Positions 1 through 64,000 of a DNA stretch of 64,000 nucleotides are shown piece after piece. Made by a program: the position numbers and the translations under genes. Under the pieces are notes generated by a model. It saw only the letters and a program-made list of their open reading frames with translations, searched no databases and was not told the origin of the DNA. The stretch covers positions 75,350 to 139,349 of the forward strand of contig CAWKAS010000003.1 of assembly GCA_963847655.1 (NCBI GenBank), given 5' to 3'. Each line of letters opens with the position of its first letter. The first letter of the stretch is position 1. This stretch comes from an uncultured Acidobacteriota bacterium (GTDB lineage Bacteria > Acidobacteriota > Vicinamibacteria > Fen-336).

Positions 1-1
1 G

Positions 2-280
2 GGCGTCCGCGACGGAAGCCGGCTGGTGCTGGTCGACGCCGACTCCTCCCGACTCCCGTGGGCCGACTCCCTCGCCGCGCTGCGGGGAGAGGGGCTGGAC
101 GGGACGGTCAAGGCAGTGGCCTTCTTCAGCCACGTCGACGTCGACCGGGCCCAGGCCGCCCGCGCCGCCGGGTGCGAGCCGGTGCTGCCTCGCAGCGCGT
201 TCCTGAAGGCGCTCCCGGGTCTGATCGCGGAGAGCGCCGCTCCCCCGCCGACCCCTCGAATGGAGGACAAGACACCGTGA
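2..280 (+). CDS. 3' end of a gene entering the window from upstream; function unknown
   Basis: The frame is open from the window edge to TGA 278-280, with G/C-dominated third codon positions. The stop overlaps the GTG of the next gene (GTGA at 277-280), which suggests an operon. I cannot name a motif with confidence. Confidence 0.4.
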   Translation, partial: GVRDGSRLVLVDADSSRLPWADSLAALRGEGLDGTVKAVAFFSHVDVDRAQAARAAGCEPVLPRSAFLKALPGLIAESAAPPPTPRMEDKTP

Positions 281-867
281 GCCCGACCGCCGGCCGGCCC
301 CTCGCCCTTCTCCTGACCCTGCTCGCCGCCGCCTGCAGCGGATCCTCGACACCGCCGCCTCCGCACTCTTCGCCGACGCCGGCGACGACGGAAGGGGGAA
401 TGCGACCGCTGACCTCCCGCCAGGGGGGTGACGCCACGGTTCCCCCCGCCGCCCCCGGGACCGGAGGGACGGCGCTGCCGCCCGGGCACCCGCCCCTCGA
501 GGGGATGCCCGGCACCCCGGGTTCGGTCGCCGCGGCCGGGGAGTCCGTCTCGGGCACGATCGCCCTGGCGGACGAGCTCGCCGCCCGCGCGGGCACCTCG
601 GACGTGCTCTACGTCATGGCGAAGAAGGACGGCGCCACCCTGGCGGTCCAGCGAGTCGAGTCGCCGAGCTTCCCCCTGCCCTTCCAGGTCTCGGAAGGAC
701 ACGCCATGGTGGCGGGAACGCAGATCGAGGGGCCGGTGGACATCGTGGCCCGCCTCTCCAGGACGGGCGACGCCATCCCCAGCCCCGGGGATCTCGAGGG
801 CACGACGAGCAGCGTCGCCGTTCCCTCCGAGGGCGTCACCGTCACCATCGACCACGTCCGCCAGTAG
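277..867 (+). CDS. Secreted lipoprotein; Pro/Thr-rich linker plus a C-terminal domain that weakly recalls the CcmI/CycH C-terminal domain
   Basis: GTG start in frame with track ORF 58..867. The N-terminus VSPTAGRPLALLLTLLAAAC-SGS has a lipobox. A low-complexity P/T/G linker is followed by a globular C-terminal part. The functional call rests on memory only. Confidence 0.6.
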   Translation: MSPTAGRPLALLLTLLAAACSGSSTPPPPHSSPTPATTEGGMRPLTSRQGGDATVPPAAPGTGGTALPPGHPPLEGMPGTPGSVAAAGESVSGTIALADELAARAGTSDVLYVMAKKDGATLAVQRVESPSFPLPFQVSEGHAMVAGTQIEGPVDIVARLSRTGDAIPSPGDLEGTTSSVAVPSEGVTVTIDHVRQ

Positions 868-902
868 GCGTCGTGGTCGGCCAACTCCGTCGGCCCGGTT
901 CC

Positions 903-1001
903 CGTGTGTGTGCGGCGGCGGTCGGCCACCCGGCTGCGGGCCCGTGAGCTTCGAAGTGCAGCAGGGTCCTCGCCGGGTCCCGGCCGCCGCCGCCTCGACG
1001 G
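903..1001. repeat. Solo, inverted copy of the core of the 145-bp repeat family arrayed at 10223-10703
   Basis: ggtcggccacccggctgcgggcccgtgagcttcgaagtgcagcagggtcctcgccgggtcccggccgccgccgcctcgacg is the reverse complement of a unit junction of the array. About 85 bp align with about 4 differences by eye. It lies in the intergenic gap between 867 and 1104. Confidence 0.75.
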
Positions 1002-1103
1002 GTCGCAGCCTTCTCCGCGGCCGCGGGCCGGTCTGTGATCCTGCTCTCGCATCCGTGCGGTGGTAGGCTCGTGCCGGGGGGCTGGTTCCTGCTGGAGGTG
1101 CTG

Positions 1104-3212
1104 ATGCGCGCGACGCGCACCGCTTGGCTGGCCGCGATCCCGCTGCTATTGACGGGATCGGCGGCGGTGACCGCACCGGAGCGGGCGACCGTGACTCCCC
1201 GCCAGCTGGCGGCGCAGGCGGAGAGGCTCGGAGGGAGCTTCGTCGAGAAGGACTCGCCCCTCTCGGGCCCGGCCCTCCGCCTTCCCTCCACTCCCCTGGG
1301 CACCGCCCTGACGCTGCCCGGGGGCCTGCCATGGACCAGCGTCCGCTTCCTCACCATGGAGGCCCTCGTCGAGGGGACCCACTCCGGGGAGCTGCTGGTG
1401 CGCTTCTTCGGGAAGGGCGAGATCGAGCCGCGTCTGACCGTCTCGCTCGGTCTGTTCCCCGGGCTGCGAACCCCGCTCGCCGTTCCCCTCTCCGTCCTCG
1501 ACGCCCAGGCCCTCTTCCTGCCCCGCACCCCGGGTCGCCTGAAGGGCCGGGTGCGGGGGAAGCGGATCGATCCCGCCGAGATCGAGCGCGTCGAGATCCA
1601 GCTGAAGGAGACCGCCGGTCCCCAGGCCCTCTTCCTCGGACCGATCGGGCTCGGCAACGAGGAGCCGCGGTTCCGACTGCCGGGCACGCCCCTCGTCGAC
1701 GAGCTGGGACAGTGGGTCGCGAAGGAGTGGGAGGGCAAGACCGAGGGCGACCCCTTCCTGGGGACCTACCTGACGTTCGCGCTGGACGAGCACGAGGGCG
1801 TGTCGTACCCGGATTCCTGGTGCCCGCGCGGGGGAACCACCGAGAAGACCTTCGACGCCACCGGGTTCTTCCGGACCGAGCAGGACGGCGAGCGCTGGTG
1901 GCTCGTGGATCCCGAGGGCCACGGCTTCTTCAGCCTCGGTCTCAACGCGGTGCGCCCGGGCGAGTCTGCAGCGATCGTCCCCGGCTCCGAGGCCCTCTTC
2001 GGGCGCCTCCCGTCCGAGCGAGGGCCCCTGGGGGAAGCCTGGGGGAGCCGGGGAGCCCCCCCGGTCGAGACCTACTCCTTCGGCCTCGCCAACCTCATCC
2101 GCTCCTTCGGGCCGGGGTGGCGGAAGGACTGGACGGCGATGACCCGCTCGCGTCTCGTGGCCTGGCGTTTCAACACCGTCGCCAACTGGTCGGATCCGCT
2201 CTTCGTGAAGGATGCGGAGCTGCCCTACGTCATCCCCATGCCGCCCTACCCCACGACCGGGACCCGCCTCTACCGCGACTTCCCCGACGTCTTCGCCGAG
2301 GAGTTCCGGGCCTCGGCCCGCGAGTACGCTCAGCACCTGGTCGCCTTTCGCGACGACCGCAACCTGATCGGCTACTTCATGCAGAACGAGCCGAGGTGGG
2401 CCTTCGAGGCGCGCAACGTGGCCGCGGAGATGCTCGAGGCGAACCCGGGGACCGAGACCCGCCGGGCGCTGGCTCACTGGCTCCGGCAACGCTACAAGGA
2501 CGACGAGGCCGACTGGTCGGTGGCCTGGGGCCTGGGGCTGCGGTCGTTCGACGACGTGGTCGACCGCACGGTGCGGGACGCCGCCGACCGCTCGGAGCTC
2601 GCACGCCGGGACCTCTGGGAGTTCTCCAAGGAGATGGTCCGGGCCTACGTCGGGATCCCCGGCCTCGCCTGCCACGACGTGGACCCCAACCACCTCAACC
2701 TCGGGATGCGCTACGCCCGGCTCTCGTCCGAGCTCCTGTACGAGGCCGTCGGCGTCTTCGACGTCTTCAGCATCAACGCGTACGAGATGGAGCCTCCGGC
2801 CGAGGTGATCTCGGAGATCGTGACGCGGACCCGTCGCCCGGTGATGATCGGCGAGTTTCACTTCGGGGCCCTCGATCGCGGGCTCCCCTCGACCGGGCTG
2901 CGCGGCGTGGAGTCGCAGAAGGAGCGGGGCATCGCCTACCGCCGTTACGTGGAGAGGGCGGCCGCGAACGCCGGGCTGATCGGGGTGCACTACTTCATCC
3001 TGAACGACCAGGAGCTCCTGGGCCGCTTCGACGGCGAGAACTACCAGATCGGCTTCGTCGACGTCTGCCACCGCCCCTACCGGGGGCTGACCGACTCGGC
3101 CACGCGTGCCCACGAGTCCGTCTACGCGGTGATGACCGGCGCCAAGGAACCCTACGCGGGCCGGGCCCGGGAGATCCCCCGGGTCGGCCGCCTCAGCCTT
3201 CCGGCGCCATGA
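1104..3212 (+). CDS. Secreted glycoside hydrolase, clan GH-A-like TIM barrel with an N-terminal beta-sandwich region; family not resolved
   Basis: Signal peptide MRATRTAWLAAIPLLLTGSAAV. FMQNEPRW (an NEP acid/base-type motif) and VMIGEFHFG (a nucleophile-type GEF motif) are typical of clan GH-A enzymes. The frame is 702 aa with strong GC3 bias. Confidence 0.7.
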   Translation: MRATRTAWLAAIPLLLTGSAAVTAPERATVTPRQLAAQAERLGGSFVEKDSPLSGPALRLPSTPLGTALTLPGGLPWTSVRFLTMEALVEGTHSGELLVRFFGKGEIEPRLTVSLGLFPGLRTPLAVPLSVLDAQALFLPRTPGRLKGRVRGKRIDPAEIERVEIQLKETAGPQALFLGPIGLGNEEPRFRLPGTPLVDELGQWVAKEWEGKTEGDPFLGTYLTFALDEHEGVSYPDSWCPRGGTTEKTFDATGFFRTEQDGERWWLVDPEGHGFFSLGLNAVRPGESAAIVPGSEALFGRLPSERGPLGEAWGSRGAPPVETYSFGLANLIRSFGPGWRKDWTAMTRSRLVAWRFNTVANWSDPLFVKDAELPYVIPMPPYPTTGTRLYRDFPDVFAEEFRASAREYAQHLVAFRDDRNLIGYFMQNEPRWAFEARNVAAEMLEANPGTETRRALAHWLRQRYKDDEADWSVAWGLGLRSFDDVVDRTVRDAADRSELARRDLWEFSKEMVRAYVGIPGLACHDVDPNHLNLGMRYARLSSELLYEAVGVFDVFSINAYEMEPPAEVISEIVTRTRRPVMIGEFHFGALDRGLPSTGLRGVESQKERGIAYRRYVERAAANAGLIGVHYFILNDQELLGRFDGENYQIGFVDVCHRPYRGLTDSATRAHESVYAVMTGAKEPYAGRAREIPRVGRLSLPAP

Positions 3213-3258
3213 GAAGAGGTCTCTTCGGTGGAGCAGGACCGCCTGGCGTGATTCACAC

Positions 3259-3945
3259 TCAAGCGTTCGCCAACCGGGTCAGGAACTCCCGGTCGCCGAT
3301 GTGGAAGCCCTCCGGGGCCGTGTGGACGACACCCTCCTTGCCCCAACGGCTCATGACCCGGATCGATGTCTCGAGGGTGGTGCCGGTGAGGTCGGCGAGG
3401 TCCTGTCGGCTGAGGGGAAGGGGGATGAAGGTGCCCTCTTCCTGGGGGCGACCCAGGTTCTCGCTGAGCTTGAGAAAGAGGAGAGCGAAGCGGGTCTCGA
3501 CCCGTCCTCCCGCGACCTCGGGGATGCGCTGGGTCAGCTCCACGATCCGCCGGGCCATCCCGGAGAGGAAGCCCCTCACCACGGAGGGGTGCTGCTCGAG
3601 CATGTCGAACAGCTCCGAGCGGGGCAGGAGGAGCGCCTCGACCGTCTCCTGGGCCACCGCGGTCGCGGGGTACGGACGGCCCTCGTAGGCCACGACCGCC
3701 CCCAGCGGGTCACCCGGGCCCATGATCTCCAGGATCACCTCCTTGCCGGAGGGCATCCTCTTGACGATCTTCACCCGCCCGCTGGCGATCGCGTGGAGGT
3801 AGGCGGGGGCGTCGCCTTCGGAGAAGACGACGTCGCCCTTCTCGTAGGTCCTCGAGACGGCAATCGACGCCAACCGCTGCAGGTCCACCTCCGACAGGCG
3901 GCGGAAGAACGGGCTGCTGTCGCGGACGTCGGCGGGGGTGACCAT
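3259..3945 (-). CDS. Crp/Fnr-family transcriptional regulator (cNMP-binding domain plus C-terminal HTH)
   Basis: The ATG giving MVTPADVRDSSPFFRRLSEVDL... is followed by a beta-roll region (GDVVFSEGD...GRVKI) and a C-terminal HTH (SRQDLADLTGTTLETSIRVMSRW). The upstream part of track ORF 3259..4161 is R/P-rich and non-coding-like. Confidence 0.85.
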   Translation of the reverse strand: MVTPADVRDSSPFFRRLSEVDLQRLASIAVSRTYEKGDVVFSEGDAPAYLHAIASGRVKIVKRMPSGKEVILEIMGPGDPLGAVVAYEGRPYPATAVAQETVEALLLPRSELFDMLEQHPSVVRGFLSGMARRIVELTQRIPEVAGGRVETRFALLFLKLSENLGRPQEEGTFIPLPLSRQDLADLTGTTLETSIRVMSRWGKEGVVHTAPEGFHIGDREFLTRLANA

Positions 3946-3992
3946 GCGGGCTGCATCAGGCCGCCCGGGAGCAACCGGGCGCTCGAACGGGC

Positions 3993-4946
3993 TCAGGCCT
4001 CCGGGAAATCGTAGAGCGCGGTGGAAAGGTACCGCTCGCCGTGGCTTGCGAGAACGGCCACGATGAGCTTGCCGGCGTTCTCGGGACGGGCGGCGATCTG
4101 CAGCGCCGCGAACGCAACGGCGCCGCTCGAGATCCCCACCATCATGCCGTCCTCGCGGCACAGGCGACGGGCGGTCTGCATCGCCTGGTCGTTGGTGGTC
4201 TGGATGACCTCGTCGACGATCTCGACGTTGAGGTTCTCCGGGATGAAGCCGGCCCCGATCCCCTGGATCTTGTGGGGACCCGGCTTCAGCTCCTCTCCCG
4301 CCTTCGTCTGCGAGATGACCGGCGAGTCGGCGGGCTCGACGGCCACCACCTTCAGCGAGGGCTTTCGCTCCTTGAGCGCCTCTCCGGTGCCGGTGATCGT
4401 CCCCCCGGTCCCCACGCCGGCCACCAGGATGTCGATCGCCCCGTCGGTGTCCTCCCAGATCTCGACCGCGGTCGTCCGGCGATGGACCGCCGGGTTGGCG
4501 GGATTCGCGAACTGCCCGATGATGACCGAGTTCGGTGTCTCACGCTGGATCTCCTCGGCTCGGGCGATCGCCCCCTTCATCCCCTTCGCGCCCTCGGTGA
4601 GCTCCAGGCAGGCCCCCAGGGCGGCCAGTATCTTCCGTCGCTCCAAGGACATCGTGTCGGGCATGGTGAGGACCAGGGGGATGCGTCTGGCCGCGCAGAC
4701 GAAGGCGAGGCCGACGCCGGTGTTGCCCGAGGTGGGCTCGATCACCGTCGTGCCCTCCTTGATCACGCCCTTCTCGAGGGCGTCGTCGATCATCGACAGC
4801 CCGATGCGGTCCTTGACGCTCGACATCGGGTTGAACGACTCGAGCTTGAAGGCCACGTCCGCCCCCAGCCCGGCCGTGCAGCGCGGCGCGCGCACCAGCG
4901 GAGTGTGGCCGATCGTGTCCACGATCGAATCGAAGATCCGCGCCAT
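3993..4946 (-). CDS. cysK: Cysteine synthase A (O-acetylserine sulfhydrylase)
   Basis: [19 protein letters not shown] (the PLP lysine motif), [10 protein letters not shown] and [10 protein letters not shown] are the classical CysK/CysM signatures. Length is 317 aa. Confidence 0.93.
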
Positions 4947-4965
4947 ACGTCCCCCCTGTCCCCGG

Positions 4966-5874
4966 TCAGCGCGAAGCGCGGCGACGCTTCCGCTCGATCC
5001 TCTGCTCCTGCGGCGTGGAGATCACCCGGCTGCGGGGGGGAACCGAGTGGATGACCCAGGTGTTCCCGCCCACCACCGAGCTCTTTCCTATTACGGTATC
5101 ACCTCCCAGGATGGTGGCACCCGCGTAGATGACCACGTCGTCGTCGATGGTCGGGTGACGCTTCTTCCCCCGGATCACGTTCCCTCGCTCGTCCTTGGGG
5201 ATGGAGAGGGCCCCGAGCGTCACCCCCTGGTAGATCTTCACGTTGCGGCCGATGGTCGTGGTCTCCCCGATCACCACGCCGGTGCCGTGGTCGATGAAGA
5301 AGCTCTTCCCGATCCTCGCTCCGGGGTGGATGTCGATTCCTGTCTCCCGGTGGGCGTGCTCGGTCATGATGCGAGCCAGGAGCGGCACCCCGAGCCGGTG
5401 CAGCTCGTGGGCCAGCCGGTAGACGGTCACCGCCCGCAGCCCGGGGTAGGCCAGCATGATCTCCTCGAAGCTCTGGGCGGCGGGATCCCCCTCGTAGGCC
5501 GCCCGGATGTCCAGTGTCAGTAGGCGACGTACGCCGGCCAGGGCGGCGAGGAACCGGTCGACCGCGCTGCGCGCGCGGCGAGCGCAGCGAGGGCAGCCCT
5601 CGCCCTCGCGTGGGCACGTCCAGTGGAAGGCCACCTGGGCCTGCACCACGAGCTCGGCGGCGATGTCGTCGAGGAGAGCGGCGATGTGGAGGTCCACGTT
5701 GTCGCGGGTGAGGTGCGGGTTCCCGTGGATCCCGGGGTAGAGGACCTCGATCAGCTTCTCCAGGACCCCGATCGTCCTCTCCGGCGAGGGGAGACGGCCG
5801 GTGACGTCGAGGTTGTGCGCCGCCGGGACCTCGGACTCGTAGGTTCGAACGAGCGCCGCCGCGCTCCGGGTCAC
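4966..5874 (-). CDS. cysE: Serine O-acetyltransferase (long form)
   Basis: The hexapeptide-repeat C-terminus reads [43 protein letters not shown]. The gene sits 19 nt upstream of cysK on the same strand. The start is uncertain: GTG at 5874 is chosen because the upstream part of the 4966..6039 ORF is an R/P/G-rich tail. The ATG at 6039 is the maximal alternative. Confidence 0.85.
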
Positions 5875-6106
5875 GACGCCGCGGGAGACCCCGGGCCCCG
5901 GGGCCTGCCCGCTGCTCCGGCGGCGGGACGGCGGCCGGGACTTCGCGCCTCCGGCGCTCACCGGGGAACCCCTGCGGCCGACTGGTCTTCGCCGGCTCGA
6001 AGGGCCGGGTCGCCCGTCGCCCGTGTGACCGGTGCGCACGTGTGGGTCATCGGCTGCCTCCTCCCCGGCGCGGGCGCCCCCGTCGTCGGTCAGATCGCCG
6101 GGCGCC

Positions 6107-7867
6107 TCACCCCGTGAAGTAGAGGTAGGCAGCCAGGATCGCGGCCAGGACCAGGGCCGAAGCGATGACGTCCCACTTGTTCCACGACGCGCGGGAGGCG
6201 GCCTGGTCCTCGAGGGTGACGGTCCCGTAGGTGAGACCGCTGATCCGGGCGTAGTCCGGCACCTCGGACATGTGGCTGACGACGTACATGACCGCCGCGC
6301 ACACGAGCAGGATCAGGATCGAGTAGTACTGGAAGAACGTGTTGCTGACGATCCAGAAGAGCGACCCCTCCGCGTACGCGAAGCCGTCCACGAGCTTGAC
6401 GGGCGTGTCCACCGCGAGCCGGAAGAGCCCGAGGGCGAAGCCCACGATCAGGGCCCAGAGAGCCCCCTTCGCGTTCATCCGCTTCACGAAGACGCCCAGG
6501 AAGAAGACCACGAAGATCGGCGGAGCCAGGTAGGCCTGGACACCCTGCAGGTAGTCGTAGAGGCCCTTGCCGCCCTGGATGACGGGGATCCAGGCCAGCC
6601 CGATGAGCACCATCACGCCCGTGGCCACGCGGCCGATCCAGACGAGCTGCTTCTGCGTGGCCTCGGGCCTGAACCTCGAGTAGAAGTCCATCGTGAACAG
6701 CGCCGAGGACACGTTGAAGGCCCCGGCCAGGGAGCTCATGAGGGCGGCGAGCAGGCCCGCGACGACGACCCCGCGCACGCCCACCGGCAGCACCTGGGCC
6801 ACGAGCATCGGGAAGGCCTGCTGGGCATTGTCGCGGATGAGATCGCCGTTGGAGTCGAAGAATGTCTGCTGCAGCATGAGGTTCTGCCCGCTCTTTGCCA
6901 GGGCGAAAGCGATCATGCCGGGGATGATGAAGATGAAGACCGGAAGGAGCTTGAGCATCGCCGCCGCGATCGAGCCGCGGCGGGCGTCCTGCTCGTCCCC
7001 CGCGGAGATGACGCGCTGGACGATGTACTGGTCGGTGCACCAGTACCACAGCCCGATGACCGGGGCGCAGAAGAGCATCCCGATCCACGGGTAGTTGTCG
7101 TTGAAGTACCAGGCCATGCGGCCCGCTTCCTTCACCGGTGCCCAGGTCGCGCTCATCCCGTGGGGGACGATGGGGCGCCACAGGTTGAACATCTCGGTGC
7201 CCGCCACCTCCCGGAGGACGTCCCAGCCCCCGAGGGCCTCGAGACCGTAGTAGGTCACGAGGGCGGAGCCGATGACCAGGATCAGGGTCTGGAGGGCCGA
7301 GGTGTAGGCCACCGCGCGCATCCCGCCGAGGACGGTGTAGATCCCGGTCAAGACGATGACGAGGATGGACCCGATCCAGAAGCTGTCGAGGCCCAGGAAG
7401 GCGACGTCGGGAATCAGGACGGCGAAGACGATGCCGCCGGCGAAGATGCCCACCGCCAGCTTCGTGAGGATGTAGGCCACGAGCGAGATCGCGGACAGGA
7501 CGGTGCGGTTCACGGGAGAGAACCGGCGCTCCAGGAACTCGGGCATGGTGAAGACCTTGGAGCGCATGTAGAAGGGCACCATGATCCAGCCGAGCACGAG
7601 GAGGCACCAGGCGTGCAGCTCGTAGTGCGCCATGGCCACGCCGTCGGTCGCCCCGGAGCCGGCCAGGCCCACCAGGTGCTCGGAACCGATGTTGGATGAG
7701 AAGACCGAGGCCCCGATGACCCACCAGCCGAGGTTCCGGCCGGCGAGGAAGTACTCGGTGGAGGTCTGGGACTGCTTCTCCTTGAGATATGCCCAGTAGG
7801 CGATCCCGAAGACCAGGGCGAAGTACCCCAGGATGATGACCCAGTCGAGCGGGTGCAGTGCCGTCAT
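6107..7867 (-). CDS. Sodium:solute symporter (SSF/SGLT-like sugar transporter)
   Basis: MTALHPLDWVIILGYFALVFGIAYW...EYFLAGRNLGWWVIGASVFSSNIGSEHLVGLAGSG is the typical SSF N-terminus. About 14 hydrophobic segments. The ATG is at 7867. Confidence 0.9.
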   Translation of the reverse strand: MTALHPLDWVIILGYFALVFGIAYWAYLKEKQSQTSTEYFLAGRNLGWWVIGASVFSSNIGSEHLVGLAGSGATDGVAMAHYELHAWCLLVLGWIMVPFYMRSKVFTMPEFLERRFSPVNRTVLSAISLVAYILTKLAVGIFAGGIVFAVLIPDVAFLGLDSFWIGSILVIVLTGIYTVLGGMRAVAYTSALQTLILVIGSALVTYYGLEALGGWDVLREVAGTEMFNLWRPIVPHGMSATWAPVKEAGRMAWYFNDNYPWIGMLFCAPVIGLWYWCTDQYIVQRVISAGDEQDARRGSIAAAMLKLLPVFIFIIPGMIAFALAKSGQNLMLQQTFFDSNGDLIRDNAQQAFPMLVAQVLPVGVRGVVVAGLLAALMSSLAGAFNVSSALFTMDFYSRFRPEATQKQLVWIGRVATGVMVLIGLAWIPVIQGGKGLYDYLQGVQAYLAPPIFVVFFLGVFVKRMNAKGALWALIVGFALGLFRLAVDTPVKLVDGFAYAEGSLFWIVSNTFFQYYSILILLVCAAVMYVVSHMSEVPDYARISGLTYGTVTLEDQAASRASWNKWDVIASALVLAAILAAYLYFTG

Positions 7868-8045
7868 GTTCTCTCCTCTCCGGCTCCCGAGAGGGCCGGG
7901 CTCAAGAGCGGCACCGGAAGGCCCCCAGCAGCCCTCGCAGGCCCACGGCAGCCTCCACGCCGCTGGGCCGGAACAGTATTCCCGGGCAGCGGAGGCTGTC
8001 AACCAATCGCCGGATCAGTTCGAACCCACCGATCCGTCCACTCCC

Positions 8046-9278
8046 TCAGGCCGAGGTCTCTGCTGGCGCGTCCGGGCTCCGGAAGAAGAAGGCGAAGAGC
8101 AGGATCACCACGAAGGACATAGCCGCCGGCCACAGCCAGATCGCCGTCCAGTCGTGGACCACGACGCCCCCGACCTCCCTGGCGTACATGTCCACGATCG
8201 GTCCCGAGATCCAGTTTCCGATCAGCATCCCCACCCCGTAGGTGATCAGGGTGATGAATCCCTGGGCGCTCGCCTGGATCTCCTTCGGCGCGGCGTTGTC
8301 CACGTAGATCTGGCCGGTCACGAAGAAGAAGTCGTAGCAGACGCCGTGAAGGATGATGGCCAGGTAGTACATGAGGACGAGCTCCTGGGCGTTGCCGAAC
8401 GCGAAGAGCAGGTAGCGCCCGGCCCAGGCCAGCATTCCCACCAGGAGCATCCGCTTCACCCCGAGGCGGACGAAGAAGAAGGGCATCACCAGCATGAAGA
8501 AGAACTCGGACATCTGCCCCATCGTCATCTTGCCGGCGGCGTTCACCACCCCCACCTCGTTCAGGAAGGCGTTGGTGAAGCTGTAGTAGAAGGCCAGGGG
8601 AATGCAGATGAGGAGCGAGCCGAGGACGAACACCGCGAACGAGCGGTCCTTCATCAGCCTGAGGGCGTCGAGGCCCAGGACGTCCTGCACCGTCACCTTC
8701 CGCCCCAGCGACTTGGGGGGCGTGTGGGGCAGGAAGAAGGCGAAGATCCCGAGGAGGGCGGAGCAGGCGGCGGCGATGCGCAGAGGGGCGGCCTGGTCCT
8801 CGATGGCCAGCAGACCGATCATCCACCCGGCCACGATCCACCCGACGGTCCCGTAGACCCGCACCGCGGGGAACTGCTTCTCCGGGCTGGCCATCTGGTT
8901 GAAGGAGATGGCGTTCACCAGAGCCAGGGTGGGGTTGTAGCAGAGGGCGTAGGCCAGCAGGACCCAGAAGAAGGTCCTCGGCTCGGTGATCGTCGAGACC
9001 CAGTACAGGAGGCCGGCCCCGGCCAGGTGCACGGCACCCAGGACCTTCTCCGCCGCGAAGAAGCGGTCAGCGATCATGCCCACGAGGAAGGGTGCGGCGA
9101 TGGCCCCCCAGGGCATGGTGCTGTAAGCCCGGGCGGTCTGGGTCCCGGAAAACTCCAGGCCCTGGAGCAGGTAGGTCCCCATGGTGACCCACCAGGCGCC
9201 CCAGATGAAGAACTGCAGGAACATCATCGTGGAAAGGCGGGCACGCACGGATCCGGACAGGGCAGTCTCGGCACACAT
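8046..9278 (-). CDS. MFS transporter of the nucleoside:H+ symporter (NupG/XapB-like) family
   Basis: The N-terminus ...MMFLQFFIWGAWWVTMGTYL resembles the NupG-type signature, and there are 12 predicted TM segments. An alternative start lies 17 codons downstream at about 9227. Confidence 0.8.
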   Translation of the reverse strand: MCAETALSGSVRARLSTMMFLQFFIWGAWWVTMGTYLLQGLEFSGTQTARAYSTMPWGAIAAPFLVGMIADRFFAAEKVLGAVHLAGAGLLYWVSTITEPRTFFWVLLAYALCYNPTLALVNAISFNQMASPEKQFPAVRVYGTVGWIVAGWMIGLLAIEDQAAPLRIAAACSALLGIFAFFLPHTPPKSLGRKVTVQDVLGLDALRLMKDRSFAVFVLGSLLICIPLAFYYSFTNAFLNEVGVVNAAGKMTMGQMSEFFFMLVMPFFFVRLGVKRMLLVGMLAWAGRYLLFAFGNAQELVLMYYLAIILHGVCYDFFFVTGQIYVDNAAPKEIQASAQGFITLITYGVGMLIGNWISGPIVDMYAREVGGVVVHDWTAIWLWPAAMSFVVILLFAFFFRSPDAPAETSA

Positions 9279-9410
9279 GGCAGGCCGTCTCCTTTCACCG
9301 CTCCCGGGGCCGCGACGCGGGCCACCGGACGGTTGGGAACGGGCCAGAACCTACCACACCGCGCGTGGGCGATGGACCGGGCCACCGCGCACCCGGGGGG
9401 TCGCGCATCG

Positions 9411-9430
9411 GCATACTTCCTGGAGTATGC
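9411..9430. promoter_or_regulatory. Candidate operator: 7-bp perfect inverted repeat GCATACT-N6-AGTATGC
   Basis: gcatacttcctggagtatgc lies in the divergent intergenic region, 24 nt upstream of the DUF1080 ATG at 9454. It is unusually A/T-rich for this genome. Confidence 0.3.
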
Positions 9431-9453
9431 TCGGCGCGACAAGGAGGCACTTC

Positions 9454-10224
9454 ATGACTTCGACTCACTGGCGCTTCGGCGCCCTGGCGCTCACCCTGGG
9501 CCTCGTCGTCCTGCTCCTCCCCGCCGCCCCCGCGGCGGGCGGAGAAGACCCGCCGCCCGGCTTCACCTCCCTCTTCAACGGGAAGGACCTCTCCGGCTGG
9601 AAGGTCCCGGAGGGCGACGGCGGCCACTGGAAGATCGTCGACGGCGTCATCGACTACGACGCCGAGAGCGAGGCCGCGGGCGACAAGAGCCTGTACTCGG
9701 AGAAGGAGTTCGGCGACTACGTCCTGCTCGCCGACTGGCGCATCAAGGACACTCCCTGGGTCAACCCCCATGTCAAGATCGTCCTGCCCAGCGGCGACAA
9801 CAAGAAGGGGCCCGACGGGAAGGAGATCGACATCGCGGTGCCCGACTCCGACTCCGGCATCTACATGCGCGGCGTGCCCAAGGCGCAGGTGAACATCTGG
9901 TGCTGGCCGGTGGGCTCGGGCGAGGTCTACGGCTACCGCACGGACCAGGAGCAGCCGCCCGCAGTGCGGGCCGGTGTCGTCCCCACGACCCTCGCCGACA
10001 AGAACATCGGAGAGTGGAACACCTTCGAGATCACGATGAAGGGCGACCGCCTCACCGTCGTCCTCAACGGCGTCCAGGTGATCCACGACGCCCAGCTGCC
10101 CGGCATCCCCGACCGCGGGCCGATCGGGCTCCAGCACCACGGGAACAAGGGCGACGACGGGAGGTGGCAGAGCCCCCCCGCCCTCGTCCAGTTCAAGAAC
10201 ATCTTCATCAAGGAACTGAAGTAG
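9454..10224 (+). CDS. Secreted DUF1080 (3-keto-disaccharide hydrolase family) protein
   Basis: AAGGAGG at 9441-9447 precedes the ATG. Signal peptide MTSTHWRFGALALTLGLVVLLLPAAPAAG. FTSLFNGKDLSGWK, WNTFEI...LNG and the terminal VQFKNIFIKEL are typical of PF06439. Confidence 0.88.
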   Translation: MTSTHWRFGALALTLGLVVLLLPAAPAAGGEDPPPGFTSLFNGKDLSGWKVPEGDGGHWKIVDGVIDYDAESEAAGDKSLYSEKEFGDYVLLADWRIKDTPWVNPHVKIVLPSGDNKKGPDGKEIDIAVPDSDSGIYMRGVPKAQVNIWCWPVGSGEVYGYRTDQEQPPAVRAGVVPTTLADKNIGEWNTFEITMKGDRLTVVLNGVQVIHDAQLPGIPDRGPIGLQHHGNKGDDGRWQSPPALVQFKNIFIKELK

Positions 10225-10703
10225 GGCCCGCAGCCGGGTAGCCGACCGTAGCCGACCGCACAAAGCCCCCCAGGCGAACCGCCAGTCGCGTCGCCAGCGA
10301 GCAGAAATGTCGAGGCTGCGGCGGCCGGGTCCCGGCGAGGACCCTGCTGCCCCTTCGAAGCTCACGGGCCCGCAGCCGGGTGGCCGACCGCAGCCGATCG
10401 CACAGAGGCTCCATAGGGTCTAGACCCCCAGCCGCGTTCCAGCGAGCAGAAACGCCGAGGCGGCGGCGGCCGGGTCCCGGCGAGGACCCTGCTGCCCCTT
10501 CGAAGCTCACGGGCCCGCAGCCGGGTGGCCGACCGCAGCCGATCGCACAGAGGCTCCATAGGGTCTAGACCCCCAGCCGCGTTGCCAGCGAGCAGAAACG
10601 CCGAGGCTGCGGCGGCCGGGTCCCGGCGAGGACCCTGCTGCCCCTTCGAAGCTCACGGGCCCGCAGCCGGGTGGCCGACCACAGCCGATCGCACAGAGGC
10701 TCC
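10223..10703. repeat. Tandem array of a roughly 145-bp GC-rich, palindrome-rich intergenic repeat (3 full units plus a 47-bp partial unit)
   Basis: Units start at 10223, 10366, 10511 and 10657, giving periods of 143, 145 and 146 bp. Units 2 and 3 differ by one substitution and one indel. The array fills the whole convergent gap between stops at 10224 and 10712. Each unit carries GGGCCC, CGATCG, GGGTCTAGACCC, GCCGGG-T-CCCGGC and CTTCGAAG. Confidence 0.9.
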
Positions 10704-10711
10704 CGGAGAGC

Positions 10712-11005
10712 CTACGGACACGCCTGCGCGACGCGATCGACCTGGGCCTTCAGGGCCTCGAGGGTCTCGTGGGTCGCCGGTGCGTCCACGACCTTGCGGG
10801 CCTCTTCGATCCGCTGGTACGCCTCGGGGATGAGGGGCTTCGCCGCCGCGCAGTCCGTGGAGTTGCGGATCACCTGGTTCACCGCGCCCGAGGCCTTGCT
10901 GACGGCCTCGGCGTCGTGGCCGACCTTCTCGACCGCCTCCTTGCGGGGGTCCCGGCAACCACCCAGCGCCACCCCCAGCAGCAACGCCACCACCAGTCCT
11001 CGCAT
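10712..11005 (-). CDS. Small lipoprotein, unknown function
   Basis: MRGLVVALLLGVALGGC-RDP has a lipobox. The mature part of about 80 aa is helical-looking with Cys residues near both ends. It is the only coding-like part of track ORF 10712..12925. Confidence 0.6.
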   Translation of the reverse strand: MRGLVVALLLGVALGGCRDPRKEAVEKVGHDAEAVSKASGAVNQVIRNSTDCAAAKPLIPEAYQRIEEARKVVDAPATHETLEALKAQVDRVAQACP

Positions 11006-11082
11006 CGCGCCACCTCCTCGGCACATGTGATCGGCCGCACAAGAGGATAGCGCAGCCGGGAACGAGCACACGGCCCCACCGC

Positions 11083-11088
11083 TATAAT
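11083..11088 (+). promoter_or_regulatory. Candidate sigma-70 -10 box (perfect TATAAT) for the kinase operon
   Basis: gcTATAATcg ends 20 nt upstream of the GTG at 11108 and is followed by gaaggga as a ribosome-binding site. The -35 region (gaacga with a 17-nt spacer) is weak. Confidence 0.35.
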
Positions 11089-11107
11089 CGCGGCGAAGGG
11101 AGCGCCC

Positions 11108-12472
11108 GTGGCCGGGAAGGTCAGCCTCGTCGTGACTGCCGGTCCCATTCGCGGTCAGAGGTTCGACTTCGCCGAGCACGACACCTTCCTCTTCGGCCGC
11201 TCGCCGGACTGCCACGCCCGCCTCGCCGCGGACGACGCTGCCGCCTCTCGTCACCACTTCCTCCTCGAGGTGAATCCGCCCCAGGCCCGCCTCCGGGACC
11301 TGGGAAGCCTGAACGGGACCCACGTCAACGGCGTTCGCCACGGGGGCCGCAGACCCGACGAGGCGCCCGAGGATGCCGCCGGGCGAAGCGGCGCGGAGGT
11401 CGAGCTGCGGGATGGCGACGAGATCCGCGTGGGCGCCACGCACCTGAAGGTGACCATCGAGGGCCCGGCCACCTGCTCGGGCTGCGGCCGCCCCATCGGT
11501 GACGACGAGCGAGAGCGCTGCGAGTGGGTGGGCGGCACCTGGCTCTGCGAGGCCTGTCGCCGGGGGACGGTGACGCGGGGCCCCGCTCCCACTGGACGAC
11601 CCGGGCCCACCCTGCCCGCCTCCGCCGGCCTGTCCGCGGACGACCTCGCGCCCGGGACGCGGGTCGGGGACTACGAGGTCGAGGAGCTCCTCGGGCGCGG
11701 GGGCATGGGGGCCGTGTACCTCGGCCGCGCACGCGCCGACGGCCGCCAGATCGCCCTCAAGCTCATGCTGCCCCAGACCCAGGTGGACGAGGCCGCCCAG
11801 GAGATCTTCCTGCGGGAGATCGAGGTGACCCGGGCCTTGCGCCACCCGAACATCGTCGCCCTCCTCGACTTCGGGAAGCACGACGGCCGCTTCTACTTCG
11901 CGCTCGAGTACTGCCCCGGCGGCAACGCCGACGAGCTCCTGCAACGCAAGGGGACCCCGCTGGGCCTGCCCGCCGCCTTGCGCCTGGCCTCGGGGGCGCT
12001 CGAGGGCCTGGCCGCCGCCCACGCCGCCGGCTTCGTGCACCGGGACATCAAGCCCGACAACCTGCTCCTGGCCGAGGACGGCTCGGCGAAGCTGGCCGAT
12101 TTCGGCCTGGCAAAGAGCTTCCAGCAGGCGGGCCTGTCCGGCATGACCGCCACCGGCGCGGTGGCCGGCACCTTCTTCTTCATGCCCCGCGAGCAGCTGA
12201 CGAACTTCCGCCAGGTCAAGCCGGTGAGCGACGTCTGGAGCATGGCGGCGACGCTCTACTACCTTCTCACCGGCGAGTACGCGCGCGACTTCGGATCGGA
12301 GGCGGATCCGCTGGCAGTGATATTGCGCGGAGGCGTCGTGCCGATCCGGGACCGGGACCCCTTCCTCCCCGACGATCTGGCCGCGGTCATCGACCGGGCG
12401 CTGATGGATGAGCCCGACCGCCGCTACCCCACTGCCGGCGAGTTCGTGGCCGCCCTCCGGGGCGTGCTCTGA
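11108..12472 (+). CDS. FHA domain - zinc ribbon - Ser/Thr protein kinase
   Basis: The N-terminal FHA reads GRSPDCHARL...SRHHF...DLGSLNGTHVNG. It is followed by CSGC...CEAC, then kinase motifs GRGGMGAVY, IALK, HRDIKPDNLL and DFGLAK. Confidence 0.9.
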   Translation: MAGKVSLVVTAGPIRGQRFDFAEHDTFLFGRSPDCHARLAADDAAASRHHFLLEVNPPQARLRDLGSLNGTHVNGVRHGGRRPDEAPEDAAGRSGAEVELRDGDEIRVGATHLKVTIEGPATCSGCGRPIGDDERERCEWVGGTWLCEACRRGTVTRGPAPTGRPGPTLPASAGLSADDLAPGTRVGDYEVEELLGRGGMGAVYLGRARADGRQIALKLMLPQTQVDEAAQEIFLREIEVTRALRHPNIVALLDFGKHDGRFYFALEYCPGGNADELLQRKGTPLGLPAALRLASGALEGLAAAHAAGFVHRDIKPDNLLLAEDGSAKLADFGLAKSFQQAGLSGMTATGAVAGTFFFMPREQLTNFRQVKPVSDVWSMAATLYYLLTGEYARDFGSEADPLAVILRGGVVPIRDRDPFLPDDLAAVIDRALMDEPDRRYPTAGEFVAALRGVL

Positions 12473-12494
12473 TGCGCCGACCCGGAGAGCGGGG

Positions 12495-15400
12495 ATGACG
12501 CGGACAGCCTTCCTCAGCGTCGCCTGCCCCGGCTGTGGGGCGAGGTCCGACCGTGTCCCGTTGCACCTGGCCGGCAGGACGATCCGTTGCGGCAAGTGCG
12601 GGACACAGTTCGCGGCCCCGGACCTCTCCCCGAACCCCGAGCCGGAGCCCGAGGCCGCGACGGTCAGGGAGACCCCAGCCGCTCCCCTCCCGGCGGGCGG
12701 GAGTCCCGCCCCGACCGTGCTCGAAGAGGAGAAGCCGGCGGCCACGGTCCTGGAGACCGACGCCCCCGCCCCGACCGTACCCGAGACCGCGGCGGTGCAG
12801 CCGACGCAGGCCGAGCCCGGGGCGCTCCGCCCTACCGCCCGCGAAGAAGCCCTCCCCCAGGGTGCGCGGGGCGCGCCCGGCGCGCGCCCCACCGGTGTCG
12901 ACTGGAAGCCGGGCGAGATCGTCATGGGGCTCTACGAGGTCCTCGGCGTGCTCGGCCAGGGCGGCATGGGCCGCGTGTACCGGGTGCGACACCGCGGCTG
13001 GGGCCTCGACCTCGCGGTGAAGGCCCCACTGCCCCAGGTGCTCGAGGCCGCCGGCGGGGCCGACCTCTTCGAGCAGGAAGCGGAGACCTGGGTCAACCTC
13101 GGCCTGCACCCCCACGTCGTCACCTGCCACTACGTCCGGCGCGCGTTCGACCAGCCCCTCGTCTTCGCCGAGCTGGTGGACGGGGGAAGCCTCCTCGCCG
13201 CCATCCGCGAGCGCCGCCTGAATTCCACGGAGGCGATGGTCGACGTCGCGCTGCAGGCGGCCTGGGGCCTGCACTACGCTCACGAGCAGGGTCTCGTCCA
13301 TCGTGACGTCAAGCCCGCCAACGTGCTCCTCTCCGCGGACGGCACGGCGAAGGTGACGGACTTCGGCCTCGCCCGCCGGCGCCGTACCGGGGCCGAGGGG
13401 CCCCGCCTCGGGGCGGGGGCGAAAGGCGGCCACACCATGACCGTGGAGGGCGGAGGGGGCGGCACCCCGGCCTACCTGTCGCCGGAGCAGGCCGGCGGCG
13501 GGCCCCTCACGCGCCGGGCGGACCTGTGGAGCTTCGCCCTCTCGGTGCTCGAGATGTTCGTGGGCGGGCGCACGTGGGAGCATGGTCTCGCCGCCCCCGA
13601 GGTGCTCGAGGAGTACCGCCGCGGGGGGCTCGCTCCCGCGGGGCTGCCGTCGATGCCCGAGCCCCTGATCGAGCTTCTCTCCCGGTGCTTCCGTGAGCGT
13701 CCCGAGGACCGCCCCCGTGATCTCTCCGAGGTGGCCACGGTCCTGAAGACCACGTGGGAGCAGGGCACGGGCCGCCCCTACCCCCGCCGGGAGGCGAAGG
13801 GAGGGCGAGGCTCCGCGGACGGGATGAACAACCGCGCCGTGTCTCTCGTCGACCTCGGGCGAGTGGCGGAAGCAGGGACGCTCTGGCGGCGCACCCTCGA
13901 GGCCGAGCCCCAGCACGTCGAGGCCACGTACAACGCCGGTCTGGCCGCGTGGGCGACGGGACGCCTGGCCGACACCGAGCTCCTGAGACGGATGGATGCG
14001 GCATGTCTCTCGCACCCCTCGGCCCGCGCCCATCAGCTTCGGGGGCGCGCCCGCCTCCTGATCGGCGCCCGGAAGGAGGCCCGGGACGACTTCGCGAGGG
14101 CGGAGGAGCTGGGCGGCAGAGCCTCCGACCTGGCTCGCGACCGCGACGCCGCCGCCGCTCCCCCAGTCGCGCCCCAGATGACACTGCGGGGGCTGCGCGG
14201 CTCGGTCGGCGCCCTCACCCTGACCGCCGACGGCCTGACGGTGATTGCCGCCCACGATCGCGAAGCCCGGGTGTGGGACACCCGGGGCGGCGCGCTCCTC
14301 AAGACACTCGCTGTGCCAGAGGGCGCGATCCAGGCCCTGGCCGTCCTGCCGGACGGACGTTTTCTCGTCGTGGCCGCCCAGAACGCGGCCCTCACCCTCT
14401 GGGACCTCGTCTCCGGGCAACCCGCCCGGGCCTGGGCACGCCACACCGGCTTCGCCACCAGTCTGGGTCTCGTTCCCGGGGGCCGCCTCGTCGTCTCCGG
14501 CGGATCCGACCGCGTCGTCCGCCTCTGGGACCCGACGACCGGCCGTTGCGTCCGGGAGATGCACGGGCACGACGACGCGGTCACGGCCGTCGCCTCGGGT
14601 CCCTCGCGTCTCGCCTCGGCCAGCCGCGACGGCACCGTCCGCCTCTGGGCTGTCGAGGACGGAGGGTCCCTCGGCGTCCTGCGCGGCCACGAAGGACGGG
14701 TCAACGCGGTCGCCCTGAGCGAGGAGGACGCGCGCGTGGTCTCGGCCGGGGAGGACCGGACCCTGCGCGACTGGGGTCTGAACTCCCGGGAGCTCGTCAG
14801 GACCTACGTCTCCCACGCCGGGGCCGTCCACGCCCTCGCCCTCTCGCCAGGGGGCGAGAGGGCGCTCTCCGGCTCCGCCGATCGCACCCTGCGGGTGTGG
14901 GACCAGGATGGCGAGCGCCTCGTGGGCTGGCAGCAGCTCGACGCCGCCGTCCACGCCCTCGCCCTCTCGCCGGAGGGAGCGGTGTGGGCGGCGCACGGAA
15001 GCGCGGTCAGCCGCCTCGAGCCCGCGGCGTTGCGGCGGCCGCCCCTCGCGCTGTGTCGCCCGTCCTCGGCCATCGAGGTGGAAACCCGGGCCGAGTCCTT
15101 CGAAGAACGCATCGAAGAGGCACGGCGGACCTTGACCACCGGCGACCTTTCGCGCGCCGTCGAGCTCGTGCGCGCCGCGCGTCAGATCCCCGGCCACGAG
15201 CGCTCGGCTACGGCGCTCGCGCTGTGGGACGAGCTGTGCGCCCGGCTCCCACGCCACGCTCTCCAGTCGGCCTGGGAGGAGAGACGGCTCTCGGGACACG
15301 AGGCCGCACCGCTGGCGGTGGTCACCTCGCCCGACGGGGAGCGGGCCCTCAGCGCCAGCCTCGACGCCACCCTGCGCCTGTGGGATCTGGAGTCCGGGCA

Positions 15401-17261
15401 GGCCCTCTCCGTGTTGTCGGGTCACGAGGGCGCGGCGACGAGCGTGGCCTTCCTCGCCGCGGGGGCGCGCGCCGTCTCCGGAGGGCGAGACCGCACCGTG
15501 CGCCTCTGGGACCTCACCGAGGCACGCCTGCTCCGCGCCCTCGACGGCCACGGCGAGACCGTCTCCGCCGTCGACGCCTCGCCGGACGGCACCCGGGTCG
15601 CGAGCGCCAGCTGGGACGGAACCGTCAGGGTCTGGGACCTCAGGAGGGGCGTCGACGCGCGAGTGCTCGAGGGTCACGGCGCCCAGGTCACCTCCGTTCG
15701 TTTCTCGGCGGACGGCGCCGCGGTGGCCTCGGGGGGGTGGGATGGCACGGTCCGGATCTGGGAGGCCACCGGGGGAGAGGCGGTGTGCGTTCTGGGGGGG
15801 CACGAAGGCAACGTCACCGCGGTGGCTCTCCACCCCACCGGTCGATCGGTGGCCTCGGGCGCGGAGGACGGCACCGTGCGGCTGTGGGACCCGAAGGCTC
15901 GTCGGGTGATGCGCACGCTCCGGGGGCACGAGGGAGAGGTCTCCCGCCTGGCATTCACCCCCGACGGTCGGTTCCTCGTGTCCTCGGGGCGGGACCAGAC
16001 CGTCCGCCTGTGGGATCTGCGCCGGGGTGCGGGGGCCCGTGCGCTCACCTTTCCAGAGGCCGTCCACGGCATCGCGGTCAGCCCCCTCGGTAACCGGCTT
16101 CTCGCCGCCGTCGCCGACGAGGCCGTGCACGTGTGGCACCTCGACTGGGAGCCGGAGGCGACGACCGCCGCGGACTGGGAGGAGACCGCCCGACCGTTCC
16201 TCGAGACCTACGTGAGCCGGCGGATCAGCGCCCACCCCGGCGCGACCCAGAGGATGACCTTGAGCGACGCGGACGTCGACGGGCTGCTGGCCGACCTGCA
16301 CCGGCGCGGCTTCGGCGGCCTCACCCGCGAGACCATCCGACCCCGGCTCGAGATGCTCGCGGCGAGGGGGGAGGACGTCCCGTCGTACTGGGAGACGCTC
16401 CGTCGCCATGCCCCGGCGGCGGCCCGCGCCGTGCCGAAGGCCGCAGGGGCGGTGCGGCGCTTCCCCTGGGTCCGTCTCGCCGTCGGTGCCGTCCTGGTCG
16501 GGGCCTTCGCCATCGGGGTCAGGTCATGGTGGAGGCCGAAGGCCCGGGTGGCCCTGTCTCCCTACCTGGAGGAGGCGGTGCCCGCCGAGGTGGATCTGAT
16601 CGACCTCGGCGCCTTCCAGGACGACTGCCGCACCGACGCCTACTCCGTCCACCTCGACCGCGTGCTGTCGGGCAACCCGGAGGCTCGGGACGTGGCCTGT
16701 CTCGCGGTGCTCGCCCGCGCGCAGACCGTCTCCGAGGTCCTCGACCGGGCGCCCCTCGACGACACCGACCCCGTCGTGGCGTTGCGCCTGAGACGCAATG
16801 CCGCCTCCGCCCTCTCCGGCGTCCCGCCCCCCGCCCTCGAGGCGCTGTGCCTGCGGCTGGCCGACCCCAGCCGACGGGTCCGTGGGATCGTGGGAACCGC
16901 CCTCGCCGGCCGGGGCGACGACGGGGCGGCGGCCTGTGTCCGGAGCACCCTCACCGGGGGGAGCTCTCTCGCCCGAGGCGCCGCGATCCTTCCCTTCCGC
17001 CACCACCTTGCCCGGGGCGTGATCGGTGTCGACGAAGGGTGGACCCTCGTGCGGGGTCTCCTGCGGGACCCCGACCCCGCGGTGCGGATCGCCGGCCTCG
17101 AGGCCCTGCCCATGTACACGGCGAGGGTCTCCGAGCCCCTGGCCCGGACCCTCCTGGAAGATCCGGACCCCGCGGTGGCCGAGGCCGCCGGCCGCGCCCT
17201 CGGGATCATCAGCAACGTCCATCGCACCGACCTGCTGCGCGGCAACGTCAAGCTCGAGTAG
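12495..17261 (+). CDS. Giant multidomain Ser/Thr kinase: zinc ribbon - PT/E-rich linker - kinase - TPR-like - about 14 WD40 repeats - TM helix - HEAT repeats
   Basis: CPGCG...CGKCG ribbon. Kinase motifs GQGGMGRVY, AVK, HRDVKPANVL, DFGLAR and SPEQ. Repeated ...GH.G.V..VA.S.DG....SGS.D.T.R.WD... units. A hydrophobic helix FPWVRLAVGAVLVGAFAIGV. C-terminal DPDPAVR-type HEAT/PBS-lyase repeats. It starts 22 nt after the previous kinase gene. Confidence 0.9.
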   Translation: MTRTAFLSVACPGCGARSDRVPLHLAGRTIRCGKCGTQFAAPDLSPNPEPEPEAATVRETPAAPLPAGGSPAPTVLEEEKPAATVLETDAPAPTVPETAAVQPTQAEPGALRPTAREEALPQGARGAPGARPTGVDWKPGEIVMGLYEVLGVLGQGGMGRVYRVRHRGWGLDLAVKAPLPQVLEAAGGADLFEQEAETWVNLGLHPHVVTCHYVRRAFDQPLVFAELVDGGSLLAAIRERRLNSTEAMVDVALQAAWGLHYAHEQGLVHRDVKPANVLLSADGTAKVTDFGLARRRRTGAEGPRLGAGAKGGHTMTVEGGGGGTPAYLSPEQAGGGPLTRRADLWSFALSVLEMFVGGRTWEHGLAAPEVLEEYRRGGLAPAGLPSMPEPLIELLSRCFRERPEDRPRDLSEVATVLKTTWEQGTGRPYPRREAKGGRGSADGMNNRAVSLVDLGRVAEAGTLWRRTLEAEPQHVEATYNAGLAAWATGRLADTELLRRMDAACLSHPSARAHQLRGRARLLIGARKEARDDFARAEELGGRASDLARDRDAAAAPPVAPQMTLRGLRGSVGALTLTADGLTVIAAHDREARVWDTRGGALLKTLAVPEGAIQALAVLPDGRFLVVAAQNAALTLWDLVSGQPARAWARHTGFATSLGLVPGGRLVVSGGSDRVVRLWDPTTGRCVREMHGHDDAVTAVASGPSRLASASRDGTVRLWAVEDGGSLGVLRGHEGRVNAVALSEEDARVVSAGEDRTLRDWGLNSRELVRTYVSHAGAVHALALSPGGERALSGSADRTLRVWDQDGERLVGWQQLDAAVHALALSPEGAVWAAHGSAVSRLEPAALRRPPLALCRPSSAIEVETRAESFEERIEEARRTLTTGDLSRAVELVRAARQIPGHERSATALALWDELCARLPRHALQSAWEERRLSGHEAAPLAVVTSPDGERALSASLDATLRLWDLESGQALSVLSGHEGAATSVAFLAAGARAVSGGRDRTVRLWDLTEARLLRALDGHGETVSAVDASPDGTRVASASWDGTVRVWDLRRGVDARVLEGHGAQVTSVRFSADGAAVASGGWDGTVRIWEATGGEAVCVLGGHEGNVTAVALHPTGRSVASGAEDGTVRLWDPKARRVMRTLRGHEGEVSRLAFTPDGRFLVSSGRDQTVRLWDLRRGAGARALTFPEAVHGIAVSPLGNRLLAAVADEAVHVWHLDWEPEATTAADWEETARPFLETYVSRRISAHPGATQRMTLSDADVDGLLADLHRRGFGGLTRETIRPRLEMLAARGEDVPSYWETLRRHAPAAARAVPKAAGAVRRFPWVRLAVGAVLVGAFAIGVRSWWRPKARVALSPYLEEAVPAEVDLIDLGAFQDDCRTDAYSVHLDRVLSGNPEARDVACLAVLARAQTVSEVLDRAPLDDTDPVVALRLRRNAASALSGVPPPALEALCLRLADPSRRVRGIVGTALAGRGDDGAAACVRSTLTGGSSLARGAAILPFRHHLARGVIGVDEGWTLVRGLLRDPDPAVRIAGLEALPMYTARVSEPLARTLLEDPDPAVAEAAGRALGIISNVHRTDLLRGNVKLE

Positions 17262-17287
17262 GCGGCGCTGAGCCGAACGCCTCTTGA

Positions 17288-21184
<3,897 letters not shown>

Positions 21185-21238
21185 CGAATCCCCGCCCGCC
21201 GACCCGATTCACACCGTGAGAAGTAGAATGGGGCCGCG

Positions 21239-22432
21239 ATGACCACCCCTGCAGCGCCCCCCCCGATCCCCCGCGTCCCCTCGATCGACGCGTTCCGCGG
21301 CCTCGTGATGTTCCTGATGCTCGCCGAGGTGATGCGCCTGTGGACGCTCCACGACGCGTTCCCCTCGAGCGGCTTCTGGGCACTCGTCGCCTACAACACC
21401 ACCCACGTGCCGTGGCAGGGGTGCTCGCTCCACGACCTCATCCAGCCCGCCTTCTCGTTCCTGGCGGGAGCGTCGCTCCCCTTCTCGATCGCGAGCCGGA
21501 AGCTGAAGGGGCAGACGTTCGGGCAGATGCTGGGCCACGCGGTCCGCCGGAGCCTCATCCTCATCTTCCTCGGGATCTTCCTGCGTTCGATGCACAGCCC
21601 CCGCACGAACTGGACGTTCGAGGACACGCTGACCCAGATCGGCCTCGGCTACACCTTCCTCTTCCTCGTCGCGTTCGCGTCGCGGCGTCTCCAGGTGGGC
21701 GTCTTCGTCGCCATTCTCGTTGGCTTCTGGGCGGCGTTCGTCCTCTACCCGCTGCCCCCCGCCACCTTCGACTACCCCAGAGTAGGCGTCCCCGCGGACT
21801 GGCCCCACCTCTACTCGGGCTTCCTCGCCCACTTCAACATGAACTCGAACGTCTCGTGGGCCTTCGACACCTGGTTCCTCAACCTCTTCCCCCGCCAGTC
21901 GCCGTTCCTCTTCAACGGAGGGGGATGGTCTACGCTGAGCTTCGTTCCCACCCTCGCCACGATGATGCTGGGCATGTGGGCGGGGGCGTGGCTCAAGACC
22001 TCTCGCCCCCCCGCGGAAAAGCTCAAGGGGCTCGTGGCGTCCGGCGTCGCCCTCACCCTCGCCGGCCTCGTCCTCCAGTGGCTCCACGTCTGCCCGATCG
22101 TGAAGCGCATCTGGACCTCGTCCTACACCCTCTACAGCGGCGGGCTCATCCTGCTCATTCTCGCGGGCTTCTACGCGGCGATGGATCTGCGGGGCTGGAA
22201 GCGCTGGGCCTTCCCCCTCATCGTCATCGGCGCCAACTCGATCGCGATCTACGTGATGAGCTGGACGATGGAGCGCTTCGTGGCGGAGAGCCTCTCCATC
22301 CACCTCGGGACGGCCCCCTTTCTGCTGCTCGGGCCCCCCTTCGAGCCCGTGCTCCACGGGATCGGCGTCCTGCTCGTCTTCTGGTGGATCCTCCTCTGGA
22401 TGTACCGGAAGAAGATCTTCATCAAGATCTGA
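21239..22432 (+). CDS. Membrane acyltransferase-like protein (DUF5009/DUF1624, heparan-alpha-glucosaminide N-acetyltransferase-like)
   Basis: RVPSIDAFRGLVMFLM is the N-terminal signature, followed by about 10-11 TM segments. A TAGAAT hexamer lies 9 nt upstream of the ATG. Confidence 0.75.
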   Translation: MTTPAAPPPIPRVPSIDAFRGLVMFLMLAEVMRLWTLHDAFPSSGFWALVAYNTTHVPWQGCSLHDLIQPAFSFLAGASLPFSIASRKLKGQTFGQMLGHAVRRSLILIFLGIFLRSMHSPRTNWTFEDTLTQIGLGYTFLFLVAFASRRLQVGVFVAILVGFWAAFVLYPLPPATFDYPRVGVPADWPHLYSGFLAHFNMNSNVSWAFDTWFLNLFPRQSPFLFNGGGWSTLSFVPTLATMMLGMWAGAWLKTSRPPAEKLKGLVASGVALTLAGLVLQWLHVCPIVKRIWTSSYTLYSGGLILLILAGFYAAMDLRGWKRWAFPLIVIGANSIAIYVMSWTMERFVAESLSIHLGTAPFLLLGPPFEPVLHGIGVLLVFWWILLWMYRKKIFIKI

Positions 22433-22491
22433 TCCCCACGGCGCCTTCTTCGGGATCGTCGACGGACCGTGGCCGGACGGCACCGACGGGG

Positions 22492-23460
22492 TCACGCCTG
22501 CAGGTTGCCCCCGAAGAACGGCAGCAGCGAGGACTCGCGACCCGCGGCGGCGACGCGCTCGAGGGCGTCGAGGTGGACCTTGGCGATCTGGGCCAGGTAG
22601 GCCAGGGCCACCTCGGAGTTGTCCTCGAAGAGGTCGAAGAGGATCTCGGCGTTGCCGCTCAGGGTCACCACCGGGGTCTCGCAGACCGCGTCGTACCAGC
22701 GAGGCACGCCCGCCACGGACTCCAGGCCGCCGAGGGGATAGCCCGGCTGCGGCTCGAGGCCGAAGCCATCGATCGGGGACGAGCAGGCCACGCGTCCCTC
22801 CACCAGCATCTGCACCTGGCGCCCGGGCTCACCGCGGCGCCAGAGGACGGTGCCGGGCTCGAACCGCAGCTCCACGAGGCCGCGGGACAGATCGGCGAGG
22901 GCGGAGGCGCTCGCGCGGATGAAGGGGAGGCCCTCCCGCAGGAAGAGCATCCGCTGCACGAGGTCGAGGGGGCTCTTGAACCCCGGGGCCCTCATCGGCA
23001 CCTGGGCGGCCAGACACTCGCGGGGGGCCTCGTGCCAGAGATCGATCAACCCCCGGGAGATCTCCCGCAGGACGTGCTGCAGGACCGGGAAGCGGTCCTC
23101 GAGGATCTCATCGAGCGTGTCCGCGTCGAGCTCCAGGGCGACCACGTCGGTCTCGGCCACGGCGTCGATCCCGTTCGGATCGCGAGCGAGGTAGCCGAGC
23201 CCCCCCACCCCCGCCCCCGGCGTGGCGTGTCCGAGGACGTGCTCCCCGCGCCGAAGCTGGATCCGCCCCTCGATGACGATGTGGACGGCGGCGATGGGCT
23301 CGCCCTGCCGGAGGAGCCAATCCCCCTCCTCGAAGACCCGGGTCCGGGCCTGCTCCGCCACCAGGCCCAGGTCCTCCGGGCTGAGGGTGCCGAGGATGGG
23401 GAGAGTCCGCAGGTGGAGCAGCCGCTCCATGCGGCTGACGCGGCGGTCCTCAGCCCGCAC
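22492..23460 (-). CDS. Protein with two cyclic-nucleotide-binding (cNMP) domains
   Basis: Two beta-roll modules are present (FEEGDWLLRQGE...IEGRI and ...LWRRGEPGRQVQMLVEGRV). The GTG at 23460 has GGGGAGAG upstream and overlaps the stop of the preceding gene. An alternative ATG is at 23430. Confidence 0.8.
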   Translation of the reverse strand: MRAEDRRVSRMERLLHLRTLPILGTLSPEDLGLVAEQARTRVFEEGDWLLRQGEPIAAVHIVIEGRIQLRRGEHVLGHATPGAGVGGLGYLARDPNGIDAVAETDVVALELDADTLDEILEDRFPVLQHVLREISRGLIDLWHEAPRECLAAQVPMRAPGFKSPLDLVQRMLFLREGLPFIRASASALADLSRGLVELRFEPGTVLWRRGEPGRQVQMLVEGRVACSSPIDGFGLEPQPGYPLGGLESVAGVPRWYDAVCETPVVTLSGNAEILFDLFEDNSEVALAYLAQIAKVHLDALERVAAAGRESSLLPFFGGNLQA

Positions 23461-26169
23461 GGCCGCTCTCCCCCAGCACTCCCAGGGTGCGCTCGAACAT
23501 CTGCCCCACGAAGAGCGACGTCTCCTGCGACCGCAGCTCCTCGATGCGCCCGCGCAGGTCCCGAAGGCCCAGCTCGCCCACGTGGAAGACGGCGAGGCTC
23601 CTGAGGATCTCCCCCGGCTGCTCGACCAGTCGAGTGAGAAGGGTCTCGTAGTCGAGTGGCTGGGGTCGATAGAAGCCGGCCGTCGCCTCGCCTCCGGCCA
23701 GCCCCGGGTCGCCGTCGACCAGGGCGAGGACGGGGGCCTTCAACGGCGGCCGGAGGACGTTCTCGAGCAGCTCGCGGCTGCTCGCCCGGACCCGGCGGTC
23801 GGGGCTCCTGAGCCCGCGGTAGATCCGCCGGAAATCCTCCTCCCGCTGCAGCAGGTCGAGCAGGCGGAAGAGGCGCTCCTCGGCGTTGTCGGCCTTGTCC
23901 CGAAGCAGGGCCGCGACCATCTGGTGCCCGGGAGTCCGCCGACCGGGCTCCGCCGCCGCGCCCCGATCGAGGACCGAGCGCCAGTGGGCGATGCGGCCCA
24001 CCGTCTCCAGCGTCCGGCCTGCTGCCTCCGAGAGCACAGCCTCGTCCAGCTCGACCCCTGGGTGCCGGGTCGCGACGCGGCCCAGCGCCCGGAGGATTCG
24101 AAAGCGCACCATGCCATCGGTCTCCTCGAGGAGGTGACGCTGCAGCACCGCCACCGCGTCCTTCGCCGGGAAGCCCGCGATCGTCCGGGGGATGTGGCGC
24201 CGCAGCTCCTGGGGCAGGGTGCGGTCCTCCAGGGACCGCTCGAGGAACTCCAGCCCCTTCGACCCGAAGGCCCGGAAGGCCCTCCGCACCTCCGAGCGGA
24301 CGGCCTCCCGACGCAGCTGCTCGAGAAGCGTGGGCAGGAGTGACTCCTCGCGCAGCTCGGCGACCGAGCGCGCCACGGCCGCCTGGACGGCGTCGTCGGC
24401 CTCCGTGGCCAGGGTCTCCAGCACGGGGAGGAAGGCGGGCACGGGTTGTCGCTGGATCACCCGCGCCAGGGCCCGCCGCGCCTCCAACGACCTCTCGCTC
24501 AGGATGACCTCCAGCAGCGGACCCGGGTCGGTCTCCGAGTCGGATACGGCCAGGAAGCCGGCGAGGGCGGTCGCCCTCACCAGGGGATTCGGGTCCCCCA
24601 GGGCCTCCCGCATCCGGTCCTCGTCCGGGTCCACCGCCATCCGTGCCCGCAGCGCCGCCGCCCGCACCTCGGCGTCGGCGTGGTCCAGCAGACGGTCGGC
24701 GACGGGCATGAAGTCGGTGCGACCCGCGGCCTCGAAGAGATCCAGGGCCCGGAGCACGACCGCCGCGGTCGGGTGGTACAGGATCAGGGCGGGGACGAGA
24801 TGGGTCCGGTCCTCGGCGTGGAGGAGATCGAGGGCGGCCACGACCTCGTCGTCGTCGCGGCTGTTCAAGGAGGCAAAGAGGGTCTCCAGCGAGACGAGGT
24901 CGAGGTCGGGTAGACCGCCGCGGGCCTCGATGATGCCCTCCCGCAGGGCTCGGCGGAACATCTCCACGTAGTGAGGTCGCAGCTCGGCGACGGCGGCGAT
25001 CCAGGCCACGCAGAGCACCGCCACCGCGACCGCCAGGATCGTGTCGCCGCGCCCGAGGGCCAGCTGGGACAGGATGAAGATCGAGGCCACCGCCTGGCCG
25101 CCCCGTTGACCGACGACGTCGATCGCCGGCTTGACGCGCGCCCGCAGCCGGTCGGGGATGGGCAGGAAGAGAAGCTCGGTGCTGGTGCGGTTGAGCGAGG
25201 GACGCAGCGCGCCGTCCGCCCCCTTCATGACAAGGGCGGCGACGAGACCACCGCCGACCACGACGCCGCTCGCCCCCCCCAGGACGAGGAGGGGAAGGGC
25301 CCAGAGCGCGCGGTGCACGTCGAACACGCGGAGGATCCAGCCCATCAGGGCGACCTGCACAACAAGGGCGACGACGCTCAGCAGGCCGTAGAACGTGGCG
25401 AAGAAGGCGGCCAGGTTCTCCGCGGCCACGTGCCGCGCCACCTCGCTCTTGAACACGTAGTCGCCCAGGGTGACCGCCACCGACGAGACCAGCACCAACC
25501 CCGCCAGACGCGTGACGTAGGGCTCACGCTCGAAGAAGCCCCGGACGTCGCCCAGACGCCAGCGGCCGGGAGCGGGGGCGTCGACCTCTTCGCTCACCTG
25601 GCGGCCGAGGGCCCACGCCAGCCCCGCCGTCGCTGCCATCAGCGCCGCGCCCAGGGCGATCAGGGCCTGGGGGGAAGCGAGGCCGTGGCCAGGCGGGCCA
25701 CGCCGGCGCCCAGAGCGGCCCCGGTGAGGCTGCCCGTCCCGATCGCGCGGTAGAGCCGCTTGGCCTGGGTGATGGTGTAGACGTCGCCGAGGAGCACCCA
25801 GAACTGGACGCCGGCGAGAGTGGCGACGGCGCCCGCCCAGACGTAGAACGCACGGAGCAGCCACGGGCTGCCCGCCGGCTGAAGGAGAAAGAAGCCCAGG
25901 GTCACCGCCGCCCCGAAGGCCAGGGTGACGGAGAGCCGCAGCGGCCGTGGGATTCCGACCCCCTTGCCCGGGAGCTCGGCGAGGGCCACCGCGACCGCCG
26001 CCATGACGAGGTAGACCCACGGCAGCTCCTCGGGCGGCAGGCGGGCGAGAAAGAGCGCGTCTCGCGCGGTCTCCAGGATCGCGTAGGAGGCGAGGATCCC
26101 CAGCAGGGTGACGAAGGCAAGGGCCACGCCCCGCCGCTCCTCCGGTCTCACGCTGCTCTGGCCGGACAC
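23450..26169 (-). pseudogene. MFS-type (Npt1/Npt2- or TLC-like) membrane domain fused to a long HEAT-repeat domain; the frame is broken at a C6 run
   Basis: The N-terminal part is in the frame of track ORF 25660..26313, reading ...YRAIGTGSLTGAALGAGVARLATASLPP, then stop. The continuation ...PQALIALGAALMAATAGLAWALG... is in the frame of ORF 23450..26533. The frames switch at gggggg 25669-25674, and one extra C would restore a single protein of about 900 aa. The start could be GTG 26169 or ATG 26235. Confidence 0.6.
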
Positions 26170-26233
26170 GTCCCTCGAATATACACTTGGTGGCACGGGC
26201 AGACGGCGCGACCCCGCGGAAAGAGAGGAAGGC

Positions 26234-26677
26234 ATGGCGGCGACGCTGAGAGTGGCTCGACTGTTCTTCGTCCTCCTGGTCCTGGTGGCGACGGGCCGCT
26301 GGCTCATGGGCACCCTTGGAGTGCCCTACGAGAAGGGTCACCACATCTTCAGCATCGTGATCCTCACGGTCTTCTCGTGCCTCTACTACGGGGCGTTCAC
26401 GCGTCGTTGGCTCGACTACCGGCTGATCCAGGCCGTCCTCCTCGGCGTGGTGATGGGTCTCGCCGGCCAGATCCTGATCCTGGCCCTGACGTCCGTCTCC
26501 TACGCGCTCGGGCTCGAGACCTACTTCAACCACCCGACCGCGCTCAACGCGCCCGAGGCCCTGTCCTTCGGCAAGGCCATGGGGGTCCGACTCGGCGGCC
26601 TCGTCGGCAACTCGATCGGGTCCGGGATCACCGCCGCCCTGGGCTGGGCGCTCGGAGGGCTGCTGCCCCGCAGTTGA
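26234..26677 (+). CDS. Small integral membrane protein (4 predicted TM segments), unknown function
   Basis: MAATLRVARLFFVLLVLVATG... with four hydrophobic stretches and good GC3 bias. The upstream part of track ORF 26108..26677 is not coding-like. Confidence 0.6.
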   Translation: MAATLRVARLFFVLLVLVATGRWLMGTLGVPYEKGHHIFSIVILTVFSCLYYGAFTRRWLDYRLIQAVLLGVVMGLAGQILILALTSVSYALGLETYFNHPTALNAPEALSFGKAMGVRLGGLVGNSIGSGITAALGWALGGLLPRS

Positions 26678-26758
26678 CGACCTTCGAGGGCGTGCGCCCT
26701 CCGCAGGCGTGTCCGCGCTCGCCGTCCCGGGTGCAGCGGCACGCCGGGGACCGAGAGG

Positions 26759-27997
26759 CTAGAAGGAGTAGCCGATCTTCGCGTTGAAGCGGCTGCCCTC
26801 TCTTCCGCGGGCGACGTCGAAGCGGAACAGGACGCTGTCACGCGTGGTCAGCCGCACGCCGACTCCGGTGCTCGTCCGGAAGCCGAGGGAGTCGAGCGCG
26901 GCGAAGCCGCCGCCGGCCGCCCCGCCGTCGAGGAACGCCGCCAGCTCCAGCCAGCGGAGCGCCTGGAACCGGTACTCCGCGGAGACCCCGTAGATCGCGT
27001 CGCCCGAGAAGCGGTGCTCGGGGTAGCTGCGGAGCAGCTGGCCGCCTCCCAGGGAGTACTGCAGGTAGTAGGGCACGGGCACCCCGCCGGTTCGCGCGAG
27101 GGAGCCGCCGGCGCGCAGCGCGAGGAGGTGGCGCTCCGAGCCGAGGGGCAGGTAGTGCCGGGCGTCGAGGGCGACGCGATCGAAGCCGGGGGTCTCACCG
27201 ACCCCCTGGTAGCTGTCGAGACGCAGGCTCACGAAGCTGCCCCCCTGCGTGTGGCGCGGGCGGACCCGGGTGTCCCACACGAGCTCCGACGTGACGCGGA
27301 CGTAGCCCCGCTGCCACGCCTGCCCGGGGACGTCCGTCCCGGGATCGAACGCCTTCCCGAGCGTGCGGGCGTTCTCACCCGGGGTGACGGCCAGCAGCCC
27401 GATGCGGCCCTGGACGGCGAGGCCGGGGGCGATGCGGTAGCCCACGACGGCGTCGATCGAGCGCTGGTGCAGGGGATCGGAGTACCCTCCGAGATACCGC
27501 CCCGCCTCGAGGTCGAGCTGTCTGACCTGCCCGTAGGCGAAGAAGCGGTCCCCGGGATCGTCGTCGGCCACGTATCCGGGCATCCACTCGAAGCCCAGGC
27601 GCCGCCGGGGAGCGCGACCGTCCTCGTGCGGGATCCGCCCCAGCCGAAGCTCGACGAGGCTGTCGCCCTGGATCGAGTGCGAGACGGCCCCGTAGAGGCC
27701 CACGGAACCGCTTCCCAGCTTCGGGTCGAAGTAGGCGAGCCCTGGCGCCGCCCCGCCTCCGGTCGCGAGGCTGGTCACGTAGGGATACAGGCCGACCTTC
27801 TTGAACCGGGCGGAGGTCTCCCGGGCGAGGCGCTGGATGCGGTCGGGCATCGACTCACGCCGCTCGCCCTCGCCCTCCTGGGCCCGCGCCCTCCCCGCCG
27901 CGCAGGGCAGGAAGACACACAGCATCAGGCAGCTCAGGGAGCGCAGGGGGCCCCACTCACAGACCCTTCCTCGTCGAGCTCGGCCCGGAGAGGTCAT
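26759..27997 (-). CDS. Outer-membrane beta-barrel protein (Omp85/surface-antigen-like barrel, no POTRA domain seen)
   Basis: Signal peptide ...LRSLSCLMLCVFLPCAAGRARAQ. Alternating amphipathic strands. The C-terminus ...RFNAKIGYSF ends in an aromatic residue, as in OMP sorting signals. Confidence 0.7.
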   Translation of the reverse strand: MTSPGRARRGRVCEWGPLRSLSCLMLCVFLPCAAGRARAQEGEGERRESMPDRIQRLARETSARFKKVGLYPYVTSLATGGGAAPGLAYFDPKLGSGSVGLYGAVSHSIQGDSLVELRLGRIPHEDGRAPRRRLGFEWMPGYVADDDPGDRFFAYGQVRQLDLEAGRYLGGYSDPLHQRSIDAVVGYRIAPGLAVQGRIGLLAVTPGENARTLGKAFDPGTDVPGQAWQRGYVRVTSELVWDTRVRPRHTQGGSFVSLRLDSYQGVGETPGFDRVALDARHYLPLGSERHLLALRAGGSLARTGGVPVPYYLQYSLGGGQLLRSYPEHRFSGDAIYGVSAEYRFQALRWLELAAFLDGGAAGGGFAALDSLGFRTSTGVGVRLTTRDSVLFRFDVARGREGSRFNAKIGYSF

Positions 27998-28132
27998 GGT
28001 TGGCACTGTAGCAGAGGAGACGCGTCTCTCGGCGGGAGTGACGGTGGACGCAACAGGATTTGACAAACGCCCGTCGGGCGCTCAGGGCGCGGGTTCGATT
28101 CTTCCCAGACGAGCGTCTCGACGCCGCGCGTT

Positions 28133-29707
28133 CTACGGGGCCCTCTTCCCGTACACGACGGCGCTGCGGACCCGGATCTCCTGCCCCTCCGATCTCTCGT
28201 CGGCGTCGTCCCGCACCACGATGCGGACGGTGTGCTCGCCGGCCTCGAGCCCGGTCACGTGCCAGCAGTCGTTGTCGTGCGTCCGTTCGGGGATCCAGGC
28301 GTCGAGGACGTACGTGGATTTCTCGCCGTCGAGGAAGACGTCGGCCCGGCCACCCTCCTGCGTCATGTCGCCCAGGATGGCCACGCCGGTGCCCTCGAAG
28401 CTGAACGCCGCCTCGGAGCCGGCCTCCGTGGTCCGCATCGCCTCCCAGTCGCCCCAGGGATGCTCGTAGGTCCGGCGCGACCACTGACCCTTCCACTCCC
28501 AGGCCGGGTCGTCGAGCTCCAGGCGCCGGACCGGGGGGTCGGCCTCCCACTGCTCGAGGGGCGGGGCGAGCGGAGCCTGGACGGGGATGACCACCTCGTC
28601 CTCCGTCACCCGCCCTCCCGCTCCCTCGATGATGGCCTCTGCCCGCTTCAGGGTGGAGTCGACGATGTCGTTGAAGGAGTACCGGGTGAAGGAGAACTCC
28701 TCGTCCTCGATGGCGGGGATGCCGGACCGGAACTCCTCGGGGATGGCCTCGTAGCCCCTCATCACCCCCAGGATGCCCCCGGCGCTCGAGGGATTGCAGT
28801 CCGAGTCCTGCCCCGCCCGGGTGGAGATCTCGAGCGTCTTCGCGAAGTCGCCCCCTCCGTACAGCAGGCCCAGGGCGATGTAGGCCCCGTTGAGTCGCGC
28901 GTCGATGTTGAAGGGCTGGAGGGCCCCGTCCGGGCACATGTCGTCGCCGTCCCACTTCTCCTCCAGCAGGGTCCAGGTGGTCTTCCAGTCCGTGGGATGC
29001 TCCCGGTGCCAGCCCAGGACGTCGGCGATCACCTGGGCGTAGCCGCTGCCCGCCGGGATCGACTTCAGTCCCTCCTCGACGACCTTGCGGGGGTCGTCCT
29101 CAAAGTAGCCGGCCGCGTACATCCCGGCCACGAACATCCCGCCATAGAGTCCGTCGCCGTAGTTCATCACCCGGCCCACCCGGTCGGCATACCGGTTCGC
29201 CTCCTGGGGCAGCCCCGGTGTCATGAGCCCGATGAAGTCCGACTCGATCTGGAAATCGATGTCGTTGGCGTGCATGTTGTACTGCGGGTGGCCGGACAAC
29301 GGGGCCTTGATCCCCCGGTTCAGGTTCCGCCGGGCCCCGGCGTTCGCGTGCCAGAGGTCGTACCTGGAGTCACGGAACATGTCGCCGTACTGCTCGGTGG
29401 TGGCGTCGAGGCCCACGGTGTCCATGACCTCGGCGAAGGTCATCTCCACGTAGAGGTCGTCCTGCCGGATCGTGTTGTCGATCATGTCGGGCGTCCACTC
29501 GAGCTCGCCTTCGAGGATGCGACCGTTGGACTGGAACTCGGTGGGCGCCCCGAAGGCCACTCCGATCATCTGGCCGGCCCAGCCACCGCGCACCCTGTCC
29601 TCGAGGACGCTCCGGCTCAGTCGTCTCTCCGGGGTCTTCTCGGTACAGGCCACGACCCCGGTCACGGCCAGGCTCGCGAGAAGAGCCACCACTCGCTTCA
29701 CGGTCAT
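28133..29707 (-). CDS. Exported ADP-ribosylglycohydrolase-family lipoprotein with an extra C-terminal beta-sandwich-like domain
   Basis: MTVKRVVALLASLAVTGVVAC lipobox. ARH-like blocks GGWAGQMIGVAFGAPTEF, DDLYVEMTF, GDGLYGGMF and GQDSDCNPSSAGGILG. It is the only coding-like part of track ORF 28133..31966. Confidence 0.8.
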   Translation of the reverse strand: MTVKRVVALLASLAVTGVVACTEKTPERRLSRSVLEDRVRGGWAGQMIGVAFGAPTEFQSNGRILEGELEWTPDMIDNTIRQDDLYVEMTFAEVMDTVGLDATTEQYGDMFRDSRYDLWHANAGARRNLNRGIKAPLSGHPQYNMHANDIDFQIESDFIGLMTPGLPQEANRYADRVGRVMNYGDGLYGGMFVAGMYAAGYFEDDPRKVVEEGLKSIPAGSGYAQVIADVLGWHREHPTDWKTTWTLLEEKWDGDDMCPDGALQPFNIDARLNGAYIALGLLYGGGDFAKTLEISTRAGQDSDCNPSSAGGILGVMRGYEAIPEEFRSGIPAIEDEEFSFTRYSFNDIVDSTLKRAEAIIEGAGGRVTEDEVVIPVQAPLAPPLEQWEADPPVRRLELDDPAWEWKGQWSRRTYEHPWGDWEAMRTTEAGSEAAFSFEGTGVAILGDMTQEGGRADVFLDGEKSTYVLDAWIPERTHDNDCWHVTGLEAGEHTVRIVVRDDADERSEGQEIRVRSAVVYGKRAP

Positions 29708-29917
29708 CTCACACCCCCTCGGGACCGACGGCGCGACGGTCACGGCCCCTACCTTACTGCGCCCCCTCGCCGAACGGAACGGGTCCTGCGCACCACGGTC
29801 GGCGCCTCCCCGGGCCGGCCCCCGCGTGCCCACGGTGCACCGACGCCCCACACACGGTACGATGAGACCCGTCGCGACGCCGGGGCGGAGGAGGCACCAG
29901 TTGAGCAGGGGCGAACG

Positions 29918-31426
29918 GTGAGCGAGGCCGAGCGCAGCGAGGCGGGCTGTGCCCTGGTCGTCTTCGGCGGGGCCGGCGACCTGACGCGGCGACTCCTCGT
30001 GCCCGCGCTCCTCAACCTGGCCGCCGAGGGTCGCCTGCCCGAGCGATTCGCCCTCGTCGGCTACGCTCGAACCGACCTCGACGACGAGAGCTACCGCGAG
30101 CGCCTCGATGAGGCGGTCAGGGAATACGCCCGGGAGGATCTCGACCCCGCCCTGTGGGCGGCCCTGCGCCCCAGGGTCCGGTGGGTACGGGGGGGCTTCG
30201 ACGAGCCCGAGGGCTACGCCCGTCTCAAGGAGGTGCTGGGCGAGGTCCACGGCCCGGGGGGTGGGGGTGGGTGCGATGTCTTCTACCTCGCCTGTCCGCC
30301 CCCCTTCTTCGAGGAGATCGCCAACCGCCTCGGGACCGCCGGGCTCGCCCGCGAGGAGGACGGTCGCTCGCGCCGCCTCGTGGTGGAGAAGCCGTTCGGC
30401 CGGGACCGGTCCTCGGCCCAGGAGCTGAACCGGCGCCTTCTGCAGGTCTTCTCCGAGCGCCAGGTCTTCCGGATCGACCACTACCTTGGCAAGGAGACGG
30501 TCCAGAACATCCTGGCCTTCCGCTTCGCCAACGGCTTCTTCGAGCCCATCTGGAACCGCCGCTACGTCGACAGCGTTCAGATCACGGTGGCCGAGGCCAT
30601 CGGAGTCGAGGGGCGCGGGAACTACTTCGAGCGCGCGGGGACGCTGCGCGACATGGTGCCCAACCACCTCTTCCAGGTCCTGACCCTGATCGCGATGGAG
30701 CCTCCCAGCTCCCTCGGCGCCGACGCGGTGCGCGACGAGAAGGTCAAGGTGCTGCGGTCCGTCCCGACCTGGACTCCAGATGAGGTGGGCCGCGACGCGG
30801 TGCGCGCCCAGTACGGCCCCGGCCGCCTCCCTTCCGGAGAGGAGGTCCCCGGCTACACCCGGGAGCCGAGCGTCGACCCGGCTTCCCGAACGGAGACCTA
30901 CGCCGCCCTTCACCTCCGCATCGACTCCTGGCGCTGGGCCGGGGTCCCCTTCTACCTGCGCACCGGCAAGCGTCTCAGCCGTCGCGCGAGCGAGGTCGTC
31001 GTCCGGTTCCGGCGGGCCCCCCTGCAGCTCTTCCAGGACACGCCGGTGAGCGGCCTCCACTCCAACCAGCTGGTGCTGCGCCTGCAGCCGCGCGAGGGAA
31101 TCGCCCTCCGCTTCGACGTGAAACGTCCGGGCCCCGAGATGACCCTGGGCAAGGTCGACATGGACTTCTGCTACTCCGAGTATTTCGGGGAGACCGCGGC
31201 CACCGGCTACGAGACCCTGCTCCGCGACGCCATGCGTGGAGACACGACCCTCTTCCAGCGGGCGGACCAGGTGGAGGAAGGTTGGCGCGTCGTGCAACCG
31301 GTGCTCGACGCGTGGGAGGCAGACCGCAGGGCGCCGCTCCCGGTCTATCCGGGGGGCTCCGAAGGACCGGCGGCGGCGGACGACCTCCTCTCCCGGGACG
31401 ACCGCCAGTGGGATCCCATCGCATGA
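29918..31426 (+). CDS. zwf: Glucose-6-phosphate 1-dehydrogenase
   Basis: VVFGGAGDLTRR, EKPFG, RIDHYLGKE (the Zwf signature) and MVPNHLFQVL. GTG start at 29918. Further upstream the ORF runs antisense to the ARH gene. Confidence 0.93.
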   Translation: MSEAERSEAGCALVVFGGAGDLTRRLLVPALLNLAAEGRLPERFALVGYARTDLDDESYRERLDEAVREYAREDLDPALWAALRPRVRWVRGGFDEPEGYARLKEVLGEVHGPGGGGGCDVFYLACPPPFFEEIANRLGTAGLAREEDGRSRRLVVEKPFGRDRSSAQELNRRLLQVFSERQVFRIDHYLGKETVQNILAFRFANGFFEPIWNRRYVDSVQITVAEAIGVEGRGNYFERAGTLRDMVPNHLFQVLTLIAMEPPSSLGADAVRDEKVKVLRSVPTWTPDEVGRDAVRAQYGPGRLPSGEEVPGYTREPSVDPASRTETYAALHLRIDSWRWAGVPFYLRTGKRLSRRASEVVVRFRRAPLQLFQDTPVSGLHSNQLVLRLQPREGIALRFDVKRPGPEMTLGKVDMDFCYSEYFGETAATGYETLLRDAMRGDTTLFQRADQVEEGWRVVQPVLDAWEADRRAPLPVYPGGSEGPAAADDLLSRDDRQWDPIA

Positions 31427-32175
31427 GGAAGGGTGAAGCCCGGCTTCGGGTCTTCCCCGGCCCCGTCGAGCTGGCGCGGGCCGCCGCCGCCGAGCTGCTC
31501 CGCCGCGGCCGCCGCGCCGTGCGCGAGCGCGGGGCCTTCGACGTCGCCTTGTCGGGTGGGAGCACGCCGGTGGCCCTCTACCAGGCCCTGGCCGCGGGCT
31601 CCGCCGCGCGCTCGGGCCTCTGGCGCCACGTGCACGTGTTCTGGGGCGACGAGCGCGTGGTCCCCCCGGAGGACCCCGCGAGCAACTACGGCACGGCCTG
31701 GAAGGCGGGCCTGCGCCGCTTGAGGCTCTCCGCCGATCACGTGCACCGCGTCCGCGGCGAGACCGCCGACGCCCGCCACGCCGCCGTGCTCTACGAGAAC
31801 GAGCTGCGCGCCCGTTTCGCGGGCGCGGTCTGGCCCCGGCTCGACCTCGTCCTCCTCGGCCTGGGCGCCGACGGGCACACGGCGTCTCTCTTCCCGGGCT
31901 CGGATGCCCTCGAGGAGAAGGAGCGCTGGACGGCGGCCGCCGAGGAGGGCGACCCTCCCCGGCCACGGGTCACGCTCACCCTTCCCGTCCTCAACAGCGC
32001 CGCCGCCGTCCTGTTCCTGGTCGCCGGCTCCGCCAAGGCCGAGGCCCTCGCCTCCCTCCTCGGCCACGACCCGCAGGACGCCGCGCCCGCGCGCCGCGTC
32101 CGGCCCCCGGGCGGGGATCTCATGGTCTTCGCGGACCAGGCGGCCGCCGCGCGACTTCCCGACGCCGGTCCCTGA
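31423..32175 (+). CDS. pgl: 6-phosphogluconolactonase
   Basis: The ATGA overlap with the zwf stop indicates translational coupling. ALSGGSTP, FWGDERVVP and LLGLGADGHTASLFP are Pgl/NagB-superfamily signatures. Confidence 0.9.
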   Translation: MRKGEARLRVFPGPVELARAAAAELLRRGRRAVRERGAFDVALSGGSTPVALYQALAAGSAARSGLWRHVHVFWGDERVVPPEDPASNYGTAWKAGLRRLRLSADHVHRVRGETADARHAAVLYENELRARFAGAVWPRLDLVLLGLGADGHTASLFPGSDALEEKERWTAAAEEGDPPRPRVTLTLPVLNSAAAVLFLVAGSAKAEALASLLGHDPQDAAPARRVRPPGGDLMVFADQAAAARLPDAGP

Positions 32176-32243
32176 GCCGCAGAGATCGCGACGAGGCCGG
32201 GGGCGAGCCTTCGGACCCGGGCTTTCCGGGATAAGATGCGCGC

Positions 32244-33584
32244 GTGGCCGTACGACTCCCCGGAAGCTCCCTCGTCCGCAAGCTGCACGAACGCGGTCTC
32301 CTGCTCCCCATCGTGGTGGGCCTCGTGGTCGTGGGCATCCTGGCCCAGGGATTCCTCCAGCGGAGCCCCGAGCCCGACCCGGAGGAACCCGCCAACGACG
32401 GCGTCGCGGCGCTCGCCCCCACCCCGACTCCTTTCCGGCCCGATCTCGAGAAGGTCCCTCTCACCTACATCTCGGACTACTGGCTTCAGCTCGGAGAGAG
32501 CGCCCACGATCTCCTGGTCACCTTCGGCGAGGCGCAGCTGACCGGCGTCCGGGTGAGCCAGGGGTATGCCCTCGCCTCCGTCGAAGCCGCGGACATGGTC
32601 AGGGCCGCCCCGAGCGAGGCCCCCGAGGGTCAGCTCGTGGCCGTGGACGGCCGTCGCGGTCTGGCCCTCTTCCGGCTGGCGGGCGACGTGGGGGCCCCTC
32701 CCCGCCCCCCCACGGGGTCGGCGCACGCCGGGGCCTGGATCGCCGCGGTGACGATGGACCCCGAATCCGGCCTCCGTGTGGCCCCCGGGCACCTCGTCTC
32801 CGCCCCGTCCCGCGTTGACCCCTGGCTCGACGTGGCCCTCGAATTCCCGTCCTCCTTCGACGTGGCCGCGGTGGTCGACCTCGACTCACATCTCGTGGGC
32901 GTCGCCCTCCGGCGCCCCGATGGCGTCCGGGTCCTCTCCGCCGAGACGGTGGGCGAGATGATCGACGAGCTCGCGTCGAGCCCCTCCTGCCGAGCGGTGG
33001 ACGTGGCCCCGATTCCCGATGACGTGCGCGCCGCCCTGCGCCTGAAGGAAGGTGTCGTGGTGGGATCGGTGGTGGAGGCGGCCTTCGCCTCTCCCCCCGA
33101 CCTCCTCCCCGGGGACGTGCTCCTGCAGCTGGCCGGTGAGCACCTCTCGAGCCCGGAGGACTTCGCCGGGGCCTGGGACAGCCAGGAGCCCGGGAGCCAG
33201 GTCCGCTTCCTCGTCTCGCGAGGCAGCCGTCGCCTCGTGCGCCGCACCGAGATGCCCGGACGCGACTGCCGCCCGGACGGGCAGACGCCCCGGGAGCTGC
33301 CGCGGCTGGGCGCGGTCGTGCAGTGGGCGCGCCCCCCCGGGGGAGGCGACCCCGACGCCCCCGCGGGCTTCCGCATCCTCCACGTCCCCGCGGGGAGCGC
33401 GGCCGGGGAAGCCGGGCTGGAGACGGGCGACGTCGTGGTCGCCGTCGACGGGGCGTCCCTGGCCTGGCCGGAGGCGCGGAAGCTGCTCGAGCCGGACTGG
33501 AGCCGCGGACAGGTCCCGGTTCTCACCGTTCGTCGCGGCGGCGGCGTCCGGCTGACCGCGCCGCCCGCGGGCCAGGAAGAGTAG
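32244..33584 (+). CDS. Membrane-anchored HtrA-like protein with two PDZ domains and an apparently degenerate protease core
   Basis: N-terminal TM segment LLLPIVVGLVVVGILA. The central region is trypsin-fold-like, but I see no TNxHV or GNSGG motif. Two PDZ-like modules are present (GVVVGSVVEAAFASPPDLLPGDVLLQLAG and FRILHVPAGSAAGEAGLETGDVVVAVDG). Confidence 0.65.
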   Translation: MAVRLPGSSLVRKLHERGLLLPIVVGLVVVGILAQGFLQRSPEPDPEEPANDGVAALAPTPTPFRPDLEKVPLTYISDYWLQLGESAHDLLVTFGEAQLTGVRVSQGYALASVEAADMVRAAPSEAPEGQLVAVDGRRGLALFRLAGDVGAPPRPPTGSAHAGAWIAAVTMDPESGLRVAPGHLVSAPSRVDPWLDVALEFPSSFDVAAVVDLDSHLVGVALRRPDGVRVLSAETVGEMIDELASSPSCRAVDVAPIPDDVRAALRLKEGVVVGSVVEAAFASPPDLLPGDVLLQLAGEHLSSPEDFAGAWDSQEPGSQVRFLVSRGSRRLVRRTEMPGRDCRPDGQTPRELPRLGAVVQWARPPGGGDPDAPAGFRILHVPAGSAAGEAGLETGDVVVAVDGASLAWPEARKLLEPDWSRGQVPVLTVRRGGGVRLTAPPAGQEE

Positions 33585-33590
33585 GCGCGG

Positions 33591-35021
33591 GTGCTCCGCC
33601 TTCCCGACAACTGGGTGGCCGAGATCGAGAAGCGGGTGGCCCGTCTCGGGCGCCTGCGCTCGAGCTTCCTGCCCGAGGAGAATCAGCTCATCGTCCTCGC
33701 GGTGGCGGTGGGCGTCCTGACCGGCTTCGGGTCGGTCGGCTTCATCAAGGCCCTCTCCGCCGTCACCCACTTCGCTCGCGAGCGCCTGGCCGCGGGCCTG
33801 GGCTTCCTGTTCGGCCCGGCCGACATCGTGCTGCTGCCCGCCCTCGGCGGCCTCATCGTCGGCCCGGTCATCTACCACTTCGCCCGGGAGGCACGCGGTC
33901 ACGGCGTCCCCGAGGTGATGACCGCCCTCGCCACCGCCGGCGGGCGCATCCGCCCCCGGGTGGTGCTGATCAAGATCGCGGCCTCGGCCACCACCATCGG
34001 CTTCGGCGGCACCGCCGGACGCGAGGGTCCGATGATCCAGATCGGGTCCGCCATCGGCTCCGCCACCGCCCAGCTCGCCCGCCTCCCCACCCGCCACATC
34101 CGAACCCTGGTCGCCTGCGGCGCGGCCGGGGGCGTGGCCGCCACCTTCAACGCCCCCATCGCCGGCGCCATCTTCTCCATGGAGGTCCTGATGGGGCGCC
34201 TCGCCGGCGACTTCCTGCTGGTGATGCTGACCTCGCTCACCTCGTGCTTCATCGCCCGCGCCTACCTCGGCAACTACCCGGCCTTCGTCGCCCCGTCCTA
34301 CGAGCTGGTGAGCGCCGCCGAGCTTCCCCTCTACTTCGGCCTGGGCCTGCTCGCCGGCCTCGCCGCGCTCCTGTACGTCCGGCTCCTCTACCGGACGGAG
34401 GACTGGTTCGAGGCCTGGAGGTTCCCGGAGTGGCTCAAGCCGGCGGTGGGTGGTCTCATGGTGGGCGTCGTCCTGCGCTACTTCCCCGAGGTCTACGGGG
34501 CCGGCTTCCCGGCGATGGAGGCGGCCCTCTGGGTGCGGTTCTCGTGGGGCCTTCTCGTCGCCCTCTTCTTCGCCGAGCTCCTCGGCAACATCTTCACCCT
34601 GGGCTCGGGCGGCTCCGGGGGCGTCTTCGCCCCCAGCCTCTACATGGGGGCGATGATCGGGGGCGCCTACGGCATGGGTGTGCACGCCCTCTTCCCGGAG
34701 GCCACCGGCGGCTCCGGGGCCTACGCCCTGGTCGGCATGGCCGCCCTGTTCGCGGCGGCGGCGAAGGCCCCCACCACCTCCATCCTGATCCTCTTCGAGA
34801 TGACCAACGACTACCGGATCATCCTGCCGCTCATGGCCGCCACCGTGGGGAGCGTCACTCTGGCCAATCGCTTCATGCCCCTCAGCATCTACACCCTGAA
34901 GCTCCACAACCGCGGCATCACGTTTCCGTACGAGGAGCGGCGGACGCCACCGAAGAGGGAGCCCGCGCCCCAGGCGCCCGCGCCCCCCTCCCCCGAGGAG
35001 ACCTGGCCCGCAGGGGTCTGA
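33591..35021 (+). CDS. ClC-family voltage-gated chloride channel / H+-Cl- exchanger (no CBS domains)
   Basis: GREGPMIQIG, GSGGSGGVFAPSL and the GHGVPEVM region are canonical ClC selectivity-filter motifs. The start is GTG. Confidence 0.9.
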   Translation: MLRLPDNWVAEIEKRVARLGRLRSSFLPEENQLIVLAVAVGVLTGFGSVGFIKALSAVTHFARERLAAGLGFLFGPADIVLLPALGGLIVGPVIYHFAREARGHGVPEVMTALATAGGRIRPRVVLIKIAASATTIGFGGTAGREGPMIQIGSAIGSATAQLARLPTRHIRTLVACGAAGGVAATFNAPIAGAIFSMEVLMGRLAGDFLLVMLTSLTSCFIARAYLGNYPAFVAPSYELVSAAELPLYFGLGLLAGLAALLYVRLLYRTEDWFEAWRFPEWLKPAVGGLMVGVVLRYFPEVYGAGFPAMEAALWVRFSWGLLVALFFAELLGNIFTLGSGGSGGVFAPSLYMGAMIGGAYGMGVHALFPEATGGSGAYALVGMAALFAAAAKAPTTSILILFEMTNDYRIILPLMAATVGSVTLANRFMPLSIYTLKLHNRGITFPYEERRTPPKREPAPQAPAPPSPEETWPAGV

Positions 35022-35076
35022 GCACCGGGATGAAGTGCCGCCGGGGCTCGACGCTCAAGCCGGCGCCCTGACGGGG

Positions 35077-37824
35077 CTACCCCGTGTTCCGCAGGCCCGC
35101 GGCCACCCCGTTGACGGAGAGCAGCACGGCGTCGCGGAGGGCGTCCTCCTCCGCCGCGTCGGGCTGGGCGCGGAGACGGCGCAGCAGGGCGACCTGCACG
35201 TAGTTCATGGGGTCGATGTAGGGGTTGCGCACCTGGATCGATCTCTGGAGCCAGGGCGCGGCGTCGAGCAGCTCCTTCTGCCCCGTGAGGCGCAGGAGCA
35301 CCCGGACCGTCCTCTCGTGCTCCCGACACAGGACCGGGAAGACCGCCTCCCGGACCCCGGGCTCGGCGAGGCTGGCGTAGAGCTCGGCGATCAGTATGTC
35401 GGCCTTGCGAAGCGAGACCTGGCTGTTGTCCACGAGGTTGCTGAAGAAGGCCCACTCGCGGTACATGGCCGACAGCGTCTCCCAGCGCGCGGGGTCGTCC
35501 CCCGCCCACCCCTCGATGGCGGACCCCAGGCCGTACCAGCCGGGCAGAGTGACCCGGCTCTGTGTCCAGGCGAAGACCCAGGGAATCGCGCGGAGTCCCT
35601 CGAGGCTGGACCCGGCCTTGCGCCGGGCCGGGCGGCTCCCGATGTTGAGCCGGGCCAGCTCGTCGAGTGGCGTGGCCTGGTGGAAGTACTCGACGAGCTC
35701 CCGCGTGTCCACGAGGCCCAGGTAGGAGCGCCGCGCCCGCGGCGACAGCGTGGTCATCGCCTCCTCCCACTCACCGCCCCGGGAGGGGCTGGGGCCGGTG
35801 CGCTTGCCGCTGGTGAAGAGCACCGCGTGGGCCAGCTGCTCGAGGTGGCGCCGCGCCAGACGGGGATTGGCGTAGCGCGTCGTCACCGTCTCGCCCTGCT
35901 CGGTGAGGCGCAGGCGTCCCCCCACCGACTCCGGGGGCTGGGCCAGGACCGCCCGGTTCACCGGTCCCCCGCCCCGCCCCACGGTGCCGCCTCGACCGTG
36001 GAAGAACGTCAGGGCCACCTGGTGGCGCTGGCACAGGGCGGACAGCGTCCTCTGGGCGAGATGGAGCTCCCAGTGCGCGGTCAGATACCCGGCCTGCTTG
36101 TTCGAGTCGCTGTAGCCCACCATCACCGTCTGGCGGCGGCCGCGCTCGCCCAGGTGAGCCCGGTAGGCCGGGTGGGCGAACAGCGCTCCCAGCGTCCCCC
36201 CGGCGCCGTCGAGGTCCTCGACGGTCTCGAACAGGGGCACGACGTCCAGACCCTCCGCCACCCCGGCGTCGCGGGCCAGGAGCAGTATGGCGAGCAGGTC
36301 GCTGGGCCCGCGGGTCATGCTCGCGATGTAGGTCTGGATCGCCTCCGGTCCCACCCGTTCGTGCGCGCGGCGGACGAGGCGGAAGGTGTTGACGGTCTCG
36401 TTCGTCTCGTCGCTGAAATCGAGATGGGCGGGGGTGAGGGGTCGCCCTCGCGCGAGCTCGGCGCTGAGCACCGCCTGGCGTCCCTTTTCGTCCAGGGCGC
36501 CGTAGCCTTCGGCGATGCCGTAGCGGGAGAAGATCTCGTCCAGGGCCGCGGTGTGGCGCCCGGCGTGCTGCCGCAGGTCGAGGGCGGCCAGGTGGAAGCC
36601 GAACACCTCGGCCTGGGCGATGAGCCGTCCGAGGCGGCCGCCGGCGAGGCGCGCCCCGGAGTGCTCGCGAAGGCTCGACTGCACGAGTCTCAGGTCGGCG
36701 AGGAAGGCCGCCGCCGAAGGGTAGGCCCCGGGGCGCGGGCGGTGGTCGGCCCGCCAGGGCCGGGCCGCCGCCTCCAGCGTCGCCTGCAGCCGCCGATAGA
36801 CGAAGGACATCTTCTGGCGGTAGGGCTCGCGTCGGTAGCGCTCGACCACGCGCCGCGTCTCCTCCGGAAACACCGCGGCGTCCTCCTCCAGGCTCGCGAG
36901 GAGGTCGCCGCTGACCCCACGCTCCTCGGCCACGCTCAGGTGCCCGTGCATTTGCTCGAAGGCCCGGCGATACAGGCGCAGTGCCGTCGTCTGGTGCTCG
37001 CGCAGGGTCTGCTCGGTGACCGCGGGCGTCACGTAGGGGTTGCCGTCGCGGTCTCCCCCGACCCAGCTCCCGAATCGGAGGAAGTGGGGCACCGCGAAGG
37101 CCTCGCCCGGCCAGGTCCTCTCCAGGGCGCGGCCCAGACGTGCCTCCATCTCGGGGACCAGGTCGAACAGGGTGTGCTCGAAGTAGTACAGGACGCCTCG
37201 GACCTCGTCGAGCACGGTGGGGCGTGTGCGGCGCGTGTCCTCGGTCTCCCAGAGCGACACGATCAGCTCCCGGAGCCACTCGAGCTCGGTCTCGGCCTCC
37301 CGCGGGGTCAGCGTCCCGGAGTCGAGGCGCTCCAGGGCCTCGGCCACGTCGGCCAGCTTCAGCAGAACGGTCCGCCGCTTGGCCTCCGTCGGGTGCGCGG
37401 TGAAGACCGGCATCACCAGGAGACCGTGGACGAGGACGCCGGCCTCGTCCGCCGACATCCCCTGATCCCGGAGAGCGAGGAGGGCCGCCTCCATGGTCTC
37501 GTCCACCGGCCGCTCCGCCGCCCGCGCCTCCACGGCACGCCTGCGCAAGACGCGGACGCGCTCCTGCTCCTCGGCGAGGTTGACCAGGGCGAAGTAGCTC
37601 GAGAACGCCTTGACGACGCCACGGGCCTCGCGGAGGGGCAGCGACTCGATGCGCTCCAGCAGCCGGACCCCCGACTCCCGGTCCCCCGCCCGGTGGGCCT
37701 TGGCCAGCGCCCGCACCTCCTCGACCAGCTCGAAGAGGGGCTGCCCCTCCTGCTCGATCAACGTCTCGCCCAGGAGGTCTCCGAGCTGGTGGATCTGCTC
37801 GCTGAGCTGGTCGCGGTCGTTCAT
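35077..37824 (-). CDS. ppc: Phosphoenolpyruvate carboxylase
   Basis: VFTAHPTE, VGYSDSNKQAGYLTAHWEL, FHGRGGTVGRGGGP and the C-terminal ...GLRNTG. The ATG at 37824 gives MNDRDQLSEQIH... Confidence 0.93.
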   Translation of the reverse strand: MNDRDQLSEQIHQLGDLLGETLIEQEGQPLFELVEEVRALAKAHRAGDRESGVRLLERIESLPLREARGVVKAFSSYFALVNLAEEQERVRVLRRRAVEARAAERPVDETMEAALLALRDQGMSADEAGVLVHGLLVMPVFTAHPTEAKRRTVLLKLADVAEALERLDSGTLTPREAETELEWLRELIVSLWETEDTRRTRPTVLDEVRGVLYYFEHTLFDLVPEMEARLGRALERTWPGEAFAVPHFLRFGSWVGGDRDGNPYVTPAVTEQTLREHQTTALRLYRRAFEQMHGHLSVAEERGVSGDLLASLEEDAAVFPEETRRVVERYRREPYRQKMSFVYRRLQATLEAAARPWRADHRPRPGAYPSAAAFLADLRLVQSSLREHSGARLAGGRLGRLIAQAEVFGFHLAALDLRQHAGRHTAALDEIFSRYGIAEGYGALDEKGRQAVLSAELARGRPLTPAHLDFSDETNETVNTFRLVRRAHERVGPEAIQTYIASMTRGPSDLLAILLLARDAGVAEGLDVVPLFETVEDLDGAGGTLGALFAHPAYRAHLGERGRRQTVMVGYSDSNKQAGYLTAHWELHLAQRTLSALCQRHQVALTFFHGRGGTVGRGGGPVNRAVLAQPPESVGGRLRLTEQGETVTTRYANPRLARRHLEQLAHAVLFTSGKRTGPSPSRGGEWEEAMTTLSPRARRSYLGLVDTRELVEYFHQATPLDELARLNIGSRPARRKAGSSLEGLRAIPWVFAWTQSRVTLPGWYGLGSAIEGWAGDDPARWETLSAMYREWAFFSNLVDNSQVSLRKADILIAELYASLAEPGVREAVFPVLCREHERTVRVLLRLTGQKELLDAAPWLQRSIQVRNPYIDPMNYVQVALLRRLRAQPDAAEEDALRDAVLLSVNGVAAGLRNTG

Positions 37825-37966
37825 CCCATAGATGTTAGCGAACCGACGGGGCCGGTGCATTCTGACGACCCTGCCATGTTGCCCGGAGGCCTGTCGAAAG
37901 CTCGAGCAGAGGATCGCCGAAACGACTGAGCGCGGCAACCGAGGCCTCCGGCGCCCCCCCGGGCGC

Positions 37967-39262
37967 TCAGCCCGTCGGCGTCGAGGTGGTGATCGTCTCC
38001 AGGCCGTGGGCGTCGGGACCGGTCTCGCGAACGTGCAGCATCCAGGAGAACAGCAGCCCCGCGATGCCGAGCACGGAGAACATCCACATCCCCGCCGTGT
38101 AGCCGGCGGGGTTCGCGGCCGAGGCCAGCCAGCGGTCGTTGGCCCAGCCGATGAGCAGGTTGAAGCCGAACAGACCGATGTTCTGGATCATCGTCATGAG
38201 GCCGTAGGCGGTACCCAGCTTCGCCTGGTCAACCAGGTAGGCCACTGACGGCCACATCACCGCGGGGATCAGCGAGAACGCGATACCCATGACCGCCATG
38301 GGCACGATGAGGGGTACGCTCGTGTACGCCATCACCAGGTAGACGGGGACCAGCATCAGCGACCCGCCCATCATGAACAGTGCCCGCTTCCCCACCCTGT
38401 CCACCATCAGCCCGAACAGCGGGGTGAAGATCATCGCGAACAGCGTCAGCAGGCTCGAGAGGAATCCTCCCTCCTCGCGCGTTGCCCCGTGGGCTTCGAT
38501 GAAGAACTTCACCGCGAAGGTCTGGAAGGGGAAGATGGCAGAGTAGAAGGTGATGCACAGGGCCACCACCAGCCAGTAGGAGGCCCCGAACTTGAAGAGA
38601 TCGCCCCAGACCACCTTCTCTGTCTCTGCTTCCCCCAGGTCGTAGCGGTCCTCGGCCCGCCTCTCGAGCATCCAGTACGCCAGCGCGCCGGTGATGCAGA
38701 AGGTGGCAAAGCCCACGCTGATGAGCAGGGGCCACCGCCAGTTCTCGTAGGCCGGGGCAGCCCAGCTCGGGGCGTTGAGCGCAGCGAACGACCCGAGGCG
38801 GGCGATCGTCAGATTCACTCCAAAGGCAAAGGACAGCTCCTTCCCCCTGAACCACTTGGCGATGGCGGTGGTGACAGCCACGATGAGCGACTCGGCCCCG
38901 AGACCGAAGACCAGGCGACCTGCCGCCATCATCGGGAGGCTTCCGCTGACGGCGGTGAGCGCCGCCCCCACGAAGCACAGGACACCGAAGAGGAAGGTGG
39001 CCTTCCGGGTGCCGATGCGGTCGATGATGATCCCGCCGATCAGCACCATGATGATGTTCGGGAACGAGTAGATGGCGTTGAGGAGGCCGATGTTCGCGTC
39101 TGAGAACCCCAGCTGCGCCTTGAGGACGTCGGCGAGGGGGCTGATCGAGTCGTAGACGTAGTAGTTGCCGAACATTGCCAGGCTGATGAGGACGAGCACC
39201 ACCCAGCGGAAGGCCTTCGGGGGCTCGGGTCGAGCGTCCTTGACGGTCTCGAGGTCGGTCAT
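37967..39262 (-). CDS. MFS transporter (MFSD1-like), substrate unknown
   Basis: 12 hydrophobic segments and a DRIGTRK loop motif between TM2 and TM3. Length is 431 aa. Confidence 0.8.
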   Translation of the reverse strand: MTDLETVKDARPEPPKAFRWVVLVLISLAMFGNYYVYDSISPLADVLKAQLGFSDANIGLLNAIYSFPNIIMVLIGGIIIDRIGTRKATFLFGVLCFVGAALTAVSGSLPMMAAGRLVFGLGAESLIVAVTTAIAKWFRGKELSFAFGVNLTIARLGSFAALNAPSWAAPAYENWRWPLLISVGFATFCITGALAYWMLERRAEDRYDLGEAETEKVVWGDLFKFGASYWLVVALCITFYSAIFPFQTFAVKFFIEAHGATREEGGFLSSLLTLFAMIFTPLFGLMVDRVGKRALFMMGGSLMLVPVYLVMAYTSVPLIVPMAVMGIAFSLIPAVMWPSVAYLVDQAKLGTAYGLMTMIQNIGLFGFNLLIGWANDRWLASAANPAGYTAGMWMFSVLGIAGLLFSWMLHVRETGPDAHGLETITTSTPTG

Positions 39263-39401
39263 CGGCTCTCCTGGATTCCCGGGTGCGCTCCGTCCGGAGG
39301 GAAGCCCACGGATGGTAGCAGACGAGCGGCCCTGGTGGCGTCCTCAGCAGGACGATACGAGCGAACCGCGCCGGTCCCGCGCCGTGCCTGCTGGCAGGAA
39401 C

Positions 39402-40787
39402 CTACCCGATCTCGTAGCGCTTCATCTTGCGCCAGAGGGTGTTGCGAGAGACGCCCAGGTCCCCGGCCGCCTTCGTGCGGTTCCCCCCGTGGCGGTCGAG
39501 GGCCTCGCGAATGGCGACGGCCTCGGCGTTCTGCAGGGGCCCGAGACCTTCCCTTTCGGCCCCCGGCTCCGCGGCCTGCGCCGCCGGGGTGACGCGCTGA
39601 CCCAGCACGTGGGGCGGGAGGTCCTCGCGCTCGATGACGTTGCCCCCGCAGACCACGAAGGCGTGCTCGATGGCGTTCTCGAGCTCGCGCACGTTCCCGG
39701 GGTAGTCGTAGTGCATCAGGGCCGCCATCGCCCGCTCGGAGACCCCGGTGATGCGCCTTCCCTGGCTGGCATTGAACCTCTTGATGAAGTGGTCGACCAG
39801 GAGAGGGACGTCCTCGAGCCGTGCCCGCAGGGGGGGAAGGTTGACTCGGATCACGTTGAGACGAAAGAACAGGTCCTGGCGAAATCGCCCGTGCCCCACC
39901 TCCGCCGCCAGGTCCTTGTTGGTGGCGGCGAGGATGCGGACGTCGGCCTTCTCGGAGCGGACGGCCCCGAGAGGCGTGTACTCCCGCTCCTGGAGGACGC
40001 GGAGGAGCTTGACCTGCATCGCCGGTGAGATCTCCGCGATCTCGTCGAGGAAGAGCGTGCCTCCTTCGGCGAGAGCGAAGCGGCCAGGCTTGTCGCGACG
40101 CGCGTCGGTGAAGGCCCCCTTCCGGTAGCCGAACAGCTCCGACTCCGCCAGGCTGTCGGGCAGGGCCCCGCAGTTGACGGCCACGAACGGCCTGTCCCGG
40201 CGGGCTCCCAGGTTGTGGATGGCCCGGGCCACCAGCTCCTTCCCGGTGCCCTGCTCCCCCTCGATGAGGGCGGTGCTGCTCGAGCGGGCCACGAGGCGGA
40301 CCAGCTCCCGGACCCCCTGCATCCCCGGGCTCTTGGTGACGATGTCGTCGCTCGTGTAGCTGCCGTGGATCTGGCGGCGCAGCTCGGCCAGCATGGACAG
40401 GTCGCGGAACATCTCCACCCCGCCCACCACCCGGCCCTCGCGGTCCTCCAGGTGAGCGGTGCTCACGGAGACCAGGACCTCGCGACCGTCCCGGGTGCGG
40501 ATCGTCACCTCCTCGTCGCGGTGCTCCTCTCCCCCGGCGATGCTCTTCCGAAGGAAGCAGGTGTGCTCGCAGTGCGTGGCCCGGAAGACCCGGGCGCAGA
40601 GGCTGCCGATCACCTCGTCGCGGCTCCATCCCGTGATCCGCTCGGCCGCGCGGTTGAAGGAGGTGATCAGGCCCTGCTGGTCGACGGTGAAGATGCCGTC
40701 CGGGATGTTGTCGAAGATGATCGACCCGATGCGGGGGTCGAGGTGGCTCGGCATTGGGCGCTGCTCCTGTTCCATTGTACCCCCCAT
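39402..40787 (-). CDS. Sigma-54-dependent transcriptional activator (bEBP) with an N-terminal Cys-containing PAS domain and no receiver domain
   Basis: PAS region (FDNIPDGIFTVDQQGLITSFNRAAERITGW). AAA+ domain with GEQGTGKE, ESELFGYRKGAFTDA (a GAFTGA variant) and GTLFLDEI. C-terminal Fis-type HTH (AAGDLGVSRNTLWRKMK). The start is at 40787 or 40775. Confidence 0.92.
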   Translation of the reverse strand: MGGTMEQEQRPMPSHLDPRIGSIIFDNIPDGIFTVDQQGLITSFNRAAERITGWSRDEVIGSLCARVFRATHCEHTCFLRKSIAGGEEHRDEEVTIRTRDGREVLVSVSTAHLEDREGRVVGGVEMFRDLSMLAELRRQIHGSYTSDDIVTKSPGMQGVRELVRLVARSSSTALIEGEQGTGKELVARAIHNLGARRDRPFVAVNCGALPDSLAESELFGYRKGAFTDARRDKPGRFALAEGGTLFLDEIAEISPAMQVKLLRVLQEREYTPLGAVRSEKADVRILAATNKDLAAEVGHGRFRQDLFFRLNVIRVNLPPLRARLEDVPLLVDHFIKRFNASQGRRITGVSERAMAALMHYDYPGNVRELENAIEHAFVVCGGNVIEREDLPPHVLGQRVTPAAQAAEPGAEREGLGPLQNAEAVAIREALDRHGGNRTKAAGDLGVSRNTLWRKMKRYEIG

Positions 40788-40882
40788 CAGTAACGAAAAT
40801 GGAACGGTGCGTGTCACGATCGTCTCGTTTCTGGGGCAGCATCGACTCCATGGATCGAGATCCCGCGACCCCGAAACGCCTC

Positions 40883-40895
40883 TAAGTTGTTGATA
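40883..40895. promoter_or_regulatory. IHF-like binding site (matches WATCAANNNNTTR on the minus strand)
   Basis: taagttgttgata has the reverse complement TATCAACAACTTA. It is A/T-rich and lies about 30 nt upstream of the -24 element. Confidence 0.35.
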
Positions 40896-40924
40896 GGTGG
40901 ATTCTTCTCCGATCAGCTGTGCGC

Positions 40925-40940
40925 GGGCACGTTTCTCGCC
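40925..40940 (+). promoter_or_regulatory. Candidate sigma-54 (-24/-12) promoter of the redox-module operon
   Basis: gGGCACgtttcTCGCc compared with the consensus TGGCAC-N5-TTGC. The GG and GC dinucleotides have the canonical 12-nt register. It lies about 52 nt upstream of the ATG at 40992 and faces away from the divergent bEBP gene. Confidence 0.5.
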
Positions 40941-40991
40941 TGGGTCATGTTCGCCGCCCGGCGCGGCCCGCAAGGAGGGAGACCCCGCAAC

Positions 40992-42395
40992 ATGGCGATC
41001 GAATGCTCCTACTACCTGGAGGATCTGGACACCCGAGAGCTCCCCCGCCGGTTCCTCGAGGCGTTCGCGGCCATCCTGTCGCACTCGAACTACGCCCCCC
41101 TGCTCGACGCCGCCTCCCGGGTGGGCCTGCGATGCAGCCGCTGCGCGGTCACCTGCCCGGTCTACCAGGCGAGCGGGGACCGTCGGGACATCCCGTGCGA
41201 CCGCTCGGCGCTTCTCCTCGACGTCTACCGGCGGTACTTCACACTCCGGGGCAACCTGGGCGCCCGGTTCGGGAAGTCGTTCGTCCTGACCGAGGCGCAC
41301 ATCAACCGGATGGCCGAAGAGTTCTACCGCTGTACCGCGTGCCGGCGCTGCAAGAAGGAGTGCCCGGTCGGGATCGATCACGCGCTCATCACCCGCCTCG
41401 GACGCTGGATCCTGGCCGAGATCGGGATCACCCCCAAGGCCCTGGTTGTGGCCACCCGAGAGCAGCTCGAGGGAAAGACGCACAACACCTCGGCCATCCC
41501 CGCCGCGGCCATGAAGGACACGTGCGAGTTCCTCGAGGAGGACTGTGCCGACGAGCATGGTCTGAAGATCGAGTTCCCCGTCGACGTCTCCGGGGCGGAG
41601 TACGTGTTCTTCCCCGCGGTGAGCGACTACCTCCTCGAGCCCGACACCCTCATGGGCAACGCCGCGGTGATGAAGGCCACCGGCGGCTCCTGGACCATCG
41701 GGAGCCAGAACTTCGACGGCATCAACTACGGGCTCTTCTACAGCGACCGGATGCTCGGCCGGATCGTCTCCGCGGAGGTCGACGAGGTCCGGCGCCTGAA
41801 GGGGAAGAAGATCCTCATCGGGGAGTGCGGCCACGCGTCGCGCTCGGCGAAGGCCTTCGTCCCCACCTTCGGCGGGCAGGACCCGCCTCCGGTCGTCAAC
41901 ATCATGGAGTACACCTACGACCAGTGGAAGGCCGGGAAGCTGAAGCTCAAGCCCGGTGTCATCAAGGAACGGGTCACCTACCACGACCCGTGCAACATCG
42001 CCCGCAGCGGCTGGATCACCGAGCAGCCTCGCGAGATCCTCAAGCACATCTGCGCCGACTTCGTGGAGATGACCCCCAACCGCCGGGACAACTACTGCTG
42101 CGGCGGGGGCGGGGGAACGGTCTCGATCGACGAGATCCGGAAGTTCCGGACCACCGTCGGGGGCAAGACCAAGGCCGACCAGATCCGGGCCACCGGCGCC
42201 GCGATCTGCGTGGCCCCCTGCGCCAACTGCAAGAAGCAGGTCGCCGAGGTCTGCGAGGACAACGACCTCGACGTGCGCGTGTGCGGCCTGCACGACCTTA
42301 TCCTGAAGGCCATCGACGCGCCGGACTTCATGAAGACGAACGGGGACGGTCCCGACCCGGCCGGCGCCCCCCCCGCACCCACGGAGGACGCCTGA
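40992..42395 (+). CDS. HdrD/DsrK/HmcF-like iron-sulfur protein (2x[4Fe-4S] ferredoxin motifs plus a CCG domain)
   Basis: AAGGAGG at 40972-40978 precedes the ATG. CSRCAVTCP and CTACRRCKKECP cluster motifs. A full CCG domain C-x34-CCG-x38-CxxC (HDPCNIAR...NYCCGGGGG...CVAPCANC). Confidence 0.88.
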   Translation: MAIECSYYLEDLDTRELPRRFLEAFAAILSHSNYAPLLDAASRVGLRCSRCAVTCPVYQASGDRRDIPCDRSALLLDVYRRYFTLRGNLGARFGKSFVLTEAHINRMAEEFYRCTACRRCKKECPVGIDHALITRLGRWILAEIGITPKALVVATREQLEGKTHNTSAIPAAAMKDTCEFLEEDCADEHGLKIEFPVDVSGAEYVFFPAVSDYLLEPDTLMGNAAVMKATGGSWTIGSQNFDGINYGLFYSDRMLGRIVSAEVDEVRRLKGKKILIGECGHASRSAKAFVPTFGGQDPPPVVNIMEYTYDQWKAGKLKLKPGVIKERVTYHDPCNIARSGWITEQPREILKHICADFVEMTPNRRDNYCCGGGGGTVSIDEIRKFRTTVGGKTKADQIRATGAAICVAPCANCKKQVAEVCEDNDLDVRVCGLHDLILKAIDAPDFMKTNGDGPDPAGAPPAPTEDA

Positions 42396-43090
42396 TGGAC
42401 ACCTGGATCGCACTGGCCAGCGGCCCGCTCTTCCGCGTGGCCCTCGCCGCCTGCCTGCTCGGGCTCGCCTACCACCTCGGCAACACGCTCTGGATGCTCG
42501 TCCAGTCCCATCGAAGGTCCACCGACAAGGAGCTCGCCCTGGGGACCGTCTTCGGCGCGACCCTCCGCAGCCTCCTGCCCCTGCGGCACCGTCGGCCGAT
42601 CCAGACCCTCGCCGGGGTGGCCTTCCACGCCGGAATCCTCCTGGTGCCCCTCTTCTACGTCGGCCACGTGACCCTCTGGCAGCCGCACCTCCGCATCCCC
42701 TGGCCCACCCTGGGACCGGCGGCCTCGGACGTCCTGACCCTCGCCGCTGTGGCCGGGCTGGCCGCCCTGCTCCTCTGGCGGCTGCTCGTGCGGACGAGCC
42801 GGGAGCTGACCGCCGCCGCGGACGTCGCCGTCCTCCTGCTCCTCCTCGCCGTCACCGCCAGCGGCTACTGGGCGGCCCACCCCGCCTCCTCGCCGGCCGC
42901 CCCGCGGGCCATGCTGCTGGTCCACGTTCTTTCCGCGAACCTGGCTCTCTTCCTCACCCCGCTCACCAAGATCGTCCACTGCGTCCTGGCTCCCCTCAAC
43001 CAGCTCGTGAGCGAGGTGGCGTGGCACTTCCCGGCCGAGAGCGGTGCCCACGTGGCCCTCGCCCTGGGCAAGGAGAACGACCCGGTATGA
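42395..43090 (+). CDS. NarI/DsrM/HmcE-like membrane dihaem cytochrome b
   Basis: TGATG start/stop overlap with GGAGGA upstream. Five hydrophobic helices. Four conserved-looking His residues (AFHAG, YVGH, LLVHV, KIVH) fit two b haems. Confidence 0.8.
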   Translation: MDTWIALASGPLFRVALAACLLGLAYHLGNTLWMLVQSHRRSTDKELALGTVFGATLRSLLPLRHRRPIQTLAGVAFHAGILLVPLFYVGHVTLWQPHLRIPWPTLGPAASDVLTLAAVAGLAALLLWRLLVRTSRELTAAADVAVLLLLLAVTASGYWAAHPASSPAAPRAMLLVHVLSANLALFLTPLTKIVHCVLAPLNQLVSEVAWHFPAESGAHVALALGKENDPV

Positions 43091-43908
43091 GCACGAACAC
43101 CGCACGCACCCGCTCCTTCGCGATCCTGACCGACGTCACCCTCTGCATCGGCTGCGAGGAATGCGTCGCCGCGTGCAAGAAGACCAACGACACCGGCGAG
43201 GACGACGCCCCCTGGAAGTGGCAGGGGGGGGCCGAAGACCTCAGCTCCACCCGGTGGACGACGATCGCGCGCACCCGTGGCCGGTACGTTCGGGTCCAGT
43301 GCCGCCACTGCCTGGACCCCGCCTGCGCCGCCGCCTGCCCGGTGGCCGCGCTCTACACCACCGAGTCCGGTGCGGTAGCCTACAACCCCGACATCTGCAT
43401 GGGGTGCCGCTACTGCATGGTGGCGTGCCCGTTCCGCATGACCCGGTACGAGTGGGACTCCCCGATCCCCCGGGTCCGCAAGTGCATCCTCTGCTACCAG
43501 GCTCTCACCAGCGGTGAGCTCAGCCAGCCCGCGTGCACCGCCGCCTGCCCCACGAAGGCCACGATCTTCGGGACGCGGGACGCGCTCCTGGCCGAGGCCC
43601 GCCGCCGCATCGAGGCCGCCCCCGACCGCTACGTCCACCACATCTGGGGCGAGCACGAGGTCGGGGGCACGTCCGTGCTCTACATCTCCGACGTCGAGCT
43701 CACCGCCGCGGCCTGGCCCGAGGGGCTTCCCGGCCACCCGGTGCCCGAGCTCGCCACGGACGTCCTGAGCACCGTGCCCGCCACCTTCCTGACCGTGGGC
43801 GCGGCGATGGCCGGGTTCCACTGGATCGTGGGGAGGAGGGACAAGCTGGCGGCCGAGGCGGCCACCCCCCCGCCCCCCGAGGCCTCCGACGACGAGGTGA
43901 GCTCGTGA
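43087..43908 (+). CDS. HybA/DsrO/HmcB/PsrB-like four-cluster ferredoxin subunit with a C-terminal TM helix and no recognisable signal peptide
   Basis: ATGA overlap with the previous gene. CIGCEECVAAC, CRHCLDPACAAACP, CMGCRYCMVACP and CILC...CTAACP. C-terminal helix TVPATFLTVGAAMAGFHWIVG followed by RRDK. Confidence 0.88.
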   Translation: MSTNTARTRSFAILTDVTLCIGCEECVAACKKTNDTGEDDAPWKWQGGAEDLSSTRWTTIARTRGRYVRVQCRHCLDPACAAACPVAALYTTESGAVAYNPDICMGCRYCMVACPFRMTRYEWDSPIPRVRKCILCYQALTSGELSQPACTAACPTKATIFGTRDALLAEARRRIEAAPDRYVHHIWGEHEVGGTSVLYISDVELTAAAWPEGLPGHPVPELATDVLSTVPATFLTVGAAMAGFHWIVGRRDKLAAEAATPPPPEASDDEVSS

Positions 43909-45929
43909 CGCCCGCCCAGAACCCCCGCCTGATCGTGACCAAGGCCGTCCTCTGGTTCCTCGTCGGCGTGGCCGCGGTGGTGGCCGTGGTGCGCTTCGCC
44001 CTCGGGCTCGGCCTCACCACCGACCTGACCGACGCGACCCCGTGGGGCATGTGGGTCGGCTTCGACGTCCTGGGCGGGGTGGCCCTGGCCGCCGGCGGCT
44101 TCGTGGTCGCCGCCACCGTCTACATCTTCCGGCGCGAGCGCTACCACGTCATCATCCGGCCCGCCATCCTCACCGCCTTCCTCGGCTACCTGGCGGTGAT
44201 CATCGGCCTGATGGTCGACCTCGGCCGGCCCTGGAACATCTGGCGCCCGATGTTCCACTGGAACCTGCACTCGCCGTTGTTCGAGGTGGCGATGTGCGTG
44301 ATTCTCTACACCACGGTGCTCGCCCTGGAGTTCGCGCCGGTGGTCCTCGAGCGCTTCGCCTGGGCGGTGCCCGCGATCCGCCTCCTGCGGCGGGTGACGC
44401 TGCCCCTGGTCGTGGTGGGCATCGCGCTGTCGACGCTGCACCAGTCGTCGCTCGGCACCCTGTTCCTCCTCTCCGGGGCGCGGATGCACCCGCTGTGGTT
44501 CTCTCCCCTCCTGCCCCTGCTCTTCCTCGTCTCGGCGGTGGGACTGGGCCTCGGGATGGTCACCGTGGAGAGCCTGGTGACCTCCTGGCTCTACCGGCGG
44601 GAGGCGGAGTGGGACCTCCTCCGCGGCCTCGCGCGCGCCGCCACCGTGGTCCTCTCCTTCTACCTCCTCGTCCGCCTGGGAGACCTGGCGTGGCGGGGCG
44701 AGATCGGGCGGGCCTTCGACGGCTCGTGGTTCGCCGTCCTCTTCTGGGTGGAGATGGGGATGAGCACCCTCGCCCCGGTGGCTCTCTTCCTTCGTGCCCG
44801 CCGGGGCGACGGGCGGTGGGCCATCACCTGGGGCGCGTTCCTCATGACCGCCGGCTTCGTCCTCCACCGGGCCGACGTCGGCGGCATCTCCCACATCGCG
44901 GTGACCGGACAGGTCTACGTCCCCGCCGCCACCGAGGTCGCGGTGAGCCTGGGCATCGTCTCCGGGCTGGCGCTCATCTTCCTGTTCTTCGTGGAGAACC
45001 TGAAGGTCTGGGAGGAGCCCCCCCCGGCGACCGACCACTTCACCCCCGCCGCCACGGACCCCGTGAGCTCCCAGTACATCGGCTCGCCGTGGCTCGGAGG
45101 GGGACAGCGCGCCGCCCTCGCGCTCATCTGCGGGGTGGTCGTGGGCCTCGCCCTCGTCGAGGCCCAGGTCGAGAGGCGGCGGCCGAGCGCGGCCCGCCCC
45201 ATCCACCCCCCCCGCAGCGCCGCGGCCCTGGTCACCCCCGGGGCGGACGGGAAGGGGCACGTCTTCGAGGTCGTCTCCCCGACGGCGCCGGAGGCGATGA
45301 CGGAGGCCGTCGCCCGGGGCGGCGTCCTCCAGGACGCCCTCCTGATCGACAGCGGGGGCGAGGGGCGCCTCGTCCTGTTCCCTCACGCCGCCCACCAGCG
45401 CCGGCTCGGGGGCGAGGCCTCGTGCGCCACGTGCCACCACCGCAACGTCCCCCTGGACCGGGCGACCTCCTGCTCCCACTGCCACCGCGACATGTACCGA
45501 CCGACCGACACCTTCGACCACGCCCGGCACGTGGTCGCCCTCGACCAGAGCCTCTCGTGCACGGTGTGTCACCGGGACCGAGAGGCCGCACGGACCCGCG
45601 CCGGGTCCCGGCCCTGCGCCAGCTGCCACCAGGGGACGCCGTCCCACCTGACGCGGGTGCGGGTCACCGGCGAGGCCGAGCCGGGCCTCGCCCCCGGCTA
45701 CGAGAAGGCGATGCACGGGCTGTGTCTGGGCTGCCACCGCGAGGAGGAGAGGGACCTCGCGGTCGCCGACCGCTCCCTGAGCCGCTGCACGAACTGCCAC
45801 CGCGGTGAGTTCGCCTCCGACGCCGCCATGCGCCAGCGGCCGCCGTTCGCGGTCGTCGCCACCGCCGCCCCCGCGGCCCCGGGCGCGGTGACGAACGGGA
45901 CCGGCAGCACCACGGGGGGATCACCGTGA
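43905..45929 (+). CDS. NrfD/PsrC/DsrP/HmcC-like polytopic membrane subunit fused to a C-terminal multihaem cytochrome c domain (6 CXXCH)
   Basis: GTGA overlap with the previous gene. An NrfD-like core of about 430 aa (WGMWVGFDVLGG..., LHQSSLG...) and one extra TM segment (AALALICGVVVGLALV). Then FPHAAHQ...CATCH, CSHCH, CTVCH, CASCH, CLGCH and CTNCH. Confidence 0.88.
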   Translation: MTPAQNPRLIVTKAVLWFLVGVAAVVAVVRFALGLGLTTDLTDATPWGMWVGFDVLGGVALAAGGFVVAATVYIFRRERYHVIIRPAILTAFLGYLAVIIGLMVDLGRPWNIWRPMFHWNLHSPLFEVAMCVILYTTVLALEFAPVVLERFAWAVPAIRLLRRVTLPLVVVGIALSTLHQSSLGTLFLLSGARMHPLWFSPLLPLLFLVSAVGLGLGMVTVESLVTSWLYRREAEWDLLRGLARAATVVLSFYLLVRLGDLAWRGEIGRAFDGSWFAVLFWVEMGMSTLAPVALFLRARRGDGRWAITWGAFLMTAGFVLHRADVGGISHIAVTGQVYVPAATEVAVSLGIVSGLALIFLFFVENLKVWEEPPPATDHFTPAATDPVSSQYIGSPWLGGGQRAALALICGVVVGLALVEAQVERRRPSAARPIHPPRSAAALVTPGADGKGHVFEVVSPTAPEAMTEAVARGGVLQDALLIDSGGEGRLVLFPHAAHQRRLGGEASCATCHHRNVPLDRATSCSHCHRDMYRPTDTFDHARHVVALDQSLSCTVCHRDREAARTRAGSRPCASCHQGTPSHLTRVRVTGEAEPGLAPGYEKAMHGLCLGCHREEERDLAVADRSLSRCTNCHRGEFASDAAMRQRPPFAVVATAAPAAPGAVTNGTGSTTGGSP

Positions 45930-47764
45930 GCGGCCCGTGCTGGCCCGTCTCCCGGGCCCAGGAGCTCTTCGAGGAGATGCCCTCGGGGATCATGGTCATG
46001 GATCGCGAGTTCAGGATCGTGGACCACAACCGGGCGTTCGTGGACGTCTACGGTCCGAACGTCGGGACCCCCTGCTACCAGGTCTACAAGGATCGCGGGA
46101 CCCCGTGCCCCGACTGCCCGGCCCAGGCGACGTTCGAGGACGGGCGGCCCCGGGTCCTCGAGGAGACCGGGCTCGACCGCAACGGCCAGACGATCCACTA
46201 CCTGGCCCGCGTGGTGCCGCTGCGCGACGAGACCGGGGGGATCACCCACGTGGCGGCGATCACCACCGACCTGACCGCGACGAAGAGGCTGCAGCGCGAG
46301 TACCAGACCCTGTTCGAGAAGGTGCCGTGCTACGTGGCGGTGCTGAACCAGGACCGCCGGGTCATCAAGGCCAACGAGATGTTCCGGCGGACCTTCGGGG
46401 AGCCCCGGGGCGACTTCTGCTACAAGCTGTTCAAGGGGCGCCGCACCGAGTGCGAGGACTGCCCGGCGGACAAGACCTTCGTGGACGGCCGCTCCCACAC
46501 CTCCCGGCACGTCGGACAGAACCGCGACGGGGGCGAGACGCACTACGTGGTGTCCACCGCGCCCCTCCTCCAGGGAGACGGGGAGACCACCCACGTCATC
46601 GAGATGGCCCTCGACATCACCGAGATGACCGCGCTCGAGACCCAGCTCCAGAACGCCCACGTCTTCCGCCAGGCCCTGGTCGAGAACTCCCTCGAGGCCG
46701 TCGTGGTCATCGACGAGTCCCAGCGGGTGGTGCTGATGAACAAGGCGGCGGAGGATCTCTGGGGCGCCCGCCGCGAAAGCCTGGTCGGCCACAAGGCCCC
46801 GCGGGCCCTGGTCCCGGCCGCCCTGCGGCGCCAGCGCGCGCACACCGGCGCGACCGTCCTGCTCCCCGACACCACGATCACGAACCTGGCCGGCGAGACC
46901 ATCCCGGTGGAGCTCGCGGGCATGACCATCTTCAGCGAGGGTCGCTACCTGGGCGGCGCGGTCAAGGCCCTCGACCTGAGGGCCACGAAGGAGCTCGAGC
47001 GCGAGAAGCTCACCGCCGAGCGGCTGGCCGCCGTGGGTCAGACGGTGGCGGGGCTGGCGCACGGCATCAAGAACGTGCTCATGGGCCTCGAGGGCGGCAT
47101 GTACGCGTTCCAGAGCGGCATGAAGAAGGGCGACGACGCGCGAATGCTCCAGGGCTGGCAGATGCTCGAGGAGAACATCAACCGGATCACCACATTCGTG
47201 AAGGAGTTCCTCGAGTTCGCCCGGGGCCGGACCCCGACGGTGCACCTCATCGATCCCAACGAGGTGGCGGGAAAGGTCGTGGACCTCTTCAAGGACAAGG
47301 CGGAGCAGGCGGGCATCCGACTGGGCTTCGAGCCCCAGGCCGGGATCCCCCCGGCCTTCATGGACGAGGAGGGGATCCACACCTGCCTCGTCAACCTGGT
47401 CTCGAACGCCCTCGACGCCTGCGAGACCTCGGAGAGGGCGGACCCCGAGGTGGTCGTGCGCACCCGCGACCACGCCGGGGCGCTTCTGCTGGAGGTGGCG
47501 GACACCGGCACCGGGATCGACTCCGAGATCCGCAAGAAGGTCTTCACGACCTTCTTCAGCACCAAGGGCTCGGGCAAGGGGACCGGTCTCGGCCTGCTCA
47601 CCACCCGGAAGATCGTCCAGCAGCACGGCGGCAAGGTGTGGTTCGAGTCGACGCCGGGCACCGGCTCCGTCTTCCGGCTGGAGTTCCCCCACGATCGGCT
47701 GCCCCACCCGCGCGAGACGGAAGACGCCCTTTCAAGCACAGGAGACGAGGATGGCACGGCCTGA
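45926..47764 (+). CDS. Cytoplasmic multi-PAS sensor histidine kinase; two PAS domains carry C-x10-C-x2-C motifs
   Basis: GTGA overlap with the cytochrome gene. No TM segment. Three PAS-like modules. H-box AGLAHGIKNVL. N, G1 and G2 boxes (LVSNALDA, DTGTGID, GKGTGLGL). Confidence 0.9.
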   Translation: MSGPCWPVSRAQELFEEMPSGIMVMDREFRIVDHNRAFVDVYGPNVGTPCYQVYKDRGTPCPDCPAQATFEDGRPRVLEETGLDRNGQTIHYLARVVPLRDETGGITHVAAITTDLTATKRLQREYQTLFEKVPCYVAVLNQDRRVIKANEMFRRTFGEPRGDFCYKLFKGRRTECEDCPADKTFVDGRSHTSRHVGQNRDGGETHYVVSTAPLLQGDGETTHVIEMALDITEMTALETQLQNAHVFRQALVENSLEAVVVIDESQRVVLMNKAAEDLWGARRESLVGHKAPRALVPAALRRQRAHTGATVLLPDTTITNLAGETIPVELAGMTIFSEGRYLGGAVKALDLRATKELEREKLTAERLAAVGQTVAGLAHGIKNVLMGLEGGMYAFQSGMKKGDDARMLQGWQMLEENINRITTFVKEFLEFARGRTPTVHLIDPNEVAGKVVDLFKDKAEQAGIRLGFEPQAGIPPAFMDEEGIHTCLVNLVSNALDACETSERADPEVVVRTRDHAGALLLEVADTGTGIDSEIRKKVFTTFFSTKGSGKGTGLGLLTTRKIVQQHGGKVWFESTPGTGSVFRLEFPHDRLPHPRETEDALSSTGDEDGTA

Positions 47765-48299
47765 GGACAAGACCATTCTGGTCGTGGACGACGAGCCCAA
47801 CGTCCGCGACTACCTGAAGATGATCCTGGTGGACGCCGGGTTCCGGGTGGCGACCGCGGCCGATGGGGAGGAGGCTCTCGCGCGCATCCGCGAGAGCCGT
47901 CCCGACTTCATCTCCCTCGACCTGATCATGCCCCGCAAGTCGGGGCACAAGCTGCTCCTCGAGCTCAAGCGGGACCGCGACCTGAGCCGCATCCCGGTCC
48001 TGGTGGTGACCGCTCACGCCCACGACGAGTTCGGCAGCAAGGACCTCGAGGAGATCCTGGACGGCGCGGTGATGTCGGGACCGGGGACCTACCTCGAGAA
48101 GCCGATCAACCCCGAGTCGTACGTCCGGGCGATCTCGCGTGCGGTGGGGGTCGAGCCCGCGCCGCGGAGCACCCCCCGGACCGACCTCAAGGAAGAGCTG
48201 GAGCACAGCATCCAGGGCGCGAGCCCCGAGGCCCTGCGCGAGGCCCTCGCGGCCCTGCGCCGGGCGAAGACGAAAGGAGCGCACAAAGGTGACGGATAG
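47751..48299 (+). CDS. Stand-alone response-regulator receiver protein with a C-terminal tail of about 60 aa
   Basis: ILVVDDEP...FISLDLIMPRKSG...PVLVVTAH...EKP. It overlaps the kinase gene by 14 nt. Confidence 0.88.
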   Translation: MARPEDKTILVVDDEPNVRDYLKMILVDAGFRVATAADGEEALARIRESRPDFISLDLIMPRKSGHKLLLELKRDRDLSRIPVLVVTAHAHDEFGSKDLEEILDGAVMSGPGTYLEKPINPESYVRAISRAVGVEPAPRSTPRTDLKEELEHSIQGASPEALREALAALRRAKTKGAHKGDG

Positions 48300-48717
48300 A
48301 GGCGATCGGCAGACGGTCCTGGTCGTGGACGACGAGCCCCACGTGGTGGCCTACCTGGAGATGCTCCTCCAGGACCAGGGCTACGCGACGGTGTCGGCGG
48401 CCAACGGCCGCGAGGGGATGGAGAAGGCAAAGGCGCACACGCCCGACCTCATCTGCCTGGACATCACCATGCCCGAGGAGTCGGGGGTCCGTATGTACCG
48501 CAACCTGAAGGAGGACCCGCGTCTGGCGAGCATCCCGGTACTGGTGGTGACCGCGGTCACGGGCCTCGGAGGCGACCCGGAGCCCTTCCGGCACTTCCTG
48601 GACACCCGGAAGAGCGTCCCCGCGCCCGAGGGCTTCTTCTCCAAGCCCATCGAGCGCGAGCAGTTTCTGGCGAAGGTCGACGAGATCCTGGCGAAGCCTG
48701 TCGCGCCGTCCTCCTGA
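48289..48717 (+). CDS. Stand-alone response-regulator receiver protein
   Basis: The GTG start overlaps the previous gene by 11 nt. VLVVDDEP...LICLDITMPEESG...PVLVVTAV...SKP. Confidence 0.85.
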   Translation: MTDRGDRQTVLVVDDEPHVVAYLEMLLQDQGYATVSAANGREGMEKAKAHTPDLICLDITMPEESGVRMYRNLKEDPRLASIPVLVVTAVTGLGGDPEPFRHFLDTRKSVPAPEGFFSKPIEREQFLAKVDEILAKPVAPSS

Positions 48718-48877
48718 AGGCCCCTGTCGCTCCGCGATCGTCGGTGTAGACCCGGGCCAGGCTGGGCACTCCCCGACCACGAGCTCGGCACCATGAGCGC
48801 GTCAGATCCGCTAGGATTGCCGTGACACCGCGCTCGTCGCGAGCAGCGGTCGGCATTGGATCCAAAGGAGGCCCAGC

Positions 48878-49300
48878 GTGTTCAAGGAGTTCAAGGAGTT
48901 CGCAGCCAAGGGCAACGTGCTCGACATGGCCGTCGGCATCATCATCGGCGGCGCCTTCGGAACGATCGTGAAGTCGCTCGTCTCCGACGTCATCATGCCC
49001 CCCGTGGGCCTGTTGCTGGGAGGCGTCGACTTCTCGAACCTGTTCGTGGTCCTGGGCAACGCCGGACCCTTCGACTCGCTCGCCGCGGCCCAGGAGGCGG
49101 GAGCGGCCACGATCAACTACGGCCTGTTCGTCAACAACTGCATCAGCTTCCTGATCGTCGCCTTCGCGGTCTTCCTCCTCGTGCGCGGGGCCAACGCGAT
49201 GCGACGCAAGGAGCAAGCCCCTCCGCCCGCTCCGCCCGAGCCTTCGGCCGAGGAGAAGCTGCTCACCGAGATCCGGGACCTGATGAAGTCGCGGGCCTGA
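48878..49300 (+). CDS. mscL: Large-conductance mechanosensitive channel
   Basis: AAAGGAGG precedes the [46 protein letters not shown] is the canonical MscL N-terminus. Confidence 0.93.
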
Positions 49301-49459
49301 CTACGGCTCCCCATAGAGCCGCTCGATCCACTCGCGGAACCAGGGCGGCCGGGCCAGGAGGACCCAGGCAGCCACCAGACCCGTCACCGGGACCACGAAG
49401 ACCGCGACGTCGAGGACGACGATGAGGGCGGCCAGGGCGACGCGCTCGCCGGTGCTCAT
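49301..49459 (-). CDS. Small (52 aa) hydrophobic protein not present in the supplied ORF track
   Basis: My translation is MSTGERVALAALIVVLDVAVFVVPVTGLVAAWVLLARPPWFREWIERLYGEP. Nearly every codon ends in G or C, as in real genes here. One or two TM helices. Confidence 0.5.
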   Translation of the reverse strand: MSTGERVALAALIVVLDVAVFVVPVTGLVAAWVLLARPPWFREWIERLYGEP

Positions 49460-49507
49460 GAGATCAGCAACCCCGGGCCCCCGAGGGTCGCGGCGTCTCC
49501 ACCGGCG

Positions 49508-50185
49508 TCACGGCGTGGCCACCACGGTGTACTTCTGGCACTGCTTCGGGTGCAGCGCCATGCCCTCCGGGGTGACGTCGGTCACGCAGTTCTTCGAGGT
49601 CCAGGTCCCCACCGCGTAGTCCCAGGGCTCGCGGCAGGAGGCCCCGGTGCGACCGCGCACATCCAGGTTTCCGTCCCCGTCGAGGTCCATGGTGAAGTAG
49701 AGGGGGTCTCCTTCGGGGTCCGCGGTCAGGCACATGTTGAACCACACGGTGAAGGGCGCGGGGCCCGTGATCGTCCCGTCCTTCGCCCTCGGGGTGGTCT
49801 TGAAGACGACCTCGGGAGGCTGGTTCTCGACGACCTCGGGCTCCCCCGGGCCCACATCGACGGTCGTCGCGCAGCGAGCGGTCTGCGACGCGGTGCGGAC
49901 GTCGAAGGAGACCGTGTAGAGGCCCGCAGCGCCGTAGGTGTGATTCGCGTCCGGGTCGGTCCCGCTGGTGCCGTCGCCGTAGCTCACCGCCACCGAGACC
50001 GTACCCTGCGCCCCGGCCACACCCACGGCGAAGGCGACCTCGAGCGGCGCCGGCCCGCGCGACGGCGTGGCGCTGCACGTGGCGCTCAGCACGGGGGCGG
50101 TGATGGTGTCCCCCTCGTCGCAGCCCCCTCCCGCCACCGCGAGAAGGCTGATCCCCAGCAGTACGCTCCTGCGTCCCCCCTTCAT
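49508..50185 (-). CDS. Lipoprotein with PKD/Ig-like domains
   Basis: MKGGRRSVLLGISLLAVAGGGC lipobox. The PKD-like block is GPAPLEVAFAV...YGDGTSG...HTYGAAGLYTVSFDV. It is the only coding-like part of track ORF 49508..50848. Confidence 0.75.
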   Translation of the reverse strand: MKGGRRSVLLGISLLAVAGGGCDEGDTITAPVLSATCSATPSRGPAPLEVAFAVGVAGAQGTVSVAVSYGDGTSGTDPDANHTYGAAGLYTVSFDVRTASQTARCATTVDVGPGEPEVVENQPPEVVFKTTPRAKDGTITGPAPFTVWFNMCLTADPEGDPLYFTMDLDGDGNLDVRGRTGASCREPWDYAVGTWTSKNCVTDVTPEGMALHPKQCQKYTVVATP

Positions 50186-50214
50186 CGGCACGCTCCTCGT
50201 CCCGATGATACGCC

Positions 50215-50244
50215 TTGACGCCCCGGCGGGGGGACGGCTATCGT
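50215..50244 (+). promoter_or_regulatory. Candidate sigma-70 promoter TTGACG-N18-TATCGT
   Basis: It lies about 29 nt upstream of the ATG at 50273, with AGGAGAGG between them, in a divergent intergenic region. Confidence 0.3.
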
Positions 50245-50272
50245 CGGGGCCATTCACAGGAGAGGTCACGCC

Positions 50273-51406
50273 ATGCCCGAAGCCAACATCGCCCTGATCG
50301 GCTACGCCTTCATGGGACGGGCGCACAGCAACGCCTGGCGCCAGGTCGCCCGCTTCTTCTCGCCGAAGCTGACGCCCCGCATGAAGGTGATCTGCGGCCG
50401 AAATCGGAGCGCGGTGCGGAAGGCCTCGCGCAACCTGGGCTGGGAGGAGTACGCCACCGACTGGCGCGAGGTCGTCGCCCGTGACGACATCGACATCGTG
50501 GACGTCTCGACACCCGGCGACAGCCACGCCGAGATCGCCATCGCCGCGGCGAAGGCGGGCAAGGCCGTCCTGTGCGAGAAGCCGCTGGCCAACGACGTGC
50601 GCGAGGCGAAGCAGATGCTGGCGGCGGTCAAGAAGGCGGGCGTCGTGCACATGCTCTGCCACAACTACCGTCGCGCTCCCGCGGTGATGCTCGCCCGGGA
50701 TCTCGTGGCCTCGGGCAAGCTCGGTCGCATCCACCACTACCGGGGTGTCTACCTCCAGGACTGGCCCGTCGACCCGAGCGTGCCCCTGATCTGGCGCTTC
50801 GACAAGAAGGTGGCCGGCTCCGGAGCCCTCGGAGACATCCTGTCGCACTCCCTCGACCTGGGCCGCTTCGTCCTGGGCAGCGAGGTGGTCGAGGTGGCGG
50901 GGGTCATGGACACCTTCGTCAAGCAGCGCCCCCGCCTGGACAACCCGAGGAAGAAGGGACGGGTCACCGTCGACGACGCCTCCCTCGCCCTCGCGCGCTT
51001 CTCCAACGGGGCGCTGGCCTCCATCGAGGGAACCCGGTTCGCGCCGGGGCGCAAGAACTACCTCCGCTTCGAGGTCAACGGCAGCCGCGGCTCGATCGTC
51101 TTCAACTTCGAGCGCATGAACGAGCTCGAGTACTACACCCTGGACGACGAGACCCGGGTCCAGGGCTTTCGGCAGATCCTGGCCACCGACCCGTCACACG
51201 AGTACTTCGACCGCTGGTGGCCAGGCGGCCACCTCATCGGGTACGAGCACACCTTCATCCACACGGTGTACGACTTCCTGAATGCCGTCGCCGCCGGCCG
51301 GCAGGTGAGGCCCAACTTCGAGGACGGCGTGCGGAACCAGCTCGTCCTCGACGCGATCGAGAAGGCCGCGCAGACGAAGCGGTGGGTGACGGTCAAGCCG
51401 CTGTAG
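50273..51406 (+). CDS. Gfo/Idh/MocA-family NAD(P)-dependent sugar oxidoreductase
   Basis: [17 protein letters not shown] Rossmann N-terminus, EKPLA motif and a C-terminal alpha/beta domain. Length is 377 aa. Confidence 0.9.
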
Positions 51407-51517
51407 GGTGAGGGAGCACCGCGCTGGAGCGCCACCGGCACCGGCCGGCCAGGTTCCCATGGTGCGGCGCCGCCCGGGCCACGCGAGGACCGCCCCGCCC
51501 GGGGAGGAGAGGAGGGG

Positions 51518-52798
51518 ATGAGGGGCCGGCTGCCGCTGATCGTCGTGTCGGTCCTCCTGGGCGGCGCCGGTCCCGCGGCGGCGCAATCCAGCCTGGGCGA
51601 GCCGCTCTACAAGGCTCCTCCTCCCGGGGTCACCACGCGCTGGGTCAGCCCGGAGAACCCGACCGGGACCCCGGGGGCGGGGGGGCGATCGAACCGGGGA
51701 GCCAAGGGGGCGGCCTTCGTCGTCGTCGCGCCCGGCGAGAAGAAGGTCCTCTTCGAGTCCAGGGGCGCCGGCCTCATCACCCGCATCTGGATGAGCGGCA
51801 ACGTCCCCCGGGTGCCCGAGCTGCGGCGGGCGGTCCGCATCGACGTGTACTGGGACGGGGCGGCGACACCGGCGGTCTCGGCCCCGATCGGCGACTTCTT
51901 CGGGGTCGGCCTGGGCGAGCTGCTCCCCTTCGAGAGCGCGCTCTTCGCCAGTCCGGAGGCGCGATCGTTCAACGCCTTCGTGCCCATGCCCTACCGCACC
52001 GCGGCACGCATCGAGGTCACCAACGAGTCCCGGTGGCACGCGCTCATCTGGTACGACGTCAACGCCCTCGAGGTCCCCGCGCACCCTTCCGACGTCCTGT
52101 ACTTCCACGCCCACTGGAGACGGGAGCCGCGCACCCGGATGGGCCGGGACTTCGAGATCCTGCCCCGCGTCCAGGGGCGGGGGCGATACCTCGGGACCAA
52201 CGTCGGGGTGATCGGAAACGAGGCCTACCGGGGCACGTGGTTCGGGGAGGGCGAGGTGAAGGTCTACCTCGACGGCGATCGGGAGTGGCCGACGCTGGTG
52301 GGTACCGGCACCGAGGACTACGTCGGCACCGGCTGGGGCCAGGGCGAGTTCGCCGGTCAGCTCTCCGGCTCCCTCGTGGCCGATGAGGAAGACGACCGCT
52401 ACGCCTTCTACCGGTATCACCTGCCGGACCCAGTCTTCTTCCACGAGGCCTGCCGCGTCACTCTCCAGCAGATCGGCAACGCCCCGAGCGGGAAGGTCCG
52501 GGAGCTGGTCGAGAAGGGAGTGCCCCTCACGCCCACCTGGGCCCTGGAGCTGGGTGAGCGGGACGTGATGAGGATGTCCGAAGAGCCGGTGCAGCACCTC
52601 TTCCTGGAGGACGCGGACCCAGCGCGGCTGCTCTCCGACGAGTTCCCGCACAGCTCGACCAGCTTCTACCGGGAGGGGGACGACGTCTCCGCCACCGCCT
52701 ACTTCTACCTCGACCGTCCCGAGAACGACCTTCCCGCCCTCGCCGACGTCCAGTCCCGCCTGGTGGGGGTCGAGGACTCCACCGTCGGGACGAATTGA
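51518..52798 (+). CDS. Secreted DUF2961 (GH172-like) glycosidase
   Basis: Signal peptide MRGRLPLIVVSVLLGGAGPAAAQ. GEGEVKVYLDGD...PTLVGTGTEDYVG matches my memory of the DUF2961 signature. Confidence 0.8.
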   Translation: MRGRLPLIVVSVLLGGAGPAAAQSSLGEPLYKAPPPGVTTRWVSPENPTGTPGAGGRSNRGAKGAAFVVVAPGEKKVLFESRGAGLITRIWMSGNVPRVPELRRAVRIDVYWDGAATPAVSAPIGDFFGVGLGELLPFESALFASPEARSFNAFVPMPYRTAARIEVTNESRWHALIWYDVNALEVPAHPSDVLYFHAHWRREPRTRMGRDFEILPRVQGRGRYLGTNVGVIGNEAYRGTWFGEGEVKVYLDGDREWPTLVGTGTEDYVGTGWGQGEFAGQLSGSLVADEEDDRYAFYRYHLPDPVFFHEACRVTLQQIGNAPSGKVRELVEKGVPLTPTWALELGERDVMRMSEEPVQHLFLEDADPARLLSDEFPHSSTSFYREGDDVSATAYFYLDRPENDLPALADVQSRLVGVEDSTVGTN

Positions 52799-52839
52799 GC
52801 GCTCCCGACCGGGGACGGCCGCTCGGATACAATTCATGG

Positions 52840-53610
52840 ATGCGCCTCGAGGCAGTGATCTTCGACATGGACGGGGTGGTCACCCGCACCGCCGAGCTGC
52901 ACGTCCGGGCCTGGAATCGTCTGTTCGACGAGTACCTGGAGGCACGACGCGGGCGCGGCGAGCACCACGCCCCCTTCGATCCGGTGCGGGACTATCTCGA
53001 CTGGGTCGACGGAAAGCCCCGCTACGACGGGGTCCAGAGCTTCCTCGAGGCCCGGGGCGTCGACCTGCCCTTCGGGAACCGTGAGGACGGTCCCGGGGCG
53101 GAGACCGCCTGCGGCCTGGGCAATCTGAAGGACCAGTACTTCGAGGAGATCCTGAACGCGGAGGGGGTGAGGGTCTTCGAGTCCACCGTCGAGCGGATCA
53201 CCGAGCTGCGGGCCCTCGGGGCCCGGACGGCGCTCGGGACCTCCAGCCGACACGGGGGCCGGATCATGAGAATGATCGGCATCACCCATCAGTTCGACGT
53301 GATCGCCGACGGCAACACCATTCGAGAGCGCTCGCTCAGAGGCAAGCCGAGCCCGGACCTCTTCGTGGAGGCTGCCCGGGAGCTGGGGGTGGCCCCGAGC
53401 CGGACCGCGGTCGTCGAGGACGCGGTCTCCGGGGTCGAGGCCGGGGTGCGGGGGGCCTTCGGGCTTGTGATCGGCGTCGACCGCGGGGGCAACCGTGAGG
53501 CTCTCGAGAGGGGCGGCGCCGACGTCGTGGTCGAGGATCTCGCCGAGCTGAGCGCCGAGGACCTGCTCACGCCTCGGAACGGGAACAACCGCGGAGGAGG
53601 AACCCGATGA
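52840..53610 (+). CDS. Beta-phosphoglucomutase-family HAD hydrolase
   Basis: AVIFDMDGVV (DxDG), GTSS, KPSPDLF and VEDAVSGVEAG. An alternative TTG start at 52795 overlaps the previous stop. Confidence 0.88.
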   Translation: MRLEAVIFDMDGVVTRTAELHVRAWNRLFDEYLEARRGRGEHHAPFDPVRDYLDWVDGKPRYDGVQSFLEARGVDLPFGNREDGPGAETACGLGNLKDQYFEEILNAEGVRVFESTVERITELRALGARTALGTSSRHGGRIMRMIGITHQFDVIADGNTIRERSLRGKPSPDLFVEAARELGVAPSRTAVVEDAVSGVEAGVRGAFGLVIGVDRGGNREALERGGADVVVEDLAELSAEDLLTPRNGNNRGGGTR

Positions 53611-56048
53611 GTGACGCCGAAGGCTGGGTGGTGGTCTACGAGGGCTTCGACCCGCAGAAGCAGGCCCTGCGCGAGGCCCTCTGCGCCCTCGGCAACGGGG
53701 TGTTCGTGACGCGGGGGGCAGCGGAGGAGTCCCGGGCCGACGGCGTCCACTACCCCGGCACCTACCTCGCCGGGGGCTACAACCGGCTGGCCACGGAGAT
53801 CGCGGGCGAGACCATCGTGAACGAGGATCTCGTCAACTTCCCCAACTGGCTGCCTCTCACCTTCCGTCCCGCGCGGGGAGACTGGCTGGATCTCGCCTTC
53901 GTCGACATCCTGGAGTACCGCCAGGAGCTGGATATGCGCCGCGGACTCCTCCGCCGGCACATGCGCGTGCGCGACCGATCCGGGCGGGAGACCACCGTGG
54001 TCAGCCGGCGCCTCGTCCACATGGGTGATCCCCACCTCGCGGCCATCGACTACCGGATCACCCCGGAGAACTGGTCCGGCCGTGTCGAGGTCCTCTCCGA
54101 GCTGGACGCCTCGGTCACCAACTCGGGCGTCGCCCGCTACCGAGCCCTCGCCTCGAAGCACCTGGAGGCGGTGGATGCCGGCGACCACGGCGACTCCGGG
54201 ATCTGGCTCCTGGCCCGCACCAACCAGTCGCGCCTGGAGATGGGCCTCTCCGCCTGCACCCGCGTCTGGAGAGGCGACGAGGCGGCGGACGTCGACCGCC
54301 GGGTCGTTCGCGAGCCCGAGCGCATCGGCCTCGAGCTGGGCCTGGAGGTCCGCGAGGGCGAGGAGATCGGCGTCGAGAAGACCGTGGCCATCTACACGTC
54401 CCGCGACGTCGGGATCAGCGAGCCGGCGCTGGAGTCCCGGGAGGCCCTCGAGCGGTGCGGCCGCTTCGCCGAGCTCGAGCGCACCCACGCGACGGCCTGG
54501 GCGCCGCTGTGGCGGCGCTGCGACCTCCGGATCGAGCCGGCCAACCAGGAGCAGCTGATCCTCCGCCTGCACGTCTTCCACATGCTGCAGACGATCAGCC
54601 TCAACAAGATCGGCCGCGACACCGGCATCCCGGCCCGGGGCTGGCACGGGGAGGCCTACCGCGGACACGTCTTCTGGGACGAGGTGTTCATCTTCCCCTT
54701 CTTCAACCTCCGCTACCCCACCCTCACGCGCTCGCTGCTGCTCTACCGGTACCGCCGCCTGGACCGCGCGCGGTGGCTGGCGCGGCAGGAGGGCTACCGG
54801 GGCGCCATGTTCCCCTGGCAGAGCGGGAGCAACGGGCAGGAGGAGACCCAGGTCATCCACCTCAACCCCAAGGACAACACCTGGGGCCCGGACCTTTCCC
54901 GGCGCCAGCGCCACGTGAACATCGCCATCGCCTACAACGTCTGGCAGTTCTACGTGGTCACCGGCGACCGGGAGTTCCTCTCCCACTACGGCGCGGAGAT
55001 GATCATGGAGGTGGCGCGGCTGTTCGCCAGTCTCGCCACCCTGGACGGGGTCACGGGCCGCTACCACATCACCGGGGTCATGGGGCCGGACGAGTACCAC
55101 GAGAAGTACCCCGACTCGAAGGAGCCGGGGCTCCGCAACAACGCCTACACCAACGTCATGGCGGTCTGGGTCATGGAGCGGGCCCTGGAGATCCGGGGGC
55201 TCCTCCCCCCGGCCCGGGTCGCCGAGATCGCCGAGCGCATCGGCCTCGAGGCCGACGAGGTGGAGCGCTGGCGCGACATCACCCGGAAGATGACCGTCCC
55301 CTTCCACGGCGACGGGGTCATCAGCCAGTTCGAGGGCTACGACGATCTGAGGGAGTTCGACTGGAGGGCGGCCCAGGAGAGGCACGGGGACATCAAGCGC
55401 CTGGACCGCATCCTCAAGGCCGAGGGGGACAGCCCGGATCGCTACAAGCTCTCCAAGCAAGCCGACGTCCTGATGCTGTTCTACCTGCTGCCTCCCAAGG
55501 ACCTGGCCCGGATCTTCGAGGGGCTCGGGTACCGCTTCGACCGGGATACCGTCCGGAAGACGGTGGAGTACTACCTGCCGCGCACCAGCCACGGCTCCAC
55601 GCTGAGCAAGGTCGTCCACGCCTCGGTGATCGACCGCATCGACCGGCAGGCGGCGTGGGGTCTGTTCCAGGAGGCGCTCCAGGCCGACTTCGCCGACGTC
55701 CAGGGGGGGACCACTCCCGAGGGCATCCACCTCGGGGCCATGGGCGGCACCCTGGACATCGTGTTCCGCCACTACGCGGGGATCGACACCACCGACGACG
55801 TCATCGCCTTCTACCCGCGCCTGCCCGAGGCCCTCGATCGCCTGCGGCTCCGGGTGCGGCACCGGGGCCGCTGGTACGGCCTCCAGGTGACCCGGGACCG
55901 CTTCGTCCTGGAGATCGAGCCGGGACCGCCGGGGCCGGTCCACGTCCGGGTCTTCGACAAGGAGCCCCGGCTCGAGCCGGGCGACCGCTACGAGTGCGAG
56001 CTGCCGGGCCCGCCTCCCGAGTGGGCGCCGGCCGGGACCTCCTCCTGA
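53607..56048 (+). CDS. GH65 glycoside phosphorylase (kojibiose/trehalose/maltose phosphorylase family)
   Basis: ATGA overlap with the beta-PGM gene. EALCALGNGVFVTRGAAEE, GWHGEAYRGHVFWDE and FPWQSGSNGQEET are GH65 blocks. Confidence 0.9.
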   Translation: MSDAEGWVVVYEGFDPQKQALREALCALGNGVFVTRGAAEESRADGVHYPGTYLAGGYNRLATEIAGETIVNEDLVNFPNWLPLTFRPARGDWLDLAFVDILEYRQELDMRRGLLRRHMRVRDRSGRETTVVSRRLVHMGDPHLAAIDYRITPENWSGRVEVLSELDASVTNSGVARYRALASKHLEAVDAGDHGDSGIWLLARTNQSRLEMGLSACTRVWRGDEAADVDRRVVREPERIGLELGLEVREGEEIGVEKTVAIYTSRDVGISEPALESREALERCGRFAELERTHATAWAPLWRRCDLRIEPANQEQLILRLHVFHMLQTISLNKIGRDTGIPARGWHGEAYRGHVFWDEVFIFPFFNLRYPTLTRSLLLYRYRRLDRARWLARQEGYRGAMFPWQSGSNGQEETQVIHLNPKDNTWGPDLSRRQRHVNIAIAYNVWQFYVVTGDREFLSHYGAEMIMEVARLFASLATLDGVTGRYHITGVMGPDEYHEKYPDSKEPGLRNNAYTNVMAVWVMERALEIRGLLPPARVAEIAERIGLEADEVERWRDITRKMTVPFHGDGVISQFEGYDDLREFDWRAAQERHGDIKRLDRILKAEGDSPDRYKLSKQADVLMLFYLLPPKDLARIFEGLGYRFDRDTVRKTVEYYLPRTSHGSTLSKVVHASVIDRIDRQAAWGLFQEALQADFADVQGGTTPEGIHLGAMGGTLDIVFRHYAGIDTTDDVIAFYPRLPEALDRLRLRVRHRGRWYGLQVTRDRFVLEIEPGPPGPVHVRVFDKEPRLEPGDRYECELPGPPPEWAPAGTSS

Positions 56049-56101
56049 AGTCCCGGCCTCCCACCGGTTGAAGGGCGGGCTTGCGCAGTGCGGACGCGCA
56101 G

Positions 56102-57373
56102 CTAGGGCACCAGCTCGGTCGGAACCGCGGTGATGTTCCAGGTGAAGCCCGACATGCCCTCGGGATGGGCGAAGATCACCTCGCGCACCGGGGCCCCCGC
56201 CTTCCAGACGTAGCGGCGCACCTCGTGGTGGTCGTCGCTGGCGGCGTACAGCTCGTCCGCCCCGTCGCCGTCCAGGTCGGCGAGCAGGGACGCGTGCTCG
56301 AAGCCCGAGGAGTCCCGGTCGATGGAGACCACCGTCCACGGGTCCCCCGGTCCCGGCCCGGGGCTCAGGAGCCAGAGGCCGCTCTTGAAGCCGGCGGCGA
56401 CGATCTCCTTGCGCCCGTCACCCTCCACGTCACCGGAGACGAGGACGCGGCACAGCTTGTCGTCGAGGGTCGCGATCGTCTCGCCGGCGTCCGGGGCGGT
56501 GTCCGCCTCGTACCGCTGGATCTCCACACGACCCCCCGAGACCGCCTCGACCGCGACGTAGAGCTCGTCCCTCCCGTCGCCGTCGACGTCGTCGACGAGG
56601 ATCTCCTTGGCATGGCGGTCACCCAGGTCGGCCACCACCGTGCGGCCCTCCTTCCGCGCGGGGACGTAGCGGACCACCTCCCCCGGCTGGGGCGTCCCGT
56701 CGAGCTTGTTGGGCAGGCTGGGGGTGGCGTAGATCTCGAGCGTCCCGTCGGCGTCCAGGTCCCCCACCTCCACCTCGTGGACGAAGGTGTTCTCCTGGCG
56801 ATCCAGCTCAACCACCTTGAAGCCGCCCTCGCCGTCCGGCCGGACGACGGCGACGACCCCCTGGTCGTGGGTGGCGACGACCACGTCGGGCTCGCCGATC
56901 CCGTAGACGTCGGCGATCTCGCCGTCCCGCATCCGCGAGAATTTCCCGCCGAAGTCGGCCTCCCACAGGGTTCGTGGGTCGGCGCCCTTCGGCCACAGGC
57001 GCACGATGGCCGCGGTGCCCCCGAGGGTCAGGATCCCCGGCTCACCCGAAGGCGGCGCGTACGCCATCACCTTGTGGAAGACGTTGGAGTCCGGGTCGAC
57101 CAGCGTCCGGTACTCCCACTTCCCGCCCTTCCGGACGAGGAAGGCCGCCGTCGCCGGCTGCGGCACCTGCTTGCCTTCCGGGGACTTCTCGAAGAGCGCG
57201 AGCCCCAGGGCCAGGGCCCGAGGAAGAGACTCAGGCCCGTCGCTGCCCGGCTTCTCCTCGCCTCCGCCCCGGCACGCGCCCAGGCCGACGGCCGAGACCA
57301 GGACGGCGAGGACGAGGTTCAGGAGTGGCCACCGCCCTGCTCGTGTTCGTTTCCGCGTGCCTGTCCGTGACAT
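56102..57373 (-). CDS. FG-GAP/VCBS-repeat beta-propeller lipoprotein
   Basis: LVLAVLVSAVGLGAC lipobox. Repeated DxDGDG.E-type calcium-binding loops (DLDADGTLEIY, DVDGDGRDELY, DVEGDGRKEIV, DLDGDGADELY). Confidence 0.82.
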   Translation of the reverse strand: MSRTGTRKRTRAGRWPLLNLVLAVLVSAVGLGACRGGGEEKPGSDGPESLPRALALGLALFEKSPEGKQVPQPATAAFLVRKGGKWEYRTLVDPDSNVFHKVMAYAPPSGEPGILTLGGTAAIVRLWPKGADPRTLWEADFGGKFSRMRDGEIADVYGIGEPDVVVATHDQGVVAVVRPDGEGGFKVVELDRQENTFVHEVEVGDLDADGTLEIYATPSLPNKLDGTPQPGEVVRYVPARKEGRTVVADLGDRHAKEILVDDVDGDGRDELYVAVEAVSGGRVEIQRYEADTAPDAGETIATLDDKLCRVLVSGDVEGDGRKEIVAAGFKSGLWLLSPGPGPGDPWTVVSIDRDSSGFEHASLLADLDGDGADELYAASDDHHEVRRYVWKAGAPVREVIFAHPEGMSGFTWNITAVPTELVP

Positions 57374-57570
57374 CCGACCTCCTCCTGCCGGGCCGCTCCC
57401 GGCGATTCCCGGTCTGCTTCTTCTGCGATCTCCGCGACGATCCGGCCGCGGGCGGCGGGCGCCTCCAGCCCGGTCGCGGTCAGCTCGGGCCGGCAGCACG
57501 CATCCGTCGCGGGGCCGCCAAGGAGCCCACTCTCATCTTGCCATGAGTGAGGCCAGACGACCGCCCGCGC

Positions 57571-58365
57571 CTACTCGAACTCCCCGGCCCGCGGCTGGAG
57601 CTCCCGGACCCAGATGTTGCGGAACCGCACCGGGTTGGTGTGGTCCTGGATCCGTAGCGGCAGCTTCGCCGCGTGCGCCTTGTAGGGCGGCCGCTGCTTG
57701 TGGCCCGTGGGGCCGGTGTACTCGGAGGCGTGCTGCACCAGGACCCCGTTGTGCAAGACCGTCACCCGGGCCGGCGTTACCGCCCTTCCCTGGGCGTCGA
57801 AGCGGGGCGCCTCGAAGGCGATGTCGTAGACCTGCCAGGTGCCGGGCGGGCGCGAGGCGTTCACGAGGGGCGGGTACTGCCCGTAGAGGGCAGCGGCCTG
57901 CCCGTCTGGGTAGGTCTCGTTCTCGTAGGAGTCGAGGACCTGCACCTCGTAGCGTCCCATGATGTAGATCCCGCTGTTGCCACGCTCCTGGCCCTTGCCC
58001 ACCGGGGGTGTTGGGGTCTGGAACTCGACGTGGAGCTGGATGTCCCCGAAGGGCTGCCTCGTCTCGATGTCCCCAGACTTCGGGACCACCTCCACGTAGC
58101 CGTTCTCCACCTTCCACGGCGCGGCGCCACCGTCCTTCGCGCTCTTGAAAGCGGACAGATCGGTCCCGTCGAAGAGCACGATCGCGTCGGAAGGGGGCAT
58201 CCCGGGTGAGTCCTGGGTGCTGAACGTGCCCGGGCTCACGATCTTCGGCCGGGGCCGCTCGAGGTCGTGCACCGGCCAGTCGTAGGGCGACTGGGCCCGG
58301 GCGCCTGCCGTCCCCAGCACCAGCACGAAGACAGCAGACGAGATGCAGGCGACTCTGGTGCTCAT
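57571..58365 (-). CDS. Secreted DUF1080 (3-keto-disaccharide hydrolase family) protein, second copy
   Basis: Signal peptide MSTRVACISSAVFVLVLGTAGARA. VLFDGTDLSAFK, GNSGIYIMGRYEVQVLDS and VRFRNIWVREL. Confidence 0.88.
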   Translation of the reverse strand: MSTRVACISSAVFVLVLGTAGARAQSPYDWPVHDLERPRPKIVSPGTFSTQDSPGMPPSDAIVLFDGTDLSAFKSAKDGGAAPWKVENGYVEVVPKSGDIETRQPFGDIQLHVEFQTPTPPVGKGQERGNSGIYIMGRYEVQVLDSYENETYPDGQAAALYGQYPPLVNASRPPGTWQVYDIAFEAPRFDAQGRAVTPARVTVLHNGVLVQHASEYTGPTGHKQRPPYKAHAAKLPLRIQDHTNPVRFRNIWVRELQPRAGEFE

Positions 58366-58444
58366 GGTGTCTCCTCCGGCCGCCCACGCGGCCGGTCCCG
58401 GCCGCTTATACCACTTCGTTCCAGTGAAGACGAGGAGGAGGCGT

Positions 58445-58918
58445 TCAACGCGACCGGCGCCACCGCCGCCCGCCGGATTCGGGCTCCTCGTCCTCCTCCG
58501 CGGACGGCTGCGCCAGCACATCCAGGTAGGCGAGGAGGGCGGTGATCTCGGACTCGGCCAACGTGCGTCCCCACGGGGGGCACAGGGCCGAGCGACCGAG
58601 AGCGACCGTTCCCCCCTCGATCACCCGCCGCCGGTCGTCGGGGGGCATCTCCCCCAGCGACTCCCGGAAGTCGGGGGGCGGGGGCTGGAGGTTGAAGGCG
58701 TTCTGCCCGTCGCCACGTCCCTCGGGCCCGTGGCAGGTCGCGCAACGCTGGACGAAGACGCGACGCCCCTCGGCCTCGCGTGTGCTCAGCTCCCCCTCGC
58801 GGAAGGCCTCCTGCACGGCGTTGACGGGCGGGTCCTTCGGGGCCGGTCGGCAGCCAACGGCGAGGGCGAGCAAGAGGCCGGCGACGGCGGCCCCCCGACC
58901 CTTCGACGGACGTCTCAC
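58445..58918 (-). CDS. Monohaem class-I c-type cytochrome lipoprotein with Cys at the expected sixth-ligand position
   Basis: GTGA overlap with the upstream gene. LLLALAVGC lipobox and CATCH haem site. ALCPPWG occurs where class-I cytochromes usually have MPxWG or MPxFG. Confidence 0.8.
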   Translation of the reverse strand: MRRPSKGRGAAVAGLLLALAVGCRPAPKDPPVNAVQEAFREGELSTREAEGRRVFVQRCATCHGPEGRGDGQNAFNLQPPPPDFRESLGEMPPDDRRRVIEGGTVALGRSALCPPWGRTLAESEITALLAYLDVLAQPSAEEDEEPESGGRRWRRSR

Positions 58919-60909
58919 GGGACCGCCCTCCCCTGGCGGGCGGGGATGCTGAGGGTGTAGGCGGTGAGGGCCTCGGCCTCCTCGCGGCTCAGGCCATGGT
59001 CCGGTTGCAGGGTGCCGGGCTTCCACCGTTCCGGGTCCAGGAGCCACTCGACCGTCCACCCCGGTTGGAGGCGCGCCCCGCTGCCGTTGAGGTCCGGCCC
59101 CACGAAGCCGCCGCCGTCCCCCACGATGTGGCACCCCTGGCACCCGTGACGGTCGAACAGCTCGCGGCCCCGGGCCACCGTGGCTGCGTCCGTGGGGACG
59201 CTCGCGTGCAGGGCATCGTCGACCATGACCCTCGAGAGGTAGTCGGCGAGGACGCGCGCCTCGTCCGGGGCGATGTTCAGGTGCGGCATCCGCTCCGCGA
59301 GACCCACCCGCACCGCGATCGGCTTCTGGACGTACTGCTCGATGTAGTCCCGCTGCAGCTGGCTCCCGATCCGATCCAGGACCACCGTCGAGAGGGTCCC
59401 GCCGGTTCCCTGGATCTGGTGACACGAGAGACACCGGTACCGGCGCACCAGCGCCCCGAACTCCCCCTGCGGCTCGTAGAGCGGCCGCTCCGGGTCCCGT
59501 GTGGCGTGGTCCGGGGGCACGGGATCGCGCCGCAGGCTCAGGAGGGCCACCGCCACCGCCGCCGCCTCGTGCTCGGTGAAGCCGAAGGTCGGCATACGGG
59601 CGGTGTCGAGCACCCGCTCCGGCCTGCTCACCTTGGTGAAGAGCCAGTTCGGCAGCGTGGGCTCGACCCCTCGCGCCACGAGCGGTGTCGGGTCGAGGAT
59701 GAGGTCCCCCACCCCCGCGAGCTTCGGACCGATGCGCGGGCGCTCCGGGAAGCCCTCCAGGCCGTGACAGGAGTAGCATCCGCGGCGCTCGTAGATCCGC
59801 CGTCCCTCCGCGGCCAGGGTCGGGGAGGGAGGGGCATCCTGGGCGGCCAGCCCCTTCGGCTCTCCGAGCTCCTCCGAGAGATAGGCGGCGAGATCGCGGA
59901 CCTCGTCGCCGGTGAAGCGGAAACGGGGCATGAGCGTGTCCGGCTGCAGCCGGTGGGGGTCCCGGATCCAGGAGTAGAGCCAGTCCCGCGAGGCCTTGGC
60001 CCCCACGTGCCCGAGCTCGGGTGCCAGCGTGCCGCCGCGACCGTTCACCGAGTGGCAGGTCACGCAGCGGGCGGCGCGGAACAGCTCTCCCCCGCGCTCC
60101 GCGTCCGCCTCTCCCCATTCCACCGCCTCGTGCACGGCGGCCCCGTGGGGCTCGAGCAGGAACGCGGTCAACGCCTCGACCTCGTCCGGCTTCAGGCGGA
60201 AGTTGCCCATGCGCGAGCGGTCGAGGTACTCGCGCGGATCGGCGAGCCAGCCGCGGAGCCAGGCCGGGGAGACCTTCTGCGACAGGCCGTCCAGACGCGG
60301 AGCGCGCACCTCGGACTCGAGGTGTCCCGGCACCTCGTGGCAGGCCACGCAGTTCCGGTCGCTCATGAGGGCCCGCCCGCGCGCCAGCCAGTAGGTGTCC
60401 GGGGGCCGGCGCTCCTGGTGACAGGCACCGCAGCGTGCCTCCATCAGCTCCCGCGAGGCCATGGGCTCGGGCCAGAACGGCAACGGCTCGTGAGCGGCGT
60501 GCCGGTAGTCCGTGGCCTCCCCCTGCCCTCCGTGGCACGAGGTGCAGCCGAAGCGGTCGGGACGGTGGGTGTCGAGCCAGCTCCCGCTGTGCGTGCGGAA
60601 GGGCTGAGACGACCCCACCCTCGCCGGATCCGCGATCCCGAGGTGGCAGCTCGTGCAGCGGTCGACCCGGTCCAGGTCCTTCAGCCAGATCTGCTGGAGT
60701 CCCGTCTCGGCCTCCGCGCCCTCCAGCGCCGCGAAGCGCGACTGCCACTGCCGCCATTCCGCCCGGCTCTCCTTCAGCACCGCGCCCACCACCACCACCA
60801 CCAGCGCGAGCGAGAGGAGGCCGAAGGCCCACAGCAGCCCGACCGGAACGCGGCGCGACAGCCCCCGCCGCCGGGGCCCTTCGCCGCGACCGGGCGTCAC
60901 GACGCCCAC
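58915..60909 (-). CDS. Membrane-anchored octahaem c-type cytochrome (3 N-terminal haems plus 5 class-I-like modules)
   Basis: N-terminal TM segment [55 protein letters not shown] and CQGCH. Five repeats of an M(P/G)xF...E(v/a).AL.AYL module. Confidence 0.88.
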
Positions 60910-62048
60910 GGCCAGACCCAGGCCCAGTTGGGACCACGGAAGAAGGTCCCGACGATCGTCAGCGCGACCACGGCCAGGGCCAGGAGCCCGAACACCACGT
61001 TGGCCCTGCGTCGCTCACGCGCAAACCAGACCCCCACCCCGCCTCCCCGGTGGTCCACGTAGGGCAGCGCGAGCAGGCCGAGGATCATGGCCGTGGGGAT
61101 CACGACCCCGCCGAACAGGGCCCCGTAGTGGACGAGCTCCTGCAGGCCCAGGAAGTACCAGGGAGCCTTGGCCGGGTTCGGGGTCCGGGCCGCGTCGGCG
61201 ATCTCCTCGAGGGGCGCGTCGACGAGGAGCGCGGCGGCGTGAACGACGACGACCACGAGGAGCAGGACCACCAGCTCGCGGAACAGCAGGTGAGGCCAGG
61301 TCGGGGCCCGGCGCATCGGGCCCGGAGGAGCGGCGAGCCCCCCATCCTTGCGCACCCGCCAGAAGTGCAGGCTGATGAGGAAGCCCATCGCCAGGGGCAG
61401 GACGAGGCAGTGGAGGACGTAGAAGCGGAGCAGCGCCGCCTGCCCGATCTCGTGGCCGCCGAGGAGCAGGTAGCGCACCCGCTCCCCCACGAAGGGAAAG
61501 TAGGCCGCGATGCTGGTGCCGACGGTGATGGCCCAGAACGCGAGCTGGTCCCACGGAAGAAGGTACCCGGTGAAGGACAAGGCGAGGGTCAGGAGAAGAA
61601 GGACGACCCCCACCACCCAGTTGAACTCGCGAGGACGCTTGTACGATCCCGTGAAGAAGACCCGGCACATGTGAAGGAAGACGACCGCCACCATTCCGTG
61701 GGCGGCCCAGCGGTGGGCGTTGCGCAGGAACATCCCGAAGGTCACCGCGAACTGGATGTCCTTCATGCTCCGGTAGGCGGCCTCGGTGTGGGGGACGTAG
61801 TAGAGCATCAGGGCCAGACCGGTGACGGTCAGGATCCCGAACAGGTAGAAGCTGATCAGCCCCAGACCCAGGGTGGACTTGAACCTCAGGGCGTGGACGC
61901 GCACCCGTGTGGGGTGGACGTGCAGCACGAGGCTGGAGAGCAGGGTGGCCAGGCGCTGCTGCCGCGTGCGCGGCCACCCGATGCGGAAGACGGAGCGGTA
62001 GACGCGGCGCCAGGTCCGATGCAGCCGCTCCCGGGCGTCGTCGCTCAT
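60897..62048 (-). CDS. Cytochrome b (unsplit b6 plus subunit-IV-like) of a Rieske/cyt b complex
   Basis: Haem ligands H112/H126 (H-x13-H) and H213/H228 (H-x14-H). [10 protein letters not shown]. The Qo-site motif reads APWY (61155-61166). ATGA overlap with the Rieske gene. Confidence 0.9.
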
Positions 62049-62500
62049 GCGAGGAGTCGGAAGTCCGCGTCGACCTTCCGCAGGGTGTCCACGATCAGCT
62101 CGCCCCGCCGCGAGAGGCTCATCTCGTAGCGCGGCAGGGGCCAGGCCGCGGGTCCTCGCGTCACGTTACCGGCCTTGTCGTAGAGACTGCCGTGGCAGGG
62201 GCAGACGAAGCCATGCCCTTCGTCGTGGTTGACGTTGCAGCCCAGATGGGTGCAGACCGCCGAGATGGCGTGGAAGCCCTCGGCTCCGCGAAACACGAAC
62301 ACGCGGTGGTCAGCGAGGAGGGTCACGCTGTTCGGGGGGTACTCCTCGGGTCGACCGATGGAAAACCGCCGGGGCGCCTCGTAGAGGACGTCCGGCACCA
62401 CCGAGCGGGCCAGGGCCACGAGGAGACCCAGGCTCCCGGCGGCGAGACCGGTCGTTCCCACGGCAAGAACGAAGCGGCGGCGTGAGGGTCGGCCGTTCAT
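62045..62500 (-). CDS. Rieske [2Fe-2S] subunit with a Tat signal
   Basis: [22 protein letters not shown] (twin-arginine). CTHLGC...CPCHGS boxes. Confidence 0.92.
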
Positions 62501-63117
62501 TCCTCGATGACGAGGTCGAGGTCCAGAACCTGTCCCGCCTCCACCGTGACCTCCTTCTCGAGTCCGTCCTTCTTCTCGTGCCACGCCCACAGCAGGTACT
62601 CGCCAGGGGGGACGCCCCTGACCTCGAACCGGCCCTCGGAATCGGTCACCGCGAAGTAGGGGGTCGGGAGGATCACCACGTAGGCCAGCATGTCGGGATG
62701 GATGTTGCACAGCTGGGTGTAGACGCCCGGCTTCTCGAAGGTGTGGTCGCGGGTCTCGCCCGTGGGCCAGGTCCCGAGGTTGTAGCGCCCCTCGGGCGAA
62801 TACACGTTGTGGGGCTCGGGATCGTTGTTGAGAAAGCGCACGGTCGACCCCACCGGGAGCACGGTGATGTGGGGGACGAACCGGAAGCCCTTCTGGTCGA
62901 TCTTCACCGGCTCCGGAGGCGGGGCGTACTCGAGGTTTGGGGCCTCGATGCTGATGACCGCGTCCTTGCTCGACTTCTGGCCCTTCACGACGACCGTACC
63001 CCGCACCGTGGCGGTCTCGGCCGCCTCGACTCCGCCGACGGCCACGGTGAGAGCGATCAGCATGGCGAGGTGTCTCACGGGGTCCCGGCTCTCCCGGCTG
63101 CGGCGTGGCGAGGACAT
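62497..63117 (-). CDS. Exported type-1 (blue) copper cupredoxin fused to a CarboxypepD_reg-like beta-sandwich domain
   Basis: Signal ...[19 protein letters not shown]. Cu ligands His (EPHNV) and C-x2-H-x2-M (CNIHPDM, 62689-62709), as in amicyanin-type sites. ATGA overlap with the Rieske gene. Alternative starts are at 63078 (GTG) and 63063. Confidence 0.8.
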
Positions 63118-64000
63118 CACCTCATCATCGTACCCGTCCGTCCCGTTCCGGTCGATGTCCCCCGCCGCTCGCGAGTCGTCATGATCGCCTCGGAGAGCTC
63201 CAGGACCACGATCGTGTCGATCGGGTCGATCTTCTCGGGATCCAGCCGGAGAAGCAGGGCGTCGGCGTCCCGGGTCAAGGGAACCTCGCTCCCATCGGCC
63301 AGGTAGCGGGCGGACTTCACCGGCCGCGGGGGCCTCGGCAGGGCGAGCACGGTGTCCGGCCAGTCCAGGACGTGGACGTAGACCTGGCTCCCCCGGTGCG
63401 TGGTGACGCCCCAGGGCCGCGGGGTGATGGGTCCGCCCCGTGTTGCGTAGACGGATTCCCCGTTCTTCTCGAGCCAGACGCCCACCTCGGCGAGGCGTTC
63501 CACGAACTCCGGCTGGATCGTCCCGTCGGGCTTCGGCCCCACGTTCAGGAGCAGGTTGGCGTCGTATCCGCCGGCCTTCACCAGCAGGTGCACCAGCTCC
63601 TTCAGGCTCTTGTAGCCGGTATCGTCCGCGTTGTATCCCCAGGAGTTGTTGATCGTCGTGCACATCTCCAGGGGGAGGTCGCCGATCTCCGCCTTGTCGT
63701 TCCAGCCGGTGGTGTCGTGGCCCGGGAAGTCCCTCTCGAACATCTGGAAGTCCTCGCCCGGGAAGGGCTTGCGGTGGTGGTTGGAGCCGATCAGGGCCGA
63801 CGGCTGGAGACGGTGGATCAGCGAGTAGGTCTGGCCCAGCCGCCAGTCCGCGTCGGGCCGGTCCCACCACCCGTCGAACCAGATGCCGCCGAGAGGCCCG
63901 TACCCGGTGAGCAGCTCTTCCAGCTGGGCGTCCATATAGTCGAGATAGGCGTACCACTCCCCGCTCTCGGGACGTCCCGCCCACTGGCCGGTGCGGCCCC
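63117..64000 (-). CDS. GH29 alpha-L-fucosidase; the N-terminus lies beyond the window end
   Basis: [16 protein letters not shown]..., [12 protein letters not shown] and [14 protein letters not shown] are GH29 blocks. The frame stays open upstream of the ATG at 63935 to the window edge. Confidence 0.85.

Follow-up and report, generated by a model that had tools for sequence, protein, structure and literature searches.

What does a transmembrane redox module of the Dsr and Hmc kind do in an Acidobacteriota genome in which no catalytic partner lies nearby? In the window, a 64 kb stretch of DNA that was analysed whole, seven plus-strand genes run head to tail (40992-48717) beside a divergent minus-strand sigma-54 activator (Table 1). 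Re-calling the open reading frames placed the genes where a preliminary description had put them, with the same overlapping junctions: a one-base TGA/ATG overlap at 42395 between the CCG stop and the cytochrome b start, ATGA at 43087 between the cytochrome b and Fe-S genes, GTGA at 43905 and 45926 on either side of the NrfD-cytochrome fusion gene, and longer overlaps of 14 nt (47751-47764, kinase and receiver 1) and 11 nt (48289-48299, receivers 1 and 2). Every start codon in the operon has a Shine-Dalgarno-like GGAGG/AGGAG 6-10 nt 5' of it, and terminator-like sites within the operon are not above chance level. Because the same order was found again in ~60 species-representative genomes, the arrangement is not due to chance and the seven-gene operon is real; together with the junctions and the lack of an internal terminator above chance, this bears out the single-operon architecture proposed earlier.

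Table 1 Position of the operon, its divergent activator and its candidate promoter element in the window.
Feature	Position	Strand	Evidence and remarks
Sigma-54 enhancer-binding activator	39402..40787	-	PAS + AAA+ Sigma54_activat + HTH_8; divergent
Candidate sigma-54 -24/-12 element GGGCACGTTTCTCGCC (GG-N10-GC)	40925..40940	+	53 nt 5' of CCG start codon
CCG-domain Fe-S protein, DsrK/HmcF/TmcB class, cytoplasmic	40992..42395	+	CCG 52 bits, Fer4_8 38 bits
NarI-type membrane dihaem cytochrome b, HmcE/TmcC class	42395..43090	+	Pfam Nitrate_red_gam
HmcB/HybA-type 4x[4Fe-4S] protein	43087..43908	+	Pfam Fer4_11 66 bits; 16 Cys
NrfD-type/hexahaem c3-type fusion	43905..45929	+	Pfam NrfD 79 bits, Cytochrom_CIII 43 bits
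Histidine kinase, cytoplasmic, three PAS	45926..47764	+	Pfam PAS_4 106 bits, HATPase_c 88 bits; no TM segment noted
Receiver-only response regulator 1	47751..48299	+	Response_reg 76 bits; ~55-aa tail without recognised domain
Receiver-only response regulator 2	48289..48717	+	Response_reg 73 bits

Pfam profile searches upheld every domain assignment of that description, and Pfam and NCBIfam matches agree with the Hdr/Dsr/Hmc-like subunit content that it had recognised, including the fusion of cytochrome and NrfD subunit. Its statement that the 64 kb hold no catalytic partner is true of every gene callable in the window, among which there is no dsr gene and no hydrogenase or formate dehydrogenase gene. 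The surroundings that it had read as glycan scavenging and a Rieske/cytochrome b chain are both real: the gene calls describe a glycan-degrading heterotroph, with glycoside hydrolases, and a bc-type complex (a minus-strand Rieske/cytochrome b/cytochrome c cluster at 58915-62710, ~10 kb from the cassette).

The first two proteins of the four-gene redox cassette are the CCG protein and the cytochrome b. No TM segment is predicted in the CCG protein, which has two [4Fe-4S] motifs (C48/51/55/69 and C114/117/120/124), a GECGH cysteine (Cys279) and a single CX_nCCGX_mCXXC motif for a noncubane cluster (C334...C369C370G...C410xxC413); all 14 of these ligand or catalytic cysteines are invariant in 49 orthologues. 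Two [4Fe-4S] motifs, one CX_nCCGX_mCXXC and the cysteine in T/GECGH are common to DsrK, HmcF and TmcB (PMC10861901), and by its sequence the CCG protein has the signature of this reductase class. The cytochrome b (Nitrate_red_gam 24.2 bits, gathering score 22.9) has ~5 hydrophobic segments and the four histidines of a dihaem b, His78/His91 and His177/His195, which are invariant in 56 orthologues.

The 16 cysteines of the four-cluster Fe-S protein are likewise invariant, across 63 sequences, and the protein ends in a tail-anchor helix (TM 226-244, then RRDK). A signal peptide, Tat or other, is absent in all core-locus orthologues; the Chloroflexi loci L067, L073 and L078, which show MKLSRRDFLKL, served as the positive control for a Tat signal. 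With the C-terminal helix present and the twin-arginine signal absent, the protein falls outside the Tat-dependent tail-anchored type of HybA and HmcB, and because of that absence a periplasmic location depends on an export partner. The fusion protein runs from a ten-helix NrfD part through an eleventh TM helix and a beta-rich linker to a periplasmic hexahaem domain. Its AF2 model has 11 TM helices (10 NrfD + one), which together with the Pfam NrfD match places it in the ten-TM NrfD subfamily of HybB, HmcC, QrcD, DsrP and ActC; its best Foldseek matches were ActC/ActF of alternative complex III (probability 1.0), followed by PsrC. HmcC and HybB are 10-TMH quinone-interacting NrfD proteins (PMC6303296). 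Six CXXCH motifs and six further histidines, invariant in 18 sequences, and PDB sequence matches to the nine-haem cytochrome c (NhcA, best) and to basic/type II c3 (2bq4) assign the haem domain, on sequence grounds, to the cytochrome c3 family with predicted bis-His ligation; the AF2 model of this domain is of low confidence.

Membership of a known system was judged by whether each subunit reached its NCBIfam equivalog cutoff, and all cassette subunits scored under the cutoffs for Dsr, Hmc, Tmc and Hyb. DsrMKJOP identity (cutoffs DsrM 300, DsrK 400, DsrJ 100, DsrO 200, DsrP 350) was rejected with 272 bits for DsrK, 93 for DsrO and 25 for DsrP and no DsrM or DsrJ match, and HmcABCDEF membership (cutoffs A 400, B 420, C 550, E 275, F 750) with scores of A 28, B 233, C 267, E 84 and F 210. 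Against Tmc, the CCG protein scored 212 bits for TmcB (cutoff 735) and the cytochrome b 89 bits for TmcC (cutoff 240), its best match. A Hyd-2 module was rejected because HybA (198 bits, cutoff 263) and HybB (295 bits, cutoff 450) fell short and no hydrogenase occurs in the window or recurs in the flanks of 49 loci.

The Hyb matches bear on one alternative, that the Fe-S and NrfD subunits are a HybA/HybB-like anchor for a periplasmic hydrogenase or formate dehydrogenase with genes elsewhere, an enzyme that would also supply the Tat signal that exports the signal-less Fe-S protein. HybB, the top hit of the NrfD part, and HybA are top or near-top NCBIfam matches, the fusion is publicly annotated as 'Ni/Fe-hydrogenase cytochrome b subunit', all orthologues of the Fe-S protein lack the signal peptide, and there is a published case of a signal-less HybA-like/HybB-like pair that is carried along by a Tat-signal [FeFe] hydrogenase (bioRxiv 10.1101/2023.11.02.564894). 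We nevertheless consider such an anchor very improbable: both scores are under the Hyb cutoffs, a recurrent hydrogenase or formate dehydrogenase gene was found neither near the cassette in the 49 analysed loci nor in the window, and the fused cytochrome and invariant CCG/cytochrome b pair are foreign to Hyd-2.

Compared system by system, the cassette resembles several known complexes in part. Like DsrMKJOP, it joins a cytochrome b + CCG module to a cytochrome c + Fe-S + NrfD module, its CCG protein matches DsrK best of all NCBIfam families, and many of its relatives are physically linked to dsrAB, dsrC and dsrMK; its cytochrome is a predicted bis-His hexahaem protein, whereas DsrJ is a triheme cytochrome with His/Cys ligation. 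With Desulfovibrio Hmc it shares a c3-family multihaem c, a tail-anchored 4x[4Fe-4S] protein, a 10-TMH NrfD protein, a NarI-type b and a single-CCG GECGH protein, its subunits have HmcB and HmcC among their best NCBIfam matches, and regulators including a receiver lie in the operon (rrf1 in hmc). It differs from Hmc in its six haems fused to the NrfD C-terminus (HmcA is separate and has 16), in its order F-E-B-C::A rather than A-B-C-D-E-F, in an Fe-S subunit that, unlike HmcB, has no signal peptide, in its regulators (a sigma-54 EBP and PAS kinase rather than Rrf1/Rrf2) and in its hosts, which are Acidobacteriota, Gemmatimonadota, Zixibacteria, Ignavibacteria and others, not Desulfovibrionales; between the cassette genes, whose junctions overlap, there is no HmcD-like small membrane ORF. 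TmcABCD of Desulfovibrio has a similar CCG protein and cytochrome b and likewise a c3-family cytochrome as periplasmic partner, but the NrfD and HmcB-type subunits belong to the cassette and TmcD only to Tmc. HybA/HybB and NhcABCD share the dimeric quinone-interacting Fe-S + 10-TMH NrfD module, whereas Hyb and Nhc have neither a cytochrome b nor a CCG subunit; the cassette, for its part, has a fused cytochrome and no hydrogenase. We found no earlier description of the cassette in the literature.

The cassette core, with its gene order unchanged, occurs in ~60 species-level genomes, every one a MAG, from at least six phyla (Acidobacteriota, Gemmatimonadota, Zixibacteria, Ignavibacteria, Planctomycetota and Eisenbacteria among the carriers). 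A dsr gene (dsrAB, C, D, L, N or MK) lies within 10 kb of it in 18 of 60 loci, and in 12 of the 27 with near-full flanks; the corresponding count for control loci with only the Fe-S and NrfD genes is 0 of 22 (Fisher p = 0.002). The DNA available around 42 of the 60 loci contains no dsr gene. In L007 the cassette and its regulators sit inside a dsr cluster (dsrM, dsrK-like, activator, cassette, histidine kinase, two receivers, dsrA, dsrB, DsrL-like, DsrN-like) whose dsrA and dsrB score 563 bits (cutoff 393) and 510 bits (cutoff 341); Gemmatimonadota loci also have the cassette beside separate dsrM/dsrK-like genes. L015 has a bona fide dsrMKJOP immediately upstream that overlaps the cassette start, with scores of 504, 730, 126, 295 and 425 for M, K, J, O and P, all above cutoff, which provided the positive control. 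This coexistence with a true dsrMKJOP shows that the cassette is not an ordinary dsrMKJOP locus, the outcome that would have overturned the preliminary description. A divergent DsrMKJOP orthologue was rejected as well, since the true operon or separate dsrM/dsrK-like genes stand next to the cassette in L015, L007 and the Gemmatimonadota. In the CCG tree the cassette proteins form a clade separate from DsrK, and dsr-linked loci occur in every major subclade, the window's own included.

We lean towards reading the cassette as an Hmc/Tmc-class conduit, of a kind familiar from sulfate reducers, that connects cytochromes of the periplasm with the quinone pool and with a DsrC-type thiol/trisulfide in the cytoplasm. 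The preliminary description had held a Geobacter Cbc-like conduit to be as plausible as a thiol/disulfide link, but the dsr linkage in 18 of 60 loci and the DsrK/HmcF/TmcB catalytic signature of the CCG protein favour the latter. We infer the electron path from the architecture and the homologues, and likewise the substrate, direction of flow and sensor cofactor. The four proteins would form a transmembrane redox complex whose periplasmic bis-His hexahaem domain, tethered to the NrfD-type subunit by the extra helix, has cytochromes, soluble or in the membrane, or dehydrogenases of the periplasm as partners in electron exchange. This domain would relay electrons by way of the tail-anchored HmcB-like protein, with its four [4Fe-4S] clusters, to or from the quinone site of the NrfD-type subunit, and the HmcE/DsrM-like dihaem b would be the transmembrane carrier that hands them to the CCG protein in the cytoplasm. 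There the noncubane cluster and the GECGH cysteine would act on a protein trisulfide/disulfide by reducing it or, with the flow reversed, oxidising it; DsrC is the most likely substrate. For Tmc and Hmc, electron transfer between periplasmic c3 and DsrC has been proposed (PMC4215793); as suggested for both in Desulfovibrio, the complex would act in parallel to DsrMK(JOP) and tie a periplasmic reductant, the quinone pool or both to the last step of dissimilatory sulfite reduction. That the Fe-S subunit lacks a Tat signal counts against the favoured reading.

Less probable, though still a serious possibility, is a dsr-independent conduit between a periplasmic cytochrome pool and quinone, like Geobacter Cbc or Desulfovibrio Nhc/Qrc, with the nearby bc-type complex or extracellular acceptors as examples on the cytochrome side and a CCG/cytochrome b pair that serves another cytoplasmic thiol/disulfide or is a mere electron sink. 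Geobacter Cbc complexes, likened to the cassette by description only, combine or fuse a membrane quinone-interacting subunit with periplasmic multihaem c, and some are under sigma-54 control; the membrane part of CbcL is an FdnI/HydC-type b cytochrome, not NrfD, and we know of no CCG/HdrD-type cytoplasmic subunit or dsr linkage in Cbc. A quinone conduit would agree with the 42 loci that have no dsr gene in the available DNA, with sigma-54 and PAS-sensor control resembling that of regulated respiratory branches, with the Rieske/cytochrome b/cytochrome c cluster 10 kb away, and with an NrfD + Fe-S pair nearest to HybB/HybA and HmcC/HmcB, which are quinone reductases (PMC6303296). The window contains no dsr gene, and neither do the 10 kb around the cassette in L002, L005, L008, L011 and L014, its nearest relatives with long flanks; these absences speak for this alternative and count against the favoured reading. 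The context of a glycan-degrading heterotroph with a bc-type complex also counts against the latter. A pure conduit, however, would have no need of the DsrK/HmcF/TmcB catalytic residues, all of which are kept in 49 of 49 CCG orthologues; the dsr linkage is strong and spread across the phylogeny, and the carriers partly overlap the lineages from which dsrAB has been reported, Acidobacteriota and Zixibacteria (PMC10591310).

The genes of the linked dsr clusters also bear on the direction of flow. Electrons could pass in reverse, from DsrC-type thiols or another cytoplasmic reductant to periplasmic cytochromes and on to O2 or other acceptors, in sulfur oxidation, disproportionation, or redox or oxygen defence; we regard this as quite unlikely. 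The linked clusters carry a DsrL-like gene, and DsrL is used both oxidatively and reductively (PMC8528874); for HmcC the direction has been called uncertain (PMC6303296), the surroundings look like those of an aerobic or facultative host, and Cys-rich PAS sensors would suit O2 or redox control. Against this, dsrD, which indicates reductive operation (PMC10591310), is present in several of the linked clusters, and dsrEFH and sox genes were not seen in the cassette flanks. Direction as such is not readable from sequence.

The window's cassette would be an autonomous version of the conduit, with a sigma-54 promoter that the divergent PAS-EBP activates and with the co-transcribed PAS kinase and two single-domain receivers as a second regulatory layer. 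Pfam confirmed that the activator (Sigma54_activat 223 bits, PAS 70 bits, HTH_8 56 bits) has a PAS input and no receiver domain, as described earlier. Among the 46 loci whose upstream DNA is long enough, 29 have the activator gene, which is divergent in 11 of them and co-directional in 18, and a kinase gene follows the cassette in 27 of 40 loci with enough DNA. The strict sigma-54 consensus was not found within two mismatches upstream of the window's operon; the element at -67 is degenerate (8/11 consensus positions), which counts against the favoured reading. Related loci have positionally homologous near-consensus boxes at -57 to -90, such as TGGCACGTTCCTTGCC at -64 in L002 and 11/11 matches in L036 and L051, and a box score of at least 9 is reached by 21% of upstream regions vs 3% of random segments. 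From these comparisons we infer that the window's element may be a sigma-54 promoter in use.

Both receivers have the DVU0259 family as best NCBIfam match (receiver 1, 76 bits, below cutoff; receiver 2, 97 bits, below the cutoff of 160), and DVU0259 adjoins tmc in D. vulgaris. Receiver 1 has the DD, D, T and K phospho-acceptor residues on inspection of its translation. The activator PAS has a Cys triad, C64/C73/C77, invariant in 29 orthologues, and kinase PAS1 and PAS2 each have an invariant C-x10-C-x2-C triad (C50/C61/C64 and C165/C176/C179, which with C135 and H191 are invariant in 17 orthologues). Invariant triads in all three sensor PAS domains suggest redox, O2 or metal sensing. The signalling genes, placed outside the textbook arrangement by the preliminary description, are present, but such neighbours are not unusual: the Desulfovibrio hmc operon includes rrf1 (a receiver) and rrf2 (bioRxiv 10.1101/2023.11.02.564894).

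A further reading, which we hold to be unlikely as a whole, is that the autonomous, regulated cassette is itself a respiratory complex of facultatively aerobic, glycan-degrading Acidobacteriota without dsrAB. It would be redox-sensed through the Cys-triad PAS domains, would connect a non-DsrC thiol/persulfide carrier in the cytoplasm with the quinone pool and with the cytochrome/bc pool of the periplasm, and would have its signal-less Fe-S subunit exported by a novel route or partner. If true, this would make it a new family of energy-conserving membrane complexes outside the classical sulfur respirers.

Through metagenomics, dsrAB-based sulfur metabolism is now known from Acidobacteriota, Zixibacteria and further phyla, and the route of electrons from the periplasm and quinone pool to DsrC in these newer phyla has been inferred almost wholly from Desulfovibrio. 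The cassette is a conserved candidate for this link, often inside or beside dsr clusters, and also exists as a self-regulated module, as in the window genome. Recognising it would mend a systematic misannotation ('hydrogenase cytochrome b subunit') and would provide a marker for Hmc/Tmc-like electron routing outside Desulfobacterota. Concrete puzzles that are open to testing are the consistent absence of a Tat signal from the Fe-S subunit and the Cys triads of the PAS sensors. As a compact set of four proteins with a fused cytochrome, the cassette would suit the study of how NrfD-type and HdrD-type modules cooperate, still a question even for DsrMKJOP, Hmc and Tmc.

The preliminary description was right about the genes: all seven on the plus strand are present, as is the divergently oriented activator, and its interpretation of the locus stands overall, with refinements. 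The junctions lie exactly where it had placed them: TGA and ATG share the base at 42395, ATGA is at 43087 and GTGA at 43905 and 45926, and the last genes overlap by 14 nt (47751-47764) and 11 nt (48289-48299). A Shine-Dalgarno-like motif precedes every start codon of the seven-gene unit, within which we found no terminator-like sites above chance level. Pfam searches also returned the expected domains, namely CCG plus Fer4_8, Nitrate_red_gam, Fer4_11 and NrfD plus Cytochrom_CIII for the redox subunits, and those tabulated below for the regulators.

Features of the window, with two from related contigs (L060, L025)
Feature	Position	Strand	Details
ORF	948-3212	+	754 aa; strong coding-type GC3 bias, no Pfam match (E <= 1e-5)
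Ser/Thr kinase-WD40 protein	12405-17261	+	1617 aa; N-terminal kinase domain, several WD40 beta-propellers
ORF	21227-22432	+	401 aa; strong coding-type GC3 bias, no Pfam match (E <= 1e-5)
Sigma-54 activator	39402-40787	-	PAS, Sigma54_activat, HTH_8
Candidate sigma-54 element	40925-40940		GG-N10-GC, GGGCACGTTTCTCGCC, 53 nt 5' of the CCG start
Four-gene redox cassette	40992-45929	+	CCG Fe-S protein, cytochrome b, Fe-S protein, NrfD-hexahaem cytochrome fusion
PAS kinase	45926-47764	+	three PAS, HATPase_c
Receiver	47751-48299	+	Response_reg only
Receiver	48289-48717	+	Response_reg only
bc-type respiratory cluster	58915-62710	-	next three rows
Cytochrome c	58915-60909	-	664 aa; class I (cbb3/FixO-like) and c7/c3-like multihaem regions
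Cytochrome b	60897-62048	-	Cytochrome_B, 151 bits
Rieske protein	62045-62710	-	
Tandem pair of cassettes	L060:1-8658		Longimicrobiales contig
Second NrfD-cytochrome gene	L025:12292-13686		Ignavibacteriaceae contig; inverted

The nearest NCBIfam models of every redox subunit are those of Desulfovibrio Hmc, Tmc and Dsr, always well under the curated equivalog cutoffs. In bits against cutoff, the CCG protein scored 272/400 for DsrK, 212/735 for TmcB and 210/750 for HmcF; cytochrome b, 89/240 for TmcC and 84/275 for HmcE; the Fe-S protein, 233/420 for HmcB, 198/263 for HybA and 93/200 for DsrO; and the NrfD part, 295/450 for HybB, 267/550 for HmcC and 25/350 for DsrP. On such scores the cassette falls outside Dsr, Hmc, Tmc and Hyb at the equivalog level, yet it is clearly of the same architectural class. 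Public records that name relatives of the fusion protein use 'Ni/Fe-hydrogenase cytochrome b subunit' or 'HybB-like'. No hydrogenase genes accompany the fusion gene, and the naming is probably a systematic misannotation. That the Fe-S and NrfD subunits anchor a hydrogenase or formate dehydrogenase to the membrane is most improbable; the hydrogenase anchor was largely rejected on the HybA and HybB scores, both under cutoff, and on the lack of a recurrent hydrogenase among the flanking genes of 49 loci.

The predicted cofactor ligands of the redox subunits are all invariant among orthologues. In the CCG protein these comprise eight Cys forming two [4Fe-4S] motifs, Cys279 of GECGH and a complete CX_nCCGX_mCXXC motif; the GECGH Cys and the single-CCG signature are common to DsrK, HmcF and TmcB (PMC10861901). 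Cytochrome b retains His 78, 91, 177 and 195, and the Fe-S protein sixteen Cys. The fusion protein carries six CXXCH motifs, which, with six further invariant His in the haem domain, indicate bis-His ligation. In sequence searches of the PDB, neither the NrfD part nor the CCG protein had a close homologue of solved structure (for the latter there was one weak match, 9ojn), and the haem domain was similar to nine-haem cytochrome c and to basic cytochrome c3.

According to hydropathy and an AF2 model, the NrfD part has ten helices and is followed by an eleventh (395-425), which places the haem domain in the periplasm if the N-terminus is inside. The best Foldseek matches of the fusion protein were two subunits of alternative complex III, ActC and ActF, followed by PsrC; the AF2 haem-domain model (pLDDT < 50) was left out of fold claims. 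Export of the HmcB/HybA-like Fe-S subunit is a puzzle. A signal peptide is absent from all ~60 core-locus orthologues, and canonical Tat signals occur on the Fe-S protein of three Chloroflexi relatives (L067, L073 and L078). A tail anchor and the NrfD topology imply that the subunit would be periplasmic. Known HybA-like proteins without a signal hitchhike on a Tat-signal hydrogenase (bioRxiv 10.1101/2023.11.02.564894); no such partner is encoded in the window.

More than 100 full-length relatives of the fusion protein (50-89% identity) keep the two-domain architecture. The order CCG, cytochrome b, Fe-S and NrfD-cytochrome recurs in ~60 loci of the species-representative genome collection, all MAGs, whose hosts include Acidobacteriota, Gemmatimonadota, Longimicrobiales, Zixibacteria, Ignavibacteria, Planctomycetota, Eisenbacteria and others. 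The closest relative is an acidobacterial locus (L014, 86% identity), and the module is also present in L002 (55% identity, unrelated flanks). Several cassette genes of L001 and L014 (84-86% identity, long-read MAG contigs) are broken by apparent frameshifts, probably assembly errors rather than pseudogenes. Other loci have the Fe-S and NrfD pair and no fusion, CCG protein or cytochrome b (L057, L062-L064, L068, L071, L074, L079, L082 and, in Geothrix, L065 and L075). A histidine kinase lies downstream of the pair, mostly with an NtrC-type receiver/sigma-54 activator as well, except in the Geothrix loci. Across the set, most Fe-S proteins likewise have no signal peptide. These loci look like a different, HybAB-like module.

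We grouped the ORFs that flank 49 core loci into clusters and identified them with NCBIfam and motif scans, which revealed recurrent dsr neighbours of the cassette: dsrA (563 bits, cutoff 393), dsrB (510 bits, cutoff 341), dsrC (C-terminal KPTGCV motif), dsrD, DsrL-like and DsrN-like genes, and separate dsrM and dsrK-like genes. One or more dsr genes lie within 10 kb in 18 of the 60 cassette loci (12 of 27 with near-complete flanks), compared with none of 22 control loci having the Fe-S and NrfD pair alone (Fisher p = 0.002). In L007, an acidobacterial locus of the window's subclade, dsrM and a dsrK-like gene are followed by the activator, the cassette, a histidine kinase, two receivers, dsrA, dsrB and DsrL-like and DsrN-like genes. 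The idea that the cassette is itself a divergent DsrMKJOP was rejected: L015 has a bona fide dsrMKJOP, with every subunit above cutoff (M 504, K 730, J 126, O 295 and P 425 bits), and it leads straight into the cassette, which is therefore a separate complex coexisting with DsrMKJOP. In a rough CCG neighbour-joining (NJ) tree with no support values, neither true DsrK nor the DsrK-like paralogues encoded next to dsrM group with the cassette clade, and dsr-linked loci occur in all major subclades. Because 9 of 13 loci without the downstream kinase are dsr-embedded, the data suggest two configurations, one embedded in a dsr cluster and the other autonomous and self-regulated. The window cassette is of the autonomous configuration.

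The PAS kinase and receivers follow the cassette in 27 of the 40 loci with sufficient downstream DNA, and 29 of 46 have the PAS/sigma-54 activator upstream of it (11 divergent, as in the window, and 18 co-directional). Where it is co-directional, a Nitro_FeMo-Co-like gene usually sits between activator and CCG gene. This Cys-rich, NifX/MrpORP-like gene precedes the fusion gene by ~3.7 kb and occurs in Zixibacteria, Ignavibacteria and Gemmatimonadota (L010, L013, L017-L019, L026-L028, L031, L037-L041, L044, L045, L048); the window is without it. A search of the window intergenic region for the strict sigma-54 consensus (<= 2 mismatches) found none and was superseded by a comparative positional analysis. 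Near-consensus boxes occupy the position matching the window's candidate element (-57 to -90) in related Acidobacteriota-type loci, and boxes scoring >= 9/11 occur in 21% of upstream regions versus 3% of random segments.

Kinase PAS1 and PAS2 each contain an invariant C-x10-C-x2-C triad (C50/C61/C64; C165/C176/C179), with C135 and H191 also invariant, and the activator PAS contains an invariant C-x8-C-x3-C triad (C64/C73/C77). These triads may bind an Fe-S cluster or metal, and we infer a putative role in redox or metal sensing. Both receivers best match the NCBIfam 'DVU0259 family', under cutoff; we found no literature on DVU0259, DVU0258 or DVU0260. Regulators beside such complexes are already known, hmc having rrf1 and rrf2 (bioRxiv 10.1101/2023.11.02.564894).

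The 64 kb had been described as devoid of a catalytic partner, and we too found no dsr, hydrogenase, formate dehydrogenase or molybdoenzyme gene there; tblastn with DsrA, B, N, L, M and D representatives and a scan for the DsrC C-terminal motif gave no matches in the window. A quinone/cytochrome conduit working independently of dsr is conceivable but rather unlikely. The Rieske/cytochrome b chain noted earlier corresponds to the bc-type cluster. Long ORFs for Pfam were chosen with a GC3-based gene caller that overlooked several real genes. Genes identified upstream of the locus encode a PLP-dependent (PALP) enzyme, SSF and nucleoside transporters, the Ser/Thr kinase-WD40 protein, GH2, a CLC channel, PEP carboxylase and MFS, and those downstream MscL, GFO/IDH/MocA, DUF2961, GH65, a 3-keto-disaccharide hydrolase and a fucosidase.

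We found no published description of this fused cassette, nor of any NrfD-cytochrome fusion that is paired with an HdrD-like protein in dsr organisms. Hmc and Tmc go unmentioned in the main papers on Acidobacteriota and on SRM diversity, and a study of acidobacterial sulfate reducers assigned NrfD homologues to DsrP, QrcD, 'HydB' and DmsC (PMC10564751). In a mechanism modelled on Tmc and Hmc (PMC4215793, PMC6303296) and DsrMK (PMC10861901), electrons would pass from the periplasmic hexahaem domain through four [4Fe-4S] clusters to the NrfD quinone site, and finally through the dihaem b to the CCG noncubane cluster, which would act on a DsrC-type trisulfide or disulfide. We infer direction, substrate and any energy coupling; reverse or protective operation of the complex seems improbable. 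On balance we lean, cautiously, towards the DsrC-linked model for the cassette complex.

Follow-up and report, generated by a model that had tools for sequence, protein, structure and literature searches.

A single polypeptide joining an NrfD-type membrane subunit to a six-haem cytochrome c in an uncultured Acidobacteriota bacterium

The gene at 43905-45929 on the plus strand of a 64-kb stretch of Acidobacteriota DNA (the window) was confirmed to encode a genuine single polypeptide, in which an NrfD-type membrane subunit is followed by a six-haem cytochrome c. Four overlapping genes stand in a row here, of which the fusion gene is the last; in order, they encode an HdrD/DsrK-like protein, a NarI-like dihaem cytochrome b, a HybA/HmcB-like ferredoxin with 4x[4Fe-4S] and the fusion protein (Table 1). 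On our best reading, which we consider likely, the fusion protein is a subunit of a transmembrane redox complex of the Hmc/DsrMKJOP type, with the cytochrome in the role of DsrJ or HmcA tethered to NrfD. An earlier note on this DNA had claimed that characterised complexes keep the NrfD-like subunit and the cytochrome on separate polypeptides. The family review agrees, since it treats NrfD-like subunits as cofactor-free proteins of 8-10 transmembrane (TM) helices and nowhere mentions a fusion (PMC8076601). We found no published description of the fusion or of the four-gene complex.

The fusion ORF is uninterrupted over 674 aa, with 0 internal stops. It begins with a GTG that runs into the stop of the FeS gene before it (GTGA), and its own stop runs in the same manner into the GTG of the kinase gene that follows; the overlaps with its neighbours are 1-4 nt. 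The GC3 of the frame is 0.91, as expected for a real gene in surrounding DNA of 70% G+C. For comparison of gene content, 80 related loci from independent assemblies (numbered L) were used. The same continuous ORF was present in ~50 of these, covering at least eight phyla (Acidobacteriota, Thermoanaerobaculia, Gemmatimonadota, Planctomycetota, Zixibacteria, Ignavibacteria, Eisenbacteria and Fibrobacteria), and it also occurs in more than 110 protein clusters of 51-89% identity, which agree in length and architecture. These results bear out the claim of a single polypeptide. We considered whether an nrfD gene and a membrane-anchored cytochrome c gene had been wrongly joined, either through an indel from sequencing or assembly or through an overlooked stop, as such errors do happen in data of this kind and frameshifts are present in three related loci from long-read MAGs (L012, L052 and L053). 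However, those frameshifts break the ORF and do not create it. Because the same single ORF recurs in independent assemblies, the join is not a frameshift. The linker sequence is itself conserved, for example at VWEEPP and PW(L/F)G. Furthermore, the cytochrome domain was found essentially only attached to NrfD (235 representatives at E < 1e-10), with the full-length representatives bearing it at ~aa 400-660. Ten shorter matches that were inspected resembled 5'-truncated fragments, with no clear stand-alone copy of the domain among them. We therefore regard the probability of an artefact as negligible.

Table 1. Features of the four-gene cassette, the fusion protein and the flanking regulators; positions are counted from the first nucleotide of the window.
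Feature	Coordinates	Strand	Basis
Sigma-54-dependent activator (PAS, AAA+, HTH), divergent from operon, start approximate	39402..40775	-	translation
Candidate -24/-12 sigma-54 promoter GGGCACGTTTCTCGCC, ~50 nt before first gene	40925..40940	+	sequence
HdrD/DsrK-like cytoplasmic FeS protein, 467 aa, two [4Fe-4S] motifs, one CCG domain	40992..42395	+	Pfam CCG, Fer4_8
NarI/TmcC/HmcE-like membrane cytochrome b, 231 aa	42395..43090	+	Pfam Nitrate_red_gam
HybA/HmcB-like ferredoxin, 273 aa, four [4Fe-4S], C-terminal TM anchor	43087..43908	+	NCBIfam
Fusion protein: NrfD domain, aa 1-367, ten TM helices, HybB/HmcC type	43905..45005	+	Pfam, NCBIfam, AF2
Fusion protein: predicted cytoplasmic linker, aa 368-398, acidic, proline-rich, ends in conserved PW(L/F)G	45006..45098	+	alignments
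Fusion protein: 11th TM helix, aa 399-425; hydrophobic core AALALICGVVVGLALV, aa 403-418	45099..45179	+	hydropathy, AF2
Fusion protein: small beta-rich subdomain, predicted periplasmic, aa 437-492, leads into haem domain	45213..45380	+	AF2
Fusion protein: six-haem c3/HmcA-like domain, aa 492-640	45378..45824	+	CXXCH motifs, conservation, PDB profile matches
Fusion protein: C-terminal tail and stop codon, poorly conserved	45825..45929	+	pLDDT, alignments
Cytoplasmic histidine kinase, several PAS domains	45926..47764	+	Pfam, GTGA overlap
Single-domain response regulator	47751..48299	+	Pfam Response_reg
Second single-domain response regulator, start approximate	48289..48717	+	Pfam Response_reg

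The membrane domain matched Pfam NrfD (PF03916) over aa 45-322 with 78.9 bits against a cutoff of 25.8. In NCBIfam it scored 295 bits with HybB and 267 bits with HmcC, and HybB of E. coli hydrogenase 2 is its closest characterised sequence (34% identity in an alignment); the HybB equivalog NF008133 was not reached (294.7 bits vs a cutoff of 450). The AF2 model of the fusion protein, made without haems, had a pLDDT of 82.7 and contained 10+1 helices. The core of NrfD proteins consists of two four-helix bundles, eight TM helices in all, to which a 10-TMH subgroup adds two flanking helices (PMC8076601), and the ten helices that precede the extra one in the model match this definition of the fold. 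The NrfD core proposed in the earlier note is present, at ~367 aa with 10 helices; the proposed length of ~430 aa was too long because the linker and helix 11 had been counted in. In Foldseek searches the closest solved folds were ActC and ActF of alternative complex III (ACIII) and PsrC. The best match was ActC (E = 4e-7, target TM-score 0.54-0.63), which likewise crosses the membrane ten times and has its two ends on the N-side (PMC8076601). R85, Y95, E142 and H179 were invariant in 113 homologues and correspond to HybB R89, Y99, E148 and H184, at which mutations impair the oxidation of hydrogen (Lubek 2019, cited by PMC8076601). The definition of the family in that review includes the absence of a redox cofactor from the NrfD subunit. 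The whole polypeptide departs from it by its six conserved CXXCH motifs, and the NrfD membrane domain itself still looks cofactor-free. In databases these proteins are named "Ni/Fe-hydrogenase cytochrome b subunit" or "molybdoenzyme membrane anchor". There were no hydrogenase genes among the annotated flanking genes of the cassette in the window, and HybB has neither an 11th helix nor haems, so the first of these names is misleading.

The linker was modelled at lower pLDDT and helix 11 at a pLDDT of 94-97. Every homologue has helix 11, in which G410 is invariant and E419 almost so. According to PMC8076601, both termini of the ten-helix protein HybB of E. coli face the N-side. In the fusion family the predicted cytoplasmic loops contain on average 12.6 K+R vs 4.9 in the periplasmic loops, an N-in bias seen in 113 of 113 sequences. 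With a cytoplasmic N-terminus and 11 helices, the haem domain is predicted to lie on the periplasmic side, as expected from the previous suggestion that the extra helix puts the haems on the opposite face. However, the 20 residues after helix 11 are arginine-rich (mean of 3.3 K+R). Because the attachment of haem c takes place only outside the cytoplasm, the sequence of the fusion would be enough to orient the NrfD domain in the membrane. The beta-rich subdomain that follows helix 11 has AF2 strands at aa 437-445, 452-457, 474-482 and 489-492. The C-terminal tail, with a pLDDT of ~60 dropping to <50 (aa 650-674) and unaligned in homologues, is probably disordered.

We also considered that the protein may be made as a fusion and then cut, with helix 11 as an internal signal peptide and signal peptidase cleaving between LVEA and Q. 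In the window protein the residues past helix 11 (V-E-A, then Q) satisfy the -3/-1 rule, and a near-invariant glutamate stands at the helix boundary. However, the -1 residue is V, L, I or T in several sampled homologues (LEVTT, MEIQV, LELTA and LETTT) and is thus unfit for signal peptidase I. The hydrophobic stretch of at least 16-17 residues, inside a predicted helix of 27, exceeds typical cleaved signals, and AF2 confidently gives a TM helix. Cleavage at this site is therefore highly improbable, and so are the products it would yield, a soluble periplasmic hexahaem cytochrome and an ordinary NrfD protein of 10-11 helices.

In the haem domain, all six CXXCH motifs claimed previously were found exactly as listed, starting at aa 507, 523, 552, 571, 607 and 628 (nt 45423, 45471, 45558, 45615, 45723 and 45786; overall 45423-45800), and the FPHAAHQ motif was found before them at aa 492-498. 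None of 200,000 shuffles of the fusion protein had more than three CXXCH motifs, and 99% had 0. Across all six frames of the window there are 15 such motifs, six in the fusion gene, eight in a cytochrome gene at 58915-60909 and one in another frame nearby. The six motifs are thus far beyond chance. The domain scored 42.8 bits with Pfam Cytochrom_CIII (PF02085; cutoff 22.9) and also matched Cytochrome_C7, so that models of both the NrfD and the multihaem families hit the one protein. In keeping with the suggested c3/c7-like fold, the family profile matched HmcA (2e84), cytochrome c3 (2bq4) and the nine-haem cytochrome (19hc) in the PDB. The domain agrees with the definition of a class III cytochrome, for which an above-threshold match, four CXXCH motifs at close spacing and bis-His ligands are expected, with c3 structures matched over aa 474-575. 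The six CXXCH motifs and six free histidines, those of FPHAAHQ and later ones, were invariant in 113 aligned sequences (51-89% identity); the haem motifs number six in 97 of these and seven in the other 16. This number of free histidines is enough for bis-His ligation of all six haems, and from the alignment the likely distal ligands are H494, H497, H512, H539, H542 and H604; no conserved free cysteine was found in the haem domain. We read the domain as one c3-type tetrahaem module plus two more haems, with bis-His ligation probable for all.

The partner proteins of the cassette resemble Hmc, Tmc and Dsr subunits. The HdrD/DsrK-like protein scored 272 bits with DsrK, 212 with TmcB and 210 with HmcF in NCBIfam, all below the cutoffs, and its cluster and CCG cysteines were invariant in 53 sequences. 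The NarI-like protein, whose ATG overlaps the upstream stop by 1 nt, scored 89 bits with TmcC and 84 with HmcE. Its H78, H91, H177 and H195 were invariant in 55 sequences and are enough for two bis-His haems b. The ferredoxin scored 233 bits with HmcB and 198 with HybA. It is 37% identical to E. coli HybA and keeps all 16 cysteines, which were invariant in the partner alignment; it aligns with the mature form of HybA, the 26-aa signal being missing. Since all matches of the four cassette proteins fall below the NCBIfam equivalog cutoffs, none of them is a true HmcB/C/E/F or DsrK/M/O/P.

HybA carries its own Tat signal. In contrast, no Tat signal was found on the ferredoxin in any fused-family locus, window included, and no Tat-signal partner is encoded nearby in these loci. 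Chloroflexi relatives, by contrast, have RRDFLK. A tail anchor has been described for HmcB (Tat paper), and the cassette ferredoxin is likewise tail-anchored, with a positive patch that follows the tail TM in 48 of 51 loci and precedes it in none (4.2 K+R after vs 1.35 before). The FeS subunit looks periplasmic despite its absent Tat signal, which is a puzzle. A different topology, in which the signal-less ferredoxin is cytoplasmic and wired to the HdrD-like subunit while the haem domain partners the periplasm-side quinone site, would fit the missing signal and partner, and a covalently tethered cytochrome could in principle substitute for a docked ferredoxin. However, the tail anchor has the HybA orientation, and the most conserved NrfD motifs sit in periplasmic loops and are common to HybB, which docks the periplasmic HybA. 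Signal-less ferredoxins are also known to hitchhike on a partner for export (Tat paper). We consider the cytoplasmic placement rather improbable.

The fusion architecture is common in metagenomes. The fused ORFs of the compared loci have six CXXCH motifs, except for a few with five plus a CX4CH variant or with seven, and the order HdrD-like, NarI-like, FeS, fusion, kinase is kept in most fused-family loci. A second type of fusion, consisting of NrfD, an extra TM helix and one or two periplasmic c7-type trihaem modules, was found in L055, L060, L061, L064, L066 and L069. It is preceded by a gene for a signal-less ferredoxin and has no NarI/HdrD genes. An NJ tree places this type outside the hexahaem clade, in the midst of unfused NrfD proteins, suggesting that it is probably an independent fusion.

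The cassette is flanked by regulatory genes. Homologues of the sigma-54-dependent activator, whose PAS domain has a C-x9-C-x3-C motif, adjoin the cassette in most related loci, where they either diverge from it or lie upstream in the same orientation. The sequence before the first gene is a possible, weak -24/-12 sigma-54 promoter. Clear TGGCAC-N5-TTGC sites lie upstream in L006, L009, L034 and L049, and 12 of 49 loci match a loose pattern; the strict pattern was not enriched in the window. The histidine kinase gene is translationally coupled to the fusion gene, and a homologue follows the fusion gene in most loci. Two of the kinase PAS domains contain C-x11/12-C-x2-C. The ORF of the second response regulator as listed begins at 48139, its Response_reg match starting at aa 60. 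The kinase-receiver-receiver order also occurs in L035.

Among known systems, Hmc (HmcABCDEF of Desulfovibrio/Nitratidesulfovibrio vulgaris) resembles the cassette in that homologues of HmcB, HmcC, HmcE and HmcF are encoded together and that the best solved relatives of the haem domain are HmcA and cytochrome c3. The equivalogs were not reached (HmcC 267/550, HmcB 233/420, HmcE 84/275 and HmcF 210/750 bits), and the HmcA model scored 28-33 bits on the fusion protein vs a cutoff of 400. HmcA is a separate protein with 16 haems, whereas the cassette cytochrome has 6 and is fused to the HmcC-like part via the extra TM helix. The gene order is F-E-B-C rather than A-B-C-D-E-F, the overlapping genes leave no room for hmcD, and the ferredoxin, unlike that of Hmc, is without a Tat signal. 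In ACIII, ActA is a multihaem cytochrome whose single TM helix holds its position in the membrane beside the NrfD-like subunits. ActA is, however, a separate polypeptide, and ACIII has a second NrfD-like subunit (ActF) and the molybdopterin-like ActB but no NarI-like or HdrD-like subunits. CbcL of Geobacter follows the same logic, since a single chain holds both a membrane domain that interacts with quinone and a multihaem cytochrome c in the periplasm. The membrane part of CbcL, however, is a dihaem cytochrome b of the HydC/FdnI type and not an NrfD-family protein, its haem count is different and it has no ferredoxin or CCG partners. DsrMKJOP, as seen by cryo-EM in Archaeoglobus fulgidus (bioRxiv 10.64898/2026.08.25.746951), has the same five modules, K, M, O, P and J, and probably shares a path from quinol at NrfD through ferredoxin, haems c and membrane haems to the CCG subunit. 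There, P and J are separate, in contrast to the one polypeptide of the cassette, and DsrJ is a trihaem cytochrome with a His/Cys haem rather than a c3-like hexahaem one. The equivalogs were not reached (DsrK 272/400, DsrO 93/200 and DsrP 25/350 bits), the NrfD and ferredoxin parts score far higher against HybB/HmcC and HmcB than against DsrP and DsrO, and the annotated parts of the window contain no dsr genes.

The gene order suggests that the four cassette proteins may form one complex. In it, the CCG FeS protein would take the role of K/HmcF, the dihaem b protein that of M/HmcE and the tail-anchored 4x[4Fe-4S] ferredoxin that of O/HmcB, while the fusion would supply both the NrfD quinone module (P/HmcC) and the multihaem cytochrome c (J/HmcA). 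In the DsrMKJOP structure, electrons follow the path P-O-J-M-K, with the cytochrome c as a bridge between the ferredoxin and the b-haem subunit (bioRxiv 10.64898/2026.08.25.746951). By analogy, quinol or quinone would react at the periplasm-side NrfD pocket. Electrons would then run through the clusters of the ferredoxin and the tethered haems c to both haems b and, on crossing the membrane, reach the CCG subunit, which may reduce or oxidise a cytoplasmic substrate of the thiol/disulfide type. The haem domain may also trade electrons with periplasmic carriers. Helix 11 would stand in for the signal anchor of a separate cytochrome and set a 1:1 stoichiometry.

The four genes could instead encode two machines, which we consider unlikely. 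The ferredoxin and the fusion would then form a self-sufficient quinol:periplasmic-acceptor (or cytochrome:quinone) oxidoreductase, resembling Nhc or Qrc, or in its logic CbcL, and the HdrD-like and NarI-like pair would be a separate quinol:disulfide reductase of the DsrMK/HdrED type, linked to the first machine by co-regulation only. Ferredoxin-NrfD pairs, unfused or fused to c7-type trihaem modules, do occur without HdrD/NarI genes (L055-L080), and L035 has, within a few kb of the cassette, a stand-alone pair of NarI-like and HdrD-like genes. The DsrMKJOP preprint also describes DsrMK complexes from other organisms as likely to oxidise menaquinol themselves (bioRxiv 10.64898/2026.08.25.746951). 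However, the four genes of the hexahaem clade are adjacent, overlapping and in the same order in ~50 loci across phyla, the NJ tree sets this clade apart from NrfD proteins without HdrD/NarI neighbours, and the bridging position of the cytochrome c in DsrMKJOP argues for a single complex.

In the literature, NrfD-like subunits figure as quinone and ion modules devoid of cofactors, whose redox partners are other polypeptides. The conserved and widespread six-haem NrfD chain indicates that an NrfD module can be hard-wired to its cytochrome. The host phyla are mostly not known sulfate reducers, so the DsrC-type substrate presumed in Hmc and Dsr may not apply. It is possible, though less likely than not, that the cassette represents a widespread, uncharacterised class of respiratory complex in these phyla, that the fusion and the signal-less ferredoxin reflect a distinct assembly route or topology, and that the cytoplasmic substrate of the DsrK-like subunit is not DsrC. 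If true, the complex would connect the quinone pool and electron carriers of the periplasm with thiol chemistry in the cytoplasm in a new way. What the CCG subunits of Hmc and Tmc do is still uncertain, and a version in non-sulfate-reducers could help to find other substrates; a compact four-gene complex of the Hmc/Dsr type would also be useful for biochemistry. The signal-less, apparently periplasmic ferredoxin poses a separate question on Tat export. Finally, the public names give no hint of the cytochrome, and metabolic reconstructions of MAGs from soil and sediment would be misled by them.

The fusion gene, at 43905..45929 (+), translates into a stop-free ORF of 674 aa. Its GTG start shares the bases GTGA with the TGA of the upstream gene, a GAGG lies ~8 nt 5' of the start, and an overlap of the same kind joins the fusion's stop codon to the GTG of the following gene. 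The GC3 of 0.91 and GC2 of 0.55 in this frame are the signature of a real gene in DNA of ~70% G+C, and the long ORF opposite is the usual high-GC shadow. An earlier note on this DNA had listed six CXXCH motifs in the protein, and these were found at agreeing positions, starting at aa 507, 523, 552, 571, 607 and 628 (nt 45423 to 45800). When the protein was shuffled 200,000 times, 99% of the shuffles held no motif and none held more than three, ruling out a chance origin for the six observed. All six frames of the 64-kb window contain 15 CXXCH: the six of the fusion, eight in the other cytochrome gene and one in another frame nearby. NrfD (78.9 bits), Cytochrom_CIII (42.8 bits) and Cytochrome_C7 all match this one ORF above the Pfam threshold, in line with the NrfD-cytochrome architecture that the note had proposed.

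The same Pfam architecture was found in a search of 5.8 billion proteins in more than 110 clusters of 640-700 aa, with 51-89% identity to the fusion protein across 93-100% of the query. A genome scan for the NrfD part, using one genome per GTDB species, gave at least 595 relatives, of which the best 80 loci (L001-L080) were kept, so that locus counts are lower bounds. A single continuous ORF with NrfD and six CXXCH is present in ~50 of these 80 loci, a few having five CXXCH and a CX4CH variant, or seven CXXCH. The loci are labelled Acidobacteriota, Thermoanaerobaculia, Gemmatimonadota, Planctomycetota, Zixibacteria, Ignavibacteria/Melioribacteraceae, Eisenbacteria and Fibrobacteria, and all carriers found are MAGs; the closest among the best 80, L012 (86%), is from an Acidobacteriota MAG, which makes it probable that the window, too, belongs to this phylum. 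A frameshift artefact falsely joining two genes is excluded in practice by the recurrence of the same single ORF in these loci and clusters, and the claim of one polypeptide stands. In three long-read MAGs (L012, L052 and L053), the homologous genes across the cassette are broken by frameshifts, which most likely reflect errors of long-read assembly and not true pseudogenes. Public databases already show this architecture, with names that mislead. The searchable full-text literature yielded no account of a fusion of NrfD with a multihaem cytochrome, an earlier mention being possible: the genes of the cable-bacteria "DsrOhPh-tetrahaem" locus are separate, and papers on MBNT15, Melioribacter and Planctomycetota likewise describe separate genes.

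In an alignment of 113 full-length homologues, the six CXXCH are invariant, as are exactly six further histidines of the haem domain (H494, H497, H512, H539, H542 and H604), which is enough for bis-His ligation of six haems. The homologues carry six haem motifs in 97 cases and seven in 16, the seventh lying within an insertion between haems 4 and 5 (proteins P0072, P0080 and P0120 and locus L005). The fourth motif is replaced by CX4CH (CDAPACH) in L006, L009 and P0093. Residues 474-575 of the fusion align with a complete tetrahaem c3 and residues 551-632 with a segment of HmcA; by these alignments, the haem domain consists of a single c3 module with two additional haems and amounts to a small HmcA. 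NCBIfam gave weak matches to the c7-type trihaem domain, and the FPHAAHQ motif is similar to the one at the N-terminus of c7 and c3 cytochromes. When the C-terminal 285 aa were searched against 1.84 billion representatives, 235 matches fell below 1e-10. The full-length ones have the domain at ~aa 400-660 of proteins of 600-670 aa, and ten shorter ones that were inspected mostly start within the NrfD domain or helix 11 and so look like truncated fusions rather than stand-alone homologues. No clear stand-alone form was found among the full-length and these ten shorter matches.

A first AlphaFold2 run with 19 sequences modelled the haem domain too weakly (pLDDT 62), and a second with 113 sequences, modelled without haems, was usable (mean pLDDT 82.7, pTM 0.77). 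The closest solved fold is ActC of alternative complex III (E = 4e-7, target TM-score 0.54-0.63), followed by ActF and PsrC; a PDB sequence search with the NrfD domain alone gave no matches, only the fold search giving any. The NrfD part shares 34% identity with E. coli HybB, and its best NCBIfam scores are HybB with 295 bits and HmcC with 267 bits, DsrP reaching merely 25 bits. By sequence and predicted fold, the fusion protein is thus a member of the NrfD family. It is not classed as a HybB, HmcC or DsrP equivalog: it scores below the cutoff in every case, and neither hydrogenase nor dsr genes are annotated near the cassette in the window. According to the family review's account of Lubek et al. 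2019 (PMC8076601), replacement of R89, Y99, E148 or H184 of HybB impairs hydrogen oxidation. The corresponding residues of the fusion, R85, Y95, E142 and H179, are invariant in 113/113 sequences, so its NrfD domain looks functional.

HybB-type members have ten TM helices with both termini on the cytoplasmic (N) side, and their quinone site is near the periplasmic side (PMC8076601). In the fusion protein and its homologues, the loops expected inside have a mean of 12.6 K+R against 4.9 outside, and the inequality holds in 113/113 sequences. Together, the ten-helix N-in layout and this charge bias predict that an eleventh helix puts the haem domain in the periplasm, as the earlier note had reasoned, and haem c is attached in the periplasm only. 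Contrary to this placement, the first 20 residues past helix 11 are arginine-rich (mean 3.3 K+R); for long exported domains, however, the positive-inside rule has little force. Cleavage of helix 11 by signal peptidase is unlikely, since several sampled homologues have V, L, I or T at -1 and no small residue is conserved there.

The fusion gene is the fourth in a run of overlapping genes, and the order HdrD-like, NarI-like, ferredoxin, fusion was found by tblastn in ~50 of the best 80 loci. Most of these have a kinase gene 3' of the fusion and a sigma-54 activator close by. Genes of the window outside the cassette, such as those for PEP carboxylase, an MFS transporter, MscL and a GH65 enzyme, are unrelated. 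A PDB sequence search with the NarI-like protein gave no matches. In a neighbour-joining tree of NrfD domains without support values, the hexahaem fusions form a single clade, apart from unfused NrfD proteins without HdrD/NarI neighbours.

Features of the cassette, its regulators and the modelled fusion protein (positions in window nucleotides, or in residues where marked aa)
Feature	Position	Description
Sigma-54 activator	39402..40775 (-)	Divergently transcribed
HdrD/DsrK-like	40992..42395	CCG, Fer4_8; DsrK 272 bits, TmcB 212, HmcF 210
NarI-like	42395..43090	TmcC 89 bits, HmcE 84; four invariant histidines
Ferredoxin	43087..43908 (+)	HmcB 233 bits, HybA 198 bits; 16 invariant cysteines; C-terminal TM helix
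PAS histidine kinase	45926..47764 (+)	Directly 3' of fusion gene
Two single-domain response regulators		3' of kinase gene
Fusion: ten TM helices	aa 7 to 365	Second AlphaFold2 model
Fusion: linker	aa 366-398	Second model; lower confidence
Fusion: helix 11	aa 399-425	Second model; pLDDT 94-97
Fusion: small beta-rich unit	aa 437-492	Second model
Fusion: haem region	between beta-rich unit and tail	Second model
Fusion: disordered tail	from ~aa 650	Second model

The kinase has a C-x11/12-C-x2-C motif in each of its two PAS domains (TPCYQVYKDRGTPCPDCP, DFCYKLFKGRRTECEDCP), and C-x9-C-x3-C occurs in that of the sigma-54 activator; such domains could be metal- or FeS-based redox sensors. A weak candidate for a -24/-12 sigma-54 promoter, GGGCACGTTTCTCGCC, lies at 40925..40940 (+), ~50 nt 5' of the first gene. 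The strict sigma-54 pattern is not enriched in the window, a loose pattern occurs upstream in only 12/49 loci, and clear TGGCAC-N5-TTGC sites are present in L006, L009, L034 and L049. A scan of the operon for sigma-70 promoters and terminators gave no signal above background. Several Gemmatimonadota and other loci have a second HdrD-like gene within 7 kb of the cassette, 31-35% identical to the cassette copy (L005, L013, L024, L033, L035, L038, L039, L042, L043 and L054). In L035 (11422..13976 (+)), the one inspected, this gene and a NarI-like gene together form a DsrMK/HdrED-type module.

A second kind of fusion, in which NrfD is followed by an additional TM helix and a single c7-type trihaem module, was seen in L055, L060, L061, L064 and L066 (each ~520-545 aa), with two modules in L069 (616 aa). 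At most of these loci the NrfD match begins at ~7001, and no NarI or HdrD genes adjoin. These proteins branch among unfused NrfD proteins in the neighbour-joining tree, which lacks support values, suggesting that the trihaem fusion probably arose independently. Apart from the fusion gene, the window has a single cytochrome c gene, 58915..60909 (-), which encodes a 664-aa protein with eight CXXCH, made up of a c3/c7-like N-terminal part and three class I cytochrome c domains. A cytochrome b/b6 gene (60897..62048 (-)) immediately precedes this gene and overlaps it, which suggests a bc-type complex with a multihaem subunit. In Geothrix fuzhouensis (L063), a histidine kinase gene (8084..9604 (+)) after an unfused ferredoxin-NrfD pair encodes a CYVCH in its N-terminal, apparently periplasmic part, which may be a haem c sensor domain.

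No Tat signal was found in the ferredoxin of any fused-family locus within the best 80 loci. The window ferredoxin starts at the position of the first residue of mature HybA, and several loci have an in-frame stop just 5' of the ferredoxin start codon; the ferredoxins of Chloroflexi relatives (L065, L071 and L076) have a classic RRDFLK. The tail anchor has the orientation of HybA, the 12 residues that follow the helix carrying 4.2 K+R versus 1.35 before it, and this positive-after orientation holds in 48/51 loci and is reversed in none. The most conserved NrfD motifs, DLGRPWNIW, LHQSSLGTLF and HPLW, are in periplasmic loops and are common to HybB. The tail anchor and these loops indicate that the ferredoxin is probably periplasmic. 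Tail-anchored ferredoxins without a signal are thought to hitchhike on a partner with a Tat signal (Tat literature), and no such partner is encoded in the cassette or nearby. Export might use a partner encoded elsewhere or a novel route; alternatively, the ferredoxin may stay cytoplasmic, in which case the electron path would change. Geothrix and other Holophagae likewise encode ferredoxins without a Tat signal 5' of unfused NrfD genes, and the question therefore extends beyond the fused family (the genes concerned are that of the window and those of L001-L054, L063 and L073-L075).

In the cryo-EM structure of DsrMKJOP, menadiol is bound by DsrP close to the periplasmic side, with a DsrO cluster <8 Å away; DsrO is in contact with DsrJ, DsrJ with the periplasmic face of DsrM, and DsrM with cytoplasmic DsrK (bioRxiv 10.64898/2026.08.25.746951). 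DsrMKJOP and Hmc both have five modules that correspond one-to-one to those of the cassette. From homology and gene order, we infer a path in which the ferredoxin and the tethered haems would connect quinol/quinone turnover at the NrfD domain with the two b haems and, beyond them, with the CCG subunit, the HdrD/DsrK-like protein. The genes could instead encode two separate machines, ferredoxin with fusion and NarI-like with HdrD-like, as both kinds of pair occur alone elsewhere, but in the hexahaem clade the four genes are strictly linked and overlap, which argues against this. In a single complex, helix 11 would stand in for the cytochrome's own signal anchor, the fusion would enforce 1:1 assembly, and the haem domain might also be a port for periplasmic carriers. 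The fusion protein breaks, at the polypeptide level, the rule that NrfD family members have no redox cofactor. Collectively, sequence comparisons suggest that the description fitting the cassette best is that of a complex resembling Hmc and DsrMKJOP, its cytochrome reduced and fused. Such a complex could equally well carry electrons from the periplasm or from quinol to a cytoplasmic acceptor of the disulfide type, or work in the opposite direction.
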